Shown here: positions 1-64,000 of the stretch, piece after piece | Layout of the letters: each line of letters starts with the position of its first letter | How positions within the stretch are numbered: the stretch's first letter is position 1 | Source of the DNA: Candidatus Aminicenantes bacterium | Lineage (GTDB): Bacteria > Acidobacteriota > Aminicenantia > Aminicenantales > UBA4085 | Reading direction: 5' to 3' | NCBI GenBank assembly: GCA_022866045.1 | Contig: JALHTW010000126.1 | Coordinates: forward strand, 5,104-69,103 | DNA: 64,000 nucleotides | Notes under the pieces: generated by a model | The model's database searches: none | The model's input: the letters and a program-made list of their open reading frames with translations, nothing else | Told to the model about the DNA's origin: nothing | Position numbers and translations under genes: made by a program

Positions 1-138
1 CGTGTTCAGGATGATGATATCGGCATTTTTGGGATCCTCGACGAACTCGAACCCGGCCTGGCCAAGATAGCCGGCCATGACTTCGCTGTCGACGAGATTC
101 TTGGCGCAGCCGAACGTGATGAGGGAGACTTTTTTCAT
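1..138 (-). CDS. rimO: Ribosomal protein S12 methylthiotransferase RimO, N-terminal fragment (gene continues beyond window start)
   Basis: The reverse strand translates to MKKVSLITFGCAKNLVDSEVMAGYLGQAGFEFVEDPKNADIIILNT. This is the MTTase N-terminal domain, with GC(A/P)KNLVDSE typical of RimO rather than MiaB. ATG at 138..136. Confidence 0.6.
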   Translation of the reverse strand, partial: MKKVSLITFGCAKNLVDSEVMAGYLGQAGFEFVEDPKNADIIILNT

Positions 139-226
139 TTATTGCGGGCCCGCTTATCGAATTTCACATATTTCAAAGCCGTCAGGGGAGGTTGATATCA
201 TTCCCGTTCGGTATGGGGAACCCAAT

Positions 227-1519
227 CTAGGGATAAATTTTGTAAAGCAGGCGGGGGAAGGGGATGGTTTCCCGGATGTGCTTGATCCCGCACATCCAGG
301 ACACGGTCCGTTCCACACCCATGCCGAAGCCCGCGTGCGGGCAGGAGCCGTACTTGCGGAGGTCGAGATACCATTCGTAGGCTTCGCGCGGCAAGTTGTA
401 CTCCCGGATTCTCTGTTCAAGAAGTTCTAAATCATGGATGCGCTGTCCGCCGCCGATGATCTCGCCGTAACTTTCGGGCGCCATGAAATCAACGCCCAAG
501 GCTAGGTCTGGCCGCGTTGCATCAGGCTGCATATAAAAGGCTTTGATTTTAGCCGGAAAGTGGGTGATACAGACGGGATTCGGAGAGAGTTCGGAGATGA
601 GTGTCTCTTCGGGCGCGCCAAGATCATCGCCGTACTTCATCAGAGAACCCTTGGCCTGGAGCTGGGGCACCGCCTCGTCGTAGGTCATGCGGGGGAAGGG
701 TTTTGTGATCCGCTCCAACAGCTTGGGATCCCGCTCGAGCTCTTCAAGGTCGGCCCGGCAATCCGTCAGAACCCGCTCGATGATGAACAGGATGAGGTCC
801 GTGCCCAGATCAATGGCGTCGTCAAGTGTGGCGAAGGCAACTTCCGGTTCGACCATCCAAAACTCGATCAGGTGACGCCTTGTTTTGGATTTTTCGGCGC
901 GGAATGTCGGCCCGAAGCAATAAACTTTGCCGAATGCGGCGGCCGTGGCTTCGTTATAAAGCTGGCCGCTTTGGCTTAAATAGGCCATTTGATCGAAGTA
1001 TTTCGTCTCGAAAAGGGTCGTCGTCCCTTCGCAAGCGCTGGGCGTGAGGATGGGCGTGTCCATGAGGCGGAAACCGCGGCCGTCGAAGAAGTCGCGGATG
1101 GCCTTAATGACCTCAGCGCGCACCTGAAGGACAGCGTGCTGTTTTCGTGAACGGAGCCACAAGTGGCGGTGTTCCATAAGGAAGGGCGTCGTGTGCTCTT
1201 TGGGCGTGATCGGATAGTCCCTGGCGATTTGGAGAATGTCGATATCCTGAACGGTGAGCTCGAATCCACCGGGCGCCCTTTTATCTTCGCGGACCCGGCC
1301 TCGGACGACGAGCGACGATTCCTGGGTCAGTTCGTCGAATTTCCCGAAGAGGGGATGGCTCTCATCCGCGCTGAAGATCGTGGTCTGGAGAATGCCCGTG
1401 CCGTCGCGGACAAGGATAAAGCGGACCTTGCCGCTCGAGCGCTTGTTATAGACCCAGCCGCGGACCTCGACGTCTTTGTCCTTGTAAGCCGCGATGTCTT
1501 CAACATAAACCCATTTCAT
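227..1519 (-). CDS. asnS: Asparagine--tRNA ligase (class II aaRS)
   Basis: 431 aa from the ATG at 1519 (MKWVYVEDI...). Class II motifs [27 protein letters not shown] and [10 protein letters not shown] match my recollection of E. coli AsnRS. The 491-aa ORF-track version is a 5' over-extension. Confidence 0.9.
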
Positions 1520-1627
1520 GGCCTCAAAATTATAAGGGAGAACCGGGGGAAGGTCAATGAAGAAAAACGATCGGACCTTAGCTCTGGATGGGATACAGTT
1601 CCCCTTTTTATTATATAATACTGGGAA

Positions 1628-2164
1628 ATGGCTGAAATTAGGTCCTTTCATCCTGTCAAACTCATCTGCGGCGTCATCTCGTCCAAAGATGAATATTTCC
1701 AAAGGGCGGAGATGCGGCTTGCTGAGCTGTACGGGCCCCTGGACAGCCGCAGCCCCAGGTTCGCATTCGATTTAACGAACTATTATGAGGCCCAGATGGG
1801 TCAGGGATTGAAAAGGGCGTTTCTCAGCTTCGAGCGGCTTATCGACCCCGTCCTATTGAGCGAGATCAAGCACCGGACAAATGCGCTGGAGAAAGAGATT
1901 GTCCGAGAGTTCCAAGAGAATTATCGTATCGTGAACCTGGATCCCGGCTATATTACCCCGGCCGCACTGATCATGGCCACGGCCAAGGATTTTTCGCATC
2001 GCGTGCCGCTTCAAAACGGAATCTTTGCCCATCTCGAATTTTTATTCGGAAAGACAGAGATTCGCCGCCTTGATTGGACCTATCCAGATTTCGCCAAAGA
2101 AGGCTATCAGAAATATTTTTTGGAATTAAGGCAGGCCTACCTCAACCAGATAAAAAGTTATTGA
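1628..2164 (+). CDS. DUF4416-family protein (function unknown)
   Basis: 178 aa. The spacing pattern PVKLI.GVI...[20 protein letters not shown]...L.EIK..TN.LE...VN.DPGY...[10 protein letters not shown] matches DUF4416 members as I recall them. Divergent from asnS. Confidence 0.5.
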
Positions 2165-2182
2165 CGGCTTTTGGACCGCCCT

Positions 2183-3076
2183 TTAGGGCTTGATCTTTTT
2201 TAAGGTTTCTGAGGCGCGCCGGATGTATTCGGGGGTCGTCCCGCAGCATCCACCGATGACATTCGCCCCGCTTTCGATCATCTTCGGTATATCTCGGACA
2301 AACTCTTCGATCCCTTGGGAATAGACGACTTCCAGGGCACCCGTCAGCTCCGGCTTTCCGGCATTGGGCTGGGCGATGAGCGGCCGAGACGTATGTTTTC
2401 TCATTTCGCCTATGCAGTCAGCCAAGTCCGAGCTCGTCAGCGTGCAGTTGGCGCCGAACACGGGAATATCCAGTTTTTCGAAGGCCTCAACGCACTGCGC
2501 CACGCTGTTGCCCATGAGAGTGAAAAAGCCGCGGGGGGTTCGATTAAAGGTCATGGTCACAAAAATAGGGATGGACGCGGAGCTTCGGGCGCCTCGCACG
2601 GCGCAGAGAGCTTCCCGCAGGTCGAACATCGTTTCGATGAGCAGGAAATCCACTTGTCCCATGGCCAGGGCTTTGGCCTGAACGGCGAAAGCTTGTTCGA
2701 ACTGTTCCTCGGAATATTCGCCCTGGGGCTTCAGAAATTTCCCCGTTGGTCCTAAGCCTCCGCCGGCGAACTTCCCTTGGGGTTTGATCTCGGCCACTAA
2801 CTTGGCGGCCGCGGCGTTGAGCTCAGGGCATCGGTCTTCGAGACCGTAGGCGATGAGCTTGATCCTGTTCCCGCCAAAGGAATTGGTCACGACGGCGTCC
2901 GACCCGGCATCATAATAACTCCGGTGGATATCTTTGACCACCTCCGGATGGCTCACATTCCAGAGCTCGGGACACGTTCCTTGGGGCAGGCCGCGGTTCA
3001 TGAGCTCGGTACCCAGAGCACCGTCAAAAAGCACTGTTCGTTTAGCCAAAAGGTCTAAGATCATAAAAGCCGACAT
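2183..3076 (-). CDS. Homocysteine S-methyltransferase domain protein (MmuM/BHMT/MetH-N family, PF02574)
   Basis: 297 aa. Carries the Hcy-binding barrel and the C-terminal zinc motif GGCCGTTPEYI. ATG at 3076. Confidence 0.7.
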   Translation of the reverse strand: MSAFMILDLLAKRTVLFDGALGTELMNRGLPQGTCPELWNVSHPEVVKDIHRSYYDAGSDAVVTNSFGGNRIKLIAYGLEDRCPELNAAAAKLVAEIKPQGKFAGGGLGPTGKFLKPQGEYSEEQFEQAFAVQAKALAMGQVDFLLIETMFDLREALCAVRGARSSASIPIFVTMTFNRTPRGFFTLMGNSVAQCVEAFEKLDIPVFGANCTLTSSDLADCIGEMRKHTSRPLIAQPNAGKPELTGALEVVYSQGIEEFVRDIPKMIESGANVIGGCCGTTPEYIRRASETLKKIKP

Positions 3077-3088
3077 TGGAATTCCCCT

Positions 3089-4252
3089 TTAGACATCCTC
3101 GGGATTGAACGCCGAGATCTTCCGGAGTTTTTCGATAATATCGGGAAGTTCTCTGAGGACGATATCGATGTCGTCCTCGGTGTTGAAACGTCCGAGTGAG
3201 AGGCGGACCGTGGAGCGGGCGATCTCTGGCCGGAGGCCGATCGCGAGCAGCACGTGGGATACTTCTTCCAATTCTTCGCTGCAGGCCGATCCGGTTGAAA
3301 CGTAGATCTCCTTAGTAGCGAGGGCCAGAAGAACGGCCTCGGCTTCAAGCCCAAGGAAGGAGAAATTCAGCGTGCTTTTGATCCTCTGCTCAGGATGGCC
3401 GTTGAACCGGACCTTCGGGATCTTCTCTTCGATTCCCGCCTTCAATCGCGCGGCCAATCGTTCGATGCGGGCCCGATCGGATTCGAACTTCTCCGGAAGA
3501 ATCCGCGCCGCTTCGCCGAAGCCGATGATGCCGATGGTGTTTTCGGTCCCCGCCCGCAGGCCGCGCTCCTGGTGGCCGCCATGGAGAAAAGGCAGGATAG
3601 ATGTCCCTCTCCTGACGTAGAGAGCTCCGACGCCCTTAGGTCCGTAGATCTTGTGAGAGGACACGGAGAGGAGGTCAACGCCCAGCTTCTCCACCTGGAC
3701 ATCGATCTTGCCGAACGCCTGCACGGCGTCGGTGTGAACGAGAGCGCCGTTCTCTTTGGCGATGCGCACGACATCTTCGATCGGCTGGATCGTGCCGATC
3801 TCATTATTTCCATACATGATCGAGACGAGGGCGGTCCGGGGCGTCACAGCACTCCGCAGAAAATCCAGGTCGATGAGACCATAGCGGTCCACAGGAACAT
3901 ACGCGACCTTATACCCCTTTTTTTCGAGATAGATCGCCGTTTGCTGCACGGCCGGATGCTCGACCGCGGACGTGATGAACTCCTTCTTGTCGGGATACGC
4001 CTCGAGGACGCCCAAAATAGCATGGTTATCGGATTCGGTGCCCGATCCGGTGAAATAAACCTCGGACTTGAAAGCACCGAGCGCTTTGGCCACGTGTTCG
4101 CGGGCTTCGTTGATCATTTCCTGGACCTGGCGGCCAATAGGGTAGAGGGAAGAGGGGTTGCCGAAATGTTCTTTTAGAAACCAGGACATCTTTTCCGCGA
4201 CGGCAGGGTCGAGCGGGGTCGTGGCGTTGTTATCGAGATAAACCATATCCAT
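3089..4252 (-). CDS. Cysteine desulfurase (NifS/IscS class V aminotransferase family)
   Basis: SSHKIYGPKGVGALYV PLP-lysine motif. The ORF-track start at 4255 is GTG; in-frame ATGs lie at 4252 and 4246 (MDMVYLDNNATTP). Confidence 0.8.
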   Translation of the reverse strand: MDMVYLDNNATTPLDPAVAEKMSWFLKEHFGNPSSLYPIGRQVQEMINEAREHVAKALGAFKSEVYFTGSGTESDNHAILGVLEAYPDKKEFITSAVEHPAVQQTAIYLEKKGYKVAYVPVDRYGLIDLDFLRSAVTPRTALVSIMYGNNEIGTIQPIEDVVRIAKENGALVHTDAVQAFGKIDVQVEKLGVDLLSVSSHKIYGPKGVGALYVRRGTSILPFLHGGHQERGLRAGTENTIGIIGFGEAARILPEKFESDRARIERLAARLKAGIEEKIPKVRFNGHPEQRIKSTLNFSFLGLEAEAVLLALATKEIYVSTGSACSEELEEVSHVLLAIGLRPEIARSTVRLSLGRFNTEDDIDIVLRELPDIIEKLRKISAFNPEDV

Positions 4253-4370
4253 CACTGCTCCTTGATCTCCGGGCCTAAAGTCCGAGGAGTTATTGTATAA
4301 AAAAACGCAGAAAAATACTACTAAATCTATCGGCTTGTATGTTTTAAGGATGATATGAAAGGCAAAAATT

Positions 4371-4399
4371 CGGGGACACGGACCAAGGACGTGTCCCCG
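4371..4399 (-). terminator. Rho-independent terminator after the serC/serA-like operon
   Basis: Perfect 10-bp stem cggggacacg/cgtgtccccg with a 9-nt loop. On the minus strand it is followed by AATTTTT (plus strand aaaaatt at 4365-4371), immediately 3' of the dehydrogenase stop at 4406. Confidence 0.6.
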
Positions 4400-4405
4400 A
4401 ATTTA

Positions 4406-5305
4406 TCAGGCCAGCTTTTCTTTCAGGATCTTGACGACCTCGAGGCCGGCCCGTTTCTGGCCTTCCTCGGCTTGGGCGCCGATGTGGGGCGCGGCTAAAA
4501 CGTTCGGGTGGTCGACGAGCGTCCAGTCCTCCAGCGGTTCTTTGGCGAAGACATCGATGGCGGCCGCTTTGACCTTGCCGGAATTCAAAGCGTCCAAAAG
4601 CGCTTTTTCATCCACGACCCCGCCGCGCGCGGCATTGACAAGGATGACCCCGTTCTTCATCTTTTGGAATTCGGCCGCACCTAAGATCGGCCCCCCCGTC
4701 TTCGGAACGTGGAGCGAGATGATATCGGCCTTGGCCAAGAGCTCATCAAACGTGACCTGTTTTAGGGGAAGCGCGGTTCGGATAGGAATAACATCATAGC
4801 CGATGACATTCATCCCGAAGGCGATGGCCCGCTCGGCGACGGCCAGCCCGATCCGGCCGCAGCCGATGAGCCCGAGCGTCTTTTGATAGAGCTCCGTGCC
4901 GTGGAGGGCCTTCTTTTCCCATTTGTGCTGTTTCATGGTGGTGTTGGCCAGACCGTGCTGACGGACCGCGCCCAGCATGAGGCCGAACGCGTGTTCGGCC
5001 ACGGAGATTGTCGTCGCTGCCGGAGTATTGGCAACCGTGATGCCCTTGGCCTTGGCCGCCGCTGCGTCCACGTTATCCAGCCCGATGCCGGCGCGGACAA
5101 TGATCTCAAGGTTGGTCGAAGCGTTTACGACGGGCTTGGTTACCTTTGTCGCGCTGCGGACGACGATGGCCTTGAATCCGGGAATGGTCTTGACGAGCTC
5201 CGCTTCGTCCATACCGGTTTTCAGCGTTACCTCGAAGCCCGGAACAGCCTTGAGGAGTTCCATGGCCTCTTTATCCAAAGAATCCGCGACTAAGATCTTG
5301 TTCAT
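4406..5305 (-). CDS. D-isomer-specific 2-hydroxyacid dehydrogenase (likely short-form D-3-phosphoglycerate dehydrogenase)
   Basis: NAD-binding GLIGCGRIGLAVAERA Rossmann motif. ATGA overlap with the upstream aminotransferase, giving a serC/serA-like pair. Confidence 0.65.
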   Translation of the reverse strand: MNKILVADSLDKEAMELLKAVPGFEVTLKTGMDEAELVKTIPGFKAIVVRSATKVTKPVVNASTNLEIIVRAGIGLDNVDAAAAKAKGITVANTPAATTISVAEHAFGLMLGAVRQHGLANTTMKQHKWEKKALHGTELYQKTLGLIGCGRIGLAVAERAIAFGMNVIGYDVIPIRTALPLKQVTFDELLAKADIISLHVPKTGGPILGAAEFQKMKNGVILVNAARGGVVDEKALLDALNSGKVKAAAIDVFAKEPLEDWTLVDHPNVLAAPHIGAQAEEGQKRAGLEVVKILKEKLA

Positions 5306-6447
5306 AACCAGCCCTCCCTCAAAATAGGCTCGGCCGCTTTGACCGACGCGCCCAGCTCGAATTTATAACTCAGGTCGCTCAGAGTCATTTCGAGCGCGGT
5401 CAGAGCTGTGATGATATCGAACCCGCCCATGTAGCCCAAATGAGCGATCCGGAAGAATTTGCCCTTATGGGGGTCCTGGGCGCCCGCGATGTAGGCCATA
5501 TATTTGCCCTGCATCGTTTTCACGATCTTGGAGCCTTCAATGCCGGCCGGCGTTTTCACCGCGGTCAGGATGTTGCCCGGTTTTTTGGCCAGAAGCTCGA
5601 GCCCGAGGGCCTTCACGCCCGCTCTCGTCGCATCGCCCAGGATGCGATGATGGGCGAAAAGTTTCTCCAGTCCCATGGCCATGATGATATCCAGCGACTT
5701 TTTTTGCTGGATGACAAGAGAAATGCCTGGCGTCCAGGGCGTAGTCTTATCCGCCAGATTCTTTTTGGCTTTTTTGACGTCGAAATAGAATTTGGGGCAC
5801 TTGGCCGTCTCGACAAGCTTCCAGGCTTTCTGGCTGAAGGCGATGTAGGCCAGTCCGGGAGGAATCATGAAGGACTTCTGGGAGCCGGACAAGAAAATAT
5901 CAACTTTCCAGTCGTCCATGGGACAAGGCATGACGCCTGCACCCGAGATGCCGTCCACGACGAGAATGGCGTTCGTCTTGGATACGACTTCGCCATAGCC
6001 TTGGATGTCGAAAATGGCGCCTGTGGATGTCTCCGAAAGCTGGCAGAAAATGGCTTTGAGGTCGGGGTTGGCCTTGAGCTCAGCTTCAAGCTCGTCTTTC
6101 GTGTAATCCTGGCCCCATTCCAGGACAATCTCTTTATGCTGAATGCCGTAGGCCTTACAAATGTTGCCCCACCGCTCGCCGAATTTCCCGCCGTTGATCG
6201 TGAGTGCCTTGTCGCCTGGGGAAAGGATATTCACGACGGCGGCCTCCATCGCCCCCGTGCCGGATGAGGTGAGGATATACACATCCTCCTTCGTGCCGAA
6301 GACGTATTTCAAGCCTTCGGTCACCTCCATGAAGATCTTGGAAAACTCGGGCGTCCGGTGGTGGATGATCGGCTCGGCCGCCGCGGCCAGGACGTTCTCC
6401 GGAACGGGAGTGGGACCGGGAGAGAGAAGATAATATTTTTTAATCAT
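5302..6447 (-). CDS. Class V aminotransferase (serine-pyruvate/phosphoserine aminotransferase type)
   Basis: 381 aa with an AGT-family fold (SGSQKSFMIPPGLAY around the PLP lysine). Strong RBS ggagga 5' of the ATG at 6447. Confidence 0.65.
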   Translation of the reverse strand: MIKKYYLLSPGPTPVPENVLAAAAEPIIHHRTPEFSKIFMEVTEGLKYVFGTKEDVYILTSSGTGAMEAAVVNILSPGDKALTINGGKFGERWGNICKAYGIQHKEIVLEWGQDYTKDELEAELKANPDLKAIFCQLSETSTGAIFDIQGYGEVVSKTNAILVVDGISGAGVMPCPMDDWKVDIFLSGSQKSFMIPPGLAYIAFSQKAWKLVETAKCPKFYFDVKKAKKNLADKTTPWTPGISLVIQQKKSLDIIMAMGLEKLFAHHRILGDATRAGVKALGLELLAKKPGNILTAVKTPAGIEGSKIVKTMQGKYMAYIAGAQDPHKGKFFRIAHLGYMGGFDIITALTALEMTLSDLSYKFELGASVKAAEPILREGWL

Positions 6448-6548
6448 GAATCCTCCTTTGAGATATGAAATATTATCGGATTATGAATGGTCTCAACCTT
6501 TTTCCTATAAGAAAAAATAACTCAACAAAATGAATATTGTCAAGTCCG

Positions 6549-7679
6549 TCACAGCTGGCGGAGGAGCTCGACGAGGAGGGCCGCCCTTTGAATGAGCGAA
6601 GGCAAGATCAAATGCTCGTGGTTGGCGTGGATGCCATCGCCGTCCGGGCCGAGGCCGTCGAGCGTCGCGACGCCGACGCCGGCCGCTATGGAGGCATCGG
6701 ATCCGCCCCCGGTCTTTCCGCCTTCAAGAGCGATGCCCAGGTCCGCGGCAATCTTCTTGGCCTCGAGAAAGAGGTCGGTGGAAGCCCTGGTCTTTTCCAT
6801 GGGCGGCGTCAGGCTCTCCACAGAGAATTTGATCCTCGCTCCGCGGAGCCGCGGGACCAGCTTCTTGAAAAAGCCGATGATCTTATCTTTCTGGACCGTG
6901 TTCCAGAACCGGACGTCGCAGATAGCCCAGGCCTTATCGGGCACGACGTTGGCTTTTTCGCCGCCCCCAATGAGGCCGATATTGACCGAGATGTCCTTGG
7001 ACTTGAGCGTCTGAACGCGGCGGAGCTGGGCGATGAGCTCTTCGACAGCGTTCACGCCTTTTTCCGGCGTCCCGCCATGGGCGGATTTTCCGAAGGCATC
7101 CAAGCGAATGACAAGCCGTCCTTTTCTCTGGACCTTGAGTCCGCCACCGGGCAGGGCCGGCTCAAGGCAAAGGACGGAGTCGGCCTTCTTTGCCAGCTTT
7201 CTGATGATGTCATGGGCTTCATCGTTTCCTGTCTCTTCAGCGGAATTGATGAAAATGGCGATCTTCTTTTGCGGCCGGATGTTGAGTTCGTTCAGGGTCT
7301 TGAGGGCGAAATAGGATAGGACGAGGCCTGCCTTCATGTCCAGAACGCCCGGCCCTAAGACTTTCTCGCCGGAGACATAGAACGGCATCTTCTTGATCTT
7401 TCCCACAGGCCAGACCGTATCGATGTGGGTCAGGACGAGGATCTGTCCTTCGAGGCTCTTGTCTTCTTTAGCCGGATACTCGACAAGATGAAAATCGCCG
7501 ACCTCTTTCTGAGGAAACTTTCTGGTCTTGACCCCGATCTTCTTGAATTGCTCGATGAGATACAAAGAGCAGGCGTCGACGGCTTTTTTGTCCGAGGTCG
7601 GGGATTCACGCTGAACGAGATCTTTGAGCAGGTTGATCATCTCGCCCTGCCGCGATTTAAAATATTGGTTGAAGTTCAT
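6549..7679 (-). CDS. M20-family metallopeptidase (carboxypeptidase G2 / acetylornithine deacetylase-like)
   Basis: HIDTVWPVG and GPGVLDMKAG metal-binding motifs. RBS gaggaggtgg upstream of the ATG at 7679. Confidence 0.7.
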   Translation of the reverse strand: MNFNQYFKSRQGEMINLLKDLVQRESPTSDKKAVDACSLYLIEQFKKIGVKTRKFPQKEVGDFHLVEYPAKEDKSLEGQILVLTHIDTVWPVGKIKKMPFYVSGEKVLGPGVLDMKAGLVLSYFALKTLNELNIRPQKKIAIFINSAEETGNDEAHDIIRKLAKKADSVLCLEPALPGGGLKVQRKGRLVIRLDAFGKSAHGGTPEKGVNAVEELIAQLRRVQTLKSKDISVNIGLIGGGEKANVVPDKAWAICDVRFWNTVQKDKIIGFFKKLVPRLRGARIKFSVESLTPPMEKTRASTDLFLEAKKIAADLGIALEGGKTGGGSDASIAAGVGVATLDGLGPDGDGIHANHEHLILPSLIQRAALLVELLRQL

Positions 7680-7767
7680 GCCACCTCCTCTTCAGGATAA
7701 TCCAATTTATCACAGCTCGGGCCGAATTTCATCAAGAACATTGACATCACGATTCGATTCAAAGAAG

Positions 7768-8400
7768 ATGTTAGCCGCCATGCGCCGTTTCCGCTGGATG
7801 ACTTGGATCGCATTTATCGCCATCCTTTCTTCGCCGGCGGCGTTCGCCCAGTTCGGGCGACGGGCCATCCAGACCCACGGAGGGTATGCCTTCCATGAAG
7901 AAAACAATCTCCGCGGCGGGTTCGAATCAGGCTTCGGCTTTTCCTATCCCCTCGGAAAACGATTCTCCCTGTCCTTAGAGTTTTCCCATTGGCCGGCGAC
8001 GTCCAAGGAGTCTTTCCGCAAACTCCATAACGGGAGGATGACGGTCTCGCCGATCCTCATCTGTCTCCAATGTGAATTCCTTCAGAATAAATTCTTCTTC
8101 CCGTACGCCTTCGGCGGGGGCGCCTTTGTCTTCGCCAGGTTCAAGATAGGGTCGTACGCGTCCATTCCGGAGGTCAAGATCGAACAGAAGATCGAGGACG
8201 GGCCGGGCTTGTATTTCGGCCTCGGCGGGCGGATCGCATTCAGCGATGCCCTGAGCTTTTTCTGTGAGGTCTCCTATCTGCGGAGGATGGCCCCGGCTAA
8301 GACGATCATCCGGGACATGAACCTGGGGACCTCCACCGAGGAGATCGTCGCGAACCTCCGGACCGTATTTCTCAAATTCGGATTGAAACTTTTCTTTTAA
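7768..8400 (+). CDS. Outer-membrane beta-barrel protein (OmpW/PF13505-like)
   Basis: Signal peptide MLAAMRRFRWMTWIAFIAILSSPAAFAQ, alternating amphipathic beta-strands and a C-terminal ...LKFGLKLFF. Start taken at the ATG at 7768; the ORF-track N-terminus is an extension. Confidence 0.6.
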   Translation: MLAAMRRFRWMTWIAFIAILSSPAAFAQFGRRAIQTHGGYAFHEENNLRGGFESGFGFSYPLGKRFSLSLEFSHWPATSKESFRKLHNGRMTVSPILICLQCEFLQNKFFFPYAFGGGAFVFARFKIGSYASIPEVKIEQKIEDGPGLYFGLGGRIAFSDALSFFCEVSYLRRMAPAKTIIRDMNLGTSTEEIVANLRTVFLKFGLKLFF

Positions 8401-8442
8401 AAAGAGAAACAAGCAATGGTGGGCTAAAAAATATAGGCGTCA

Positions 8443-8470
8443 GCCCGCCTCGCGGGCGTTGTGGTTTTTG
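8443..8470 (+). terminator. Possible weak intrinsic terminator after the OMP gene
   Basis: 6-bp stem gcccgc/gcgggc with loop ctc, followed 6 nt later by a ttttt run. Confidence 0.3.
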
Positions 8471-8753
8471 GCCTTCTCCAATTGGGCTGTCGCCAAGCAG
8501 GCCGGCGGAGCAGGCCGATAAAACCAAGGTTTTCGTGACGCCACCCAGCTCCCCGACAGCGTCCGGGCGATCCGCGTGACGCCGAGCGTTTATACGACGC
8601 TCGAGAGCTTGATGTGTCCATCGAACGCGTCACCTATCTCGTGAAGAACGGCCTGCCGAAACAGAGAGGCGCAACCTGCCCGTTGATTTTGGGCCGGTTT
8701 TATCTTACAGTACCAAATGGGAAAAACGACCGGTTTCTAAAATGTTCGGGCCA

Positions 8754-11141
8754 ATGAAGAAAGTATGTCTCTTTTTGATTTCGGGCCTTGTCATCTGTGT
8801 TGCGCTTTTCTTTACTCTTCACGCCGAGATCTATTATCCCTGGAAGGATGTCTATATCGGGGCTTTGGATGGCATGGGCTGGTGCGGCCTCGTCCTGGCC
8901 CCCCAAAAGGACAGCGCCTTCGCCTTTCGGTTTAAAGTCGAGAAAGACGGGAAGATCGCCGACGGAAACGACCTTTTTTATATGGTCTCCGAAGTCGGGC
9001 CGAACCCTCCGGACGGCCATTATGCCCGGGTCAAGTTCGACCTGGGTCTTCCCATCCTTCCGGCCGCTGAAAAAGATGAAACGCCTATTTTGATTAAGCC
9101 TTCGGCCAAATCCGACACCCTGACGCTCGAATGGTCCCGGCAGGACGAACGCTCGGTGATCGGGCGCATTCGGGGGCCGAAAGATGTTAATATCCATCTG
9201 AGCCAATATTTTCCCTGGGACTTCAAAGGTCGTTATCGGCTTCTTCCGGACGGCCAGGTTCAGGGTGAATCTCAGGCCGCTAAACCTTTCTACAGCCTTT
9301 TGTGGACCCACCGAAAAGGAGAGGTCGCCTCGACGAGCGAAGGGGAAGAGATCACGCTTGTCTTCTCCCAGAACGACGAGCGGAGCATCTACTTCGTCGC
9401 CGGAGTCGGCGAAAATCCCGAAACGTTGAAAAAGCTCATCTATCGATACAAGAACACGAAGACCATCGATTCAATCCTCGAAGAGGAACAGGCTAGGTAT
9501 CTCAGAAAACGGGTAATAACGGACGGCCTGTATGAAGGGGTCCCTGAGGCCATCACCAATAATCTGTTCTGGATGGTCCTTTACCAGCCGGGCAGCCATC
9601 GCCTGTACACACCCGCCGGCCGACGCTGGATATTTAATCGGGCTGACGGTTCTCCCGATCACTGGCAGATCTTCGCCTGGGATTCATTCTTCAGCGCCCT
9701 CGAGCTTTCTCTGGAAAGCACGAAACTTGCCGCGGACACGGTGAAGGCCGTCCTCGAAACGCAATACCCGAACGGGAACATCCCGAATTGGCGGAGCCGC
9801 TTCGGCGGAACGGCGGACCGCTCCCAGCCGCCGGTCGGGGCTTATGTCGTGCTCAAACTCTTTCAAAAGACGGGCGACATGGAGCTGCTGAATTTTTCCT
9901 ATCCGTTCCTGAGGAAGTGGCATGGGTTTTGGAAGGCTAGAAAGACGAACGGACAGGCCCGCCGCGACGGCAACGGCGACGGGCTTCTCGAATGGGGCTC
10001 TGACAGGGAGCTTCTCGCTGATAAAGTTCCAGCCTGGGAGGTCAACGCCTCTGGCGAGCAGAGAGCGAAATGGGAATCCGGCCAGGACGACCTGCCCAAC
10101 TGGGACAACGTACCGTTTAATACCCAGACCGGCACGCTGACCATGAACTGCCTCGACCTCAGCTGCCTTTATGCGCTTGACGCCTACTGCCTCGCCGAAA
10201 TGGCCAATATTCTCAACAGGCCCGAGGAATACGAAAATTACCAAGACGAATACACAAAGATGAAAGAACTCATCAACACAAACCTCTGGAACCAACGCGA
10301 GGGATTCTACTTCGACCGCTATTGGGACGGCCGTTTCTCGACACGGAAAGCGGCCTCCAATTTCTATCCGCTCCTGGCCCGTATCCCCGACGAGCGCCAG
10401 GCCCGGCTCATGCTCAGACATCTTCGCAATCCAAAGGAATTCTGGGGGGATTATGTCATTCCGTCGATCTCGCGGGACGACCCGGCCTTCAACGATCCAA
10501 AGAATCCGAACCGTCAGTACTGGCGCGGAACGATCTGGCCGCCGACAAATTACCTGATCTACCAGGGGCTCAAAGCCTATGGATTCGACGCCATCGCTTC
10601 TGAGTTCGCCAAGAAAAGCTCGTCGCTCTTCATGCGGGCGTGGTCCAACTTCCAGCTCTGCCCGGAGAACTTTCATCCTCTGACCGGGGAAGCTGCCGGC
10701 CAGAGATACCAAAGCTGGGGTCCGCTGTTCGCCCTCATCGCGGTCGAGGAATATCTGGATTTTACGCCGTTCGAAGGATTCCGCTTCGGCATGATCCAGC
10801 CGGAAAGGAAAGGCAAGCTCTCCCGGGCGGCGATTCAGGGCCGGAGCTATGACGTCGAGGCGTCCAAGGGCGAGATCCTGCTCCGCGAGGAAGGGAAGGA
10901 GATCGTCACGGTCGACGGAAGCGCTGTAGTCCGTCGCTTCCTCTATTCGGAAAATGAGGTCTCGTTCGAGATCAAGACCATCGCCAAGCGAGAGGTGGAA
11001 ATCCGATTTTTAAAGAAAGGAAAATACCAGCTTCTGATCGATAACCAGCCCAAGCGGATCTTCAAGGGACGTTCGGTCAAGTTCGATGTAGCGGATGGGG
11101 ACCACGTCGTCGAGATCCAGCTTCTCGAAGCGCTGGATTGA
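8754..11141 (+). CDS. Large (alpha/alpha)6 glycoside hydrolase, GH63/MGH1/YgjK-like
   Basis: About 795 aa with an N-terminal membrane-anchor or signal segment. Motifs GDGLLEWGSD, GQDDLPNWDN and YWRGTIWPPTNYLIYQGL are typical of GH63/mannosylglycerate-hydrolase-type glucosidases. Confidence 0.55.
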   Translation: MKKVCLFLISGLVICVALFFTLHAEIYYPWKDVYIGALDGMGWCGLVLAPQKDSAFAFRFKVEKDGKIADGNDLFYMVSEVGPNPPDGHYARVKFDLGLPILPAAEKDETPILIKPSAKSDTLTLEWSRQDERSVIGRIRGPKDVNIHLSQYFPWDFKGRYRLLPDGQVQGESQAAKPFYSLLWTHRKGEVASTSEGEEITLVFSQNDERSIYFVAGVGENPETLKKLIYRYKNTKTIDSILEEEQARYLRKRVITDGLYEGVPEAITNNLFWMVLYQPGSHRLYTPAGRRWIFNRADGSPDHWQIFAWDSFFSALELSLESTKLAADTVKAVLETQYPNGNIPNWRSRFGGTADRSQPPVGAYVVLKLFQKTGDMELLNFSYPFLRKWHGFWKARKTNGQARRDGNGDGLLEWGSDRELLADKVPAWEVNASGEQRAKWESGQDDLPNWDNVPFNTQTGTLTMNCLDLSCLYALDAYCLAEMANILNRPEEYENYQDEYTKMKELINTNLWNQREGFYFDRYWDGRFSTRKAASNFYPLLARIPDERQARLMLRHLRNPKEFWGDYVIPSISRDDPAFNDPKNPNRQYWRGTIWPPTNYLIYQGLKAYGFDAIASEFAKKSSSLFMRAWSNFQLCPENFHPLTGEAAGQRYQSWGPLFALIAVEEYLDFTPFEGFRFGMIQPERKGKLSRAAIQGRSYDVEASKGEILLREEGKEIVTVDGSAVVRRFLYSENEVSFEIKTIAKREVEIRFLKKGKYQLLIDNQPKRIFKGRSVKFDVADGDHVVEIQLLEALD

Positions 11142-11150
11142 ATGCCGCTT

Positions 11151-11978
11151 TTATTTACCGCTGTCTAGATAAGCTTTTTTCAGCGTGTCGCCGCGGACGC
11201 CCTGCCGCAGGGCTTCCAGGGCCAAGATCTCCTCGGCGGCGATATTCCCAAGGTTGACGTTCAGTCCGAAGCGCATGATCAGGTCCTGCTGCTGGTTCTT
11301 GAGGGGAGCCTCCCAGATCAAGACATCCGGGTTCGCAACACCGGCGATGATGTTTTCTATCTCGTCTTTCCGGGTCCGGCCATCCTGGTCGAAGATGCCG
11401 ACGCCCCTGCCCGCCTCTCGCGCTTCAATGATGACCTTGAAAGCCCCGTGTTCGATGTCCTCGGCGATCAGTTGGTGGACGAGAGCGATGGGCACGATAT
11501 CCTTGGGGTCCTTTTTCCCGACCTCTGTGATCACCCGAAAGCCGCGGTCAAGGCATTTTTTGATGACATCGGCCCGGATCTTGGGGCCGATCTCGATCGT
11601 TCCGTCCGAGACTTCGATGGCGGAAAAGCCTAGGTCTTTGGCCCGGCCCAGGTACTCATCCACGACGCCCTGCCAGACCGCGACCTCGAGGAACGTTCCG
11701 CCGGGCATGATCTCGATCCCGCGGTCCGAGATCTCTTCGTTCTTTTCCTTGAGCAGTTTCCGGTCGTAGAAGGCCGACGTTCCGAATGTCAGCTTGATCA
11801 CGTCGATATAGTCGGCGGCGATGTCGAGCAGGTCGTCAAGCTGGTGCAGGCCGATCCCTTTGTCAATGACCATGGTCAGGCCGGTCGTCCGGGGCTTTTG
11901 GCTCCGTCCACCGAGAGGCATGAGGATGACTCCTTCCCAGGCTTTCGGATGGACATCCTTTTTATCTTTCTTGCTCAT
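11151..11978 (-). CDS. (2R)-phospho-3-sulfolactate synthase ComA family protein (PF02679)
   Basis: 275 aa. Blocks MPGGTFLEV, FSAIEVSDG, TEVGKK, VIIEAREAGRGVGIFD, WEAPLKNQQ and NVNLGNIAAEEILALEALRQGVRGDT line up with my recollection of archaeal ComA. RBS aaggag upstream. Confidence 0.75.
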   Translation of the reverse strand: MSKKDKKDVHPKAWEGVILMPLGGRSQKPRTTGLTMVIDKGIGLHQLDDLLDIAADYIDVIKLTFGTSAFYDRKLLKEKNEEISDRGIEIMPGGTFLEVAVWQGVVDEYLGRAKDLGFSAIEVSDGTIEIGPKIRADVIKKCLDRGFRVITEVGKKDPKDIVPIALVHQLIAEDIEHGAFKVIIEAREAGRGVGIFDQDGRTRKDEIENIIAGVANPDVLIWEAPLKNQQQDLIMRFGLNVNLGNIAAEEILALEALRQGVRGDTLKKAYLDSGK

Positions 11979-11994
11979 GAAGGGAACTCCTTTA

Positions 11995-12975
11995 TCAGCC
12001 TTCTAAAAGATCTCCCCAGCATCGGGCCGGATTGGACAGGACAGAGGCGACGAGGCCGATGGATCCGTGTTCAACAAGACGGAACGACGCTTTGAGACGT
12101 GCCTCGGCGAGAGCGGCGTTATCCAGACCGGGGAGCGGCAGATGATCATAAAGAACCACTGATTCGGCAATCTTTTGGGACAGGTTATCGAAGACGGCCT
12201 TGGCTGCTTTTCTTTTGTCTTTTATGCCCTGGGCGGCGAATTCCGCACGGCCTTCCTCGATACGGGGAAAGACCAGGATCAGGCGGGGTTGGATGATCCG
12301 GTCTTCGTCGCTTTGATGGACGGCTAAATCGAGGGCGATCTTCTTTTGCCACACTTCGCCTCCGGACATAGCAGCAATCTCGGGAGAACAGAATTGCGGA
12401 AAGTCATGGATCAAGGTGCCCAGCCGGATGTTGTCGACAAGTGATCCCTTGAACCAGGTCAGACCGTTCTGTTCAAAACGAAAATGAACGGTCTCAGTTG
12501 AAAAGAGCTTCAATCCCTTGGCGATGCCGCTCAGAAGATAGACGGTCTTGCCGCTTCCGGCCCCCCCGGCCACGACGAACAAGACGTGATTCCGCTTGTC
12601 ATAAAGGCCGGCCGCATGGAAGCTGAAGATGGCGTGGCGCCATTCCAGAAGATAGAGGATGAACCTGTAGAGAAAGCCCTGGTTTCCCCAAAGGCTGTAG
12701 CGGATGTCCGAGGCGTTCTTCTCGAGCTTGAGCAGGGGGCCGCGGAAAACGGCCTTCCTTCCTGAACAGGAATATTCCGTTTGCCTGGAACGGGTGTTTT
12801 CCAAAACAAGGCAGCCGTCCAACGCTCGGCCAAAGGGAATTTCGACCATGTCCCTGAAATCCGTGAGGAGCGATGGAACGTCGATTTTGAGAGGAAAACG
12901 GGGAAACAGAGCGCTTGTATTGGCCTCAACGCCGACCGTCGCTTCTAGGATCTGAACGCCCTTTTGATAGGACAT
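11995..12975 (-). CDS. HPr kinase/phosphorylase-like P-loop protein (HprK-related kinase), unknown substrate
   Basis: Central Walker A VVAGGAGSGKT in a context resembling the HprK C-terminal domain. No HPr or PTS genes nearby. The ORF-track start at 13011 is GTG; the ATG at 12975 (MSYQKG) is used here. Confidence 0.45.
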   Translation of the reverse strand: MSYQKGVQILEATVGVEANTSALFPRFPLKIDVPSLLTDFRDMVEIPFGRALDGCLVLENTRSRQTEYSCSGRKAVFRGPLLKLEKNASDIRYSLWGNQGFLYRFILYLLEWRHAIFSFHAAGLYDKRNHVLFVVAGGAGSGKTVYLLSGIAKGLKLFSTETVHFRFEQNGLTWFKGSLVDNIRLGTLIHDFPQFCSPEIAAMSGGEVWQKKIALDLAVHQSDEDRIIQPRLILVFPRIEEGRAEFAAQGIKDKRKAAKAVFDNLSQKIAESVVLYDHLPLPGLDNAALAEARLKASFRLVEHGSIGLVASVLSNPARCWGDLLEG

Positions 12976-13431
12976 AGCCCGATCTTCTTCCAATGAAGGG
13001 CTATGATACACAAATCATCCTTAGGGAACAATCGATGACTCATTTTTATAATGATACCGGGCCAGGCGGAGGGGGGGCGGAGCTGAATGACCCATCATCA
13101 AAAGGACCCCTGCCGAAATAAGAGATTTGGCTTCAGGGACGGGCATGTGCTTCTCTCTTCAAAAAAGATCGCCCTCAAAAAAATTGTTTATCTTCACGAA
13201 CAAACGTACAACGAGAAGCGATTTTCGCGAAGCCCCAAGATTTCTGTAACTTTTTTGGGTTGTCCGTCGTATTTACCAATGAGGATCTGATCTGGAGGTA
13301 ACAGGGAGAATTCTAGGCACAAAACTTGCAGCTAACTTTTTTGCCTGGCAAGCGATATACTTTATATGGGGAATGGGTTCTCGCTTGATAGATTTTTTTA
13401 CGCTCAACGTAAATTTTTCGAGGAGTCATGG

Positions 13432-14730
13432 ATGAAAAAGATGATGCGTCTGAGTCTTTTCGTGGTCCTTGCCGTCTTTCTGGTGTCCGGGCCGGCGGCT
13501 TTTGCCCAAACAGCCCAAACAGACATAGAAACCCTGAAAAAGAGCGCGCCCAAGGTCTATATCGACTGCGGCATATGCGACATCGAATACATCAAGACCG
13601 AGATCACGTTTGTGAACTATGTCCGCGACCGCAAGGAAGCCGAGGTCCACATCCTGATCACGACCCAAAGCACTGGAGGCGGAGGAAGGGAATATACGCT
13701 GTCCTTTTCCGGCCAGAATGAATTTTTAGGAGTGGATGATACGGTCAAGTATTTTTCCAATCAAACAGACACCGAAGATGAAGTCCGGAAAGGGCTTGTG
13801 AAAACTATCAAAATGGGACTGATGACCTATGTGGCCAAGAGGCCGATCTCGAGCCGGATCGCCGTGTCCTATGCCGAGGAGAAAAAAACTCAGGCTGTTG
13901 TCGACAAGTGGAAATCCTGGGTCTTCAGCCTCAGCGCCCACGGCTATTTCAACGGCGAGAAATCCTATGAATACCAATCGTTCGGCGGGAATTTCTCGGC
14001 CAACCGTGTCACTCCGGACATTAAAATCCGGCTGGGCCTATCGGCGAGCTACAATAACAATATCTATAGATATGGCGGAGATTCTATTAAAAGCAACCAG
14101 CAAAGCTATTATTTCGACGGCCTCGTAGTCAAAAGCATCAACGAACACTGGTCGGTCGGCGGATACCTGAATGCCTCTTCGTCGACTTACTCAAATATCC
14201 GGTTCGGTCTCAGCCCGGCGCCGGCCATCGAGTACAATTTTTTCCCCTATTCCCAGTCTACACGGAGACAGCTTCGCTTCCTTTATAAACTAGGATTCAA
14301 CATAGTCCGCTACAGGGATGAGACGATTTACCTCAAAACCAAAGAGAATCTATGGAAAGAATCCCTGTCGGTCTCCCTGGATGTCAGGGAGAAATGGGGA
14401 ACCATCTCGGCGTCGCTCTCCGGCTCGCATTATTTTCATGATTTCAGCAAGAACAACCTGAATGCCTTCGGCACCGTCCAACTCAATCTTTTCAAAGGGC
14501 TGAACGCCTTTGTCCTGGGCGGCGGTTCACGGATCCGTGACCAGCTGGCGCTTGTCAAGGGCGAAGCCTCTCTTGAAGAGATCATCCTTCAGAGGCGGCA
14601 GCTTGAAACCACCTACAGCTATTTCTTTATGTTCGGCCTGAGTTATACCTTCGGCTCGATCTACACCAACGTTGTGAATCCGCGCTTCGGCAGCACGGGC
14701 AGCGGCGGCATGTCGGTCATCATTAACTAA
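13432..14730 (+). CDS. Secreted beta-rich protein of unknown function, paralog 1 (putative outer-membrane protein)
   Basis: 432 aa. RBS aggag, signal peptide MKKMMRLSLFVVLAVFLVSGPAAFAQ, and repeated amphipathic strands. Clearly homologous to the next gene: FVNYV, SFSGQ.EF, KWxxWVFSLS, SPAPAIEY.FFPYSQST.KQLRFLY, LEEIxLQRRQL and NPRFGS are shared. Confidence 0.6.
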   Translation: MKKMMRLSLFVVLAVFLVSGPAAFAQTAQTDIETLKKSAPKVYIDCGICDIEYIKTEITFVNYVRDRKEAEVHILITTQSTGGGGREYTLSFSGQNEFLGVDDTVKYFSNQTDTEDEVRKGLVKTIKMGLMTYVAKRPISSRIAVSYAEEKKTQAVVDKWKSWVFSLSAHGYFNGEKSYEYQSFGGNFSANRVTPDIKIRLGLSASYNNNIYRYGGDSIKSNQQSYYFDGLVVKSINEHWSVGGYLNASSSTYSNIRFGLSPAPAIEYNFFPYSQSTRRQLRFLYKLGFNIVRYRDETIYLKTKENLWKESLSVSLDVREKWGTISASLSGSHYFHDFSKNNLNAFGTVQLNLFKGLNAFVLGGGSRIRDQLALVKGEASLEEIILQRRQLETTYSYFFMFGLSYTFGSIYTNVVNPRFGSTGSGGMSVIIN

Positions 14731-14847
14731 GGGAGCACTATCGTGCGAACGATATTCATGAATACCCAAATGGCACTCCGAAGTAACAAAGGCGCGTTCG
14801 TCATGAGCTCTCAAACGAGAATCCAGGGAAAACCTGAAGAGGCTAGC

Positions 14848-16143
14848 ATGAAATTCAAAAGAATAGTTATTCTCCTAATGCTTTTTGGCTTTTTATCAAC
14901 GGCCTTTATTCCCACGGGTTTGGCCCAAACCTCTGGACAGGCTGCGAGCGAAGATTTGAAGAAAAACGCCCCGAACGTCTTTCTGAAATCAAGCCTGGAT
15001 CCCGCATATTTTCAGAAAGAGATCGCCTTCGTCAACTACGTCCAGAGCGAAACCGAAGCGCAGGTCCTTGTCGAAATCACGTCTCAAAAGACAGAGCGCG
15101 GCGAAGAATTCACGGTCTCTTTTTCCGGCCAAAAGGAATTCGCCGGAGTCAACGATGTTCTGAAATATACGGCCGATATGTCGAAAAAACCGGAAGAAGC
15201 CAAGCAAGAGCTGGCCCGGATCCTGAAGCTCGGCCTCATGCGCTACGTATCCAAAACGCCGATCGCGAGCCGGGTCAGTGTCGCCTTTATGGACCAGGTC
15301 AAGCCGACGGCCGTCATCGACAAATGGAATTTCTGGGTGTTTAGCCTAAGCGTCAATACGTTCCTCAACGGCGAAAAATCCTATAAGATGGATGAGATAT
15401 TCGGCAGCCTTTCCGCGAGCCGCGTCACCGAGGAATGGAAGATCCGGCTCTCACTAAGTGGATCATACTATAAAAATACGTATTCGGTCGAGGACTATAA
15501 CTACGAAAGCTCCATGGACAGCCGGAGTTTCGGCGGACTGGTAGTCCGGAGCATTTCCGATCACTGGTCTGTCGGGGCGTATATGGGGGTCTCTTCCTCC
15601 ACATACAACAACGCCAAGTTGAGCATCAGCCCGGCGCCGGCCATCGAATATGACCTTTTTCCCTATTCCCAGTCGACAAAGAAGCAGCTGCGTTTCCTAT
15701 ATAGGCTGGGATTCATTAGCATCCGTTATCATGACGAAACGATTTACAATAAAACGAAAGAAAATCTATGGAACGAATCTCTCTCCGCGACCCTGGAGCT
15801 GAAGCAGCCGTGGGGCACGCTCAGCGCCTCGCTTCAAGGCTCCCATTATTTTCATAACATCAAATATTACCGCCTCACGCTCTACGGCGATCTTTCGCTC
15901 CGAATTTTCAAGGGATTGAATTTCAACTTCTACGGCAGCGGCTCCCGGATCCACGACCAGCTGGCGCTGGCAAAGGGAGAAGCAACGCTCGAAGAAGTCC
16001 TGTTGCAGAGGAGGCAGCTTTTGACCGACTATAATTTTTACTTCTCGATCGGCATCAGCTACACCTTCGGTTCGATCTTAAGCAGAGTCGTCAACCCGCG
16101 CTTCGGATCGGGCAGCGGGACATCAATCAGCATCAGCATGTAA
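14848..16143 (+). CDS. Secreted beta-rich protein of unknown function, paralog 2
   Basis: 431 aa from the ATG at 14848 (MKFKRIVILLMLFGFLSTAFIPTGLAQ signal peptide). Tandem paralog of the previous gene. Confidence 0.6.
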   Translation: MKFKRIVILLMLFGFLSTAFIPTGLAQTSGQAASEDLKKNAPNVFLKSSLDPAYFQKEIAFVNYVQSETEAQVLVEITSQKTERGEEFTVSFSGQKEFAGVNDVLKYTADMSKKPEEAKQELARILKLGLMRYVSKTPIASRVSVAFMDQVKPTAVIDKWNFWVFSLSVNTFLNGEKSYKMDEIFGSLSASRVTEEWKIRLSLSGSYYKNTYSVEDYNYESSMDSRSFGGLVVRSISDHWSVGAYMGVSSSTYNNAKLSISPAPAIEYDLFPYSQSTKKQLRFLYRLGFISIRYHDETIYNKTKENLWNESLSATLELKQPWGTLSASLQGSHYFHNIKYYRLTLYGDLSLRIFKGLNFNFYGSGSRIHDQLALAKGEATLEEVLLQRRQLLTDYNFYFSIGISYTFGSILSRVVNPRFGSGSGTSISISM

Positions 16144-16219
16144 GGGGCTCGGGAAGACTCGCTCATAGGCGCCCGCGACAGCGGAGAACAAACCCACGAG
16201 CGTCTGGCTCAATTTTCTT

Positions 16220-16245
16220 TTGACTTCTCCGGCATATTGTATAAT
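16220..16245 (+). promoter_or_regulatory. Sigma70-like promoter upstream of the amidohydrolase operon
   Basis: TTGACT at 16220-16225 and TATAAT at 16240-16245 with a TG immediately upstream. The 14-bp spacer is shorter than optimal. It lies ~120 bp upstream of the ATG at 16365. Confidence 0.35.
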
Positions 16246-16364
16246 ATAAATTTCTTATCCGCCCTCTAAGAGGAAAAACCGGTTTGATGCGTGGATGTCC
16301 TTCCTTCCGAGCTTTCAACAGGGAATCTTTCATTTTCATAATTCATCTTGGGGAAAGGAGGCGC

Positions 16365-17660
16365 ATGAACGTCCGCCAATATCTTCATCTTTTCATGGTG
16401 ATCCTATGTCTTTTCGCCTTCGCTTTAGGCGAGACGGCCGATGTCGGCCCGACCTACGCGATTCGCAAGGCGAAGATCGTTCCGGTCTCAGGCCCGGTGA
16501 TCGAGAAGGGGAGCCTTATCATTCGAGATGGCCTGATCGAGGCCGTTGGCCCGGTTGATAAAGTAGCGATCCCGGAAGACGCCGAAGTCATCGAGGCCGA
16601 AGGACTGATCGCCTATCCCGGGCTCATTTCGGCCCACACGAACCTCCTCCTGGAGGAACCGACGCCGGCCCGGACGGCCGAAACCCCGCCCGGCCCGGCC
16701 GAGCTCATCATGGGCGGCGCTGTCCAGGCCCAGGCGGCCCAAACCGCCGACCTCATGATCTTCAAACAGCTCAAGCCCAAGAAAACGACGCTCGACGGTT
16801 TTCTCAAGGTCGGTTTCACGACGGTGCTGGTCGCCCCGAACAGGGGGATTTTCCAGGGCCAGAGCGTTGTCGTGAACCTCAACGGCGAGAAGGCAGAGAC
16901 CATGGTCGTAAAAAATCCCCTGGCGCTCCACATCAATTTCACGACCATTCGCGGCGGGTATCCGTCAAGCCTCATGGGGACGATCGCGTATATCCGCCAG
17001 TCGTTCCTCGACGCCGATCACTATGCCAATGCCCAGACCCTTTACGCGAAGAACCCCAAAGGCATGAAGCGGCCCGAGTTCGATCCCTTTCTCGAAACGC
17101 TCCTGCCTTATCTCAGGGACAAAAAACCGGTCGTTTTCCAGTGCAATGATCTCGAGGACATCAAGCGCGCCCTGAAAATCATCGACGAGTTCAAGCTTAA
17201 GGCCATGCTCACCCACGCTAACGAGGCCTGGCGGGCCGCGGCGGTCTTGAAGAAGATGCCCATACCGCTTCTCGTGACTCTGGACTTCCGGCCGCCGAAC
17301 GGCAGCATGTACGTCAACCAGGGCGAGGATCTGAAGAAAAAAGCGGAGACTGAGATCTACCCGGCCAATGCGGCGAACCTCGTCAAGGAAGGCCTCAGGT
17401 TCGCTCTGACGACGTTCGGGCTGAACGACGGCTCCGCGGCCCTCAAGAACATCCAGTCGGCCATCAAGGCCGGCCTCCCCAAAGAGGAAGCGTTGAAAGC
17501 GCTGACGATCCAGCCGGCCCAGTATTTGGGCCTCGCCCAACAGCTCGGCAGCCTCGAACCCGGAAAGATCGCCAACGTCATCCTGACCAAAGGCGAGCTC
17601 TTCGACGAGAAGACCCAGGTCGAGAAGGTCTTCGTCGATGGAATCCTTTGGAAATTCTGA
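16365..17660 (+). CDS. Amidohydrolase-fold protein (COG1228-like), secreted, with degenerate metal site
   Basis: RBS aaggagg and signal peptide. Homologous to the next two genes (shared C-terminal ALKAxTIxPAxxLG...GSLExGKxAN...DG). It lacks the canonical HxH motif (PGLISAHTNLL); I found no HxH anywhere in the protein. Confidence 0.65.
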   Translation: MNVRQYLHLFMVILCLFAFALGETADVGPTYAIRKAKIVPVSGPVIEKGSLIIRDGLIEAVGPVDKVAIPEDAEVIEAEGLIAYPGLISAHTNLLLEEPTPARTAETPPGPAELIMGGAVQAQAAQTADLMIFKQLKPKKTTLDGFLKVGFTTVLVAPNRGIFQGQSVVVNLNGEKAETMVVKNPLALHINFTTIRGGYPSSLMGTIAYIRQSFLDADHYANAQTLYAKNPKGMKRPEFDPFLETLLPYLRDKKPVVFQCNDLEDIKRALKIIDEFKLKAMLTHANEAWRAAAVLKKMPIPLLVTLDFRPPNGSMYVNQGEDLKKKAETEIYPANAANLVKEGLRFALTTFGLNDGSAALKNIQSAIKAGLPKEEALKALTIQPAQYLGLAQQLGSLEPGKIANVILTKGELFDEKTQVEKVFVDGILWKF

Positions 17661-17666
17661 GGAGAA

Positions 17667-19001
17667 ATGCCGATGAACAAGACGATTAGAAATCTTCTGA
17701 CATCAGCCGTCGTCCTTGCTCTCGCCCCGCTCCCCGTTTTTTCCTCTGGAGGTAACCTTCTCATCAAGAACGGGACCATCCTGACCGTGACCAAGGGCGT
17801 AATCGCAAAAGGGGACATCCTTGTCCTCAACGGCATCATCAGGCAGGTCGGCCAGGACATCCAGGCCCCTGCGGGAGTTCAGGTCATTGATGCCACCGGT
17901 AAGTATGTCATACCTGGGATCATAGACTCTCATACCCACATCGCTCTGGACGGCACCAACGAAGGCTCGGAAGCCATCACGCCTGAAGCCGACGTCGGAG
18001 AAGTCGTCAACGCCGACGACACAGCCATCTTGACAGCCCTGAGCGGCGGCGTGACCATGGTCCATACCATGCACGGCAGCGCGAATCCGATCGGCGGCCC
18101 CAACGTCGTTTTGAAAATGAAATGGGGAAGGCCTTCGGAAGAGCTCATCGTCCACGAGGCCTTGCGGACGCTGAAGTTCGCCCTGGGCGAAAATGTCAAG
18201 CAGTCCAGCCGGACGATTACGGTTGGCGGCCCTCCTCCCCGGTATCCCCAGACGCGCATGGGCACAAACGCCATCATCCGGCGTGAACTGCTCAAAGCGA
18301 AGGTCTATATGGAGGAATGGGACCGCTACAACAAATTGAAAGCCTCCAAGACGCCGCCCAAGAACCTCCTTCCGCCGGGCAAAGACCTCCGGATGGAAGT
18401 TTTATCCGACCTGCTCCGGGGCAAAATGGTTGCCCGCTGCCACGATTACCAGGCCACGGAAGCGCTCGAGTTTATAGGCCTGGCCAAGGAATTCGGCTTC
18501 AAGGTCCAGGCGTTCGAGCACGCCTGGGAAGCTTATAAGATCGCCGCCGAGCTGGCCGCAGCGAAGATCGGAATCTCAGTTTTCGCCGACAGCTGGGCAT
18601 ATAAAATGGAAGCCGCGGAAGGCATCGCCTATGATGCCGGCTATTGCGCGAAAAAAGGGGTGCTTGTTTCGATCAACTCGGACAGCGGCGAGCGAATCCG
18701 GCGCCTGTTCAACGAGGCGAGCAAAACGATGAAATACGGCGGGCTCAATGAGACGGAGGCTCTGAGCCTTGTCACAATCAACCCGGCCATCCAGCTCGGA
18801 GTGGATCGGATCGTCGGGAGCCTCGAAGTCGGCAAACAGGCCGACATCGCCATCTTCAACGAGCATCCGATGAGTTCCTATACCCGGTGCGATATGACCA
18901 TTATTGACGGCGACGTGTATTTCGACCGGGGCCAGTATCTCAAGGAGAGGGAGGAAGCGGCAAAACAGGCCCAAGCTCCCAAAAAAGGAGGCCGGCCATG
19001 A
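17667..19001 (+). CDS. Amidohydrolase (metal-dependent hydrolase, intact HxH motif), secreted
   Basis: PGIIDSHTHIALDG HxH motif, signal peptide and RBS gaggag. ATGA overlap with the next gene. Confidence 0.75.
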   Translation: MPMNKTIRNLLTSAVVLALAPLPVFSSGGNLLIKNGTILTVTKGVIAKGDILVLNGIIRQVGQDIQAPAGVQVIDATGKYVIPGIIDSHTHIALDGTNEGSEAITPEADVGEVVNADDTAILTALSGGVTMVHTMHGSANPIGGPNVVLKMKWGRPSEELIVHEALRTLKFALGENVKQSSRTITVGGPPPRYPQTRMGTNAIIRRELLKAKVYMEEWDRYNKLKASKTPPKNLLPPGKDLRMEVLSDLLRGKMVARCHDYQATEALEFIGLAKEFGFKVQAFEHAWEAYKIAAELAAAKIGISVFADSWAYKMEAAEGIAYDAGYCAKKGVLVSINSDSGERIRRLFNEASKTMKYGGLNETEALSLVTINPAIQLGVDRIVGSLEVGKQADIAIFNEHPMSSYTRCDMTIIDGDVYFDRGQYLKEREEAAKQAQAPKKGGRP

Positions 19002-20293
19002 CGAAACGCATTTTCATTCTCTGTTTGATCGTGGGCTGGGCGGCGGGTCTTTTCTTCGCCCAGACTAAGCCGGCCAAGGTCATTGCCATCAAGGGCGCGA
19101 AGATCGTCCCGGTCGTCGGGGATGACATCGACAACGGCACGATCCTGATCAAGGACGGCAAGATCGAATCGATCGGCAAGGATGTCGCTATTCCGAACGG
19201 CGCCGAAGTCGTAGAGGCCAAAGGCCTCTCCGCCTATCCGGGGATGATCGACAGCTACTCAATCCTCGGCCTCCAGGAGATCAGCGGCGTTTCGGCTACG
19301 GTCGACACCCGGGAAACCGGACGACTGAATCCGCAGGTCTTTGCCATCGAAGCGTTGCGCTACGACTCGATGCACATCCCGATCGCGCGCTCGAACGGCA
19401 TCACGGCGGCCATTGTCGCGCCCTCGGGAGGCGTCATCGCCGGCCAGAGCGTCCTCATTAAGCTCGACGGCTGGACCAACCGCGAGATGGTCATCAAGAA
19501 TCCGGCCGCCATGCAGATTGAATTTCCGGCCATCCGCGGCGGGCGGGGTGGATTCGGCGGCGGCATGGGCAGAGGAGGCGTGGTTGCGGTCGACGCGACC
19601 CGCCTGATCGCTGAACTGAAAGAGGTGTTCAATAAGGCCCGCTATTACAATAAAAGAAAGAATTTTGCGTCGAAGAATCCTTCCCTTCCCATCCCCGAGC
19701 TCGACGAAACGCTGGAGTTCATCCTTCCTGTACTCAAAGGCGAGCTTCAAGTCATGATCTCGGTCCATTCGGACAGGGACATCAAGGCCGCCATCCAGTT
19801 TGTCAAGGACGAGAACCTCAAAGCCGTTTTCTTCGGCGTTGAGCAGGGATGGAAGGTCGCGGACGATATCAAAATAGCCAATATTCCGGTCATCATCGGC
19901 TCGCTTTACGACATGCCGCCGGTCTGGGACGATGGATATGATTCGCTCTTTAGGAATCCGGTCATCCTCAACAAGGCGGGTGTCAAGATCGCTTTCTCTT
20001 CTATGAGCGCGAGCATAGCCAAGGACCTTCCATATCACGCGGCCAAAGCCGCGGCATTCGGGCTGGATAAAAAAGAAGCGCTCAAGGCCGTGACGATCTA
20101 CCCGGCCGAGATCTTCGGCGTCGATAAGCTGATGGGCAGTCTGGAAAAGGGCAAAATAGCCAACGTCGTCCTCTCCGACGGCGACATCCTGGAAACGAAG
20201 ACGAACATCAAGAAGGTTTATATCGACGGGAAAGAATGCGACCTTTCGAACAAGTACACGGAGCTGCTCGAGAAATTCAAGAAGAGAGGATAG
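18998..20293 (+). CDS. Amidohydrolase-fold protein, secreted, HxH motif absent (PGMIDSYSILGL), Gly-rich insert
   Basis: Paralog of the gene at 16365. Very few His residues; Gly-rich GGRGGFGGGMGRGG insert. Confidence 0.65.
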   Translation: MTKRIFILCLIVGWAAGLFFAQTKPAKVIAIKGAKIVPVVGDDIDNGTILIKDGKIESIGKDVAIPNGAEVVEAKGLSAYPGMIDSYSILGLQEISGVSATVDTRETGRLNPQVFAIEALRYDSMHIPIARSNGITAAIVAPSGGVIAGQSVLIKLDGWTNREMVIKNPAAMQIEFPAIRGGRGGFGGGMGRGGVVAVDATRLIAELKEVFNKARYYNKRKNFASKNPSLPIPELDETLEFILPVLKGELQVMISVHSDRDIKAAIQFVKDENLKAVFFGVEQGWKVADDIKIANIPVIIGSLYDMPPVWDDGYDSLFRNPVILNKAGVKIAFSSMSASIAKDLPYHAAKAAAFGLDKKEALKAVTIYPAEIFGVDKLMGSLEKGKIANVVLSDGDILETKTNIKKVYIDGKECDLSNKYTELLEKFKKRG

Positions 20294-20378
20294 TGAGGAA
20301 TGAAAGGGAGACAGGATTTTCAGCGGACCTCTCGGGCAGGGAGAAGGCCTTTTCAATTTTTAGGATAGGAGGAAAAAG

Positions 20379-22199
20379 ATGCGAATAACTCGCCATATTT
20401 TATTCGGATTATTAGCCGTTTGCTGGATGGTCGCTGGGAATTCCGCATTTGCCCCGGCTCAAGGCGCTGTTGAATACGACATCCTCATCAAAAACGGACT
20501 TGTCTATGACGGGTCGCTGGCGCCGCCGGCGAGGGTCGATATCGCCATCAAGGGCGAGACCATCGTCAAGGTCGCGAAATCGATCGACGGGACTGCTGCG
20601 CGCATCATCAACGCCAAGGGGCTGATCGTGACACCCGGATTCATCGACCTCCATACCCATGTCGATGAGGGAATGTATTTCCCGGAAAACAGAGCCTGCC
20701 TGAACTACCTGACCCAGGGCGTGACCACGGTCGTTGTAGGCCAGTGCGGCTCGAGCGCCTGGCCGATCTTCGAGAAGGCCGAGGACCTGATCAAGATGTG
20801 GACGAAGGAAGGGCTCGGGCCGAACGCGGCGGTCTTCGTCGGGCATGGGACCGTCCGGAACATCGTCCTTGGCATGGAAAACCGTGAACCGACGCCGGAG
20901 GAGCTCGAAAAGATGAAAGCCCTGGTCAAGGAAGCCATGGACCAGGGCGCCTCCGGGCTCTCGACGGGGCTGATCTATCTCCCAGGCGCCTATGCCAAAA
21001 CGAACGAAATCATCGAGCTGGCCAAGGTCGTCGCGCCGTACGGCGGCATCTACCACACCCACATCCGGAACGAACGAAACTTGCTTCTGACCGCTGTCCG
21101 GGAAGCGATCGAAATCTCGGAAAAAGCCGGCTTGCCCGCCCATATCTCGCATTTCAAAGTCATGGGCCAGGCGAATTGGGGGTTGGTCAAGGAAGCCTGT
21201 GCCGTCATCGAAGACGCCCGGGCCAAAGGAACGAAGATCACAGCCGACCAATATCCTTATCCCTTTACGAACGGCTATCCCTATCGATCTTTGATACCGA
21301 GAGCGACATGGGTCGGACGGGAGAATGTCGACCGCCTGACGCCCGCCGACGTCACGAGGATCTTCGACCATCTCGGCGATACGGAGCTCCTTGAGCTCTA
21401 TAAGAAGGTGACCCCGTATTATCCGTTGTCCGAGCGGCAGCTTCAATTCCTCGGCGGCTTGCCCCGGAAAAGGCTGGTGGATTTCACCGCTTCGTATCTT
21501 TTCAATATCGATAATTTCCAGGGGCCGGAGAATATGCGCGAGCGGATGCTTTTCTTAAAGCGGATGGCTGACCCGGTAGAGGTCAAGAAGATTCGCCAGG
21601 AGGTCCGCGCCTATATCGAAAATTCTCTCGGTCCCGAGAACTACATCGTCGGCATTTGCGTCGAAAAGAACCTCGAAGGGAAGTCCCTCAAGGACGTTGC
21701 AGCCATCAAAGGGAAGACCATCGAGGACGCCGCCATTGAACTCGACTTGATGGGAGCCAAGTGCATTCCTTTCCAGATGAGCGAGCCCGACATCGAGTCC
21801 ATCATGAAAAAGGATTGGGTTGGAACGGGAAGCGATGGGACGGCTCCGTCTTACGGGATCGGGATGACCCACATCCGCTCCTACTCGACGTTTTTGCGCA
21901 AGATCAAAAATTATGCTCTCGAGAAGCCGGTCCTCTCTCTCTCTCAGGCGATCCGCGCCCAGACGACGCTTCCGGCCCAGATCATGAAATGGGACGATCG
22001 CGGCTGGATCAAAGAAGGATACAAAGCGGATATCGCCGTCATCGACCTCAGGAACCTCAAGACCCCGACGTCCATTTCAAACCCCCACCAGTACAGCCGG
22101 GGGGTCGATTATCTTCTGATTAACGGCAAATTGGTCCTCGATAAAGGAACATGGAGCGGGGCGCTTCCGGGCCAGGTGCTCAAACTTAAGAAATCATAG
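20379..22199 (+). CDS. N-acyl-D-amino-acid deacylase (D-aminoacylase) family amidohydrolase, secreted
   Basis: 606 aa. RBS aggagg, signal peptide, GFIDLHTHVDEG HxH motif and a D-aminoacylase-like architecture with an insert domain. Confidence 0.65.
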   Translation: MRITRHILFGLLAVCWMVAGNSAFAPAQGAVEYDILIKNGLVYDGSLAPPARVDIAIKGETIVKVAKSIDGTAARIINAKGLIVTPGFIDLHTHVDEGMYFPENRACLNYLTQGVTTVVVGQCGSSAWPIFEKAEDLIKMWTKEGLGPNAAVFVGHGTVRNIVLGMENREPTPEELEKMKALVKEAMDQGASGLSTGLIYLPGAYAKTNEIIELAKVVAPYGGIYHTHIRNERNLLLTAVREAIEISEKAGLPAHISHFKVMGQANWGLVKEACAVIEDARAKGTKITADQYPYPFTNGYPYRSLIPRATWVGRENVDRLTPADVTRIFDHLGDTELLELYKKVTPYYPLSERQLQFLGGLPRKRLVDFTASYLFNIDNFQGPENMRERMLFLKRMADPVEVKKIRQEVRAYIENSLGPENYIVGICVEKNLEGKSLKDVAAIKGKTIEDAAIELDLMGAKCIPFQMSEPDIESIMKKDWVGTGSDGTAPSYGIGMTHIRSYSTFLRKIKNYALEKPVLSLSQAIRAQTTLPAQIMKWDDRGWIKEGYKADIAVIDLRNLKTPTSISNPHQYSRGVDYLLINGKLVLDKGTWSGALPGQVLKLKKS

Positions 22200-22241
22200 A
22201 GATCGCAGAAGTTTGTCCTCATCGCCCGATTGCTAAATTTT

Positions 22242-22279
22242 CACGATTGGATTAAGGTTACACGATTGGATTAAGGTTA
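22242..22279. repeat. Perfect tandem direct repeat, 2 x 19 bp (cacgattggattaaggtta)
   Basis: The two copies occupy 22242-22260 and 22261-22279, 34 bp upstream of the asparaginase ATG. A related gattgctaa lies just 5'. Candidate operator or transcription-factor site. Confidence 0.8.
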
Positions 22280-22312
22280 AAGGGAAATTTGAGCGACTTC
22301 TGAGGAGGACCA

Positions 22313-23392
22313 ATGAGCCAAAAATATTCCCGCCGAGATTTCATTAAAACAGGCGCGGCCATGGGGACCGCATCGCTCATGGGGCAGGGAAGGGGCCTTC
22401 TGGCCGGCATCCCGCGGGCCGCGGCCGCGTCCATCGGCATAATGCGGGTCGTATCATCCGGTAACGGCATCCGGGCCGTGGACAAGGCGATGGAAATCCT
22501 CAAAAATAACGGCGACCCGCTTGACGCCGTGATCGCCGGCGTGAACATTGTCGAAGACGACCCCAACGACATGTCTGTCGGCTACGGCGGGCTTCCCAAC
22601 GAAGAAGGTGAGGTCGAGCTTGATGCCTCGGTCATGTATGGCCCGACCCATACGTCGGGCGCCGTCGCTGCGATCAAAAACATCAAAAATCCGTCCAAGG
22701 TGGCGAAGCTCGTAATGGACCGGACCAACCATTGTTTGCTCGTCGGCAAGGGCGCGCTCAAGTTCGCCCTTGCCCACGGCTTCAAAAAAGAGAACCTTCT
22801 GACGGACAAGGCCCGGGAAGCCTGGCTGCGCTGGAAAGAAACGTTGTCCGACAGAGATAACTGGCTTCCCGCGCAGATCAAAAAGCTGCCCGAGGAGCTG
22901 CAGCTTTTAATGATGACCCACGGCACAATCAACTGCATCGCCATCGACGCCCAAGGCCGTCTGGCCGGCGTCACAACGACGAGCGGCCTGTCATGGAAGC
23001 TTCCTGGCCGGGTCGGGGATTCGCCCATTATTGGCGCCGGACTCTATGTCGACAATAATATCGGCGCTGCGGGATCGACCGGCCTCGGAGAGGCCAACAT
23101 CCGGACCTGCGCCAGCTTCCAGGTCGTCAACTTCATGGGCCAGGGAATGTCGCCCGAACAGGCATGCCTAAAAACCTTGGAGAAAATTTCGGAGAAAGCG
23201 AAACTCAGCCCGCCCTCGTTGAAGCTGCTAAACGCCGTGGGACTGCCAAGCTTCGGCCTGAATTTCTATGCGCTCAATAAGAAAGGCGAATTCGGCGCAG
23301 CGTGCATGTGGAGCGGAAGCAAATATGCGGTCCACGACGGCCAGAAAAGCGAATTGAAGGAATGCGCGTTCCTCCATAAGAGCAAAGCTTGA
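22313..23392 (+). CDS. Ntn-hydrolase asparaginase_2 family (glycosylasparaginase / isoaspartyl peptidase), Tat-exported
   Basis: Tat signal RRDFIKTGAAMG. Autoproteolytic site context HGTINCIAIDAQG and GAGLYVDNNIGAAGSTG. RBS gaggagg. Confidence 0.75.
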   Translation: MSQKYSRRDFIKTGAAMGTASLMGQGRGLLAGIPRAAAASIGIMRVVSSGNGIRAVDKAMEILKNNGDPLDAVIAGVNIVEDDPNDMSVGYGGLPNEEGEVELDASVMYGPTHTSGAVAAIKNIKNPSKVAKLVMDRTNHCLLVGKGALKFALAHGFKKENLLTDKAREAWLRWKETLSDRDNWLPAQIKKLPEELQLLMMTHGTINCIAIDAQGRLAGVTTTSGLSWKLPGRVGDSPIIGAGLYVDNNIGAAGSTGLGEANIRTCASFQVVNFMGQGMSPEQACLKTLEKISEKAKLSPPSLKLLNAVGLPSFGLNFYALNKKGEFGAACMWSGSKYAVHDGQKSELKECAFLHKSKA

Positions 23393-24043
23393 TTATTCTT
23401 CCTCGAGGATGAGAACTTTGTAGCCGTCCTCGCAAAGCTTCTGGGCGATCATCTGGGCCGACTCCCTGTCCTTCGTCTTGATGCGGACGCGGTAATAGAC
23501 TTGGGAGGGCGTTTTATATTTGGTGACATAAACGTTCCTGAACTTGCCCCGCAGCCGCTTTTCCAGTTCCCTGGCGTTGTCTTCATTGATGAACGAGCCG
23601 ACTTGGACAGAATAAACGGGAACCGACCGGCCGGCAGAGGTTTGATTCGTGAGGACCTCGAGGCGCACGGGCGCCACTCCCGGGCCGACCATGTCGATGA
23701 GGCTGGCGGCTGCGTAAGAAAGGTCGATGATCCGCTCGCCGACGAACGGGCCGCGGTCATTGATCCGGACGACGACCGAATGCCCGTTGTCCAGGTTCGT
23801 CACCATGACCCGGGTCCCGAAGGGGAGAGTTTTGTGGGCGGCCGTCATGTCATACATGTTATAAATCTCTTTGTTGGATGTCTGTTTCCCATGGAAGTCC
23901 GGGCCATACCAGGAGGCGATCCCGGTCTGGATGTTGCTGCCTCTGGGGAAATACCTTATCCGGGAACAGGATGGGAGTAGCCCGAGAAGGAAGATTAAAA
24001 GGACGAGCGTCGTATTTGTTAAGGGGCGTCTCCGCGTGTTCAT
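23393..24043 (-). CDS. rlpA: Septal ring lytic transglycosylase RlpA (DPBB + SPOR domains), lipoprotein
   Basis: Lipobox LLPSC. DPBB block ASWYGPDFHGKQTSNKEIYNMYDMTAAHKTLPFGT. C-terminal SPOR-like domain (YSVQVGSF...YRVRI). Confidence 0.8.
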   Translation of the reverse strand: MNTRRRPLTNTTLVLLIFLLGLLPSCSRIRYFPRGSNIQTGIASWYGPDFHGKQTSNKEIYNMYDMTAAHKTLPFGTRVMVTNLDNGHSVVVRINDRGPFVGERIIDLSYAAASLIDMVGPGVAPVRLEVLTNQTSAGRSVPVYSVQVGSFINEDNARELEKRLRGKFRNVYVTKYKTPSQVYYRVRIKTKDRESAQMIAQKLCEDGYKVLILEEE

Positions 24044-24230
24044 GGCCTGCCTCTATCATACCAAGCTCCGATTCGGGAGGCAATCGCGGAGCGGGGTGAT
24101 TTTTCTTGGCAATTCTTCTTTTTTTTTCTCACTCCCGATGATGCGCCACGAGTCGTCTTCTTAGGCATCACGGAGAAGGACATAGATTCTCCTCCTTAAT
24201 TTTATTACAATATGATGCTCATTGAAACCG

Positions 24231-24656
24231 ATGAAAAAGCTTTTGTATTTTCTCCCGGCGCTGCTTTATTACGGCCTCATTTTCCTTTTGTCCTCCCGGT
24301 CGAGTTTTCCTGTCCAAGAACCGTTCTCCGGCTTCGATAAGATCGTCCACGGCGCCGAATTCGGCGGCCTCGGGTTTCTTTTGGCCTTCGGGTTTTTCAA
24401 GAGCTTAGAATTCTCTCTGCCGAGGAATATCCTCCTCATTTTCTCAAGCGGCGTCGGGCTTGGGGTCATGGATGAGATCCACCAGTCCTTTGTTCCTGGC
24501 CGGAACCCGGACCCCTGGGATGCGGCCGTGGACGCACTCGGCATAGCCCTGGGGATCCTTCTTTATTGGCTGATCTCAGGGATGACGAAACGGAGAAACC
24601 GACCCGGCCCTTCTGAGCGCCGCCGGGGGCGGGTTCTCCCGGACGATGGGGAATGA
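24231..24656 (+). CDS. VanZ-family membrane protein
   Basis: Small polytopic protein with the VanZ-like pattern (FDKIVHGAEFGGLGFLLAF...DEIHQSFVPGR). The ORF-track start at 24222 is TTG; the ATG at 24231 is used. Confidence 0.55.
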   Translation: MKKLLYFLPALLYYGLIFLLSSRSSFPVQEPFSGFDKIVHGAEFGGLGFLLAFGFFKSLEFSLPRNILLIFSSGVGLGVMDEIHQSFVPGRNPDPWDAAVDALGIALGILLYWLISGMTKRRNRPGPSERRRGRVLPDDGE

Positions 24657-24698
24657 GCTCTTCAAGCCGGGGCTCGAGTTGAGACTGATCGCCCGGCT

Positions 24699-25442
24699 TT
24701 AATCGGATCTCTTGCAGAACTTCAACAGTCTTTTTTTCAAGAAAGCGAACGCCTCTCCGACGTCCGAACAATAAGTGAACAGCTCCGCATCCTCGGGGGA
24801 TATCGTCCCATATTTCATGAGCGCTTCGAAATTCAAGACCTTGCGCCAATACTCTTCGCCGTAGAGCAGAACGACGACCTCGTCCCGGGCGATCTTTCCA
24901 GTCTGGATGAGGGTCATCGTTTCGAAGAATTCGTCCAGCGTGCCGTATCCGCCCGGAAAAGCGATGACGGCCCGGGCCCGGGAGATCAGCCAGAACTTGC
25001 GCATGAAGAAGTAGTGAAAAACGAAGGCCAGCTCATGTGAAATATATGGGTTCGGCCGCTGCTCGAGGGGAAGCGAGATGTTCATCCCGATTGTCTTTCC
25101 GCCGGCGCGGGCCGCGCCCCGGTTCGCGGCCTCCATGATGCCCGGCCCGGCCCCGGTGCAGATGACGAAATTCTTCCCTTTGGGCTTCAACGGAATGGCC
25201 CACTTGGCCAGCCGGCAGGCCAGCTCTTCGGCTTCCCAGTAATATTTATGAAGCGGAGACTTCGGATCTTCCGAGTCGGCCTTCGACGAGCCGAGGAAGA
25301 GGATGGTGTTGTTGACTTTAAGCCGATCGAGTCTCGTTTCCGGCTCGAGGTATTCGCTCAGGATGCGGATCGTCCGCGCCTCTGGCGATATCAGGAATTC
25401 CGCATTGTCATACGCCTTGTCCGGCAATCCTTTTTCGTTCAT
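24699..25442 (-). CDS. LOG-family protein (cytokinin riboside 5'-monophosphate phosphoribohydrolase / TIGR00730)
   Basis: PGGYGTLDEFFE motif and a Rossmann-like fold. 247 aa. Confidence 0.7.
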   Translation of the reverse strand: MNEKGLPDKAYDNAEFLISPEARTIRILSEYLEPETRLDRLKVNNTILFLGSSKADSEDPKSPLHKYYWEAEELACRLAKWAIPLKPKGKNFVICTGAGPGIMEAANRGAARAGGKTIGMNISLPLEQRPNPYISHELAFVFHYFFMRKFWLISRARAVIAFPGGYGTLDEFFETMTLIQTGKIARDEVVVLLYGEEYWRKVLNFEALMKYGTISPEDAELFTYCSDVGEAFAFLKKRLLKFCKRSD

Positions 25443-25542
25443 AAAGGCCTCGCTTATCTTAAGCCCATTCTAGCTGAAAGGCGTTTTGACTTCAATCCGG
25501 GGCTATGGTATCTATTAGCCTGCCCATGAAGAAGGAAACGGG

Positions 25543-26277
25543 ATGAGACGAGCGTTGGAACACCTCTCGCGGATGATCTATCCGGGGCGACTGATCGCCA
25601 TCGGCCGCGATGCATCCGGAGATTTCAACGTCGTTATTTATGCCCTCACCGGACGCTCGGCCTCGAGCCAGGCCCGGAAACTGGTCCTTGAACAGGGCGC
25701 GGTTTGGACGAAGCCGACCGATCCGGAAGCGCTCGCAAAGGGAAATCCTGACCTTCTCCTCTATCCGGCGCTCGTCCTTGGCCGAGGGATCGCCGTCAGC
25801 AACGGAAAACAGACCTCCGACATCGACGCCGGCTCGCCCGGAAGCCCCGTCCATGCTCTCGACCATGCTTTGAAGAACTGGACCTACGAGCCGGACGCTC
25901 CCATCTACACGCCCCGGATCAGCGGCTGCGTCCTGCCATCGAACCGGGCAGCCCTCAGCGTGATCAAGAGGGCGGACAATGGAGAAGCGCTGCGGTTCTT
26001 CTTCGAATTGCCTCTCATTGCCGGCAAGGGCAAAATGATCTCGACGTATTCCGGCGAGAATAAGGACCAGCTGCCGTCTTTTCATGGAGAACCGATCGAC
26101 CTTGAACTCGAAGAGAGCTCGGCCGCGGCTATGGCCGAAGCTGTGTATGCGGCGCTCGGTCCGCAGGAAGCGGAGAAGGACCTTCGGGTGGCCGTAGCTT
26201 GCCTGTTCGCAAAGGCCTCGGACATGACAGATCATCAATTCTATCTCATCAACCGCACAGAAAGGATGAGGACATGA
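25543..26277 (+). CDS. purO: Archaeal-type IMP cyclohydrolase PurO
   Basis: MIYPGRLIAIGRDASGDFNVVIYALTGRSASSQAR matches the PurO N-terminal signature (MYxGRxxAxGR...G.F..YRVSSRSFPNR). RBS aaggaa. ATGA-coupled to the next gene. Confidence 0.55.
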   Translation: MRRALEHLSRMIYPGRLIAIGRDASGDFNVVIYALTGRSASSQARKLVLEQGAVWTKPTDPEALAKGNPDLLLYPALVLGRGIAVSNGKQTSDIDAGSPGSPVHALDHALKNWTYEPDAPIYTPRISGCVLPSNRAALSVIKRADNGEALRFFFELPLIAGKGKMISTYSGENKDQLPSFHGEPIDLELEESSAAAMAEAVYAALGPQEAEKDLRVAVACLFAKASDMTDHQFYLINRTERMRT

Positions 26278-27359
26278 GCAAGGAAAAGTCCGACGCTTCG
26301 GCCAGAAAGCAATATTTCACGAGGATAAAGGAAGATTTCCCCGAATTGATGGAATTCAACAGGCAAAAGTTCCTGAAGCGCCTTTCGATGCGCTACGGCG
26401 AGAATCCCGGCTATCCAGCCGCGTTCTATATCGAAGAAAGGGCCTTGGGTCCGAACATGGCGACCATGCAAGTCCTCCAGGAGGGAAGCAAGGGGCTGAG
26501 CTACATTAATGTCGGCGACATGGACCTCGGTCAGCGGCTGGCCAAAAAGCTGACCGAGATCTACACTGATAAGCACGTCTGCGTTCTCATCAAACATGAG
26601 ATGCCAAGCGGGGTGGCCTTAGGCGATTCGCCCGAAGAGGCGTTCGAGAAAGCCTGGAATTGCGACTCGCTGTCGAATTTCGGCAGCGTCAATGTTTTCA
26701 ATTATGCGGTCAATGCCGGGCTGGCCCGCCTTCTTGTCGAAAGCCCGCGAAATGTCGAGGTCGTCTATGCGCCCGATTTTCCCCTGGAAGCGCTTGAAAT
26801 CCTGTCGACGAGGAAACCTCTTCGGGTTGTGAAAATGGGTGGACCCCTTGACGAGCCGGCCTTCGATAATGGTCTCGAATTCAAGCGCGTCGCGGGCGGA
26901 CTGCTCGTCCAGAAGCGCTTCGATTCCAGGATTGTCTCTCCGAGCTCCGTTGACATCGTTTCCGAGCGGAAGCCGACGGACGAAGAGATGTGGGCCGCCA
27001 TTTTCAACTGGACGGTCGTCTGCTATACCCGCTCCAACGCGATCGTCATCGGCAAATCCGACAAGGTCCACGGGATCGGGTCGGGGCAGAGGAGCCGGAT
27101 CGACTCGGCTGAGGACGCCATCCGCCTTTCGCGCCGGGGCTACGGGCCGGAAGGCTGCGTCCTTGCTTCGGACGCCTTCATGCCTTTTCCGGATGTCGTC
27201 GAGCTCGCTGCCCAGCACGGCATCACGGCCATGATCTATCCCCTTGGATCCGTGAGGGACGACGAGGTCATCGCCAAGGCTAACGACCATAAGATCGCGA
27301 TGATCGCCACCCGCAAGCCCGGCGAGGTGGACTGCGAACGCTCGTTCCTCCATAGATGA
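26274..27359 (+). CDS. purH: AICAR transformylase-only PurH (no MGS-like IMP cyclohydrolase domain)
   Basis: 361 aa with the MRYGENPGY (LRYGENPHQ-type) motif near the N-terminus, so only the AICARFT half of bacterial PurH is present. Confidence 0.7.
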   Translation: MSKEKSDASARKQYFTRIKEDFPELMEFNRQKFLKRLSMRYGENPGYPAAFYIEERALGPNMATMQVLQEGSKGLSYINVGDMDLGQRLAKKLTEIYTDKHVCVLIKHEMPSGVALGDSPEEAFEKAWNCDSLSNFGSVNVFNYAVNAGLARLLVESPRNVEVVYAPDFPLEALEILSTRKPLRVVKMGGPLDEPAFDNGLEFKRVAGGLLVQKRFDSRIVSPSSVDIVSERKPTDEEMWAAIFNWTVVCYTRSNAIVIGKSDKVHGIGSGQRSRIDSAEDAIRLSRRGYGPEGCVLASDAFMPFPDVVELAAQHGITAMIYPLGSVRDDEVIAKANDHKIAMIATRKPGEVDCERSFLHR

Positions 27360-27368
27360 GTATCGACG

Positions 27369-27848
27369 ATGAGTCTGAGAGAATATAGAACCAAAAGAAA
27401 TTTTCATGCGACTCCCGAGCCGAAACCGAAAACCCGGACGGCCAAAGATCGAAAAACGAGCGATCTGATCTATATCATCCAGCGCCATCAAGCCCGCCGT
27501 CTGCATTGGGACCTGAGGCTCGAAGAGAACGGTGTTCTGAAAAGCTGGGCCGTTCCCAAAGAGCCTCCGGCCGAGGAAGGCGTCCGCCGGCTTGCCGTGA
27601 ACGTCGAAGATCACGCCCTTGAATACGCCGATTTCGAAGGGACAATCCCGGACGGCGAATACGGCGCTGGAAAAGTGGAGATCTGGGATAAGGGATCATA
27701 TCAGCCTTTGGAAATGTCGTTTTCAAAGAAGGTGTTCGAGATCCACGGCAAAAAATTGAACGGGACATACTGCCTGATCAAGCTCAAAGTTCAGGACCCG
27801 AAGGATAAAAATTGGCTGTTCTTCAAGCTCAAAGACAAAACGAAATAG
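27369..27848 (+). CDS. Stand-alone LigD 3'-phosphoesterase (PE) domain protein
   Basis: 159 aa. LigD phosphoesterase-domain signatures RRLHWDLRLE and KSWAVPKEP. No ligase, polymerase or Ku gene adjacent. Confidence 0.7.
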   Translation: MSLREYRTKRNFHATPEPKPKTRTAKDRKTSDLIYIIQRHQARRLHWDLRLEENGVLKSWAVPKEPPAEEGVRRLAVNVEDHALEYADFEGTIPDGEYGAGKVEIWDKGSYQPLEMSFSKKVFEIHGKKLNGTYCLIKLKVQDPKDKNWLFFKLKDKTK

Positions 27849-27927
27849 GATTTTGTCGGTCATTTTAAGAAGGAATTCCATGCCATCCAAACATCATTGT
27901 CATCTCGCTCAGGAAGGAATCTGAAGG

Positions 27928-29247
27928 ATGTATCTGGCGATCCTCTGGCATTTCCACCAGCCTATCTACCGGAGGCCGCGCAGCCGCGATTATGTCCTTC
28001 CCTGTGTTAACTATCATGCCACCAAGAACTATTATCAAATGGCGCGCTTGGCTGAAGAGACGGGATTTCCGAGCACGTTCAATTTCGTCCCCTGCCTTCT
28101 AGAGCAGATCGGAGACTACGCGAAAGGCATCGCTAACGATCCCGTTCAATCGGCCCTTGAGCTCCCTCCGGACGGCCTCGGGCCTTACGAGATCGAGTGC
28201 CTCCGAAGGCTTGTGCCCGATGAGACCCGCGCCTCCCGGCTTCAGCAGCGAGCGCTCGAGTCTTTTTTTTCTCCCATCGATGAGGTCAAACACGACAAGC
28301 AGGAGCTTTTAAACAAGCAGAAAGACATCCAGCGAAATTTGATCCCTCTTTGGAAAAGGCTGTGGCAAGAGGGCATCGTCGAGCTGACGGTCTCACCGTA
28401 CTACCATCCTCTCCTCCCGATGATCTTCGATGCGGACTCGGCCGGCGGCGAAAAACCGGCCGTTTGGTTCCGCTATCCCGAGGACGGCCGGGAACAAATC
28501 AAACGGGGACGCGAATATTTCAGGGAAACATTCGGAGATTCTCCCCGCGGAATATGGCCGTCGGAAGGCGGGATCAGCCGGGATGTCGCGGCGGCCATCG
28601 CCGAAACTGGCTTTTCTTTCACCGTGACCGATGAAAACATTCTTTGGAAAAGCCTGCCCGGGCCTTATGATCGGAAGAACCTCTACCTGCCCTATCTTGC
28701 CGAAGGCCTCCCGGTTTTTTTCCGCGACCGGGAGCTGTCCGACCTGCTCGGTTTCGAATACCATCGCCGGAACGAAAAGGACGCCGTCAATGACTTCATC
28801 CGGAGGTTAGAAGAACGGAGGTCCCTCTGCGATGAACGGTCGATCGTTGTTTTAGCTCTTGACGGCGACAACCCCTGGGCTTCTTATCCTCGAAACGGCG
28901 TGCCATTCCTCCGCGAGTTTTTTAATCGGCTGAACGAACATGACGGCCTGACGCCGATCTTTTTCGAGGATTATCTCGCTCTTCACCAGCCGGCGCGGGA
29001 GATCCGGCTTGAGCCGGGGACCTGGCAGGGCAATTTTTCCAAATGGTCGGGCTCGCCGGCCAAGAATGCAACCTGGACCGTCTTAAGCCGCGCCCGGCAA
29101 GATTGCGGCCCCCTCGAGGAGATTATGATCGCCGAAGGCTCGGACTGGTTCTGGTGGTCCGGCGATGAGCATACTGAGGAATTCGCTTTTCTTTTTGACG
29201 GCTACATCCGGGAAGCTTATCATCAAGCGGGAATTCAGCATGAATAA
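27928..29247 (+). CDS. Glycoside hydrolase family 57 protein
   Basis: N-terminal LWHFHQP GH57 signature. 439 aa. Confidence 0.65.
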   Translation: MYLAILWHFHQPIYRRPRSRDYVLPCVNYHATKNYYQMARLAEETGFPSTFNFVPCLLEQIGDYAKGIANDPVQSALELPPDGLGPYEIECLRRLVPDETRASRLQQRALESFFSPIDEVKHDKQELLNKQKDIQRNLIPLWKRLWQEGIVELTVSPYYHPLLPMIFDADSAGGEKPAVWFRYPEDGREQIKRGREYFRETFGDSPRGIWPSEGGISRDVAAAIAETGFSFTVTDENILWKSLPGPYDRKNLYLPYLAEGLPVFFRDRELSDLLGFEYHRRNEKDAVNDFIRRLEERRSLCDERSIVVLALDGDNPWASYPRNGVPFLREFFNRLNEHDGLTPIFFEDYLALHQPAREIRLEPGTWQGNFSKWSGSPAKNATWTVLSRARQDCGPLEEIMIAEGSDWFWWSGDEHTEEFAFLFDGYIREAYHQAGIQHE

Positions 29248-31201
29248 TCCATCCGTTTTTCTGCTGGCGGTCCATAACCATCAGCCCGTCGGGAATTTCA
29301 GCTCCGTCTTTGAAAAGGCCTTCGAGGATTGTTACCGGCCTTTTCTCCGCGAGCTCCACAAGCACCCGGCGATCAAATTCGCGGCCCACTACTCCGGCCC
29401 GCTCCTGGAATACATGGGGGAGAAAGAACCGGAATGCTTGGACATTCTCAAGGACATGGTTGCGAGCGGACAGGTTGAACTCCTGGGCGGCGGCTTCTAC
29501 GAGCCCATCCTGACGATTTTGCCCGAAGAAGACAGGCAGGGACAGCTGCGGATGATGAATGAGTTTCTGGAAGATAATTTTCAAATACGCCCGCGTGGCA
29601 TCTGGCTCACGGAACGGGTCTGGGAACCGACCCTCCCGAAGACTCTGGCCCGGGCCGGAATAGAATACACGCTCCTGGACGAGGAACACTTCCATTATGC
29701 CGGCATCCAAAATCTCTACGCCTATTACATAACCGAGGACGAGGGCTATCCCCTAAAGATCTTTCCCATCGATAAAAAACTGCGGTATCTCATCCCGTTC
29801 CAAACGCTGCCGGACATCGAATCCTACCTTGAAGAGATCAAGGCGCAAAACGGGCTGGCGATTCTCGGCGACGACGGCGAGAAGTTCGGACTGTGGCCGG
29901 GAACGAAAAAATGGGTCTACGAGGAAGGCTGGCTGGCGAAATTCCTATCCTTTTTAGAAGAGAAAAACATTCAGACCCAGACATATTCCGAAGTTATAGA
30001 CCGCCGGCCGCCGGCCGGCCGAGTTTATCTCCCGCCCGCCTCGTATGAAGAGATGATGGAGTGGGTCCTCGAACCGGAGGATGCCGCGTTCTTCAAAAGG
30101 CTCAAAGATGAGAATCCAGCCGAAGCAAGGAGATACCTCCGGGGCGGTTTCTTCCGCGAATTCTTCCTGAAGTACCTCGAATCCAACCACCTTCACAAGC
30201 GAATGATCATGATTTCACGCAAAGTGAACCGGACATCGAACGAGGCCGCGAGAAAGGAGCTCTATAAAGGCCAGGGCAATGATCCCCTCTGGCACGGCGT
30301 CTTCGGCGGACTCTACCTCCCCCATCTGCGCGAAGCCGCCTACGACCATCTTTTGAAAGCCGACGCCTTGGTCCCATCCGAGAGCGGCTGGCATATAGGA
30401 GATTATGACCAGGACGCCCGCGCGGAAGCGATCTGGCAGGGCCGGACATTCGGCCTTCTCCTCAAGCCGGCCTTCGGTGGGAGCCTCGTCGAGATCGACC
30501 ATTTTCCCTTGTCCCGGAATCTGATGGATGTCCTCTCCCGGAGAAAGGAAGCCTATCACGTCCGACAGCTGTCCCAGCCGAACGGCAAAGGGAAGAGCAT
30601 CCATGAGCTCGCCAAAGAGCTTCCGGCCGGGTCTGAAAATTTTATCCGCTGCGACCGGCACCCGCGCTATTCCGCGCTCGACCATTTTCTCCATCCGGAA
30701 ACGACTCTTGAAAAATTTCAAACCGCGGCCTATGACGAACAGGGCGATTTTATCGATCAGCCGTATGATATCCGGGTCCATGAACCGATTCTTCGCCTTC
30801 ACCGGGAAGGGCACGTCTTGGTCGCTGGGGAGAAAATTCCGGTTTGCGTTCAAAAAGAGATCGAACCTCAAGGCCAGGAGATCATGATCCGTTATATGAT
30901 CAGGAATCTCGCCGATAAAACGACCCATTTAAAATTCGGAAGTGAGTGGAATTTCTATCAAATAGCGGAGGAGATCGCCGTCAGCCAAAACGAGGTCCGT
31001 CTCTGCGGAGGCCGCATCCGCTTCGAAGTTTTTCCACGGCCGGAGATCTGGCATTTTGCGCTCCAGACGCTCTCCCAATCCGAAAAGGGATATGATATAA
31101 TCCATCAAGGATTCTGCCTTCTTCCGTGGTGGAGCGTCACGCTCTCCGGAGGAGAGGAATTCAGGGCCCAATTTTCGCTGAGAGATCATCGTGGAACATA
31201 A
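29240..31201 (+). CDS. GH57 alpha-amylase/4-alpha-glucanotransferase (AmyC-like, with DUF1925/1926-type C-terminus)
   Basis: MNNPSVFLLAVHNHQPVGNF GH57 catalytic N-terminus. 653 aa. 8-nt overlap with the upstream GH57 gene. Confidence 0.7.
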   Translation: MNNPSVFLLAVHNHQPVGNFSSVFEKAFEDCYRPFLRELHKHPAIKFAAHYSGPLLEYMGEKEPECLDILKDMVASGQVELLGGGFYEPILTILPEEDRQGQLRMMNEFLEDNFQIRPRGIWLTERVWEPTLPKTLARAGIEYTLLDEEHFHYAGIQNLYAYYITEDEGYPLKIFPIDKKLRYLIPFQTLPDIESYLEEIKAQNGLAILGDDGEKFGLWPGTKKWVYEEGWLAKFLSFLEEKNIQTQTYSEVIDRRPPAGRVYLPPASYEEMMEWVLEPEDAAFFKRLKDENPAEARRYLRGGFFREFFLKYLESNHLHKRMIMISRKVNRTSNEAARKELYKGQGNDPLWHGVFGGLYLPHLREAAYDHLLKADALVPSESGWHIGDYDQDARAEAIWQGRTFGLLLKPAFGGSLVEIDHFPLSRNLMDVLSRRKEAYHVRQLSQPNGKGKSIHELAKELPAGSENFIRCDRHPRYSALDHFLHPETTLEKFQTAAYDEQGDFIDQPYDIRVHEPILRLHREGHVLVAGEKIPVCVQKEIEPQGQEIMIRYMIRNLADKTTHLKFGSEWNFYQIAEEIAVSQNEVRLCGGRIRFEVFPRPEIWHFALQTLSQSEKGYDIIHQGFCLLPWWSVTLSGGEEFRAQFSLRDHRGT

Positions 31202-31379
31202 ATATTTTTCCCTCACGCTCCACAGCCGTGTTCCCGATGATGTTTCTGGCGTTCAATTTTTGAGGCAGAAACTCTGACAAAATGAATCCCGGAGAACCGC
31301 GGTCTCATGCCGGAAGAGACGGCTCGCGTTGAGTCCTGGGAGTGCGAAAACCGCCTTTTTGAAGAGGTCATCACCGCCG

Positions 31380-32564
31380 ATGTCACAACTCTTTGAAAAA
31401 ACGCTTGTCATGATCCTCTGCGGAGGAAGAGGCGAACGCCTATATCCTCTCACTCGGGACCGGGCAAAGCCTGCTGTGCCTTTTCTCGGGACCTACCGGA
31501 TCATCGATTTCAGCCTCTCCAATTGCCTGAATTCAGGCCTTCGCAGGATCGCCCTTCTGATCCAATATAAATCCCTGTCGCTCGAACGCCATATTTTCTC
31601 GGGCTGGAACATCTTCCATCCGGAGAGTGACGGATTCGTCATCTCGCTCCCGGCGCAGGGGAGGGTCGGAGAGCGAAGGTATGAAGGGACGGCTGATGCC
31701 GTGTTCCAGAATATCTATTCGATCCAGCAGGAAAATCCCGAGGTGGTTCTCATCCTATCGGGGGACCACGTGTACAAGGCTGATTACGGTCAGATGATCC
31801 GTTTCTATCTCGAAAAAGAGGCGGACGCGGTTGTCCTGGCCAAGCCCGTGCCGCGCCAGGAAGGCCGGCGATTCGGCATCATTCGGATTGACGAGCACAA
31901 CCGGATGATGGAATTCCTGGAAAAGCCGAAGAGTCCTCCGTCCCTTCCTTCGGACAAAAACATTTCCTTCGCCTCCATGGGGATCTATCTTTTCAAAACG
32001 CCCAACTTGATCCGGGCTTTGATCCAGGACGCCAAGAATCCTAAGAGCAGCCACGATTTCGGAAAGGATATTCTCCCTCGTCTGATCCTCGAGCATAAGG
32101 TCTATGCCTATCCGTATGAGGGCTATTGGGAAGACATCGGGACGATCGATGCCTATTGGAATTCGAACATGGCTTTTCTCTCATCCGCCCCGCCGTTCGA
32201 CATTCATGACGCCGCCTGGCCCCTCCGGACATACCAACGCCAATATCCTCCGGCGTTCATGAATCGAAGCACGGTCCAAAACTCGATCATCAGCCCGGGC
32301 TGCTGCATCTCGAAATCGATGATCCGGAATTCCATCTTTTCTCCGGGAGTCAGGATCGGCGAAGACGCGCGCATCCGGGATTCGATCGTTTTCGAAGGCG
32401 TGCGGATCGGCCGGCGCGCCCGTCTCAAAAAGGTGATCGTTGACAAGAACTCGATCATCCCCGACGATTTTGTTATCGGTGAGGACGAAAAAGCGGACTC
32501 CCGATTTTTCAGGATCTACGGCGACGGGATCCGGATCGTGCCCAAGAATTGGAAGCCCGCTTGA
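31380..32564 (+). CDS. glgC: Glucose-1-phosphate adenylyltransferase
   Basis: LVMILCGGRGERLYPLTRDRAKPAVPFLGTYRIIDFSLSNCLNSGLRRIALLIQYKS matches the GlgC N-terminus. Confidence 0.85.
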   Translation: MSQLFEKTLVMILCGGRGERLYPLTRDRAKPAVPFLGTYRIIDFSLSNCLNSGLRRIALLIQYKSLSLERHIFSGWNIFHPESDGFVISLPAQGRVGERRYEGTADAVFQNIYSIQQENPEVVLILSGDHVYKADYGQMIRFYLEKEADAVVLAKPVPRQEGRRFGIIRIDEHNRMMEFLEKPKSPPSLPSDKNISFASMGIYLFKTPNLIRALIQDAKNPKSSHDFGKDILPRLILEHKVYAYPYEGYWEDIGTIDAYWNSNMAFLSSAPPFDIHDAAWPLRTYQRQYPPAFMNRSTVQNSIISPGCCISKSMIRNSIFSPGVRIGEDARIRDSIVFEGVRIGRRARLKKVIVDKNSIIPDDFVIGEDEKADSRFFRIYGDGIRIVPKNWKPA

Positions 32565-33913
32565 TCGACCGGTACCAGTTCCTTGTTCCGGACTTCCAGA
32601 GTAAGGAACCCAAAGAGCTGGCCCTTCTCTCGATTATTTCCCAGAGCTTTTTCCAGCCGTTTTCGATCGAGGATAATCTTCTGGTCATCCTGACCGCCTT
32701 GACCTCGGGATCGGGTGTGGGATTCAACCGGGCCATGCTCTTCCGGACGTCTGGTGACAAGCTCAAAGGCGAGGTCTGGCTCGGCCCGCGGTCGGCCGAA
32801 GAGGCCAAGACGATCTGGGAGGTCCTGTCCACGCCCGGCATCGGCTACGTCGAGATCATTGAGCATAACCGCGGGCTCCTTACGAGGGAGACCGACTCCC
32901 TCAGCCAGATCATCAAACCCCTCGTTTATTCGCTGAGCCAGGAGAACCTGATCATCCCCGCAATGTCCGCCGCACGAAAGGAGATGATCCTTGTCCGCAA
33001 CTCTCGACAAGAGCCCTTCGTGGACCCGAAGTTCCTCGAGATCATCGGGGTGGATGAGTTCCTCTGCGTTCCTCTCTTCGCCCTAGACGAGATTATGGGC
33101 GTTGTTATTCTCGACAATGCCTATACTCGACAGACCATCGAACCCAAGGACATCAAGCTGGCCAGCCTGTGTGGCCTGATGGCCGGGAACTACATGTACA
33201 CGACAATGCTCCATAATAAGATGATCGAAATGGAACGCCTGGCGGCGCTCGGAGAGATGGCGATATTCATCACCCACCAGCTCCGCAACCCGCTAACGAC
33301 GATCGGCGGATTCACCGATCAGCTCTTGAACTCCCCGAATGACGCGAGCAAAAAGCGGCGCAACCTCGAGATCATCCGCAAGGAGATCGGGAGGCTCGAA
33401 AACGTCCTCTACGAGCTGGTTCATTTTCTCAAAGTGGAGATGAAAAAGCCTGTCCCATTCGATTTGCGCCCCGAGATCCAGGCTGTTCTCCAGAGCTCGG
33501 ACATCAAGATAAAAAGCGAAGGCATAGAGGTCGTTGTGGACATCGAGGAGCGTCTTCCAAAGATCCTCGGAGATCCGACATATTTCGGAGAAGCCATCCG
33601 CAATCTTCTCGATAACGCCTTAGAAGCCACTCCCCAAGGCGGTCGCGTTACAGTCCAGAGCCGCTGGGAGGACCAGAACTGGGTCATTGTGCGCATCCAA
33701 GACACGGGCAAAGGCATGCCGCCCGCCGTCAAAGAGAAGCTTTTCTCGCCTTTTTTCTCGACCAAGGACAAGGGCCTGGGACTCGGACTCCTCTTCGTCA
33801 AACGGGTCATGGAATCCTGCGGCGGCAAGATCGAAGTGGACAGCGAAGCCGGACAGGGCACGCTTTTCCGACTCTATTTCAAAAGCGCCGAGGAGGGGAG
33901 ATCGGACGCGTGA
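32549..33913 (+). CDS. Sensor histidine kinase with GAF domain (HisKA + HATPase_c)
   Basis: GAF region followed by the H-box FITHQLRNPLTT and N/G-box DNALEAT...GKGMP...GLGLGL. The start is TTG (32549 or 32561) overlapping the glgC stop. No upstream in-frame ATG. Confidence 0.7.
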   Translation: MEARLIDRYQFLVPDFQSKEPKELALLSIISQSFFQPFSIEDNLLVILTALTSGSGVGFNRAMLFRTSGDKLKGEVWLGPRSAEEAKTIWEVLSTPGIGYVEIIEHNRGLLTRETDSLSQIIKPLVYSLSQENLIIPAMSAARKEMILVRNSRQEPFVDPKFLEIIGVDEFLCVPLFALDEIMGVVILDNAYTRQTIEPKDIKLASLCGLMAGNYMYTTMLHNKMIEMERLAALGEMAIFITHQLRNPLTTIGGFTDQLLNSPNDASKKRRNLEIIRKEIGRLENVLYELVHFLKVEMKKPVPFDLRPEIQAVLQSSDIKIKSEGIEVVVDIEERLPKILGDPTYFGEAIRNLLDNALEATPQGGRVTVQSRWEDQNWVIVRIQDTGKGMPPAVKEKLFSPFFSTKDKGLGLGLLFVKRVMESCGGKIEVDSEAGQGTLFRLYFKSAEEGRSDA

Positions 33914-34263
33914 AAAAGATCCTGATCGTCGAGGACGAGGAAGCCCTTTGCCTTCTCTACAAGGAAGAACTGAGTCAGGAAGGCTACGATGTGATGACGG
34001 TCTATGATGCCGAGCAAGCCCTCGAGGTTTTGAACCGCGAGCGGTTCGACCTCATTATCACCGACATCCGGATGCCCGGCCGGGACGGCGTGGAACTCAT
34101 TACTCAGATCTTGGGCTTGCGCAAGGGCATCCCGATCATCATCAATACGGCCTATCAAAGCTATAAGGAGGATTTTATGACCTGGGCCGCGGACGCCTAC
34201 GTCGTCAAATCCTCCTCCCTCCAGGAGCTCAAATCCAAGATCAAAGACCTGTTGAACCAATGA
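33910..34263 (+). CDS. Single-domain response regulator (CheY-like receiver)
   Basis: KKILIVEDEE...DLIITDIRMPGRDG receiver motifs. GTG start overlapping the kinase stop (GTGA). Confidence 0.75.
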   Translation: MKKILIVEDEEALCLLYKEELSQEGYDVMTVYDAEQALEVLNRERFDLIITDIRMPGRDGVELITQILGLRKGIPIIINTAYQSYKEDFMTWAADAYVVKSSSLQELKSKIKDLLNQ

Positions 34264-34382
34264 CGACCGAACGGCGAAAAAATCATATCCGGGGGGAGGA
34301 AATTATCATTGGCGAGCAGTTGATAGCCCCTGGCTTGCCACGGGGCATCATCGCCGATCGTGAACGGGAAAAGAGGAGGCCG

Positions 34383-35291
34383 ATGAAAAAATCGACCATA
34401 TTTCTCGTCCTCCTCATCGTCATGGCCGCTTCAGCTTCAGCCCAGTATTATTTTGATTACCCGACCTACAAGAAATTCGAGCTCGGCGTTTTCGGGGGAA
34501 TGGCCTTCTCGCCGATCAAAGGAGCGACGCAATATTCAGACCAATGGAATGACTTAAATTTGACCTACGTCTCAGAGAGGACAGATATCGAACTGAGATC
34601 CAAGGCCGGCTTCCATTTTGGCGGTTTTTTTGCCTATTTCTTCAATCCGGCTTTGGGACTCGAATTGGATGTCGAATATTTGACGACGAGCGTTCCCACG
34701 ACAGCCAAGGCCTTATTTCAATGGGGCTGGTCCGATGGACGACATCCCAGAGAAAACGCCGAATGGAAAGGGACGGGACGGCTGACGAGCCTTCCTCTCA
34801 GCTTGAATTTCGTGGTGAGAAGTGAAGCGGAACGTGTCAAGTGGTCCTTTTCCGGGGGAGTGGCTTATTTCCATAACGCCTTCCGGTCCGAATCTTTTTT
34901 CGGCTACGGGATCAGCACGCTGTCCGGAGACGGACAAGAGCAATATCTTGACTTCTTACGCGTTGGCCTGAGAATTCCTAAGACATCATGGGCGTCTTTC
35001 GGAGTCAATTTAGGACTCGGCCTAAATTTCAAAATCTCTGGCCGCATGAACATCAAGACCGAAGCGCGTTACTTTTCTTGTCGAGAAAAAAAGTTCGCCT
35101 GGGAATTCGTGAAAGGATACTACGACGGGATCTTTTTCCCTGACATCAAAAATATTGACTTTAACGACAAGGACATTGAATTGATAACAGAAGGGCCCGT
35201 CCCTAAAATGGAGACCTCTCTGAAGCTGAATCCCTCATTCTTCCGGCTTAGCATCGGCTTCGTTATTTTTCTGGGAGAGACAGAATATTGA
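34383..35291 (+). CDS. Outer-membrane beta-barrel protein (unknown function)
   Basis: RBS aagaggagg and signal peptide MKKSTIFLVLLIVMAASASAQ. Amphipathic strand pattern. Confidence 0.5.
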   Translation: MKKSTIFLVLLIVMAASASAQYYFDYPTYKKFELGVFGGMAFSPIKGATQYSDQWNDLNLTYVSERTDIELRSKAGFHFGGFFAYFFNPALGLELDVEYLTTSVPTTAKALFQWGWSDGRHPRENAEWKGTGRLTSLPLSLNFVVRSEAERVKWSFSGGVAYFHNAFRSESFFGYGISTLSGDGQEQYLDFLRVGLRIPKTSWASFGVNLGLGLNFKISGRMNIKTEARYFSCREKKFAWEFVKGYYDGIFFPDIKNIDFNDKDIELITEGPVPKMETSLKLNPSFFRLSIGFVIFLGETEY

Positions 35292-35337
35292 TTTTTCGGA
35301 GCACTGAGGTTACGATGCTCGACGAAAGAAGCCTGTG

Positions 35338-36198
35338 ATGAGGAAATTCTTCGCTCTGGCGGTCTCTTTGCTCGTGATCGCGGGGTTCGGTTTCTGTGGG
35401 ACGTTCGCGATAAAGCTCGGGAGCGGATTGGGCTATATCTCCGGGGGCGACTTCGCCAAAGGCATCCGCGGATGGTCGGACTATTACGCCGCTGAATATA
35501 ACAGCCTGCGCGGCGAATTCCTCGCCCCTCGTTCCGGGATGAATCTTGGCGGCGAAGTTATCTATTATTTCAAGCCCAACATGGGCCTCGGGCTCGGCGT
35601 CGGCTACGCTCGATATGCCAAAGACAGCGAGGCCTCCTACGACCTCGGATATGCCTCATCCACGGAGCAGTTCAAGGCGAAGATCAGTGTCATCCCGATC
35701 ACGGCCAACTTCCATTACCTCCTGCCGCTCTTGCCCAAGCTCACCCTGGACCTCACGGCCGGAGTCAGCTACAATATTGCCAAGCTGAGCTGGGATTACA
35801 TGAGGGATTTCACGCTCCTAGGGTATAGCGGCACCGATCAATTCACTTATAGCGCCACCAGAGGCGGGATCGGTCTTCAAGCTGGTGCCGGCGCTGAATA
35901 TGAACTGTCCTCCGCCATCTCCGTTGTTTTAAACGTCACGGCCCGGTATGCTTCGATCGCTAAATTTCAGGGAGACTGGACAGAACGAGGGAGCGGCAAT
36001 ATCTGGGATTTCTCCGACAGCGGAAGCGAAACCTATGCCTGGTATTTCGATTGGAAATTCAACGAGACGACCTATCCGCAGATCGTCTTCCAGAATGAGA
36101 AACCGACCGGAACGACGGTTTCGAACGCCCGCTATGCCCGGCTCGGACTGACGGGTTTGGTCGCCACCCTCGGGATCAAGATCGGACTTCCGTTATAA
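35338..36198 (+). CDS. Outer-membrane beta-barrel protein (porin-like, unknown function)
   Basis: Signal peptide MMRKFFALAVSLLVIAGFGFCG. Gly/Tyr-rich beta-strands. ATG at 35338 (the ORF-track start is GTG). Confidence 0.5.
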   Translation: MRKFFALAVSLLVIAGFGFCGTFAIKLGSGLGYISGGDFAKGIRGWSDYYAAEYNSLRGEFLAPRSGMNLGGEVIYYFKPNMGLGLGVGYARYAKDSEASYDLGYASSTEQFKAKISVIPITANFHYLLPLLPKLTLDLTAGVSYNIAKLSWDYMRDFTLLGYSGTDQFTYSATRGGIGLQAGAGAEYELSSAISVVLNVTARYASIAKFQGDWTERGSGNIWDFSDSGSETYAWYFDWKFNETTYPQIVFQNEKPTGTTVSNARYARLGLTGLVATLGIKIGLPL

Positions 36199-36208
36199 AA
36201 AAGCCCTC

Positions 36209-37651
36209 TCAAATGATATTTTGATAGAGCAGGATATATTCTTGCGCCGATCGTTCCCAGGAAAAATCGCAGGCCATGGCGTTTTGGACCAGAGCGTTCC
36301 ATGAACGCTTTTGAGCATAGACTTTGAGGGCCGTCTGGACGGCCTCTAACAGGGCCGGCGGCGAATAATCCTCGAATTTGAACCCGTTTCCCTGGCCTTC
36401 CGCAGGGCTGAACTCCTGGATACTATCATCCAGGCCTCCCGTCGCCCGGACAACGGGAATGGTCCCATATTTCAAGCTGTACATCTGGGTCAGTCCGCAG
36501 GGCTCGTAACGAGAAGGAATGAGGAATAGATCGCTCCCGGCATAGATCTTGTGAGCCAGGGGGTCATCGAAAGCCATCTTGAGGCTGAAAAACGACGGGT
36601 AGCGGCGCTTCGCGGTCTCGAGAGTCTGGCGGATCTTTTCTTCGCCGGTTCCAAGGATGACCAGCTTGACTCCCAGCGGAAAGAGGTTTCCCAGCGACTC
36701 ACATAAGATGGCGAGGCCTTTTTGTTCGGTGAGGCGAGAGACCATGCCGATAACCGGCATATCACTTCTGGAAGGGGGAAGTCCGAACGTCTCAAGAAGG
36801 TCCTTTTTGCAGGCCGCTTTTCCACTCAAGTCGGAGGGCGTGTAGTTAGCCGCGAGGAAGGCATCTGTGGCCGGATTCCAGGCCGAATAATCGACGCCGT
36901 TGAGGATGCCGGTCAAGACATCGCTTCTATTCCGGAGCAGGCCGTCGAGGCCGGAGCCGAACTCAGGCGTCTGGATCTCCTGGCTGTAGCGGTAGCTGAC
37001 CGTACTGACAGCCGAAGCGTAGAGAATGCCAGCCTTCAGGAAATTGACCTTGCCGTGAAATTCAAGGTCCTCGATGTTGAACAAGCGTTCAGGAAGGCCG
37101 ATGGCTTGAAGGACATTTTTATCGAAAAGCCCCTGAAAGGCCAGGTTATGGATCGTGCAAAGAGACTTGGTATCTTTGAAAAAAGGACTCCCGGCATAGA
37201 CATATTTAAGGTAGGCCAGAGCGATGGCCGCCTGCCAGTCATGGACATGGAGAACATCGGGCGCGAAATTCAGCGCTTTGAGGGCCTCGAGGGAAGCCTT
37301 CGAAAAAAAGGCAAACCGCAGCCCGTTGTCTGGATAATCGCCGGCCGGGGTCTCATAGAGATGCTCCCGGTCATAAAAGGCGGGTTTGTCGATAAAATAA
37401 GTCGAATCTCCGCCTTCGGCGGATTCCCAAACGGAAAAGGATTCCTCATGGCCGGTCCAGTCGAACGTCAGGCGATCGGCCGCCTTCAAGAGGGGAACGC
37501 CTTTTTGCCGGACCTCCCGATAGAAGGGCATGAAGACTTTGACCTCGTGGCCGAGCTTGGCAAGAAAACGGGGCAGCGCGCCGGCCACGTCGGCTAATCC
37601 GCCGGTCTTGGCGTAAGGAGTCACTTCAGAAGCAAAAAATGCTATTTTCAC
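36209..37651 (-). CDS. glgA: Glycogen synthase (ADP-glucose type)
   Basis: N-terminal KIAFFASEVTPYAKTGGLADV with KTGGL motif. 480 aa. GTG start at 37651 (no in-frame ATG nearby). Confidence 0.85.
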   Translation of the reverse strand: MKIAFFASEVTPYAKTGGLADVAGALPRFLAKLGHEVKVFMPFYREVRQKGVPLLKAADRLTFDWTGHEESFSVWESAEGGDSTYFIDKPAFYDREHLYETPAGDYPDNGLRFAFFSKASLEALKALNFAPDVLHVHDWQAAIALAYLKYVYAGSPFFKDTKSLCTIHNLAFQGLFDKNVLQAIGLPERLFNIEDLEFHGKVNFLKAGILYASAVSTVSYRYSQEIQTPEFGSGLDGLLRNRSDVLTGILNGVDYSAWNPATDAFLAANYTPSDLSGKAACKKDLLETFGLPPSRSDMPVIGMVSRLTEQKGLAILCESLGNLFPLGVKLVILGTGEEKIRQTLETAKRRYPSFFSLKMAFDDPLAHKIYAGSDLFLIPSRYEPCGLTQMYSLKYGTIPVVRATGGLDDSIQEFSPAEGQGNGFKFEDYSPPALLEAVQTALKVYAQKRSWNALVQNAMACDFSWERSAQEYILLYQNII

Positions 37652-37709
37652 GGGCCGCTATTTTAGCATAAAACCAAAGCCTTGCCAAAGCTTCGGGGAA
37701 TCGACTAAT

Positions 37710-38114
37710 ATGAGTAGCGCCATGCAAAAAGTGACCGCGGCCGTCATCTGGAGAAACGGGGCGGTGCTCATCGCCAAACGAAAAACAAGGGGCTCGTTAG
37801 GCCCCACCTGGGAATTTCCGGGCGGCAAGCTCGAGCCCGGTGAAAGTCCAGAAGAATGCCTGCGCCGGGAGCTGAAAGAAGAGCTGGGCCTCGATGCCCG
37901 CATCGGTCGGTTCATCGGCGGCTTTCCGTTTCATTCGGCATCCCTGTCGATCGAGCTTCTCGCTTATCAGGCTTCGATCCAGGAAGGAGATTTCGTCCTG
38001 ACCGACCATGACGAGGTCTGCTGGGTACGACCGGACGAACTCCCGAGTTTCAATTTCACCCGCCCGGATTTTCCGCTGGTCAGGGTTTTGATCGAAAACG
38101 CAGAAGACCTATGA
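37710..38114 (+). CDS. NUDIX hydrolase (MutT-like (d)NTP pyrophosphohydrolase)
   Basis: Nudix box GGKLEPGESPEECLRRELKEELGL. Confidence 0.75.
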   Translation: MSSAMQKVTAAVIWRNGAVLIAKRKTRGSLGPTWEFPGGKLEPGESPEECLRRELKEELGLDARIGRFIGGFPFHSASLSIELLAYQASIQEGDFVLTDHDEVCWVRPDELPSFNFTRPDFPLVRVLIENAEDL

Positions 38115-38117
38115 ACT

Positions 38118-39290
38118 ATGATGGATAATTCCGCCGTCATCCTTCATAAGGGCAAAGACAAGGCCATCAAAAACCGGCACCATTGGATCTTCTCCGGGGC
38201 GGTCAAAACACTTCCCGATTTTGAGAACGGGAGCATCCTTGCCGTTCGCAGCGCAGACGGCGAATTCCTGGGCTGCGCCTATTTCAACAAAGAGAGTTCG
38301 ATCATCGGACGAATGATCAGCTTTGATGACAGGCCGCCGCTCGAAACCCTGAAAACGAACGTCGAACAGGCTTTAATCCTGCGGAAATCCTTTTTTGACG
38401 ACGACACGAACGCCTACCGCCTTATCAATGGGGAAGGAGACCGGATTCCCGGGCTCATCGTCGACCGGTACAAGGACGTGCTCGTCGTTCAGGTCTCCAC
38501 GGTCGGCATGGAAAAGTTGAAACCGTTCCTTGTCGACCTCCTGGTCCAAAAACTGTCGCCCCGCTCGGTCTATGAGAAATCCAACCTGCCATCGCGCCGC
38601 GAGGAAGGACTTCCGATGTTCGAAGGCCTCCTTTACGGAGAACCCGTGAGGACCATCGAAGTCCTCGAGAACGGCCTGCGCTTTCTCATCGATATCATCG
38701 AATCCCAAAAGACGGGCTTTTACCTCGACCAGCGGGAGATGAGGAAGCTTGTCCGAACCCTGTCCGGCGGCCGACGGGTCCTCAACGCTTTTTCTTACAC
38801 AGGCAGCTTTTCGGTTTTTGCTTTGGCCGGCGGCGCTGTCTCGGTGGACAGCGTAGATACGTCCGAGCGGGCGATCGAGCTGGCCCAGGAGAACTGCCGG
38901 ATAAACGGCTTCGCCGGCGGAAATATCCGCTTCCATGTCGCCGATGTCTTCGATTTCATCCGGGACCACAGCCTCGAGAACGACCTAGTTATCCTCGACC
39001 CGCCGGCCTTCGCCAAAAAGAAAAGCGATGTGGTCCGGGCTTGCCGCGGCTACAAGGACATTCATCGGCTCGTCTTTCAGAAGATCCCGCCGCAGAGCCT
39101 CGTCCTAACATTCTCGTGCTCGTTCTTCGTCGACGAAACTCTATTCCGCCAAGTCGTCTTCCAAGCGGCCCGAGAGGCCTCGCGCCAAATCCGCCTCCTG
39201 CAAAGACATCACCAGGCTTATGATCATCCGGTCAACATCTACCATCCGGAAAGCGATTATCTGAAAGGCCTGTTGCTCCACGTCGAATGA
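38118..39290 (+). CDS. rlmI: Class I SAM-dependent rRNA methyltransferase, RlmI/RlmK-like (PUA + MTase)
   Basis: 390 aa with the RlmI-like architecture (GLIVDRYKDVLVVQ, SAM-binding LNAFSYTGSFSVFA, DPPAFAKKK). Confidence 0.6.
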   Translation: MMDNSAVILHKGKDKAIKNRHHWIFSGAVKTLPDFENGSILAVRSADGEFLGCAYFNKESSIIGRMISFDDRPPLETLKTNVEQALILRKSFFDDDTNAYRLINGEGDRIPGLIVDRYKDVLVVQVSTVGMEKLKPFLVDLLVQKLSPRSVYEKSNLPSRREEGLPMFEGLLYGEPVRTIEVLENGLRFLIDIIESQKTGFYLDQREMRKLVRTLSGGRRVLNAFSYTGSFSVFALAGGAVSVDSVDTSERAIELAQENCRINGFAGGNIRFHVADVFDFIRDHSLENDLVILDPPAFAKKKSDVVRACRGYKDIHRLVFQKIPPQSLVLTFSCSFFVDETLFRQVVFQAAREASRQIRLLQRHHQAYDHPVNIYHPESDYLKGLLLHVE

Positions 39291-39796
39291 GATCCGAGGA
39301 GGTCAGAAATAACATGGAATATCCCCCCGAATTCAATAAGACGCTCATGACCGGCCGCCTCATCGGCGCAGCTATGGTCTCCGGCCTCTTCCTTTATTTC
39401 CTCGTCGTGGTGTTCTTAAAAGCCCATTTTGAACCTTTTTTAGGAGTTTCTCGCGTTCAAGGAATCCAAACGCTTCGCTTCGGCTTTTTCGGGGCAGCCG
39501 CCGTCGTTTCCATCCTCAACCGACTTATCAACGGCCGGCTTTTGAAAAACCGAATCCAGGGCGATTTAGATAGAGGCCTTCGCAGCCTTTTTCGAGCCTC
39601 TGTAATCTCTCTCGCCCTGGCCGAGGTGCCGGCTCTCATAGGGCTGGTTCTCTTTCTTTTGAGAGGCCTCGAGATGGATTTTTACGTCCTCTTATTCGTT
39701 TCGCTCGTGCTCGTCTTCATGTATTTCCCCCGTCAGAAAAGCTGGGAGGCTTACCTCCAGGACCAGCCCCTTTCCTGCCGCCTTGAGGTTAAATGA
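39287..39796 (+). CDS. Small integral membrane protein, hypothetical
   Basis: 169 aa with about four predicted TM helices. ATGA overlaps on both sides indicate operon membership. Confidence 0.4.
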   Translation: MRSEEVRNNMEYPPEFNKTLMTGRLIGAAMVSGLFLYFLVVVFLKAHFEPFLGVSRVQGIQTLRFGFFGAAAVVSILNRLINGRLLKNRIQGDLDRGLRSLFRASVISLALAEVPALIGLVLFLLRGLEMDFYVLLFVSLVLVFMYFPRQKSWEAYLQDQPLSCRLEVK

Positions 39797-41193
39797 TGAG
39801 AATCCAATTCCTGGGCGCCAACCGCCAGGTCACCGGCTCCCGGTATTTGCTCGAGGCCTCCGGAATGAAAATTCTTGTGGACTGCGGCCTTTTTCAGGAG
39901 AGGCTCTATCTTGAACGGAACTGGGAGCCTTTTCTTGTCCCGCCCGAAGAGATCGACGTCATCCTTCTGACGCACGCGCACCTGGATCATTCGGGATTAA
40001 TCCCACGGCTGATCAAGGAAGGATTCTCCCGAAAAATCATGGCAACCGGAGCTTCCGTTGATCTTGCCAGAATCGTCCTCCTCGATTCCGCACATATCCA
40101 GGAAGAAGACGCGGCTTTTAAGAAAAAGCGCCATCAAAAAGAAGACCGCCACGGCCTTTATCCGGAGATCCCTCTTTATACCGTCGAGGACGCCCGAAAG
40201 TCATTCCCCCTGTTTGAGACCGTCCCTTACCTTCAACCCGTCCATTTGAACGATCATATCACCGTGCGCTACCATGACGCGGGTCACATCTTAGGGTCCT
40301 CGATGCTGGAGCTGGATGTCGGAGAAAACGGAAAAAGGCGGAAGATCATTTTTTCGGGGGACATCGGGCAGTGGGGCAAACCGCTCGTCCACGATCCGTC
40401 CGTTTTCGCCGCGGCCGATATCGTGGTCATGGAATCGACCTACGGCGACCGAAACCATGAAGACCCCGGTCCGATCGATGACCTGCTGGCAAGGATCATC
40501 TGTGACACCACTGCGCGCGGCGGCCATGTCGTCATTCCGGTCTTTGCCTTGGAACGGGCCCAGGAGCTTATGTTTTACCTCAGCAAGCTCAGGCGAGAGG
40601 GCCGGATCCCTCGTCTGCCTGTTTTCCTCGACAGCCCCATGGCTGTCGAGGTGACAAAAATCTTCGCCCGTTATCCAGCCCTCCTTGACCATGAAGCCGC
40701 GAACCTCTTGAAAGCAGGCCAGCCGCCGTTCGCTTTCCCGGGCCTTAAGCTCCTGACATCGATCGAGGAGTCAAAGAGTGTCAACCAGATCACGAGCCCG
40801 TGCATTATTATGGCCGGATCGGGCATGTGTACGGGTGGCAGGATCAAGCATCATCTCGCCCACAATATCGAACACCCCGAATCCACGGTCCTTTTCGTCG
40901 GATACCAGGCGAAGAACACGCTCGGACGACAGATCCTTGAAGGCCAATCCCAAGTTCGGATCAACGGCAAAATGTATCAAGTTAGAGCCCGAATCTCTAG
41001 AATTGAGGGAATTTCGGGACATGCCGGAAAAGACGACTTGCTGCGCTGGCTGAAGGCTTTCAAAACCGCGCCGGAGCATCTCTTTTTGACCCACGGCGAT
41101 GAAGAGACTTCCCTCAGCCTGGCCGCATTCCTCGAGCAGGAGAAACGCTGGCCGGTCGCCGTTCCGCTCTACAAAGAAATTATTGAGCTTTGA
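39793..41193 (+). CDS. MBL-fold metallo-hydrolase with beta-CASP/RNA-metabolising domain (RNase J/CPSF-like)
   Basis: HAHLDHSG motif followed by beta-CASP and a C-terminal RMMBL-like region. 466 aa. Confidence 0.7.
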   Translation: MMRIQFLGANRQVTGSRYLLEASGMKILVDCGLFQERLYLERNWEPFLVPPEEIDVILLTHAHLDHSGLIPRLIKEGFSRKIMATGASVDLARIVLLDSAHIQEEDAAFKKKRHQKEDRHGLYPEIPLYTVEDARKSFPLFETVPYLQPVHLNDHITVRYHDAGHILGSSMLELDVGENGKRRKIIFSGDIGQWGKPLVHDPSVFAAADIVVMESTYGDRNHEDPGPIDDLLARIICDTTARGGHVVIPVFALERAQELMFYLSKLRREGRIPRLPVFLDSPMAVEVTKIFARYPALLDHEAANLLKAGQPPFAFPGLKLLTSIEESKSVNQITSPCIIMAGSGMCTGGRIKHHLAHNIEHPESTVLFVGYQAKNTLGRQILEGQSQVRINGKMYQVRARISRIEGISGHAGKDDLLRWLKAFKTAPEHLFLTHGDEETSLSLAAFLEQEKRWPVAVPLYKEIIEL

Positions 41194-41313
41194 AAATAAC
41201 CGATCAAAAAAGCCTCTTTCTCGGTTCCTCTTGAAGGGATCTTTCTCGAAGAATTCTCCAAAAAATGGCGCTTGGGCAGCCTTAATTTGTCCTAAAAAAA
41301 TCTTTAAACCATC

Positions 41314-43029
41314 TCAGAAAGAAAGAATATGCGAAGCGACGGTGGCGCCGACCCCGATGCCGGGGGGAATGTTGGTCCATGGATGGTTGTTGCCGGATCG
41401 GACATAGTTCACCCGGACAATGTCCTTGTTCAGCGTCAATTTCGTATAGCCGGACGGACCCCAGAAATCCGTCTGGAGAGAGACGGGCTGCGGGTCCGCC
41501 TGATAATGGCCCCAGCTTCCATAATGTTTCTGCCAGAGAGGGCCTTTATACCAATAGTCCTCCCCGAACCATTTCGGTGACCCCAAACGAACGCCGTACA
41601 TTTTCCTCGCTGTGCCGCCGCAGGGCGCAGGAATCTCCCGGACGTGAAAAATATGATCATGGCCGTAAAAATGGACGCTTACCCCTCCGTCCCGCATGAT
41701 CTTTGTCAGTTCCACCTGTTCGACCAGATTAGGATCGGCCGCGTAGCCTTCGTAATCCGGAGCGACATAGAGAGGCCCGCGGCCGTATGCATATTCAACT
41801 TCCTCTTCGTTCGAGCCGCGCGGCCAGCCGCCGAGGACATGGTGAAAGAACACAAACTTCCAGTCGGTCTCATACCGGAGCGCATTTTTGAGCCAGTCCT
41901 TTTGCCCGGCGCCGATGGTCCAATCTTCCGCTTTCCCGGGAGAGACCGGATTATAGCTCTCGTTGTCGAGGACAAGAAAAAGAGGGACGCCTTTCCCGAC
42001 CGTTTCAGCCCCCCAGAAGAGCGGAAAATAATTTTCCTCTGCTGCGCCGCCCTGGCGAAGGCCGGGCTGCTTGAAATATTTTTTCCTGTATTTCCTGGCC
42101 TGATTCTTAGCCGGGTCGTATCCGGATTCGCCATCATGGTTCCCTTGGCAAAGATAGATGGGAATCGAGGGGGTCAGAGCCGAAAAGATCCTCCGCATCC
42201 GGAGCCAGAAGAGTTGGGCATAATTGTCAACCTCTTGCTCGGACAGCCCGGATGCCGGGCTTTTAAGGCCGAGACCCTCCCATTTATATGGGGCCCCAAT
42301 TCCCGTTGAATCGCCGCCGAGGATGATGAAATCCGGATGCTCATATTTCAAAATCGCAAGGAGTGTCGAGGCCATCATGAAAGCGTTCAACGTTTTGCGG
42401 AGGTCGGAATCCGGCGCCGGATAGTAATCCGGATTTTTGGCCAATTCCTTCAAGATGGAATTCACATATTCTCCGGACAACCGTTGCTGGCACAGCAGGG
42501 GATCATGGACGATGCGCGTTCCCTGGTCAGCATCATCAAACGTGTGGTCGTCGCTGATAAAGATGGCTTCCAGCCGGCCGGTCCGAAGATAAGAGGCCGG
42601 CGTCTTAACCCGTCGTTCGGGGGTCGATCTCCAGCTCCCCTTGCCGATCTCCCTGTACTCCAGCCGGTACCTGAATTCGGGTTCCAGGGACGGAACGAGG
42701 ATCGGAATATCGAAACTGTCTTTGAGGCCCGAATAGGCTTGAACAGACCCGCCCGCGATCGAATTTTCGCTCGGCGACCGATAGAGACGGATATCCAAGT
42801 TTTTGCCCTGCTTGGGGATGACGTTCAGGACCGCCTCGCTTTGGCCGAGAAAGACGAACCGCTCGGCAGCCTCAAAGAGTTCGGCGTCGTAAGGGAAGGT
42901 CTCGGGATCGGCATCGAGATTGGACGGCCAAAGGCTATCACGGCGCTGCCGGCGCACGGCGCAGGCCAAGTCCGGAAGGGCCGCCGTTAGGGCCCCGGCA
43001 GCCCGCCTGAAAAAATCCCGTCTATTCAT
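41314..43029 (-). CDS. Tat-exported metallophosphoesterase (PhoD-like / purple-acid-phosphatase-like)
   Basis: Tat signal MNRRDFFRRAAGAL. Calcineurin-like motifs CQGNHDGE and GHDHIFH. 571 aa from the ATG at 43029. Confidence 0.6.
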   Translation of the reverse strand: MNRRDFFRRAAGALTAALPDLACAVRRQRRDSLWPSNLDADPETFPYDAELFEAAERFVFLGQSEAVLNVIPKQGKNLDIRLYRSPSENSIAGGSVQAYSGLKDSFDIPILVPSLEPEFRYRLEYREIGKGSWRSTPERRVKTPASYLRTGRLEAIFISDDHTFDDADQGTRIVHDPLLCQQRLSGEYVNSILKELAKNPDYYPAPDSDLRKTLNAFMMASTLLAILKYEHPDFIILGGDSTGIGAPYKWEGLGLKSPASGLSEQEVDNYAQLFWLRMRRIFSALTPSIPIYLCQGNHDGESGYDPAKNQARKYRKKYFKQPGLRQGGAAEENYFPLFWGAETVGKGVPLFLVLDNESYNPVSPGKAEDWTIGAGQKDWLKNALRYETDWKFVFFHHVLGGWPRGSNEEEVEYAYGRGPLYVAPDYEGYAADPNLVEQVELTKIMRDGGVSVHFYGHDHIFHVREIPAPCGGTARKMYGVRLGSPKWFGEDYWYKGPLWQKHYGSWGHYQADPQPVSLQTDFWGPSGYTKLTLNKDIVRVNYVRSGNNHPWTNIPPGIGVGATVASHILSF

Positions 43030-43601
43030 TATTTTTCGGAAATTTTCCTTCGAGATAATATATCCTAAGCACAAGCGAGATTCAAACTAGAACGGCTGAG
43101 GGGCATCCGGATCCGCGAAGGCCTTCAAGGAGCTTTCGATAACGTGGGGATAGCGTTAGCTCCTTGGCTGCGCTTTTTCTGCCTGCGGCGTCGAGGAAAA
43201 TAGCTGTCCGACCGAAAGGAGAGCTGAGATCAGGATCCCGGGACGTTTTCTCAAAAATGGACCTGTGAGTAATTCTTTTTCCGGTGTCAGACCAATTTCG
43301 GGCGGGGTCCTGTCGCGGCTCTTCCCCGGCCGTGCTCGCGGCCAGGCCGCTGCGCGCGGGCGGGGAGCCCCTTCGCCGCGCCACCCCTGCTCGACGAGTG
43401 GCGCTCCGGAAAAAGAATTACTTCGAATGCACCTTGAATGCTATTTTTTTTCAAATAACTATTTTATAATTCAAAGCCTCTCGTTTGTAAGGAGAGAGCA
43501 AATCAATGATGGGTCCTGTCGCCGGCGACCCTCGTCGTCCTCGCCACCGATCACTATTTGATTTCTCAAAAAACGAAAGACTTTCAGGGATGGGAGGTCG
43601 A

Positions 43602-46600
43602 ATGATGAAAAAGAAAAAGCTCGTTGTCTTTGAATGGCTGTTGATTCTCCTTTTATGGGCATTGTTGCCGGCCAAGGGCTGGTCGCAGAGCGCAGAGCAA
43701 GCCGGAAAATTCTTCGAGAAGTTCTTGTGGCGGGCCATAGGCCCGGCATTGATGGGCGGCCGGACCGTGGATATCGAAGCCGTGGAAAAACAGCCGTGGA
43801 TCATCTATGCCGCCATCGGCCCGAGCGGCGTCTGGAAGTCGGAAAACGCGGGCACGACCTGGGACCCGGTTTTTTTCAAAGAGAATACGGTTTCCGTCGG
43901 CGACATCGCCATCGCCCAGTCCAGTCCGAACATCATCTGGGCCGGCACTGGAGAGGCCACCTGCCGGAACAGCGTCACCATCGGTGACGGCGTCTATAAA
44001 TCCACGGACAGCGGAAAGACCTGGACGAACATGGGGCTCAAAGACACGCGCCACATCAGCCGAATCCTCGTCAACCGCGGCGATCCGAACATCGTCTATG
44101 TCGCGGCCATGGGACATCTCTGGGGCCCGAACCAGGACCGCGGCGTCTATAAAACGATCGACGGCGGCAAGACCTGGAACAAGGTCCTCTATATCAATGA
44201 GAACACGGGGATTTCGGATCTGGCCATAGACTATGGCGACAGCCAGGTCCTCTATGCCGGCGCTTATGAACATCGCCGGCTGCCGTGGATCTACACGAGC
44301 GGAGGGCAGGGAAGCGGGCTCTATAAATCCACGGACGGCGGAGTGACCTGGAAAAAGCTGACCAAGGACCTCCCTGAAGGTGTCGTCGGACGGATCGGGC
44401 TCGACACGTCCCGGAGCAATCCGGGCATTGTCTATGCCCTGATCGAGCACAGAGAAGGGAGTGTCTTCCGGTCCGAGGACCGGGGAGAAAGCTGGAAAAG
44501 GATGTGCTCGACGGACCGGTTCAAGCAGGTGGCCAACCGCCCGTTCTATTACAGCCAGGTCCGCGTCGATCCGAACAATGACAAGACGATTTACATCCTG
44601 GCGATGGGGCTGACCGTTTCGCGCGACGGAGGACAAAATTTCTTTGGCATCGGAAGCGGCATCCATCCCGACCACCACGCGCTCTGGATCGATCCCGGAA
44701 ATTCCCTCCACCTCCTCGAGGGCAACGACGGAGGCATCGACATTTCTTGGGATGGCGGAAAGACCTGGATCGACATCCAGGCGATCGACGCCGCAGAAGT
44801 CTACCAGGTCGGCTATGACATGAGGGATCCTTATTACGTCTATTGCGGTCTGCAGGACAACAACACTTGGGGCGGACCGAGCAGCAGCCTCGACACAGCC
44901 GGCGTTTTGAACGCGGACTGGTTCGTGATCAACGGCGGCGATGGTTTTTTTGCCGTGCCCGATCCGACGGACCCGAACACCGTTTATTCCAACTACCAAA
45001 TGAACGGCATGTCGCGCTTCGACGGCCGGATCAACGGCGGCAAATCCGTGCGGCCGCAGGCCTCCCTGAGCGAGCCGCCGTACAGGTTCAACTGGAACTC
45101 TCCGATCCATATCTCGCCGCATGACTCGAACGTCGTCTATTGCGGCGCCCAATTCCTTTTAAGATCGGCCGACCGCGGACAGTCCTGGCAGGTGGCGAGT
45201 CCTGACCTCACGACGAACGACCCGTCCAAACAGAAGGATTCAGGAGGTTCGATCACGCCCGATAACTCGGGCGCGGAAAGCCACTCGACGATCACGACGA
45301 TCGCGGAATCCCCGGTCAGAAAGGGCGTGATCTGGTGCGGGTCAGACGATGGCTACGTCCAAGTCACTCAGGACGAAGGCAAGACATGGACGAATGTTGT
45401 CAAAAATATCAAGGGGCTGCCGCCCAATATCTGGTGCTCCCGGATCGAGGCGTCGCATTTCGATGCCGGGACCGCCTATGCCTCTTTTGACGGCCACCAG
45501 ACGGATGATTACGCCCCCTATATATTTAAGACCACGGACTTAGGCAAAACCTGGAAACCGATCAAGGCTAATCTTCCCTTCGGCTGGGTCCGCGTCGTGC
45601 GCGAGGACCTGAAGAATAAAAATTTATTGTTTGCCGGAACGGAGTTCGGCATTTTCGCCTCGCTCGACGGCGGGACAAGCTGGTTTTCGCTGAAAAACAA
45701 CCTTCCGACCGTGACCGTCTATGACATCGCCATCCATCCCCGGACAAACGACCTCATTATCGGGACGCACGGCCGGGGCATCTGGATCATGGATGACATT
45801 TCATTCCTCCAGGAAATGAGGCCCGAAGTGCTGGCCAAGGACAGCCACCTCTTCGGAGTTTCTCCGGCCACGGCGTTCTATATGTCCTCGATCCGGGATC
45901 CGTTCGGCAAACCCGGCTTCGCCGGGAAAAACAGGCCGTTCGGACTGACGATCACGATCTATACGAAAGCCGAACCCAAGGAACAACCCAAGGCGATGGC
46001 CACCAACGCCCAAGGACGAATGGTTTTCGAGACCAAATTCCCTAAAAAAGCAGGTCTGCAGCGGTTCACCTGGAACTTGATGTTTGGGCCCGAAAAGGAC
46101 GGAAAAAAAATCACGCCGTCGGCGGCAATAGGACTCCTTTCCCCCTTAACCCTGCCGGGCGAGTACACGATCACTCTCGATGTCGATGGCACGAAATCCC
46201 AAGCAAAGACGGCCATCGCCCCCGATCCTCGGCTGGCCATGAACGAGGACGATCGGGCCCTCCTGTACGAAACGGTGGCGCAAACAATGATCGTCACCCA
46301 AAGAATGGCCCTGGCCGTGACGGCCGCGCGGAATCTTCGTGACCAGATCCCCAAACTCGATGAGGGACTGAAGAAAGCGGCCCCGGCTTCCGACGCTCTG
46401 GCCCAGGCCGCAAAAGCCTTTACCGAAAAGGCCGGGGCCTTGGCTGATGAGATCATCCCCAAGGAATTGCTCTCTTTAAATTCGCGCGAACTATCGCTCC
46501 GCGGCGGTTCGATCAACCAGATCCTGATGTCTTTAGGGAACTCACTGGCGAGCTTTCCCGGCCCTCCGACCGCCACCGAGATCCGGCAGGTCGGAGAAAT

Positions 46601-46727
46601 CGAAGAGATCGTGGCTTCATGGGTTCGTCGGTTGAACGAATTGATCGCGACCGACCTGCCGAAGCTCAACGAGGTGCTGAAAGCGCATAACGTCCCGCTG
46701 TTGACGGTTCCCCAGGAGATCAAATAG
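43602..46727 (+). CDS. Large secreted BNR/Asp-box repeat protein (sortilin/VPS10- or GH74-like beta-propellers)
   Basis: RBS gggagg and signal peptide. At least nine S/TxDxGxTW BNR motifs (STDSGKTW, TIDGGKTW, STDGGVTW, SEDRGESW, ...). 1042 aa. Confidence 0.65.
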   Translation: MMKKKKLVVFEWLLILLLWALLPAKGWSQSAEQAGKFFEKFLWRAIGPALMGGRTVDIEAVEKQPWIIYAAIGPSGVWKSENAGTTWDPVFFKENTVSVGDIAIAQSSPNIIWAGTGEATCRNSVTIGDGVYKSTDSGKTWTNMGLKDTRHISRILVNRGDPNIVYVAAMGHLWGPNQDRGVYKTIDGGKTWNKVLYINENTGISDLAIDYGDSQVLYAGAYEHRRLPWIYTSGGQGSGLYKSTDGGVTWKKLTKDLPEGVVGRIGLDTSRSNPGIVYALIEHREGSVFRSEDRGESWKRMCSTDRFKQVANRPFYYSQVRVDPNNDKTIYILAMGLTVSRDGGQNFFGIGSGIHPDHHALWIDPGNSLHLLEGNDGGIDISWDGGKTWIDIQAIDAAEVYQVGYDMRDPYYVYCGLQDNNTWGGPSSSLDTAGVLNADWFVINGGDGFFAVPDPTDPNTVYSNYQMNGMSRFDGRINGGKSVRPQASLSEPPYRFNWNSPIHISPHDSNVVYCGAQFLLRSADRGQSWQVASPDLTTNDPSKQKDSGGSITPDNSGAESHSTITTIAESPVRKGVIWCGSDDGYVQVTQDEGKTWTNVVKNIKGLPPNIWCSRIEASHFDAGTAYASFDGHQTDDYAPYIFKTTDLGKTWKPIKANLPFGWVRVVREDLKNKNLLFAGTEFGIFASLDGGTSWFSLKNNLPTVTVYDIAIHPRTNDLIIGTHGRGIWIMDDISFLQEMRPEVLAKDSHLFGVSPATAFYMSSIRDPFGKPGFAGKNRPFGLTITIYTKAEPKEQPKAMATNAQGRMVFETKFPKKAGLQRFTWNLMFGPEKDGKKITPSAAIGLLSPLTLPGEYTITLDVDGTKSQAKTAIAPDPRLAMNEDDRALLYETVAQTMIVTQRMALAVTAARNLRDQIPKLDEGLKKAAPASDALAQAAKAFTEKAGALADEIIPKELLSLNSRELSLRGGSINQILMSLGNSLASFPGPPTATEIRQVGEIEEIVASWVRRLNELIATDLPKLNEVLKAHNVPLLTVPQEIK

Positions 46728-47340
46728 AAGGAGGAAGCCGGCGGGTGGTGAAGCTCCGATCCGCGTAGAAATTGATCCGGAAGGAATTCGATTTCCGCGG
46801 GATCATCATGCAGGAGTCGTTGAGCCTGACGCCTATGGACGCTGCATCGACCTTCTGGAAAAGAAACTTCTGCTCCTCGAGCGGCCAGCCCCGGTAGCCG
46901 GGCGAAAACCTTTTGCTCGGCCAAAGTCCTCGGCGCAACGCTTCTTCCACAATGCGGCGCTCGGCCTGCTTGAAGACCTGGACGATCGCGTCCGTCCCGA
47001 AGGCATCCAGGATGAGCCCTTTGAGCATGTCGCCCTCTTTGAACGCCGTTTCGATCTCGGCCTCAAGCGCCGGTCCGATGGTCACGACGCCGAGGGCGAC
47101 CATGACCGCTTTGTCGAAGATGCGGTTCCCGTTTGTTTCTTCGTGACGGATAATCGTATAAGCCGCCTTAGGCGCCAACAGAGCTGGAAGGCGGCTTTCG
47201 GTGTCCTTCAATAGAGCGAGCAGGGAAGGGGCCGCCGATCTCAATCCGTTCCTGCTGCCGAGGCGAACAAGGACTTTTCCTTCGTCCCAGCGAAAGTCAA
47301 AGTCAGCGAGGATGATCTGCTCGGCCATTTTGGGTAACAT
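46720..47340 (-). CDS. Stand-alone homologue of the methionine synthase B12 reactivation (AdoMet-binding) domain, PF02965-like
   Basis: C-terminal SKRFSPGYRGWPLEEQKFLFQKVDAASIGVRLNDSCMMIPRKSNSFRINFYAD aligns with my recollection of the MetH activation domain (R.APGYPACP...IG..LTESFAMWP.ASVSG.YF..PD). ATG at 47340; an alternative TTG at 47367 overlaps the MttB stop. Confidence 0.5.
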   Translation of the reverse strand: MLPKMAEQIILADFDFRWDEGKVLVRLGSRNGLRSAAPSLLALLKDTESRLPALLAPKAAYTIIRHEETNGNRIFDKAVMVALGVVTIGPALEAEIETAFKEGDMLKGLILDAFGTDAIVQVFKQAERRIVEEALRRGLWPSKRFSPGYRGWPLEEQKFLFQKVDAASIGVRLNDSCMMIPRKSNSFRINFYADRSFTTRRLPPSI

Positions 47341-47363
47341 CGTGACCGGCTCTTGGCTGCCTG

Positions 47364-48830
47364 TCAAAGGATATCCGGAAGCCTATCGAATCCATTGTTC
47401 TTCGCGTCCCTCCGCATGATCCTTTCGAGTTCTTTCCGGAGGGCTTCGTCGGCGAGATTCGGCGGTGTCTCGTCCAGGATCTGCTCGACCCGGTCATGGG
47501 CCCGGTCATCCATGGACTTCCGGCCTTGCGATACCCAGGCATCATACGTGTCCCTGTCCGCGAGCCGGGGGAACGTATGCTCGAGCCGATACCATTTCCG
47601 CGTATGGGGCATGGTCATGAACTGGGTCTCGGGTTTGAAACCCTCGAAAAGGCGCAAAGCCAGGGGGTCTTCTCTCTGGGCGATCCCTTCAATCAGTCTG
47701 TAGGCCATTCCGCAGATCTCATTGTCGACCAGAAGCTTTTCCAGGCTCTGCGTGCTTTCGAAATTCAGCATGCCCGCGCCCGAGATGACATTGATGCCGG
47801 CCAGCGCGGCGAGCGTCGCGCCCATGCCCGACTCCAGCCCGGCTTGCGCGTCGTCGATCTTCGCGTCGCTCAAACCCATATAGGCATGCGTCGGAAGCTT
47901 GAGGTATTTGCCGATCTGGGCATAAGCCATATCGATCATCATCGTCTCGATCGCGCCCATCGGCGTCGTGCCTTTCCGCATGTCGAAGCTCGCCGGGGAA
48001 CCTCCGAAGATCACCGGGGCGCCGTGTTGAGCGAGCTGGCAGATGACGAGCCCGGCCAGGTTCTCGGCCACATGCTGGACGAGGGTCCCGGCGATCGTTA
48101 CGGGCGAGGTCGCGCCGGTCAATCCCATGGAAATGAGCTCCGAGGGAATTCCGGCCCGGGCGCAGTCGATGAGGCTCTGCGTGGTCAGATTGCTCCATTT
48201 CAGGGGAGGTGAGGGGCAGGCGTCGAAAATGGCCAGAGGCTTGCGCCGGAGCTCTTCGTCCCCGCCGCGAACGGCAGCCAGCATTTCGAACATCGGCCGG
48301 AATCCTTCGGTCCGGAACGTTCCGGTCACGACCGGTTTGGACGAGAATTGAAGGCCGAGATAAAGCCGGTAGCTGTCGGCGATGATCTCGGGAACATCGC
48401 TGCTGACCAGGGCCGTACTCTGAAAATGGATGTGCTCGCAGCTTTCGGTCAGGCGGGCCAGCCGGACAAGGTCGGCCGTCTCGGGCTTCCGCTCCTGCTG
48501 CGTGGAGTGATCGAGGATCTTCACGGCCGCCGATCCCGGGTCAAAATGGACGTTGTCATGCCCGACGACGAATTCCTTCCTGCCGGTGCGGTCATAGAGC
48601 TTGACCGTTAAAGGGGTTGAGGCGAGAGAATCTTCGATGAGCTTCCGGTTGATAAGAACTCTGAGGTTCGTCTCGTCTACCGGCATGCCCGCTTCTTTGA
48701 AGAGCGAGCGGGCTTCCGCGTTCTCAACAAAAACCCCGTGCCGCCCCAAAAGGAGAAAAGCCTCGTCAACGATCTTTTCGATGAACGACCGGCTGAGAAG
48801 TTCGACTTTAGGTCGTGTGGTCCGGATCAT
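47364..48830 (-). CDS. MttB-superfamily methyltransferase, non-pyrrolysine (trimethylamine methyltransferase family; quaternary-amine type such as MtgB/MtpB/MtcB)
   Basis: 488 aa from the ATG at 48830 (MIRTTRPKVELLSRSFIEKIVDEA...). MttB TIM-barrel family. No in-frame TAG, so not a Pyl enzyme. The 654-aa ORF-track version is an Arg-rich 5' artefact over the corrinoid gene. ATGA overlap with the corrinoid protein. Confidence 0.8.
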   Translation of the reverse strand: MIRTTRPKVELLSRSFIEKIVDEAFLLLGRHGVFVENAEARSLFKEAGMPVDETNLRVLINRKLIEDSLASTPLTVKLYDRTGRKEFVVGHDNVHFDPGSAAVKILDHSTQQERKPETADLVRLARLTESCEHIHFQSTALVSSDVPEIIADSYRLYLGLQFSSKPVVTGTFRTEGFRPMFEMLAAVRGGDEELRRKPLAIFDACPSPPLKWSNLTTQSLIDCARAGIPSELISMGLTGATSPVTIAGTLVQHVAENLAGLVICQLAQHGAPVIFGGSPASFDMRKGTTPMGAIETMMIDMAYAQIGKYLKLPTHAYMGLSDAKIDDAQAGLESGMGATLAALAGINVISGAGMLNFESTQSLEKLLVDNEICGMAYRLIEGIAQREDPLALRLFEGFKPETQFMTMPHTRKWYRLEHTFPRLADRDTYDAWVSQGRKSMDDRAHDRVEQILDETPPNLADEALRKELERIMRRDAKNNGFDRLPDIL

Positions 48831-49492
48831 GCGAGCCCCCTCTTCGGCCCGATTTCCTTGGCCAGTCTGACGGCTTCGAGGGCGTTCTCTCCGTATCCGT
48901 CCGCGCCGATGTCCGAGGCCCATCTCTTGTTCACGGGCGCCCCGCCGACCAGAACTTTGAACTGCTGGCGAAGACCGCGCTCCTTGAGCATCTCGATCAG
49001 CCGGCGCTGGTTGAGCATCGTCGTGGTGAGCAGGGCGGAGAGGCAGATGAGATCTGCATCCATCTCCAGGGCCTTGTCGATGAACCTTTCCAGCTTGACA
49101 TCGGCCCCCAGATCCATGACATCGAAACCGTTGGCCGAGAGCATCGAGGCGACGAGGTTCTTGCCGATATCGTGGATATCGCCTTCGATCGTTCCGATGA
49201 CGACCTTTCCGCGGGAAAAATGTTCTGCCTGGGATGCTTTCAGGGCGGGCTTGAGGACGGCCATCACGGCCTTCATGCATTCGGCGCTGCTGATGAGCTC
49301 GGGCAGGAAATATTCGCCCTTCTCCCACAGAATCCCGGCCTTTTGAATGCCGGGGATGTAGCCTTTCTCGATGACCTCATGCGGGTCAAATTTTTCGGAG
49401 AGGGCTCTTTTGGCCAGAGTTTCAGCCGCCTCCTTATTTCCCGTGACGACGGCCTCTGCCATCGAATTGAAAAGACGATCTTTAGACTCCAT
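48827..49492 (-). CDS. Cognate corrinoid (B12-binding) protein, MtbC/MttC/MtgC-like
   Basis: 221 aa. Cap domain plus Rossmann B12 domain with the His-on motif DIHDIGKN. RBS aaggag. Confidence 0.85.
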   Translation of the reverse strand: MESKDRLFNSMAEAVVTGNKEAAETLAKRALSEKFDPHEVIEKGYIPGIQKAGILWEKGEYFLPELISSAECMKAVMAVLKPALKASQAEHFSRGKVVIGTIEGDIHDIGKNLVASMLSANGFDVMDLGADVKLERFIDKALEMDADLICLSALLTTTMLNQRRLIEMLKERGLRQQFKVLVGGAPVNKRWASDIGADGYGENALEAVRLAKEIGPKRGLA

Positions 49493-49532
49493 GGTTACTC
49501 CTTTGAAAATTATCCAAAATGCGCTTTCCAGG

Positions 49533-51302
49533 CTATGAGTTCCAAGCTTTAAACTCCAAGGCTTCGATGAACATCGTTTGGAATTCGGCGTCTTTCGCCA
49601 GGCTCAAATGGCGGACCCTGTTCGCAAGCCTCTCACAGCGAATGCGCTCGGGGCGGGACAAGAGCAAAGCCTTGGCGCCAGCGAGCGAGGAATTGCCCAC
49701 GAAAAAGATCTTTTTTCGGTCAATGCAGGGGAGCAGCCCCAGTTTCATGCTGTGGGGGATGTTGAGATAGTTGCCGAATGCGCCGGCGACGTATATGCCG
49801 TCCAGGTCTTTGACTGCCATTTTATTCTTCGCCAGCAATATCCGAATGCCCGTCTTTACGGCCGCAACGGCGAGCTGGACTTCACGAATATCTTGCTGGT
49901 TCAGGGAGAGATCGTTCGTCACCTCAATCTTCTTGGCTGGGCCCAGGATATGACCCTGGGCAGAAATAAAGCCCTTATCCAACGCGACGGCGATAATGTC
50001 GATCAGGCCCGTGCCGCACACGCCGCGGGCCGGCTCGCCGGCGATCGTTTCCACGACCAGCCTGTCTTTGAATCCGGCCTTATAAACGGCCCCGGGCAGG
50101 GCGAGCATCCCGCAACTGATCGTCATCCCTTCGAAGGCCGGGCCGGCCGCCGTCGAAGTCGCCGTGAAACGGGCCCTTCTTTTGAGGACGATCTCCCCAT
50201 TTGTGCCCAGATCGACGAATAGAAAATTCCCCTTTTGATGCTCCAGGTCGACCGCCGACAGGCCTGCGGAGATGTCGCCGCCGACGAAACTCTTGATGTT
50301 CGGGGCAATATAGACTCGACCCAAGGGAGAGATCGCAAGTCCCGACTCGACCGCCGGCAGCGCGGGAAGGACAGAAAAAACGGCCTGATAGGGCGACACG
50401 GCCAGGGTCGTGACAGGCAGGCCGAGGAGCAGATGATTCATGGCCGTATTCCCGGCCACGACAGCTTCATACACGGAATCCGACGAAACTTGATTCCTGC
50501 GGAGCAGGCCCCCGACCATCTCGTTAAGACCACCAACAATGGCCGTCCGGAGGTCCTCGAGCTTACGGGGATCGGCATACGCCGCCGTGATCCTGGAGAC
50601 CACATCCGCTCCGTATTTTACTTGGGCGTTCAGTCCGGCGGTCGAATCGAGAGACTTCCCTGTGTTGAGATCGAGGAGCTCGACGATCACCGTCGTCGTT
50701 CCGAGATCGACGGCGATCCCGAAGTCCCGGCCTGTCGTGTCTCCCGGCTCGATCGCGAGCAACTCCTTGTCGGCATAAAGGACGGCGGTCCATTCGGCGG
50801 CAGCAGGGGCGAGTTGATGATTTTGAGCAAAGCGCCGGAGAGTTTCCAAGGACAGGTGAAGCTCGACGTTTGGAAACCGGCGCTGGATAAAATCCAAAAG
50901 GGAATCCGGAGAAGCCAAATCGGGCTTTTGAGCCGACAGGCTGATCTTCTTAACAGCTGGGTCAAGGGTTAGAGAACGGCCGACTCCATGGCTGAGCACG
51001 GGCATGTGGAGAAGCAAGGATTCGAGGGGAATACGGATGGCCATGTCCCCCTCGACCCTGGCCCGGCAGGCGAGCCGGAAGTTCGCCGGAAGTTTCCTCC
51101 GGGCTAATAAAGAACGCTCTTCATCGCTGGCCGAAGGAAGGGCGCCGCGGACGATCTCCACAATACATTTGCCGCACAACCCGCGCCGGCCGCAGTAAAG
51201 GCTGAGGCGAAGGCCGGCGTCTTCGAGGACGTCAGACAAAATCTTGCCGGATGCGACTTTCAAAACCCGGCCTTCAGGCAGGATCTTCAGAGCGTGGCTC
51301 AT
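49533..51302 (-). CDS. ramA: Corrinoid reductive activase RamA (2Fe-2S ferredoxin domain + ASKHA ATPase)
   Basis: N-terminal CGRRGLCGKCIV ferredoxin-like cysteine motif followed by a large ASKHA-fold domain. 589 aa. ATGA overlap with the upstream permease. Confidence 0.75.
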   Translation of the reverse strand: MSHALKILPEGRVLKVASGKILSDVLEDAGLRLSLYCGRRGLCGKCIVEIVRGALPSASDEERSLLARRKLPANFRLACRARVEGDMAIRIPLESLLLHMPVLSHGVGRSLTLDPAVKKISLSAQKPDLASPDSLLDFIQRRFPNVELHLSLETLRRFAQNHQLAPAAAEWTAVLYADKELLAIEPGDTTGRDFGIAVDLGTTTVIVELLDLNTGKSLDSTAGLNAQVKYGADVVSRITAAYADPRKLEDLRTAIVGGLNEMVGGLLRRNQVSSDSVYEAVVAGNTAMNHLLLGLPVTTLAVSPYQAVFSVLPALPAVESGLAISPLGRVYIAPNIKSFVGGDISAGLSAVDLEHQKGNFLFVDLGTNGEIVLKRRARFTATSTAAGPAFEGMTISCGMLALPGAVYKAGFKDRLVVETIAGEPARGVCGTGLIDIIAVALDKGFISAQGHILGPAKKIEVTNDLSLNQQDIREVQLAVAAVKTGIRILLAKNKMAVKDLDGIYVAGAFGNYLNIPHSMKLGLLPCIDRKKIFFVGNSSLAGAKALLLSRPERIRCERLANRVRHLSLAKDAEFQTMFIEALEFKAWNS

Positions 51303-52687
51303 ATCCGGCCTCTATTCGCGGCGACACGATTTTTTCCCGCCGTCCAAAAGAAATAGGCGGGCAGTCCGGCCAGAATGAGGCCTGCCCCGGCCAGGGCTTG
51401 AACCGGCCGGGAAAATATCACGGCGATAAAAATGACAAGATTGAAAACGACGTAAAGGATCGGCAGGACGGGATATCCCCAGGCCCGGAACGGCCGTTCG
51501 CGGTCAGGCACTTTCCGCCGGAGGACGAGCACGGAGAAGCCCGTGGCGGCGAAAAAGAGGACCAGGGCGAACGCCACATATTCGATCAGGCTCTGATAGG
51601 TTCCGGAGAGACAGAGGAGGCTGGACCAGATCATCTGAGCCAGGATGGCCTTTGTCGGGACCCGAAAACGGGGATGGACGAAGGAGAGGTTTTTGAAGAA
51701 AAGCCCGTCCCTGGCCATGGCGAAGGAAACGCGCGGAGAATAAAGGATGTTCGCGCTCAGGCAGCCCAGCACGGCGACGGCGACGACGGCCGAAAAAAGC
51801 CGGGCGATCCCGGGCCCGAAGAGGCGGACCGCGGCCAATTCACCGATTCGAAGAACTCCGTCCATCTCGTTCACCGGAAGAGCCATACTATAAACGATAT
51901 TCGCCAGCAAATAAAGCGCGGCCACGGCCGCTGTGCCCAGGACGAGCGAGCGGGGGATCGTCTTGCGCGGATTCCGGATTTCCTCAGCCGTGCAGCTCAC
52001 GGAATACCAGCCGTCATAAGTCCAGATGACGGCCAGGAGAGCGGCCCCAAAATATGTCCATGAAGGGATGCGGCCTACCGGAAAAAACGGGACCAGATTT
52101 TGAAAGCCCGGTTTCTTGCCGATCATGAGACCGAGAGCTGCGAACGCTAGGAGGGCTGCGATCCGGAGGCCTGTCATCAAGTTCTGGAAACGAGCTCCGC
52201 CCTGGATGCCGAAATAATTGAGCCCGGAAAGGATCATGATCGACAGAATGGCCGTGACATGCCCTGCGCTCAGGCTAAGATGGATCGGGCCCAGGTTAAA
52301 CGCGCACAGCATATGCCCGGAAGAGAGAGCTGGAACCAAAGACCCAAAATATTCCGCGAAACCTATAGCCAAGGCGGCAATCCCGCCGCCCCCGATGATC
52401 CAAAAAAAAGTCCAGCCATAGAGAAAAGAAACGGATGACCCATAGGCTTCTTTGAGATATACATAGGGCCCACCCGAGCCTGGATAGAGCGTTCCAAGCT
52501 CGGCGTATGTCAATGCGCCGAGGGTCGTTATAATCCCGCCCATGATCCAAACCAGCCAGATCAGGCTAGGGGAGGGGAGGCCTGAGGCAATGATCCCAGT
52601 GGTAAGGAAGATCCCGGAACCGAACACGGACCCTATGACTAGAAACAGGGAATCTGCGAGGCCCAATTTTCGGGCAAGCTCAGTCAA
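51299..52687 (-). CDS. APC-superfamily amino acid / organocation permease
   Basis: 12-TM APC transporter with the TM1 GSGIF motif. TTG start at 52687 preceded by AAGGAA. First gene of the five-gene operon. Confidence 0.75.
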   Translation of the reverse strand: MTELARKLGLADSLFLVIGSVFGSGIFLTTGIIASGLPSPSLIWLVWIMGGIITTLGALTYAELGTLYPGSGGPYVYLKEAYGSSVSFLYGWTFFWIIGGGGIAALAIGFAEYFGSLVPALSSGHMLCAFNLGPIHLSLSAGHVTAILSIMILSGLNYFGIQGGARFQNLMTGLRIAALLAFAALGLMIGKKPGFQNLVPFFPVGRIPSWTYFGAALLAVIWTYDGWYSVSCTAEEIRNPRKTIPRSLVLGTAAVAALYLLANIVYSMALPVNEMDGVLRIGELAAVRLFGPGIARLFSAVVAVAVLGCLSANILYSPRVSFAMARDGLFFKNLSFVHPRFRVPTKAILAQMIWSSLLCLSGTYQSLIEYVAFALVLFFAATGFSVLVLRRKVPDRERPFRAWGYPVLPILYVVFNLVIFIAVIFSRPVQALAGAGLILAGLPAYFFWTAGKNRVAANRGRI

Positions 52688-53165
52688 TTTATTTCCTTTT
52701 AAATAATCTTATCTTGTTGATTTTAATGCGATTATAAGCTTTTTATTTATAATTCAGCCTCATTATATGAAAAGCCTGCTAAAACATCAATGAAATGAGT
52801 TTTCCTATTCTTTGCCACTTTTCTTATATTCCTTAATTATCCCAGATTTATTTTGTTTAACCCAAGTTATTGACAGTTTCTTTTTCATCGAATATCAGGT
52901 TTTTGACTTCTTAAAACCAATGAAATAACATTTTATATATTACTTATCCCATATATTATATCGGTATTATGTAATATAATGACAATGATAATTTTTTTAA
53001 CGTCCTTAAGAAGCCTTAAAAAAGATAATGGATCATCAAGAAGTTCTTCGTCTTTTTATTTATTTTTCATCTATTTTTTTGGCTTCGTTTTTATTGGCCG
53101 TGTATAAAAATCTTTTTTTTAGATTATTTTTCTTGTAACCCGTGGTATTTAAATAAATTCTATTT

Positions 53166-53183
53166 ATGTCGGCCGGCCGACAT
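53166..53183. repeat. Perfect 18-bp palindrome atgtcggccggccgacat
   Basis: Self-complementary 18-mer embedded in AT-rich DNA, ~95 bp upstream of parA. Candidate operator or centromere-like site. Confidence 0.8.
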
Positions 53184-53277
53184 TTCTCTTTTAAAACGCT
53201 TGAAATTTCAGCGTATTTTAAGTATCTTATTCTTGCCTTTCAGTTTTATGACCGCTATTTGAACCAAGGAGAAGGGC

Positions 53278-54042
53278 TTGATTATCGCTGTCACGAATCA
53301 AAAAGGCGGAGTAGGGAAGACCACCACGGCCGTGAATGTCTCCGCTGCGCTCGCGTTGAGCGGATGCCGGGTATTGCTTGTTGACGCCGATTCCCAAGCT
53401 CATAGCACAAAGTCGTGCGTTAAGGACCCAAACAGCAACGAGAAATCTCTCTATGATGTTCTGATGCACCCGGAACAAAAGATCCAAGCTGCGATCATGA
53501 AGTCCACGATTCCGGGTTTGGATGTCGTTATTTCGCGAGTATCCATGGCTAAGCTTGAATCGTCGCTCCTCGGCCAGATCGATGGGCATTTTAGGTTAAA
53601 AGACGTCTTGGAACCTGTCCGCGAACGGTATGAATTCATCTTGATCGATACGCCGCCAACCTTGGCCTTGATTACCCTGAACGCCCTCGTCGCTGCCTCT
53701 CATCTTTTGATTCCTATTCAAGCTTCGTACTTGTCTCTCGAGGGCACAGACGATCTGCTTGAAACAATCGAGAAGGTAAGGCGTGTCGCAAATCCAAAGC
53801 TGCAGATCCTAGGCATCCTGATCACACTCCATGACAGCCGGACAAATATTGCCCGGGACGTCGTCGAACGCATCCAGCGTGTTTTCGGCGAAAAGGTTTT
53901 TCATACGTATATATCTAAAAGCGTCAAGATCGAAGAATGCCCGGCCTACAAGGAATCGATTTTTACGTATGCGGGCAACTCGGTTGGCGCGCTGCAATAT
54001 AAAAAAGTCGCCGAGGAGATATTGAAACGTGCAAAAAACTAA
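53278..54042 (+). CDS. parA: ParA/Soj-family partition ATPase
   Basis: IIAVTNQKGGVGKTTTAVNVSAALA deviant Walker A. TTG start with RBS aaggag. Lower GC than flanking core genes. Confidence 0.85.
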   Translation: MIIAVTNQKGGVGKTTTAVNVSAALALSGCRVLLVDADSQAHSTKSCVKDPNSNEKSLYDVLMHPEQKIQAAIMKSTIPGLDVVISRVSMAKLESSLLGQIDGHFRLKDVLEPVRERYEFILIDTPPTLALITLNALVAASHLLIPIQASYLSLEGTDDLLETIEKVRRVANPKLQILGILITLHDSRTNIARDVVERIQRVFGEKVFHTYISKSVKIEECPAYKESIFTYAGNSVGALQYKKVAEEILKRAKN

Positions 54043-54877
54043 GCGCTCAGGACTTCCAGACAATATAGGTATGCGACATGATACGCATTTCGTCGAATTC
54101 ATTTCGAGAACAGTCGCGGCGCCTCTAGTCCGATTGATCTCCCTTGACCGTATCGATCCGAATCCCCATCAGGCCCGAAGTGAATTGGGGAATATCGAAG
54201 AGCTGATGTCCTCGATCAAATCTAAGGGTGTTTTAGAGCCTATCCTTGTCCGTCCCCGCAGAGACCGATATGAGATCATTGCTGGCGAGCGCCGGTTCGT
54301 GGCCTCGAAGAACGTCGGTCTTAAAGAAATTCCGTGCATTGAAATGAACGTCACGGATAATGAGGCCATGGAGATCTCGCTCATTGAGAATCTCCAGCGC
54401 AAAGACCTTGATGTTTTTGAGGAGGCAGACGGACTCGGAACTCTGATCGATATCTATGGCTACAGCCACGCCCAAATCTCGGAAAAAATTGGAAAGGCCC
54501 GCTCTACGATCACGGAGATCATCAATATCAGCAAGATCCCGGCGCCGATCCGTAAACTGTGCCAGGCGAGTTCTATCGATAAAAACCGCAGCCTTCTCAT
54601 CGAGATCTCTAAACTAAAAAATGTGGAGGAAATGAAGACAGTTATAGATAATATTAGAGAGCGGGGTCTCAAAAGAGAGGATACGCGCGACCTGACAAAG
54701 CTTCTTAAGGGCAAAGAGACAGATAAGAAAAAACCGAAATATTATGTCTTCAATTATAGTCCCAAGGAAGACCGTTCCTGCCGGATCCATATCGAATTCA
54801 AAAAAGAATCCGTCAGCCGCCAGGAAATTATTCGCATTCTTGAAGATCTTCTTGCTAAGTTGAAGACAAATCAATAA
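54029..54877 (+). CDS. parB: ParB/Spo0J-family partition protein
   Basis: ParB box EIIAGERRFVASKNVG plus an HTH region. GTG start overlapping the parA end. Low GC. Confidence 0.8.
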   Translation: MQKTKRSGLPDNIGMRHDTHFVEFISRTVAAPLVRLISLDRIDPNPHQARSELGNIEELMSSIKSKGVLEPILVRPRRDRYEIIAGERRFVASKNVGLKEIPCIEMNVTDNEAMEISLIENLQRKDLDVFEEADGLGTLIDIYGYSHAQISEKIGKARSTITEIINISKIPAPIRKLCQASSIDKNRSLLIEISKLKNVEEMKTVIDNIRERGLKREDTRDLTKLLKGKETDKKKPKYYVFNYSPKEDRSCRIHIEFKKESVSRQEIIRILEDLLAKLKTNQ

Positions 54878-55327
54878 TATTTTTACGCTTCAATTAGAAT
54901 CTCTTTCTTGAACTTAAAGAAATCCAAATGAACAAAAATTCATTGACCTATTTGCCTTTAGGAAGAATCAGGCCTCTTATGCATAGCTTAAATATGTAAA
55001 GAAGAACAGTGAGCTTTCGAAAGCGTCTTATGGCCTAATGGCCAAATCGCATTAGTTTACATAATAACTCTTATGCGACTCATAATTCATATACTTTTCA
55101 ACCTATTTATTTTCAACTAGATATGATAATTACGAAGTTTTTTGTCAATTTCAAGACAATATATTGCGCGTTTGTCCAAGCTAATCGGCTTATATTGATG
55201 TTGATAATATCAGGCTTGTCTTAATTTTGCCTTAGCTCTATCATAAATTAATGCCCCCTTTATAAATTCCGTTTCTTTTATTAAGCTAATTCTTGACCCA
55301 AATTTTCTAATGATTTTTGCGTTTAGG

Positions 55328-55855
55328 CTAATAAGAGCTCGGTTCGGGACCAGAGGCATGGAGTTGAACGATCACCCAACGTCCGTCTCGTCTCTCCAAA
55401 ACGCCGCTGATTCTCAGGCCTTCTATGACAAACGTTTTGCCCTTTTCAACTTCTTTCCAAGACAGTACTTCAGAGAACCAGGCGGCCTCTCCGGACCTGT
55501 GGACTTTGATCCTTTGGTCCTTAAGCCCAATCTCTATCCGGTCAACGGACGTAAAATATTTATCTATATATGCCTGGGTCATCTTCCAGCCCACGCGCCG
55601 GTCTAAAGGATTGCTGCCAAAGACGACGAGATCCTCATCGTGGGCATAGACTTCGGCCACTCCTTCCCTATTTCTTGTTTGAAAAGCTTTTATATATCGC
55701 TCAAGTACGGCCTTGACGGCCGCTTTTTCAGTGTCAATATCTATGGCCGGCTGGGCTTTCTGATGAAGATCCTCGTTCAAAGATGCGTTCATAGAAACGG
55801 TGCAAGCGGCCAACAGAACCGCCAAAATAGCTTTGGTCGCTAATTTTCTCATCAT
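55328..55855 (-). CDS. Secreted NTF2-like/SnoaL-like (DUF4440-type) protein
   Basis: Signal peptide MMRKLATKAILAVLLAACTVSMNA. NTF2-fold pattern (VLERYIKAF...WKMTQ...RDGRWVIVQLHAS). ATG at 55855; the ORF-track start at 55876 is TTG. Confidence 0.5.
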   Translation of the reverse strand: MMRKLATKAILAVLLAACTVSMNASLNEDLHQKAQPAIDIDTEKAAVKAVLERYIKAFQTRNREGVAEVYAHDEDLVVFGSNPLDRRVGWKMTQAYIDKYFTSVDRIEIGLKDQRIKVHRSGEAAWFSEVLSWKEVEKGKTFVIEGLRISGVLERRDGRWVIVQLHASGPEPSSY

Positions 55856-56455
55856 CCTCTCCCTCTTTAAACTCAATTTTATTTTAATGTTCTATTTCGG
55901 GATCGAAATGCTAGACCTAATGTTGGCCAAAGGATAACAATTGCGGAGCAAGGTGTCAAATTCCGATAGAAGCTATAAAAAAATAGCTGCGGGGAAGAAT
56001 AACCTGAATCCTGCATCAAATATAGTGGATGAACTTGATAAATGAAAAATATTGAGCGATTCATATGATATTTAGGGCTCATTCTTAACCTAACTAAAAG
56101 GTAAGTTAAGAAAAAAGTTCTTTGATCAGCTCAATATGAATATAACTTGCTGATATCATTATGGTTATGTGATATTTTAGCAATCATTTATTAAAAAATT
56201 CAGGCAGGATTCAGGTTTAATTCTCCCCGGCCTAATTTTCGGCAAAAATTAGGCAAAATTCCCTGCCTGATTTTTCATGTTATCCCCGATTATTTGTCCC
56301 CGAAAGGAGATTATCGGAGGAAAAAAAAGGGCCTGTCTTTCCCCTTTTCTAAAGGGGAATACCCGGGAATTCGGGATTGTTCCTAAAAATAGGGATTTGT
56401 CTTTAAAGAAAAGACGACACGTTATATCGCGTGTAAGATAGACAAAACAGGCGAG

Positions 56456-57286
56456 TTATGACAATCCTTGCCCCCCGGCTTTGGCCAGTCGTACGGTACT
56501 CCAGAAGGAATGTTTCGGCGGCAGTCGGTCTATGCCTCTGGCCCCAGCGGTGATGTCCGTGGATCGACCGAGGTCTGTTTCGTTGGAGATATTCGACTGT
56601 TCTCCCCGGGCTTTAGCGATCGCCTTTCTCTGCTCCTCGGTCGGCCCGCCCCATTCAAAGCCGATCGTCACCGCCGCTCCGGGCTGAGCGCCGATGCCCG
56701 CGGCATTGTCTTGGACGCGATTCAAGGGGACGGCGAATTCATAGACGAGCGATTTTTGCGGGGAGGCATATTTGAACATGGCCGGCAGGACGCCAGGAGG
56801 GACGGGAGATAATCCGGTTTTTTTGGTCACGACTTCGGATGCGTAATAACTATAAAAGGGCTTGGAGCGTATCTGGGCCTTCTGGTCCTCGGAGACGGCG
56901 CTATCCTTTTCCAGCAGGGCGATGAATTCTTCGGCCGTGATCCGTTTCCTCAGGAAATGAATACCATAATTTTTATTTCTGTTCCCTTCGGTGTCGACAT
57001 AAAGCGTGATCCCCACGTCTTCGATCGTGCTCCGGAGTTTCGAGTCTTTGATGATGAACAGGACATACAGCTTTTGGGCGTCATTGCGGAAGGCATATTG
57101 GATTCCTCCTTTTTCCCATTCGGCGAGCGCCGCCCCTTCCCATTCATTCGCCGCTCCGTCGAGCTTGGGGGGTTGGTTCGTCCAGACGCTTTCTGTCGTC
57201 TTGTCCTCCGCGGCCCGACCGGAGATTGCCGGCAGAATCGCCAGGGCCAAAACCATGCTCAGAATTAAAAAAGACATCTTTTTCAT
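56456..57286 (-). CDS. Secreted hypothetical protein
   Basis: Signal peptide MKKMSFLILSMVLALAILPAISGRAAED. No recognisable domain. ATG at 57286. Confidence 0.45.
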   Translation of the reverse strand: MKKMSFLILSMVLALAILPAISGRAAEDKTTESVWTNQPPKLDGAANEWEGAALAEWEKGGIQYAFRNDAQKLYVLFIIKDSKLRSTIEDVGITLYVDTEGNRNKNYGIHFLRKRITAEEFIALLEKDSAVSEDQKAQIRSKPFYSYYASEVVTKKTGLSPVPPGVLPAMFKYASPQKSLVYEFAVPLNRVQDNAAGIGAQPGAAVTIGFEWGGPTEEQRKAIAKARGEQSNISNETDLGRSTDITAGARGIDRLPPKHSFWSTVRLAKAGGQGLS

Positions 57287-57411
57287 TCTCATTAAACTTC
57301 TCCTCGCGCCTCTTAAAAACCTCATTGTTTAAGTATGAAGAATCCCATCCCAAAAATCAACTCCCCTCACGTCATGACGCGGTTTCTCAGATAAAATGAT
57401 TGCCACCCCCC

Positions 57412-57439
57412 AAAAAATCCCCGGCTGTGATTGCAGCCG
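57412..57439 (-). terminator. Possible intrinsic terminator downstream of rho
   Basis: 6-bp stem cggctg/cagccg with a 6-nt loop. On the minus strand it is followed by GGGATTTTTT (plus strand aaaaaa at 57412-57417). Confidence 0.3.
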
Positions 57440-57504
57440 ATCTTAGAAAAAAAAGCCGTTCGGACCTACCTTGGTGCGAGCCCAAGCAGCCTTCGAACCG
57501 GGGA

Positions 57505-58806
57505 TTACAGTCCTTTACTCATCGCGTTGAGGAAGTCAGAGTTCGTCTTCGTCCTTCCCAGTTTATCGATCAGCAGCTCCATGGCCTCGACTTCCGAAAG
57601 CTGGCTGAGGACCTTCCGCAGGATCCAGATCCGGTTGAGGTCGTTCTCCTCGATCAGCAGTTCCTCTTTTCTCGTCGCGGACCGGTTGATATCCATGGCC
57701 GGGAAGGTGCGCTTATCCACGAGCCGGCGGTCAAGGTTGATCTCCATGTTGCCCGTTCCCTTGAACTCTTCGAAAATGACTTCATCCATCCGGCTCCCGG
57801 TGTCGATCAGGGCCGTGGCGATGATGGTCAAGCTTCCGCCTTCCTCAATTTTCCGTGCTGAGCCGAAGAACTTCTTGGGCTTGTTCAAGGCGTTGGCATC
57901 GATACCGCCCGAAAGGACTTTACCCGACGGAGGAATGATGGCGTTGTGCGCCCGGGCGAGGCGGGTGATGCTGTCGAGCAGGATGACGACGTCTCGCTTG
58001 CTCTCGACGAGACGCTTGGCCTTTTCAAGAGCGATGTTGGCGACCTGCGCATTTCGCCCCGGCGGCTCGTCGAAGGTCGACGCGACAACTTCGCCGCTGA
58101 CGCTGCGCTGGAAGTCCGTCACCTCTTCGGGCCGTTCGGCGACGAGAAGGACGATCAGGAAGATCTCAGGGTGGTTCTTCTCGATGGATTTGGCGATGGT
58201 CTTGAGGAGGGTCGTTTTTCCGGCGCGCGGAGGCGAAACAATCAGCCCTCTCTGGCCTTTGCCGATCGGAGTCATCAGCTCCATGATCCGGGCGTTGAGG
58301 TTCTTGGGATTGCCGTCCTGGAGCTTGATCATCTCGTTAGGGTAAATAGGCGTCAACTTCTCGAAATGGATGTTCCGGCGTTGGTCGATGCAGATGTCCG
58401 GTTCCATGAAATTGATGGCTTCGATCTTGATCAGGGCGAAATATTTTTCGCCGTTCTTGGGCGGCCGGACGATGCCCGAGATCGTGTCGCCCGTCCGGAG
58501 CTGGAACTTCCGGATCTGGGACGGGGACACATAGATATCATCCTGGCTGGGCAGATAGCTGAATTCCGGCGCGCGGAGAAAGCCGAAGCCGTCCTCCAGG
58601 CACTCGAGGACGCCCTCCGAGAATAGCAGTCCTTGTTTTTTTGCCTGGGCTTCCAGGATTTTAAAAGTCAGGTTGTGTTTATTGTCTTTTTCTAGCTCTT
58701 CGTCAGGAATGCCGATCTGTTCGGAGATCTTGAGCAGCTCCTTCGTCTCCTTGCCTTCAAGGTCGATCAGGCTGAACTCTTTCAATTCTTTCGTTTCTCT
58801 CGTCAT
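57505..58806 (-). CDS. rho: Transcription termination factor Rho
   Basis: Near full-length match to Rho as I recall it: GFGFLR, YVSPSQIRKFQLRTGD, Walker A PPRAGKTTLL, and C-terminal TGSRMDEVIFEEFKGTGNME. Confidence 0.95.
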   Translation of the reverse strand: MTRETKELKEFSLIDLEGKETKELLKISEQIGIPDEELEKDNKHNLTFKILEAQAKKQGLLFSEGVLECLEDGFGFLRAPEFSYLPSQDDIYVSPSQIRKFQLRTGDTISGIVRPPKNGEKYFALIKIEAINFMEPDICIDQRRNIHFEKLTPIYPNEMIKLQDGNPKNLNARIMELMTPIGKGQRGLIVSPPRAGKTTLLKTIAKSIEKNHPEIFLIVLLVAERPEEVTDFQRSVSGEVVASTFDEPPGRNAQVANIALEKAKRLVESKRDVVILLDSITRLARAHNAIIPPSGKVLSGGIDANALNKPKKFFGSARKIEEGGSLTIIATALIDTGSRMDEVIFEEFKGTGNMEINLDRRLVDKRTFPAMDINRSATRKEELLIEENDLNRIWILRKVLSQLSEVEAMELLIDKLGRTKTNSDFLNAMSKGL

Positions 58807-58819
58807 GGTTTACCTCTCA

Positions 58820-61267
58820 TTAGTGCGTTAAAGGGGGTTCTTTTGGGGTTTCGCTCCCCTCCCCTTCCCGGGTCGGGATTTCTTCAAGGACCTCTTCCTT
58901 GGCCTTCTTTCTTCGTCCGATTTTTAGGGGAAGTTCCTTGGTCAAGACGATCTTCAGGACTTCCTCCATATTTTCCACCAAATGGATCTTCATGTCGTGT
59001 AGGACGTTCTTCGGAAGGTCTTTAAGGTCAGGCCTGTTATCGAGGGGCAGGATCGCTTCCCGGATGCCTTCGCGATGGGCGGCGATCAATTTCTCTTTAA
59101 TACCGCCGACCGGAAGCACCTTGCCTCGGAGCGTGATCTCGCCGCTCATGGCCACCTTCTTGCTCACCGGGATCTCCGTGAGCAGCGACAGGATGGCGAT
59201 GGCGAACGGGATCCCGGCCGAAGGTCCTTCCTTGGGCGTCGAGCCCTCAGGCACATGGACGTGGATGTCGAAATTCTTCGTGACATCCTTGGCGACATTA
59301 AGCTCGAAGATCTTGGCCCGAACGTAGCTGAACGCCGCCTGGGCCGATTCCTGCATGACTTCTCCGAGCTGTCCGGTCAGGGTGAAATTACCCTTGCCGT
59401 GGACCTTGTTAGCCTCAAACGTCAGCAGCTCGCCGCCGAATTCCGTCCAGGCCATGCCGATGGCCACGCCGATTTCGTCCTCTTTATCGATCTCTGAGCG
59501 CCGGAATTTGGGAACGCCGAGGTGCGCTTCAAGGTTCTTGAGCGTCACTTTCTCTTTGTAGTCCCTGCCCTTCATGACGACCTTTTTAACGACCTTACGG
59601 CAGATCGAAGTGATCTCGCGCTCCAGGCTCCGTACGCCGGCCTCCCGCGTGTACTCGTTGATGAGCTTCACAATAGCCTTGTCCGAGATCTCCAGGTTCT
59701 TGTTCAAAAGCCCGTGGATTTTCAGCTGTTTCAGCCATAGGAACCGCTTGGCGATCTGGAGTTTCTCATCCTCGGTGTAGCCGGGGAGTCGGATGATCTC
59801 CATGCGGTCCACGAGCGGCCGCGGGATGGGCTCGAGCAGGTTGGCCGTCACGATGAACATGACCTGGGATAGGTCGAAGTCCGTGTCGATATAATGGTCG
59901 AGGAACGTGCTGTTCTGCTCGGGATCGAGAACTTCCATGAGCGCCGAGGCTGGGTCGCCCCGGAAATCCATGCTCATCTTGTCCACTTCATCCAAAAGGA
60001 AGACAGGATTCTTTGTCCCCGCCCGTTTGATCATTTGAATGATCCGGCCCGGGTAGGAGCCGATGTACGTCCGGCGGTGGCCCCGGATCTCGGCCTCATC
60101 GCGAACGCCGCCCAACGACAGGCGGACGAATTTCCGGCCCGTGGCCCGCGCAATCGACCGCCCCAGGGAGCTTTTCCCCACGCCGGGCGGGCCGATCAGG
60201 CCCAGGATGACGCCTTTGGGATTTTTAACGAGCTGCCGGATGGACAGGAATTCAAGGATACGCTCCTTGACCTTTTCCAATCCATAGTGGTCTTCATTGA
60301 GGATCTTTTCAGCTTCCTTGAGGTTGCGTTTTTCGCGGGATTTTTTGTTCCAGGGCAACGACAGCAGCCAGTCCAGGTAGTTCCGGCAGACCGTGGCTTC
60401 AGCCGACATGGGCGGCATGGTCTCGAGCCGCTCAATCTCCTTCCGGGATTTCTCGTCCGCGTCAGGCGGCATCTTGGCCGCGGCCACTTTTTTCTTAAGC
60501 TCTTCGAGCTCGCCGGCCTGGTCGTCTTTTCGCTGGCCGGGTGTTCCCGCCGGGGTGAATATATTCGGCCCGCCTTCCCGGGCAAACGGGACCTTGCGCC
60601 GGTTCAGAGCCTTTCCATCTTTACGGAGGTTCGTCTGGATTTTATAAAGCTCATTTTCAAGGAGGAAATTGAGGCGGCGGATCCGTTCTCGGCTGTTGAC
60701 CGTCTCGAGCAGATTCTGTTTCTCTTCGAGCGGGAGATAGAGGTGAGACGAGATGATGTCCGCAATGCGGTCGGGCGTGTGATCGCGGAGCGCCGGGATG
60801 ATAGATTGAAAATTCGTGTTCTGGCTGAGCTTGAGATAGTCCTCGAAAAGGACGAGCACATGCTTCAGCTCTTCCTGGGTCTCCTTCGCCGGCTCCTCCA
60901 AGATCTTGATCTCCTTGGCCAGGACCTGATAGAAAGGATAAGAGCTGACGAATTCCAGGATCCGGGCCCGCCTCTTCCCCTCGACGATGACTTTGACGTT
61001 TTTCTCGTCCATCTGGACGGTCCGGATGACCTTGGCCGTGATGCCCATGGAATAGATGTCTTTGGGGCTCGGGTTATCGAGCGAAGCGTCCATCTGGGCC
61101 GAGAGCATGATGAGGTTGTTGGCCCCGGCCGCTTTTTCAAGCGCCTGGATCGACGACGCCCGGCCGATAATGAAGGGCACCAGGGTCGAAGGAAAAACGA
61201 CGAGGTCTCTGAGCGGGATAAGGGGGACGTTCTTCAGAATCTCATAATGTTCGCCTGAATTTTCCAT
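58820..61267 (-). CDS. lon: ATP-dependent Lon protease
   Basis: LON N-domain, AAA+ GPPGVGKSS, and S16 protease domain PKEGPSAGIPFAIAILS. ATG at 61267 two nt after the clpX stop; the ORF-track start at 61273 is GTG. Confidence 0.95.
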   Translation of the reverse strand: MENSGEHYEILKNVPLIPLRDLVVFPSTLVPFIIGRASSIQALEKAAGANNLIMLSAQMDASLDNPSPKDIYSMGITAKVIRTVQMDEKNVKVIVEGKRRARILEFVSSYPFYQVLAKEIKILEEPAKETQEELKHVLVLFEDYLKLSQNTNFQSIIPALRDHTPDRIADIISSHLYLPLEEKQNLLETVNSRERIRRLNFLLENELYKIQTNLRKDGKALNRRKVPFAREGGPNIFTPAGTPGQRKDDQAGELEELKKKVAAAKMPPDADEKSRKEIERLETMPPMSAEATVCRNYLDWLLSLPWNKKSREKRNLKEAEKILNEDHYGLEKVKERILEFLSIRQLVKNPKGVILGLIGPPGVGKSSLGRSIARATGRKFVRLSLGGVRDEAEIRGHRRTYIGSYPGRIIQMIKRAGTKNPVFLLDEVDKMSMDFRGDPASALMEVLDPEQNSTFLDHYIDTDFDLSQVMFIVTANLLEPIPRPLVDRMEIIRLPGYTEDEKLQIAKRFLWLKQLKIHGLLNKNLEISDKAIVKLINEYTREAGVRSLEREITSICRKVVKKVVMKGRDYKEKVTLKNLEAHLGVPKFRRSEIDKEDEIGVAIGMAWTEFGGELLTFEANKVHGKGNFTLTGQLGEVMQESAQAAFSYVRAKIFELNVAKDVTKNFDIHVHVPEGSTPKEGPSAGIPFAIAILSLLTEIPVSKKVAMSGEITLRGKVLPVGGIKEKLIAAHREGIREAILPLDNRPDLKDLPKNVLHDMKIHLVENMEEVLKIVLTKELPLKIGRRKKAKEEVLEEIPTREGEGSETPKEPPLTH

Positions 61268-61269
61268 GG

Positions 61270-62526
61270 TCACACTCCGATGGCTTGCTTGATCCGGTCG
61301 AAGCTCAGCTCCTTCTCTTCTACCATCCGCTTCGTAATCCGAATCTTGGCTGTTTTCTTGGAAGATGGCAGATAGAACATGATGTCGAGCATGAGGTCCT
61401 CGATGATCGTCCGGAGCCCGCGGGCGCCGAGCTTGCGCTCGAGCGACTTCTGAGCGATGGCCCGTAGGGCTTCTTCCGAGAACTCCAGCCCGACGCCTTC
61501 CATTTCGAAGAGCTTTTGATATTGCTTGATAATGGCGTTCTTGGGTTTCTTCAGGATGTCCACGAGGTCGTTGACGCCGAGCTCGGTGAACGTTGCCACA
61601 ATCGGGATCCGGCCGATGAGCTCGGGGATGAGGCCGTATTTGATCAAGTCCTGCGGGATGAGCTCGCTTAAGAGTTCGGCCGTCACATCCGGCTTTTTCA
61701 GTTTCATCTCAGATTTAAAGCCGACGACCGATTTTCCCATTCTCTGGGCGATGATCCGGTCGAGCCCGACGAAGGCTCCCCCGCAGATGAAGAGGATGTC
61801 CGTCGTGTCGACGGGGATGAACTCCTGATAGGGATGTTTGCGACCGCCCTGGGGCGGGATGTTGGCCACAGTCCCCTCGATGATCTTGAGGAGCGCCTGC
61901 TGGACGCCCTCACCCGAAACGTCTCGGGTGAGGGAGGGGCTGTCGCCCTTTCGACTGATCTTGTCAATCTCATCGATGTAGACGATGCCTTTCTGCGCCT
62001 TGGAAATGTTTCCCTTGGCCGCCTGGAAGAGCTTCAGGACGACATTCTCGACGTCCTCCCCGACATAGCCAGCTTCGGTCAGCGTCGTGGCGTCGGCGAT
62101 GGAGAACGGCACGGACAGGATCTTGGCCAGGATTTGGGCCATGAGCGTCTTCCCCGTCCCGGTCGGCCCGATGAGCAAGATGTTGCTCTTAGCGATCTCG
62201 ACATCCGAGCTCACCCGGGGCATGGTGATCCTTTTGTAATGGTTGTAAACGGCCACGGAGATCTTTTTCTTTGCTATCTCCTGGCCGACGATATATTCGT
62301 CCAAGGCGTCTTTGATCTCGCTCGGCGTCGGAAAGCCGCCCACCGTCTTCGTTTCGTCCTCTTTCACCCTGTCCGAAAGGACCATGGAATGGGCGACCTC
62401 GATGCAATTGTCGCAGATGAAGATGCCGCCCGGACCGGCGATCAATTTCTTGACCTGGGTCTGGTTGCGGTTGCAGAAGTTGCACTTGACCAGCGTGTTC
62501 ATCTTATGTTGGGTACCGTCATCCAT
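61270..62526 (-). CDS. clpX: ATP-dependent Clp protease ATP-binding subunit ClpX
   Basis: C4 zinc finger CNFCNRNQ...CDNC. AAA+ Walker A GPTGTGKT. Confidence 0.95.
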
Positions 62527-62581
62527 GTTATTTCTGTTCTTTTCAGCCCGGCCTTAAAGGCGCGGAACTACGCCCCGGATC

Positions 62582-63178
62582 TTATTTCTTGGCCTGGGTC
62601 CTCGCCGTAATGATCTGGTCGATCAGACCGTAGTCCTTCGCCTGGATTGCGGTCATGATGAAATCCCGCTCGATGTCAGCCTGGATTTTGGTCCTTGGCT
62701 GGCGCGTGTGTTTGACCAGGATGTGATAAATATTTTCCCTGATCCGGAGGATCTCTTTGGCCTGGATGGCGATGTCCGACGCCTGGCCCTGGTATCCCCC
62801 GGAGGGCTGATGGAGAATGATCCGGGAATTGGGCAGAGATATCCGTTTTCCTGGGGTGCCTGCGGCCAGCAGCACGGCGGCCATGCTGGCGGCCTGGCCC
62901 ACGCAGATGGTAGATATATCATTGTTTATGAATTGCATGGTGTCGTAGATTGCGAGACCTGCGGTAATGCTTCCGCCGGGCGAATTGATATAGAGCGAGA
63001 CCTCTTTTTCCGGGTTCTCGGCCTCCAGGTAAAGAAGCTGGGCCGTGACCAGATTGGCCAAATCATCGTTAATCTCCGTCCCGAGGAAAATGATATTGTC
63101 CTTAAGCAGCCTCGAATAAATGTCATAGGCGCGTTCTGTTCTTCCGTCCTGTTCGACAACGAAGGGGATTAAAGTCAT
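62582..63178 (-). CDS. clpP: ATP-dependent Clp protease proteolytic subunit ClpP
   Basis: 198 aa. Active-site context [14 protein letters not shown] with catalytic Ser, plus the His-containing block. Confidence 0.95.
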
Positions 63179-63197
63179 GGGAATAATAACGGTCAGG

Positions 63198-64000
63198 TTA
63201 TTCTATTATAGCCTCTTCGACCAAAAAGTCAATGGTCTTCCTCATAAGAAGGTTCGTTTTCAGGTTCTCTCGGCGGTCCTCCTGGTTGAAAGTCTCGATT
63301 GCCCGGCCCAGAGGGATGTTGTTCTTCCGGGCCAAAGCTTTAATCTCCTGATCCACTTCGGCGTCAGCGACCTTGAGGCCTTCGGCTTCGGCGATCTTTC
63401 GGAGGATCAAGTGACGCTTGAGGTTGGCCTCGGCCTGTATCCTGGCGCTTCCCTGGAGCGCCTCCACCATCTCCTTGGTCAGATTCTGCTGGGGAGGAGC
63501 GGACGACAGCATGTTTTTCAATACGGCCTCGGCTTCGTCCTCGACAACGCTGGCTGGAAGCTCGATCGAGGAGCGGTCCAAGATCTGTTTGAGGATCTCT
63601 TCGGCCGTCTCGTGCCGTCCGGCCAGCTCCCGCGCGGTCTGGATCTCCTGCCGGATCTTATCTCGGAGCCCGGCCAGGTTCTCGAATTCGCCGTGCGTTT
63701 TGGCGAAATCGTCATCGAGCTCGGGCAGGCGCTTTTCCTTAATCGAATTCACTTTAAGCCGGTATTCGATATTTTTACCGGCCAGCTTCTTGTTCTTGTG
63801 ATCGGCGGGATAGGAATAAGCGAAGGTCTTTTCTTCTCCGGGCTTGAGACCGGCCAGATTCTCGTTGATGGCAGAGTCGTTACCTTCATGGCCGGCGAGA
63901 ACGACGACTTTTTCGGCGGGCATGAGGCGCTTCGTCTTCTGATCTTTGCCTTGAAGCTCGATAACGACATAATCGCCGTTAGCCACTCCCCTGTTTTCGA
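63198..64000 (-). CDS. tig: Trigger factor, C-terminal part (gene continues past window end)
   Basis: Stop at 63198. The C-terminal chaperone domain sits upstream of clpP-clpX-lon, the classic tig-clpP-clpX-lon order. The reading frame is open to position 64000. Confidence 0.8.

Follow-up and report, generated by a model that had tools for sequence, protein, structure and literature searches.

ParB proteins of the KorB type act as regulators, with KorB regulating transcription from sites upstream of promoters, and the systems of Burkholderia chromosome 2, Vibrio chromosome 2 and KorB serve secondary replicons beside a canonical main-chromosome system; in Bacillus subtilis spo0J, a parS site lies inside the gene. 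A review describes chromosomal parS as a site whose sequence is highly conserved across the great majority of bacteria (PMC7022226). A precedent for change is Noc-NBS of the Firmicutes, a ParB paralogue re-specified through a few residues around positions 173-204 (PMC7383237). In that work R173, which reads G1 of parS, and G201 were called absolutely conserved in ParB orthologs, and N178 and R204 were described as DNA contacts conserved in both ParB and Noc (PMC7383237).

We analysed a stretch of 64,000 nt from an Aminicenantes bacterium (Acidobacteriota), referred to here at its full length as the window. We found a partition locus that is likely a ParABS system of the chromosome whose parS is non-canonical: its centromere would be TGTCGGC-NN-GCCGACA, just upstream of the parA promoter, and not TGTTNCACGTGAAACA. 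The features of the locus and its surroundings are as follows:

51299..52687, minus strand: amino-acid permease gene, the conserved left neighbour (AA_permease_2, 2e-57), transcribed away from parA
52688..53166, no strand: AT-rich spacer 1, poorly conserved in sequence (full gap 52688-53277, GC 0.27)
53167..53182, no strand: 16-bp palindrome TGTCGGCCGGCCGACA, a putative parS of non-canonical type and putative operator for ParB (18 bp when the A/T flanks are counted, 53166-53183)
53200..53228, plus strand: sigma-70-like parA promoter, TTGAAA-17 nt-TATCTT, beginning 17 bp past the palindrome
53278..54042, plus strand: parA, a short Soj-type deviant-Walker-A ATPase of 254 aa (TTG start; NQKGGVGKTT)
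54029..54877, plus strand: parB, ParB/Spo0J-type, 282 aa (GTG start; 14-nt overlap with parA; helix GKARSTITEIINISKIP)
54878..55327, no strand: AT-rich spacer 2 (GC 0.31), the start of the variable region
55328..55876, minus strand: lineage-specific gene for a SnoaL/NTF2-like lipoprotein of 182 aa (SnoaL_3, 3e-16; signal LLAAC)
55959-55931, minus strand: promoter-like site TTGACA-17-TATCCT belonging to the NTF2-like gene
55877..56455, no strand: AT-rich spacer 3 (GC 0.36), which holds a 316-bp segment
56456..57325, minus strand: hypothetical secreted protein of 289 aa, without a Pfam or NCBIfam match, patchy, in the variable region
57505..58806, minus strand: rho, the conserved right neighbour (Rho_RNA_bind, 2e-32; synteny)
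58820-61273, beyond rho: lon
61270-62526, beyond lon: ClpX homologue, assigned by synteny with locus L151

An earlier, sequence-only reading had named ParA, ParB and an NTF2-like protein and had given parA a TTG and parB a GTG start. The identities are upheld by profile matches (AAA_31 at 3e-56, CbiA at 1e-24 and MipZ at 1e-12 for ParA; ParB_N at 8e-26, HTH_ParB at 1e-12 and TIGR00180 at 1e-42, 146 bits against a cut-off of 58, for ParB; SnoaL_3 for the third), and the starts agree with N-termini conserved in relatives. A ribosome-binding site, GGAG, lies 8-11 nt upstream of the parA start, and the aligned ParB has the CTPase motifs GERRF (GERRxR) and IENLQRKDL (ENLQR) and a central helix-turn-helix. 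None of the three proteins had an exact match in the contig index; identities to relatives are 68-86% for ParA and 58-84% for ParB (23 related loci).

The order permease-parA-parB-variable region-rho-lon recurs in 23 Aminicenantes species with GC of 0.48-0.67, as far as their contigs extend (one, L015, is a 1.1-kb contig that shows parA-parB only); the permease is syntenic in 14 of the 23 loci, two of which sit on complete chromosomes of 4.1-4.3 Mb. Within this frame the palindrome stands out. It is found 70-210 bp upstream of the parA start, with 0-1 mismatch, in 22/22 related loci that have upstream DNA (180-210 bp in L014, L016 and L023), and its half-sites are invariant wherever the site exists, while the centre varies and the remainder of the spacer is unalignable. 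It is followed by a CTTGNA ... TAxxxT arrangement in most relatives. The window holds a sole copy; a second upstream copy occurs in L006, L008 and L019, and additional palindromes lie in intergenic DNA near parAB in L016, L017 and L020, set against about 0.08 extra matches that we estimate would arise by chance in ~480 kb. This is presumably the 18-bp palindrome meant by the sequence-only reading, which gave neither its coordinates nor its sequence. That reading had also reported no canonical parS, and rightly so: TGTTNCACGTGAAACA was absent at up to 2 mismatches from the window and from L001-L023, and at up to 1 mismatch from L024-L151, and the lone 3-mismatch match in the window is at chance level. 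A literature search returned nothing on the palindrome sequence or on parS of Aminicenantes or Acidobacteriota.

Every ParB encoded beside the palindrome has a helix of the form GK[AS]R[ST]x[IV]TE... in place of ...VANxLRLL, and among the 24 Aminicenantes ParBs (23 of them covering it) GKARSTITEI is nearly invariant, with two cases of GKGR and one of V for I. Numbered as in Jalal et al. 2020, N178 has become E; R173 is kept, as is G1-T2 of the half-site; and G201 and R204 are not conserved, GHAR being replaced by KNRS or SKS, with a basic residue at about 203 (at 201-204 the alignment could shift by one residue). The suggestion of an atypical centromere in the sequence-only reading thus appears well supported by the conserved palindrome beside parAB and by the altered ParB helix. 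Six loci (Acidoferrales L026-28, L029 and L152-L155) have similar helices with no palindrome within 5-6 kb, so the link between helix and site is not one-to-one; they represent other clades of the same ParB subfamily or wider relatives with a (T/S)E helix.

A scan of metagenomes for the exact 16-mer returned 120 matches, of which 44 had parAB adjacent, and many belonged to Vicinamibacterales (NCBI names). Of the 120, about 25 belong to an unrelated repeat family, and many others fall by chance in GC-rich coding DNA. The ParB proteins at the sites beside parAB are 35-45% identical to that of the window, and, by position, 48 sites are upstream of parA, 13 fall within parB near residue 180 and 8 are downstream of parB, with 2-3 copies in 19/46 loci; L086/L127 have a copy in an unrelated intergenic region. 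The copy inside parB of Vicinamibacterales encodes the conserved motif CRLADI. In at least two acidobacterial classes, these comparisons place the palindrome beside a ParB whose DNA-reading helix has changed.

We infer that ParB binds the palindrome, which would serve both as a centromere and in autoregulation. In the mechanism that we propose, a ParB dimer would nucleate on the palindrome via its altered helix-turn-helix, would then close as a CTP-dependent clamp (GERRxR and ENLQR are both present) and spread across the flanking AT-rich DNA, and the Soj-type ParA would move the resulting partition complex; because the palindrome ends 17 bp before the -35 hexamer of the conserved parA promoter, the same ParB-palindrome complex probably also autoregulates parAB. 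That the palindrome might be a parAB operator only, bound by a KorB-like ParB or by another regulator, while the true centromere lies elsewhere and is maybe a canonical parS with a second ParB, strikes us as rather unlikely. The Vicinamibacterales sites inside and downstream of parB and the L086/L127 copy are clustered in the way that parS sites typically are and a lone operator is not, although a single copy in the window at a fixed position upstream of the promoter fits an operator as well as a centromere; the sites in L014, L016 and L023 are well off the promoter, and the full CTPase motifs of ParB and its translational coupling to a Soj-type ParA likewise speak against a mere operator, to be set against a weak match of KorB structures to ParB and the members of the ParB subfamily that have no palindrome nearby. 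It is scarcely credible that the palindrome acts through structure, as intrinsic terminator or cruciform, rather than as a protein-binding site, even though in the window it folds into a 7-bp stem before a T-rich tract and was flagged by a terminator scan: since the permease is divergent, there is no upstream plus-strand gene to terminate, the T-run is missing in most relatives, copies occur inside parB coding sequence, and the primary sequence of the half-sites is invariant with the centre alone varying, no compensatory stem changes being seen across species. We rejected the terminator reading.

The dip in GC reported at 52688-56455 is real and strong. In 300-nt windows GC was 0.26-0.35 in the three non-coding stretches and 0.42-0.52 in the genes (0.46-0.50 for parA, parB and the NTF2-like gene as wholes), against a background of ~0.56; the surroundings measured ~0.54-0.61, not the 60-65% first given. 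Elsewhere in the window, all gaps of 150 nt or more that separate ORFs of 200 aa or longer had GC of 0.41-0.56, and the GC3 z-scores were -3.8 for the NTF2-like gene, -3.7 for parB and -2.6 for parA. The notion of a single island did not hold up with it, as the stretch is a composite of conserved and lineage-specific parts. In every relative, the counterpart of spacer 1 is 350-700 bp long and richer in AT than the genome; in the window this spacer probably carries the divergent permease promoter, and compared with the near relative L024 it is 0.90 identical with 34 gap columns, the genes being 0.95-0.97 identical. A permissive Rfam search of 52400-57600 gave no match. The distance from parB to rho ranges from 212 to 3828 bp across relatives. 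The NTF2-like gene had no tblastn match in any of the 23 species-level loci and is present in the 93%-identical contig L024; the 316-bp segment (56022-56337) is missing from L024 and contains, at 56199-56217, an inverted copy of the sequence at 56001-56019. For the hypothetical secreted protein, tblastn matched only L001 (47%) and L002 (81%, partial), and at its position L024 has a 274-aa gene in a DNA stretch that is 93% identical. Within the low-GC stretch, only the NTF2-like gene with its flanks and the 316-bp segment are lineage-specific, and both look like later insertions into the variable parB-rho spacer.

The same composition had suggested that the whole 3.8 kb arrived by horizontal transfer, as a plasmid-like partition cassette or a genomic island, and the strong local drop in GC and GC3, the truly patchy NTF2-like gene and 316-bp segment, and a weak direct repeat of 35 nt (71% identity, 52653-52687 and 56222-56256) would fit. 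For parAB, however, the suggestion is unsupported and we regard it as highly improbable: the genes occupy the same chromosomal slot across the class (23 species, protein identity 58-86%), and their GC3 is below that of their neighbours in nearly all related loci, and below that of rho and lon in every locus that has those genes, whatever the genome GC, which argues against unameliorated foreign DNA. No tRNA was found in the whole window, and Pfam named no integrase either in the island or in window ORFs of 200 aa or longer up to 43 kb. In PLSDB the top ParB matches reach 28-42% identity and cover the protein in part; plasmid DNA gave no match except an 82-nt stretch of parA; ParA is without the N-terminal HTH that marks plasmid ParA of type Ia; and ParB is an HTH protein and not a ribbon-helix-helix (type Ib) binder. 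We rejected the 35-nt repeat as att-like island borders because parAB keeps its synteny everywhere and the right-hand copy falls within the 316-bp indel, leaving no convincing flanking repeats. We conclude that parAB is, as far as synteny and composition can indicate, a vertically inherited core chromosomal partition locus and not foreign DNA, and that the lower GC of parAB and its spacers would be a conserved property of the locus in the class rather than a trace of recent transfer. The sequence-only reading had named core-like composition, codon usage and synteny of parAB, together with a canonical parS elsewhere, as what would speak against it; the synteny was found and the canonical parS was not. 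It is also very unlikely that the AT-rich spacers are the chromosomal oriC with parAB adjoining. Three unusually AT-rich non-coding stretches do adjoin the partition genes, and the cumulative GC skew has a minimum, albeit a very shallow one, near 57-58 kb. On the other side, dnaA, dnaN, gidAB and gyrB are absent from -53 to +9 kb, and the check for dnaA, dnaN and gidAB nearby turned up none in the window or within 10 kb on either side of the relatives' loci. With at most 1 mismatch to the E. coli consensus, which may not be that of the phylum, there is no DnaA box in 52688-53277 and one (55199) in the whole island, and the DnaA-box-like words that had been called weak are indeed each 3 positions off TTATCCACA; neither a GC-skew switch nor a DnaA-box cluster was seen within the window. 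Sequence change in the spacers is fast and includes indels even among close relatives. Finally, rho, lon and clpX are normally highly expressed, and here the transcription of rho, lon and the homologue of clpX runs towards the locus and would be head-on to forks leaving it, which argues against oriC in the spacers.

A bolder reading, which we offer tentatively and would not yet lean on, is that at least Aminicenantia and Vicinamibacteria, two classes of the Acidobacteriota, replaced the near-universal centromere, with a sole chromosomal ParB reading TGTCGGC-NN-GCCGACA via a re-specified helix (N178E, G201/R204 lost) and no canonical parS or ParB left. If this is true, the specificity of ParB for parS would have switched on a main chromosome in a natural, ancient and lineage-wide way. 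More generally, with ParA and the CTPase core of ParB retained but site and recognition helix both different, this large lineage, abundant in the environment, would be a natural experiment in protein-DNA co-evolution on an important machine; tools for DNA labelling would gain an orthogonal ParB/parS pair, and origin finding and annotation based on parS would miss these genomes. The locus also shows that a pronounced low-GC "island" can turn out to be core DNA that is conserved.

Among known systems, those of Burkholderia chromosome 2 (gTTTATGCGCATAAAc), Vibrio chromosome 2 and KorB-OB of RK2 resemble this locus in that a ParB homologue has a private palindromic site. Unlike secondary-replicon systems, however, the locus lies among core housekeeping genes (rho, lon and a homologue of clpX), and two complete genomes place it on the main chromosome; unlike plasmid systems it has no plasmid relative closer than ~42%. 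With NBS the palindrome shares a C at half-site position 6, and with Noc the window ParB shares a basic residue near 201-203; the NCBIfam Noc model TIGR04285 is also the top score for this ParB, at 156 bits, far below the cut-off of 315. Yet R173 is kept here where Noc has Q (specificity set Q173/K179/K184/R201), ParB is paired and translationally coupled with ParA, the host is an acidobacterium and not a member of the Firmicutes, and a search of the window for NBS found none. We rejected a Noc identity on the residue at 173, the coupling to parA, the TIGR04285 score and the lack of NBS in the window.

The closest comparison is with chromosomal ParABS, as in Bacillus, Caulobacter, Thermus and Myxococcus, from which the locus differs in several ways. 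The inner half-site is GTCGGCC, as opposed to the canonical GTTTCAC; the helix has TE in place of the nearly universal AN (N178E), and positions G201 and R204 are not conserved; the N-terminus reads K(R)xGLP....MRHDxH(F/Y)VE rather than LGRGLxALI; and the operon is not beside gidAB or dnaA within the 64-kb window. Measured against what defines a ParABS system, the canonical parS is absent and the contact residues N178, G201 and R204 are not conserved, R173 being kept, and a deviant Walker A ParA, a ParB with CTPase and HTH, and an operon in a core context are all present. The best solved relatives of the window ParB are Spo0J of Thermus (1VZ0, 2e-33) and ParB of Myxococcus (7BNK, 1e-32). As in chromosomal ParABS, one operon encodes both a Walker-type ParA of short length and an HTH ParB with CTPase motifs; the candidate site is likewise a palindrome of 16 bp with TGT at its start and ACA at its end, and such sites cluster in and around the par operon, one of them, in Vicinamibacterales, inside parB.

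A per-kilobase scan placed the GC of the window at ~0.54-0.61 outside two dips. The surrounding 60-65% GC given by an earlier, sequence-only reading was thus too high, but the low-GC island that it described stood: GC falls to 0.42-0.47 at 52-57 kb and, in 300-nt windows, to 0.26-0.35 in three non-coding stretches vs. 0.42-0.52 in the genes. Measured against 40 other ORFs of the window (GC3 0.71 ± 0.05), parB and the NTF2-like gene (both 0.53, 3.7 sd below) and parA (0.58, 2.6 sd below) are outlying, and the spacers (GC 0.27, 0.31 and 0.36) lie below all other gaps (0.41-0.56; gaps ≥150 nt between window ORFs ≥200 aa). These offsets indicate that the dip is real and far from typical. ORF and family matches upheld the ParA, ParB and secreted NTF2-like calls, and rho and lon are further flanking genes of the island:

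51299-52687, minus strand: permease, flanking gene
53278-54042, plus strand: parA, short Soj-type ParA
54029-54877, plus strand: parB, HTH ParB, overlapping parA by 14 nt
55328-55876, minus strand: SnoaL/NTF2-like protein with a lipoprotein-type signal
56456-57325, minus strand: 289-aa hypothetical, flanking gene

The second, milder low-GC stretch (13012-16143, GC 0.48-0.52) contains two adjacent ORFs (13366-14730 and 14743-16143; 454 and 466 aa), neither with a Pfam match at E ≤ 1e-8. At 16284-22199 on the plus strand lie four successive amidohydrolase-family paralogues, then an asparaginase-2 gene.

A ParB search with one genome per species returned 23 related loci (ParB identity 58-84%), most from Candidatus Aminicenantes and two on complete chromosomes of 4.1-4.3 Mb (OY970261.1 and OY969586.1). 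When twelve window proteins were compared with these loci by tblastn, a single gene order emerged as far as the contigs extend: MTTB-type methyltransferase, corrinoid protein, RACo-like activase, permease, parA, parB, a variable gap, rho, lon and a ClpX homologue. Genomic GC of the 23 loci spans 0.48-0.67; the GC3 of parA + parB is below that of rho and lon in every locus having them, and below that of the permease in most, and the spacer 5' of parA (350-700 bp) is AT-rich relative to its own genome. A GC offset kept throughout a class is not that of unameliorated foreign DNA. The low GC had also been read as a horizontally acquired, plasmid-like partition cassette; we reject this for parAB given the class-wide offset and synteny, together with the lack of mobility signs: a tRNA search of the window found none, no convincing repeat flanks the island, Pfam named no integrase among the window ORFs scanned, and ParB has no plasmid relatives closer than 28-42% identity (partial matches).

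The part of the locus that is lineage-specific lies in the parB-rho gap, 212 to 3828 bp long among relatives. The NTF2-like gene gave no tblastn match in any of the 23 related loci but is present on L024, a contig from metagenome data with 93% identity to the window; the 289-aa gene was seen only in L024 and two of the species-level loci (L001 and L002). A 316-bp AT-rich segment (56022-56337) is missing from L024, has no further copy in the window or in the loci examined, and may represent either a small insertion or an element able to form a hairpin. Genes of the window and L024 are 93-97% identical and the AT-rich spacers 89-90%, with indels, so the spacers drift. Toward the 3' part of the 316-bp segment, 56199-56217 repeats, in inverted orientation, the 19 nt at 56001-56019, just left of the insertion point.

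We aligned the 200 nt 5' of parA from all related loci and found one invariant feature in otherwise unalignable DNA, the palindrome TGTCGGC-NN-GCCGACA (TGTCGGCNNGCCGACA). Every one of the 22 loci with upstream DNA carries it (0-1 mismatch), 70-210 bp ahead of parA. The half-sites are invariant and the centre varies (CG, AT, AC, CT, TG or AG), and CTTGNA-17-TAxxxT follows 10-25 nt after the palindrome. Over the 111 bp from palindrome to parA start, window and L024 share 94.6% identity. The window holds one copy, three loci (L006, L008 and L019) have two copies upstream, and three others (L016, L017 and L020) carry an extra one-mismatch, intergenic copy 0.5-1.9 kb away; by our own estimate, ~0.08 chance matches are expected in the ~480 kb examined.

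53167-53182: palindrome, reading A-TGTCGGCCGGCCGACA-T
53200-53228: promoter-like TTGAAA-17-TATCTT, the window form of CTTGNA-17-TAxxxT

The palindrome might be taken for a terminator, being followed in the window by a T-run; this reading fails because no transcription enters from upstream, the T-run is missing elsewhere, and it is sequence rather than pairing that is conserved. In roughly ten Aminicenantes species (named loci L006, L009, L012, L013, L014 and L023), the palindrome is preceded, at a constant ~12 bp, by the end of an AT-rich block, TTTTATTTATTATCAAT. The window is without this block, and about half of its copies match the IHF consensus WATCAANNNNTTR.

Metagenome contigs scanned for exact TGTCGGCCGGCCGACA yielded at least 120 matches, and parA or parB adjoins the site in 44 among the 120 listed. 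For most of these parAB, ParA is ~55% and ParB only 35-45% identical to that of the window, in DNA of 0.60-0.70 GC; a protein search with one such locus, L090, found relatives named Vicinamibacterales by NCBI. Across 46 tabulated parAB-bearing loci (the 44 plus L150 and L151, the latter syntenic with the window), 48 sites lie upstream of parA (78-354 bp from its start, with one outlier), 13 inside parB at about residue 180 (TGT CGG CTG GCC GAC ATT, encoding C-R-L-A-D-I) and 8 downstream of parB, with two or three copies in 19/46. This multi-position distribution is the behaviour of parS clusters, not of a single operator, and the copies inside parB mean that the gene of the binding protein holds its own presumed site. 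Canonical parS with ≤1 mismatch was found in none of the metagenome parAB/site loci. The remaining matches are an unrelated repeat family, plus chance matches in GC-rich coding DNA.

L150, 10523-10538: palindrome in parB of Vicinamibacterales, coding for the conserved C-R-L-A-D-I of the DNA-binding domain; also in L041, L042, L084, L101, L107, L109, L116, L122, L140 and L145
L127, 8768 and 10688, and L086, 2884 and 4795: palindrome copies, one inside glyS (coding for D-V-G-R-P-T) and one in the glyS-ppdK intergenic region
L032, L034, L048, L055, L057, L063, L081, L083, L095, L096, L117, L126, L130, L135, L139, L147, L149 and others: repeat-family loci

The L127 and L086 stretches, on contigs related to each other, are without parAB; their copy between glyS and ppdK conserves the half-sites with a different centre (GC or AC). 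A second palindrome, TTAAAGTAnTnCTTTAA, lies beside it in both. The repeat family accounts for ~25 of the matches listed, on contigs of ~45% GC and in both orientations, with the consensus GGGTAAACACTACATCGGCCC-TGTCGGCCGGCCGACA-GGGTCCCTGTCGGCCAGTTTTCAAAAAAA.

Among the Aminicenantes ParBs, GKARSTITEI hardly varies (two GKGR; one V for I), and in the metagenome loci all site-adjacent ParBs have GKSR(T/S)x(I/V)TE(S/A/I)L(S/T/A)L. When 50%-identity representatives were searched exhaustively, identity dropped sharply from 67% to 45%, and the family below this step shares a K(R)xGLP....MRHDxH(F/Y)VE N-terminus, the TE helix and, at the C-terminus, a tail that resembles beta-beta-alpha (a guess at its secondary structure, made from the sequence); its named members are Acidobacteriota, including Acidoferrales, and canonical-helix ParBs turn up only around E = 1e-36. 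At residues 1-34 (window 54029-54130, and relatives), K(R)xGLPxxxxMRHDxH(F/Y)VE replaces the usual LGRGLxALI, the ParA-activating peptide of the ParB N-terminus.

The link between helix and site is not universal, since the palindrome is missing within 5-6 kb at six loci from other subfamily clades (loci listed without it: Acidoferrales L026-28, L029, L152-154 and a mobile-element copy, L155). At the same codons, L155 parB (5544-5559) carries a different perfect 16-bp palindrome, GTTCGGACGTCCGAAC, and the core that it shares with the Acidobacteriota site, TCGG-N4-CCGA, is suggestive only. The L155 ParB, of a wider (T/S)E-helix group, lies in a mobile-element context with transposases, Phage_rep_O and DUF3987. 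On L154, another Acidobacteriota contig, parB is followed after 1 kb by a diversity-generating-retroelement-like set (6826-8996; RVT_1 reverse transcriptase, bAvd and FGE-sulfatase-fold target genes).

The sequence-only reading had placed the locus possibly near the replication origin, with dnaA, dnaN and gidAB to be sought nearby. Neither motif searches nor Pfam scans covering 30 further window ORFs turned up dnaA, dnaN, gidA/B or gyrB within 53 kb left or 9 kb right of the locus, and the syntenic L151 is likewise without them. DnaA boxes with ≤1 mismatch number none in the spacer upstream of parA and one in the whole island, GC skew across the 64-kb window has no convincing switch, and transcription of rho, lon and the clpX homologue runs toward parAB. 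At the scale of the window, the AT-rich spacers are, as far as can be seen, not oriC.

The proposal of an atypical centromere is supported by the conserved non-canonical palindrome with parAB and by the altered ParB helix, and this support goes beyond the window, to at least two Acidobacteriota classes. We consider the palindrome probably a ParB site; ParB would bind it and spread from it, and the palindrome would have centromere function, with autoregulation of parAB. We put at somewhat under even the chance that these lineages use it as their sole chromosomal centromere, and a second, canonical system may lie elsewhere in the genome. We found no literature on the palindrome sequence or on Aminicenantes/Acidobacteriota parS (a 2007 parS survey lay outside the search).

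In contrast to the TE helix of the site-adjacent ParBs, canonical ParB and Noc carry GK(S/A/G)(R/Q)SxVANxLRLL. With residues numbered as in Caulobacter ParB (Jalal et al., 2020; PMC7383237), the subfamily retains R173, which reads G1 of parS, and has Glu in place of N178, which contacts DNA and is conserved in ParB as well as Noc (PMC7383237). Where canonical ParB has G201-H-A-R204, the subfamily has K-N-R-S or S-K-S, with a basic residue near 203 (alignment uncertain by one residue); G201 is reported as 'absolutely conserved' in ParB orthologs, and R204 is a contact that ParB and Noc both conserve (PMC7383237). On the DNA side, the half-site GTCGGCC keeps G1-T2 of canonical GTTTCAC and differs at positions 3-6, with C at position 6 as in the Noc site, where Arg 201 reads position 6. 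The kept and changed residues would seem to correspond to the kept and changed bases. While lacking canonical parS and the N178/G201/R204 contact set, the locus has the proteins and operon of chromosomal ParABS and, judged from its sequence, appears to work like one.
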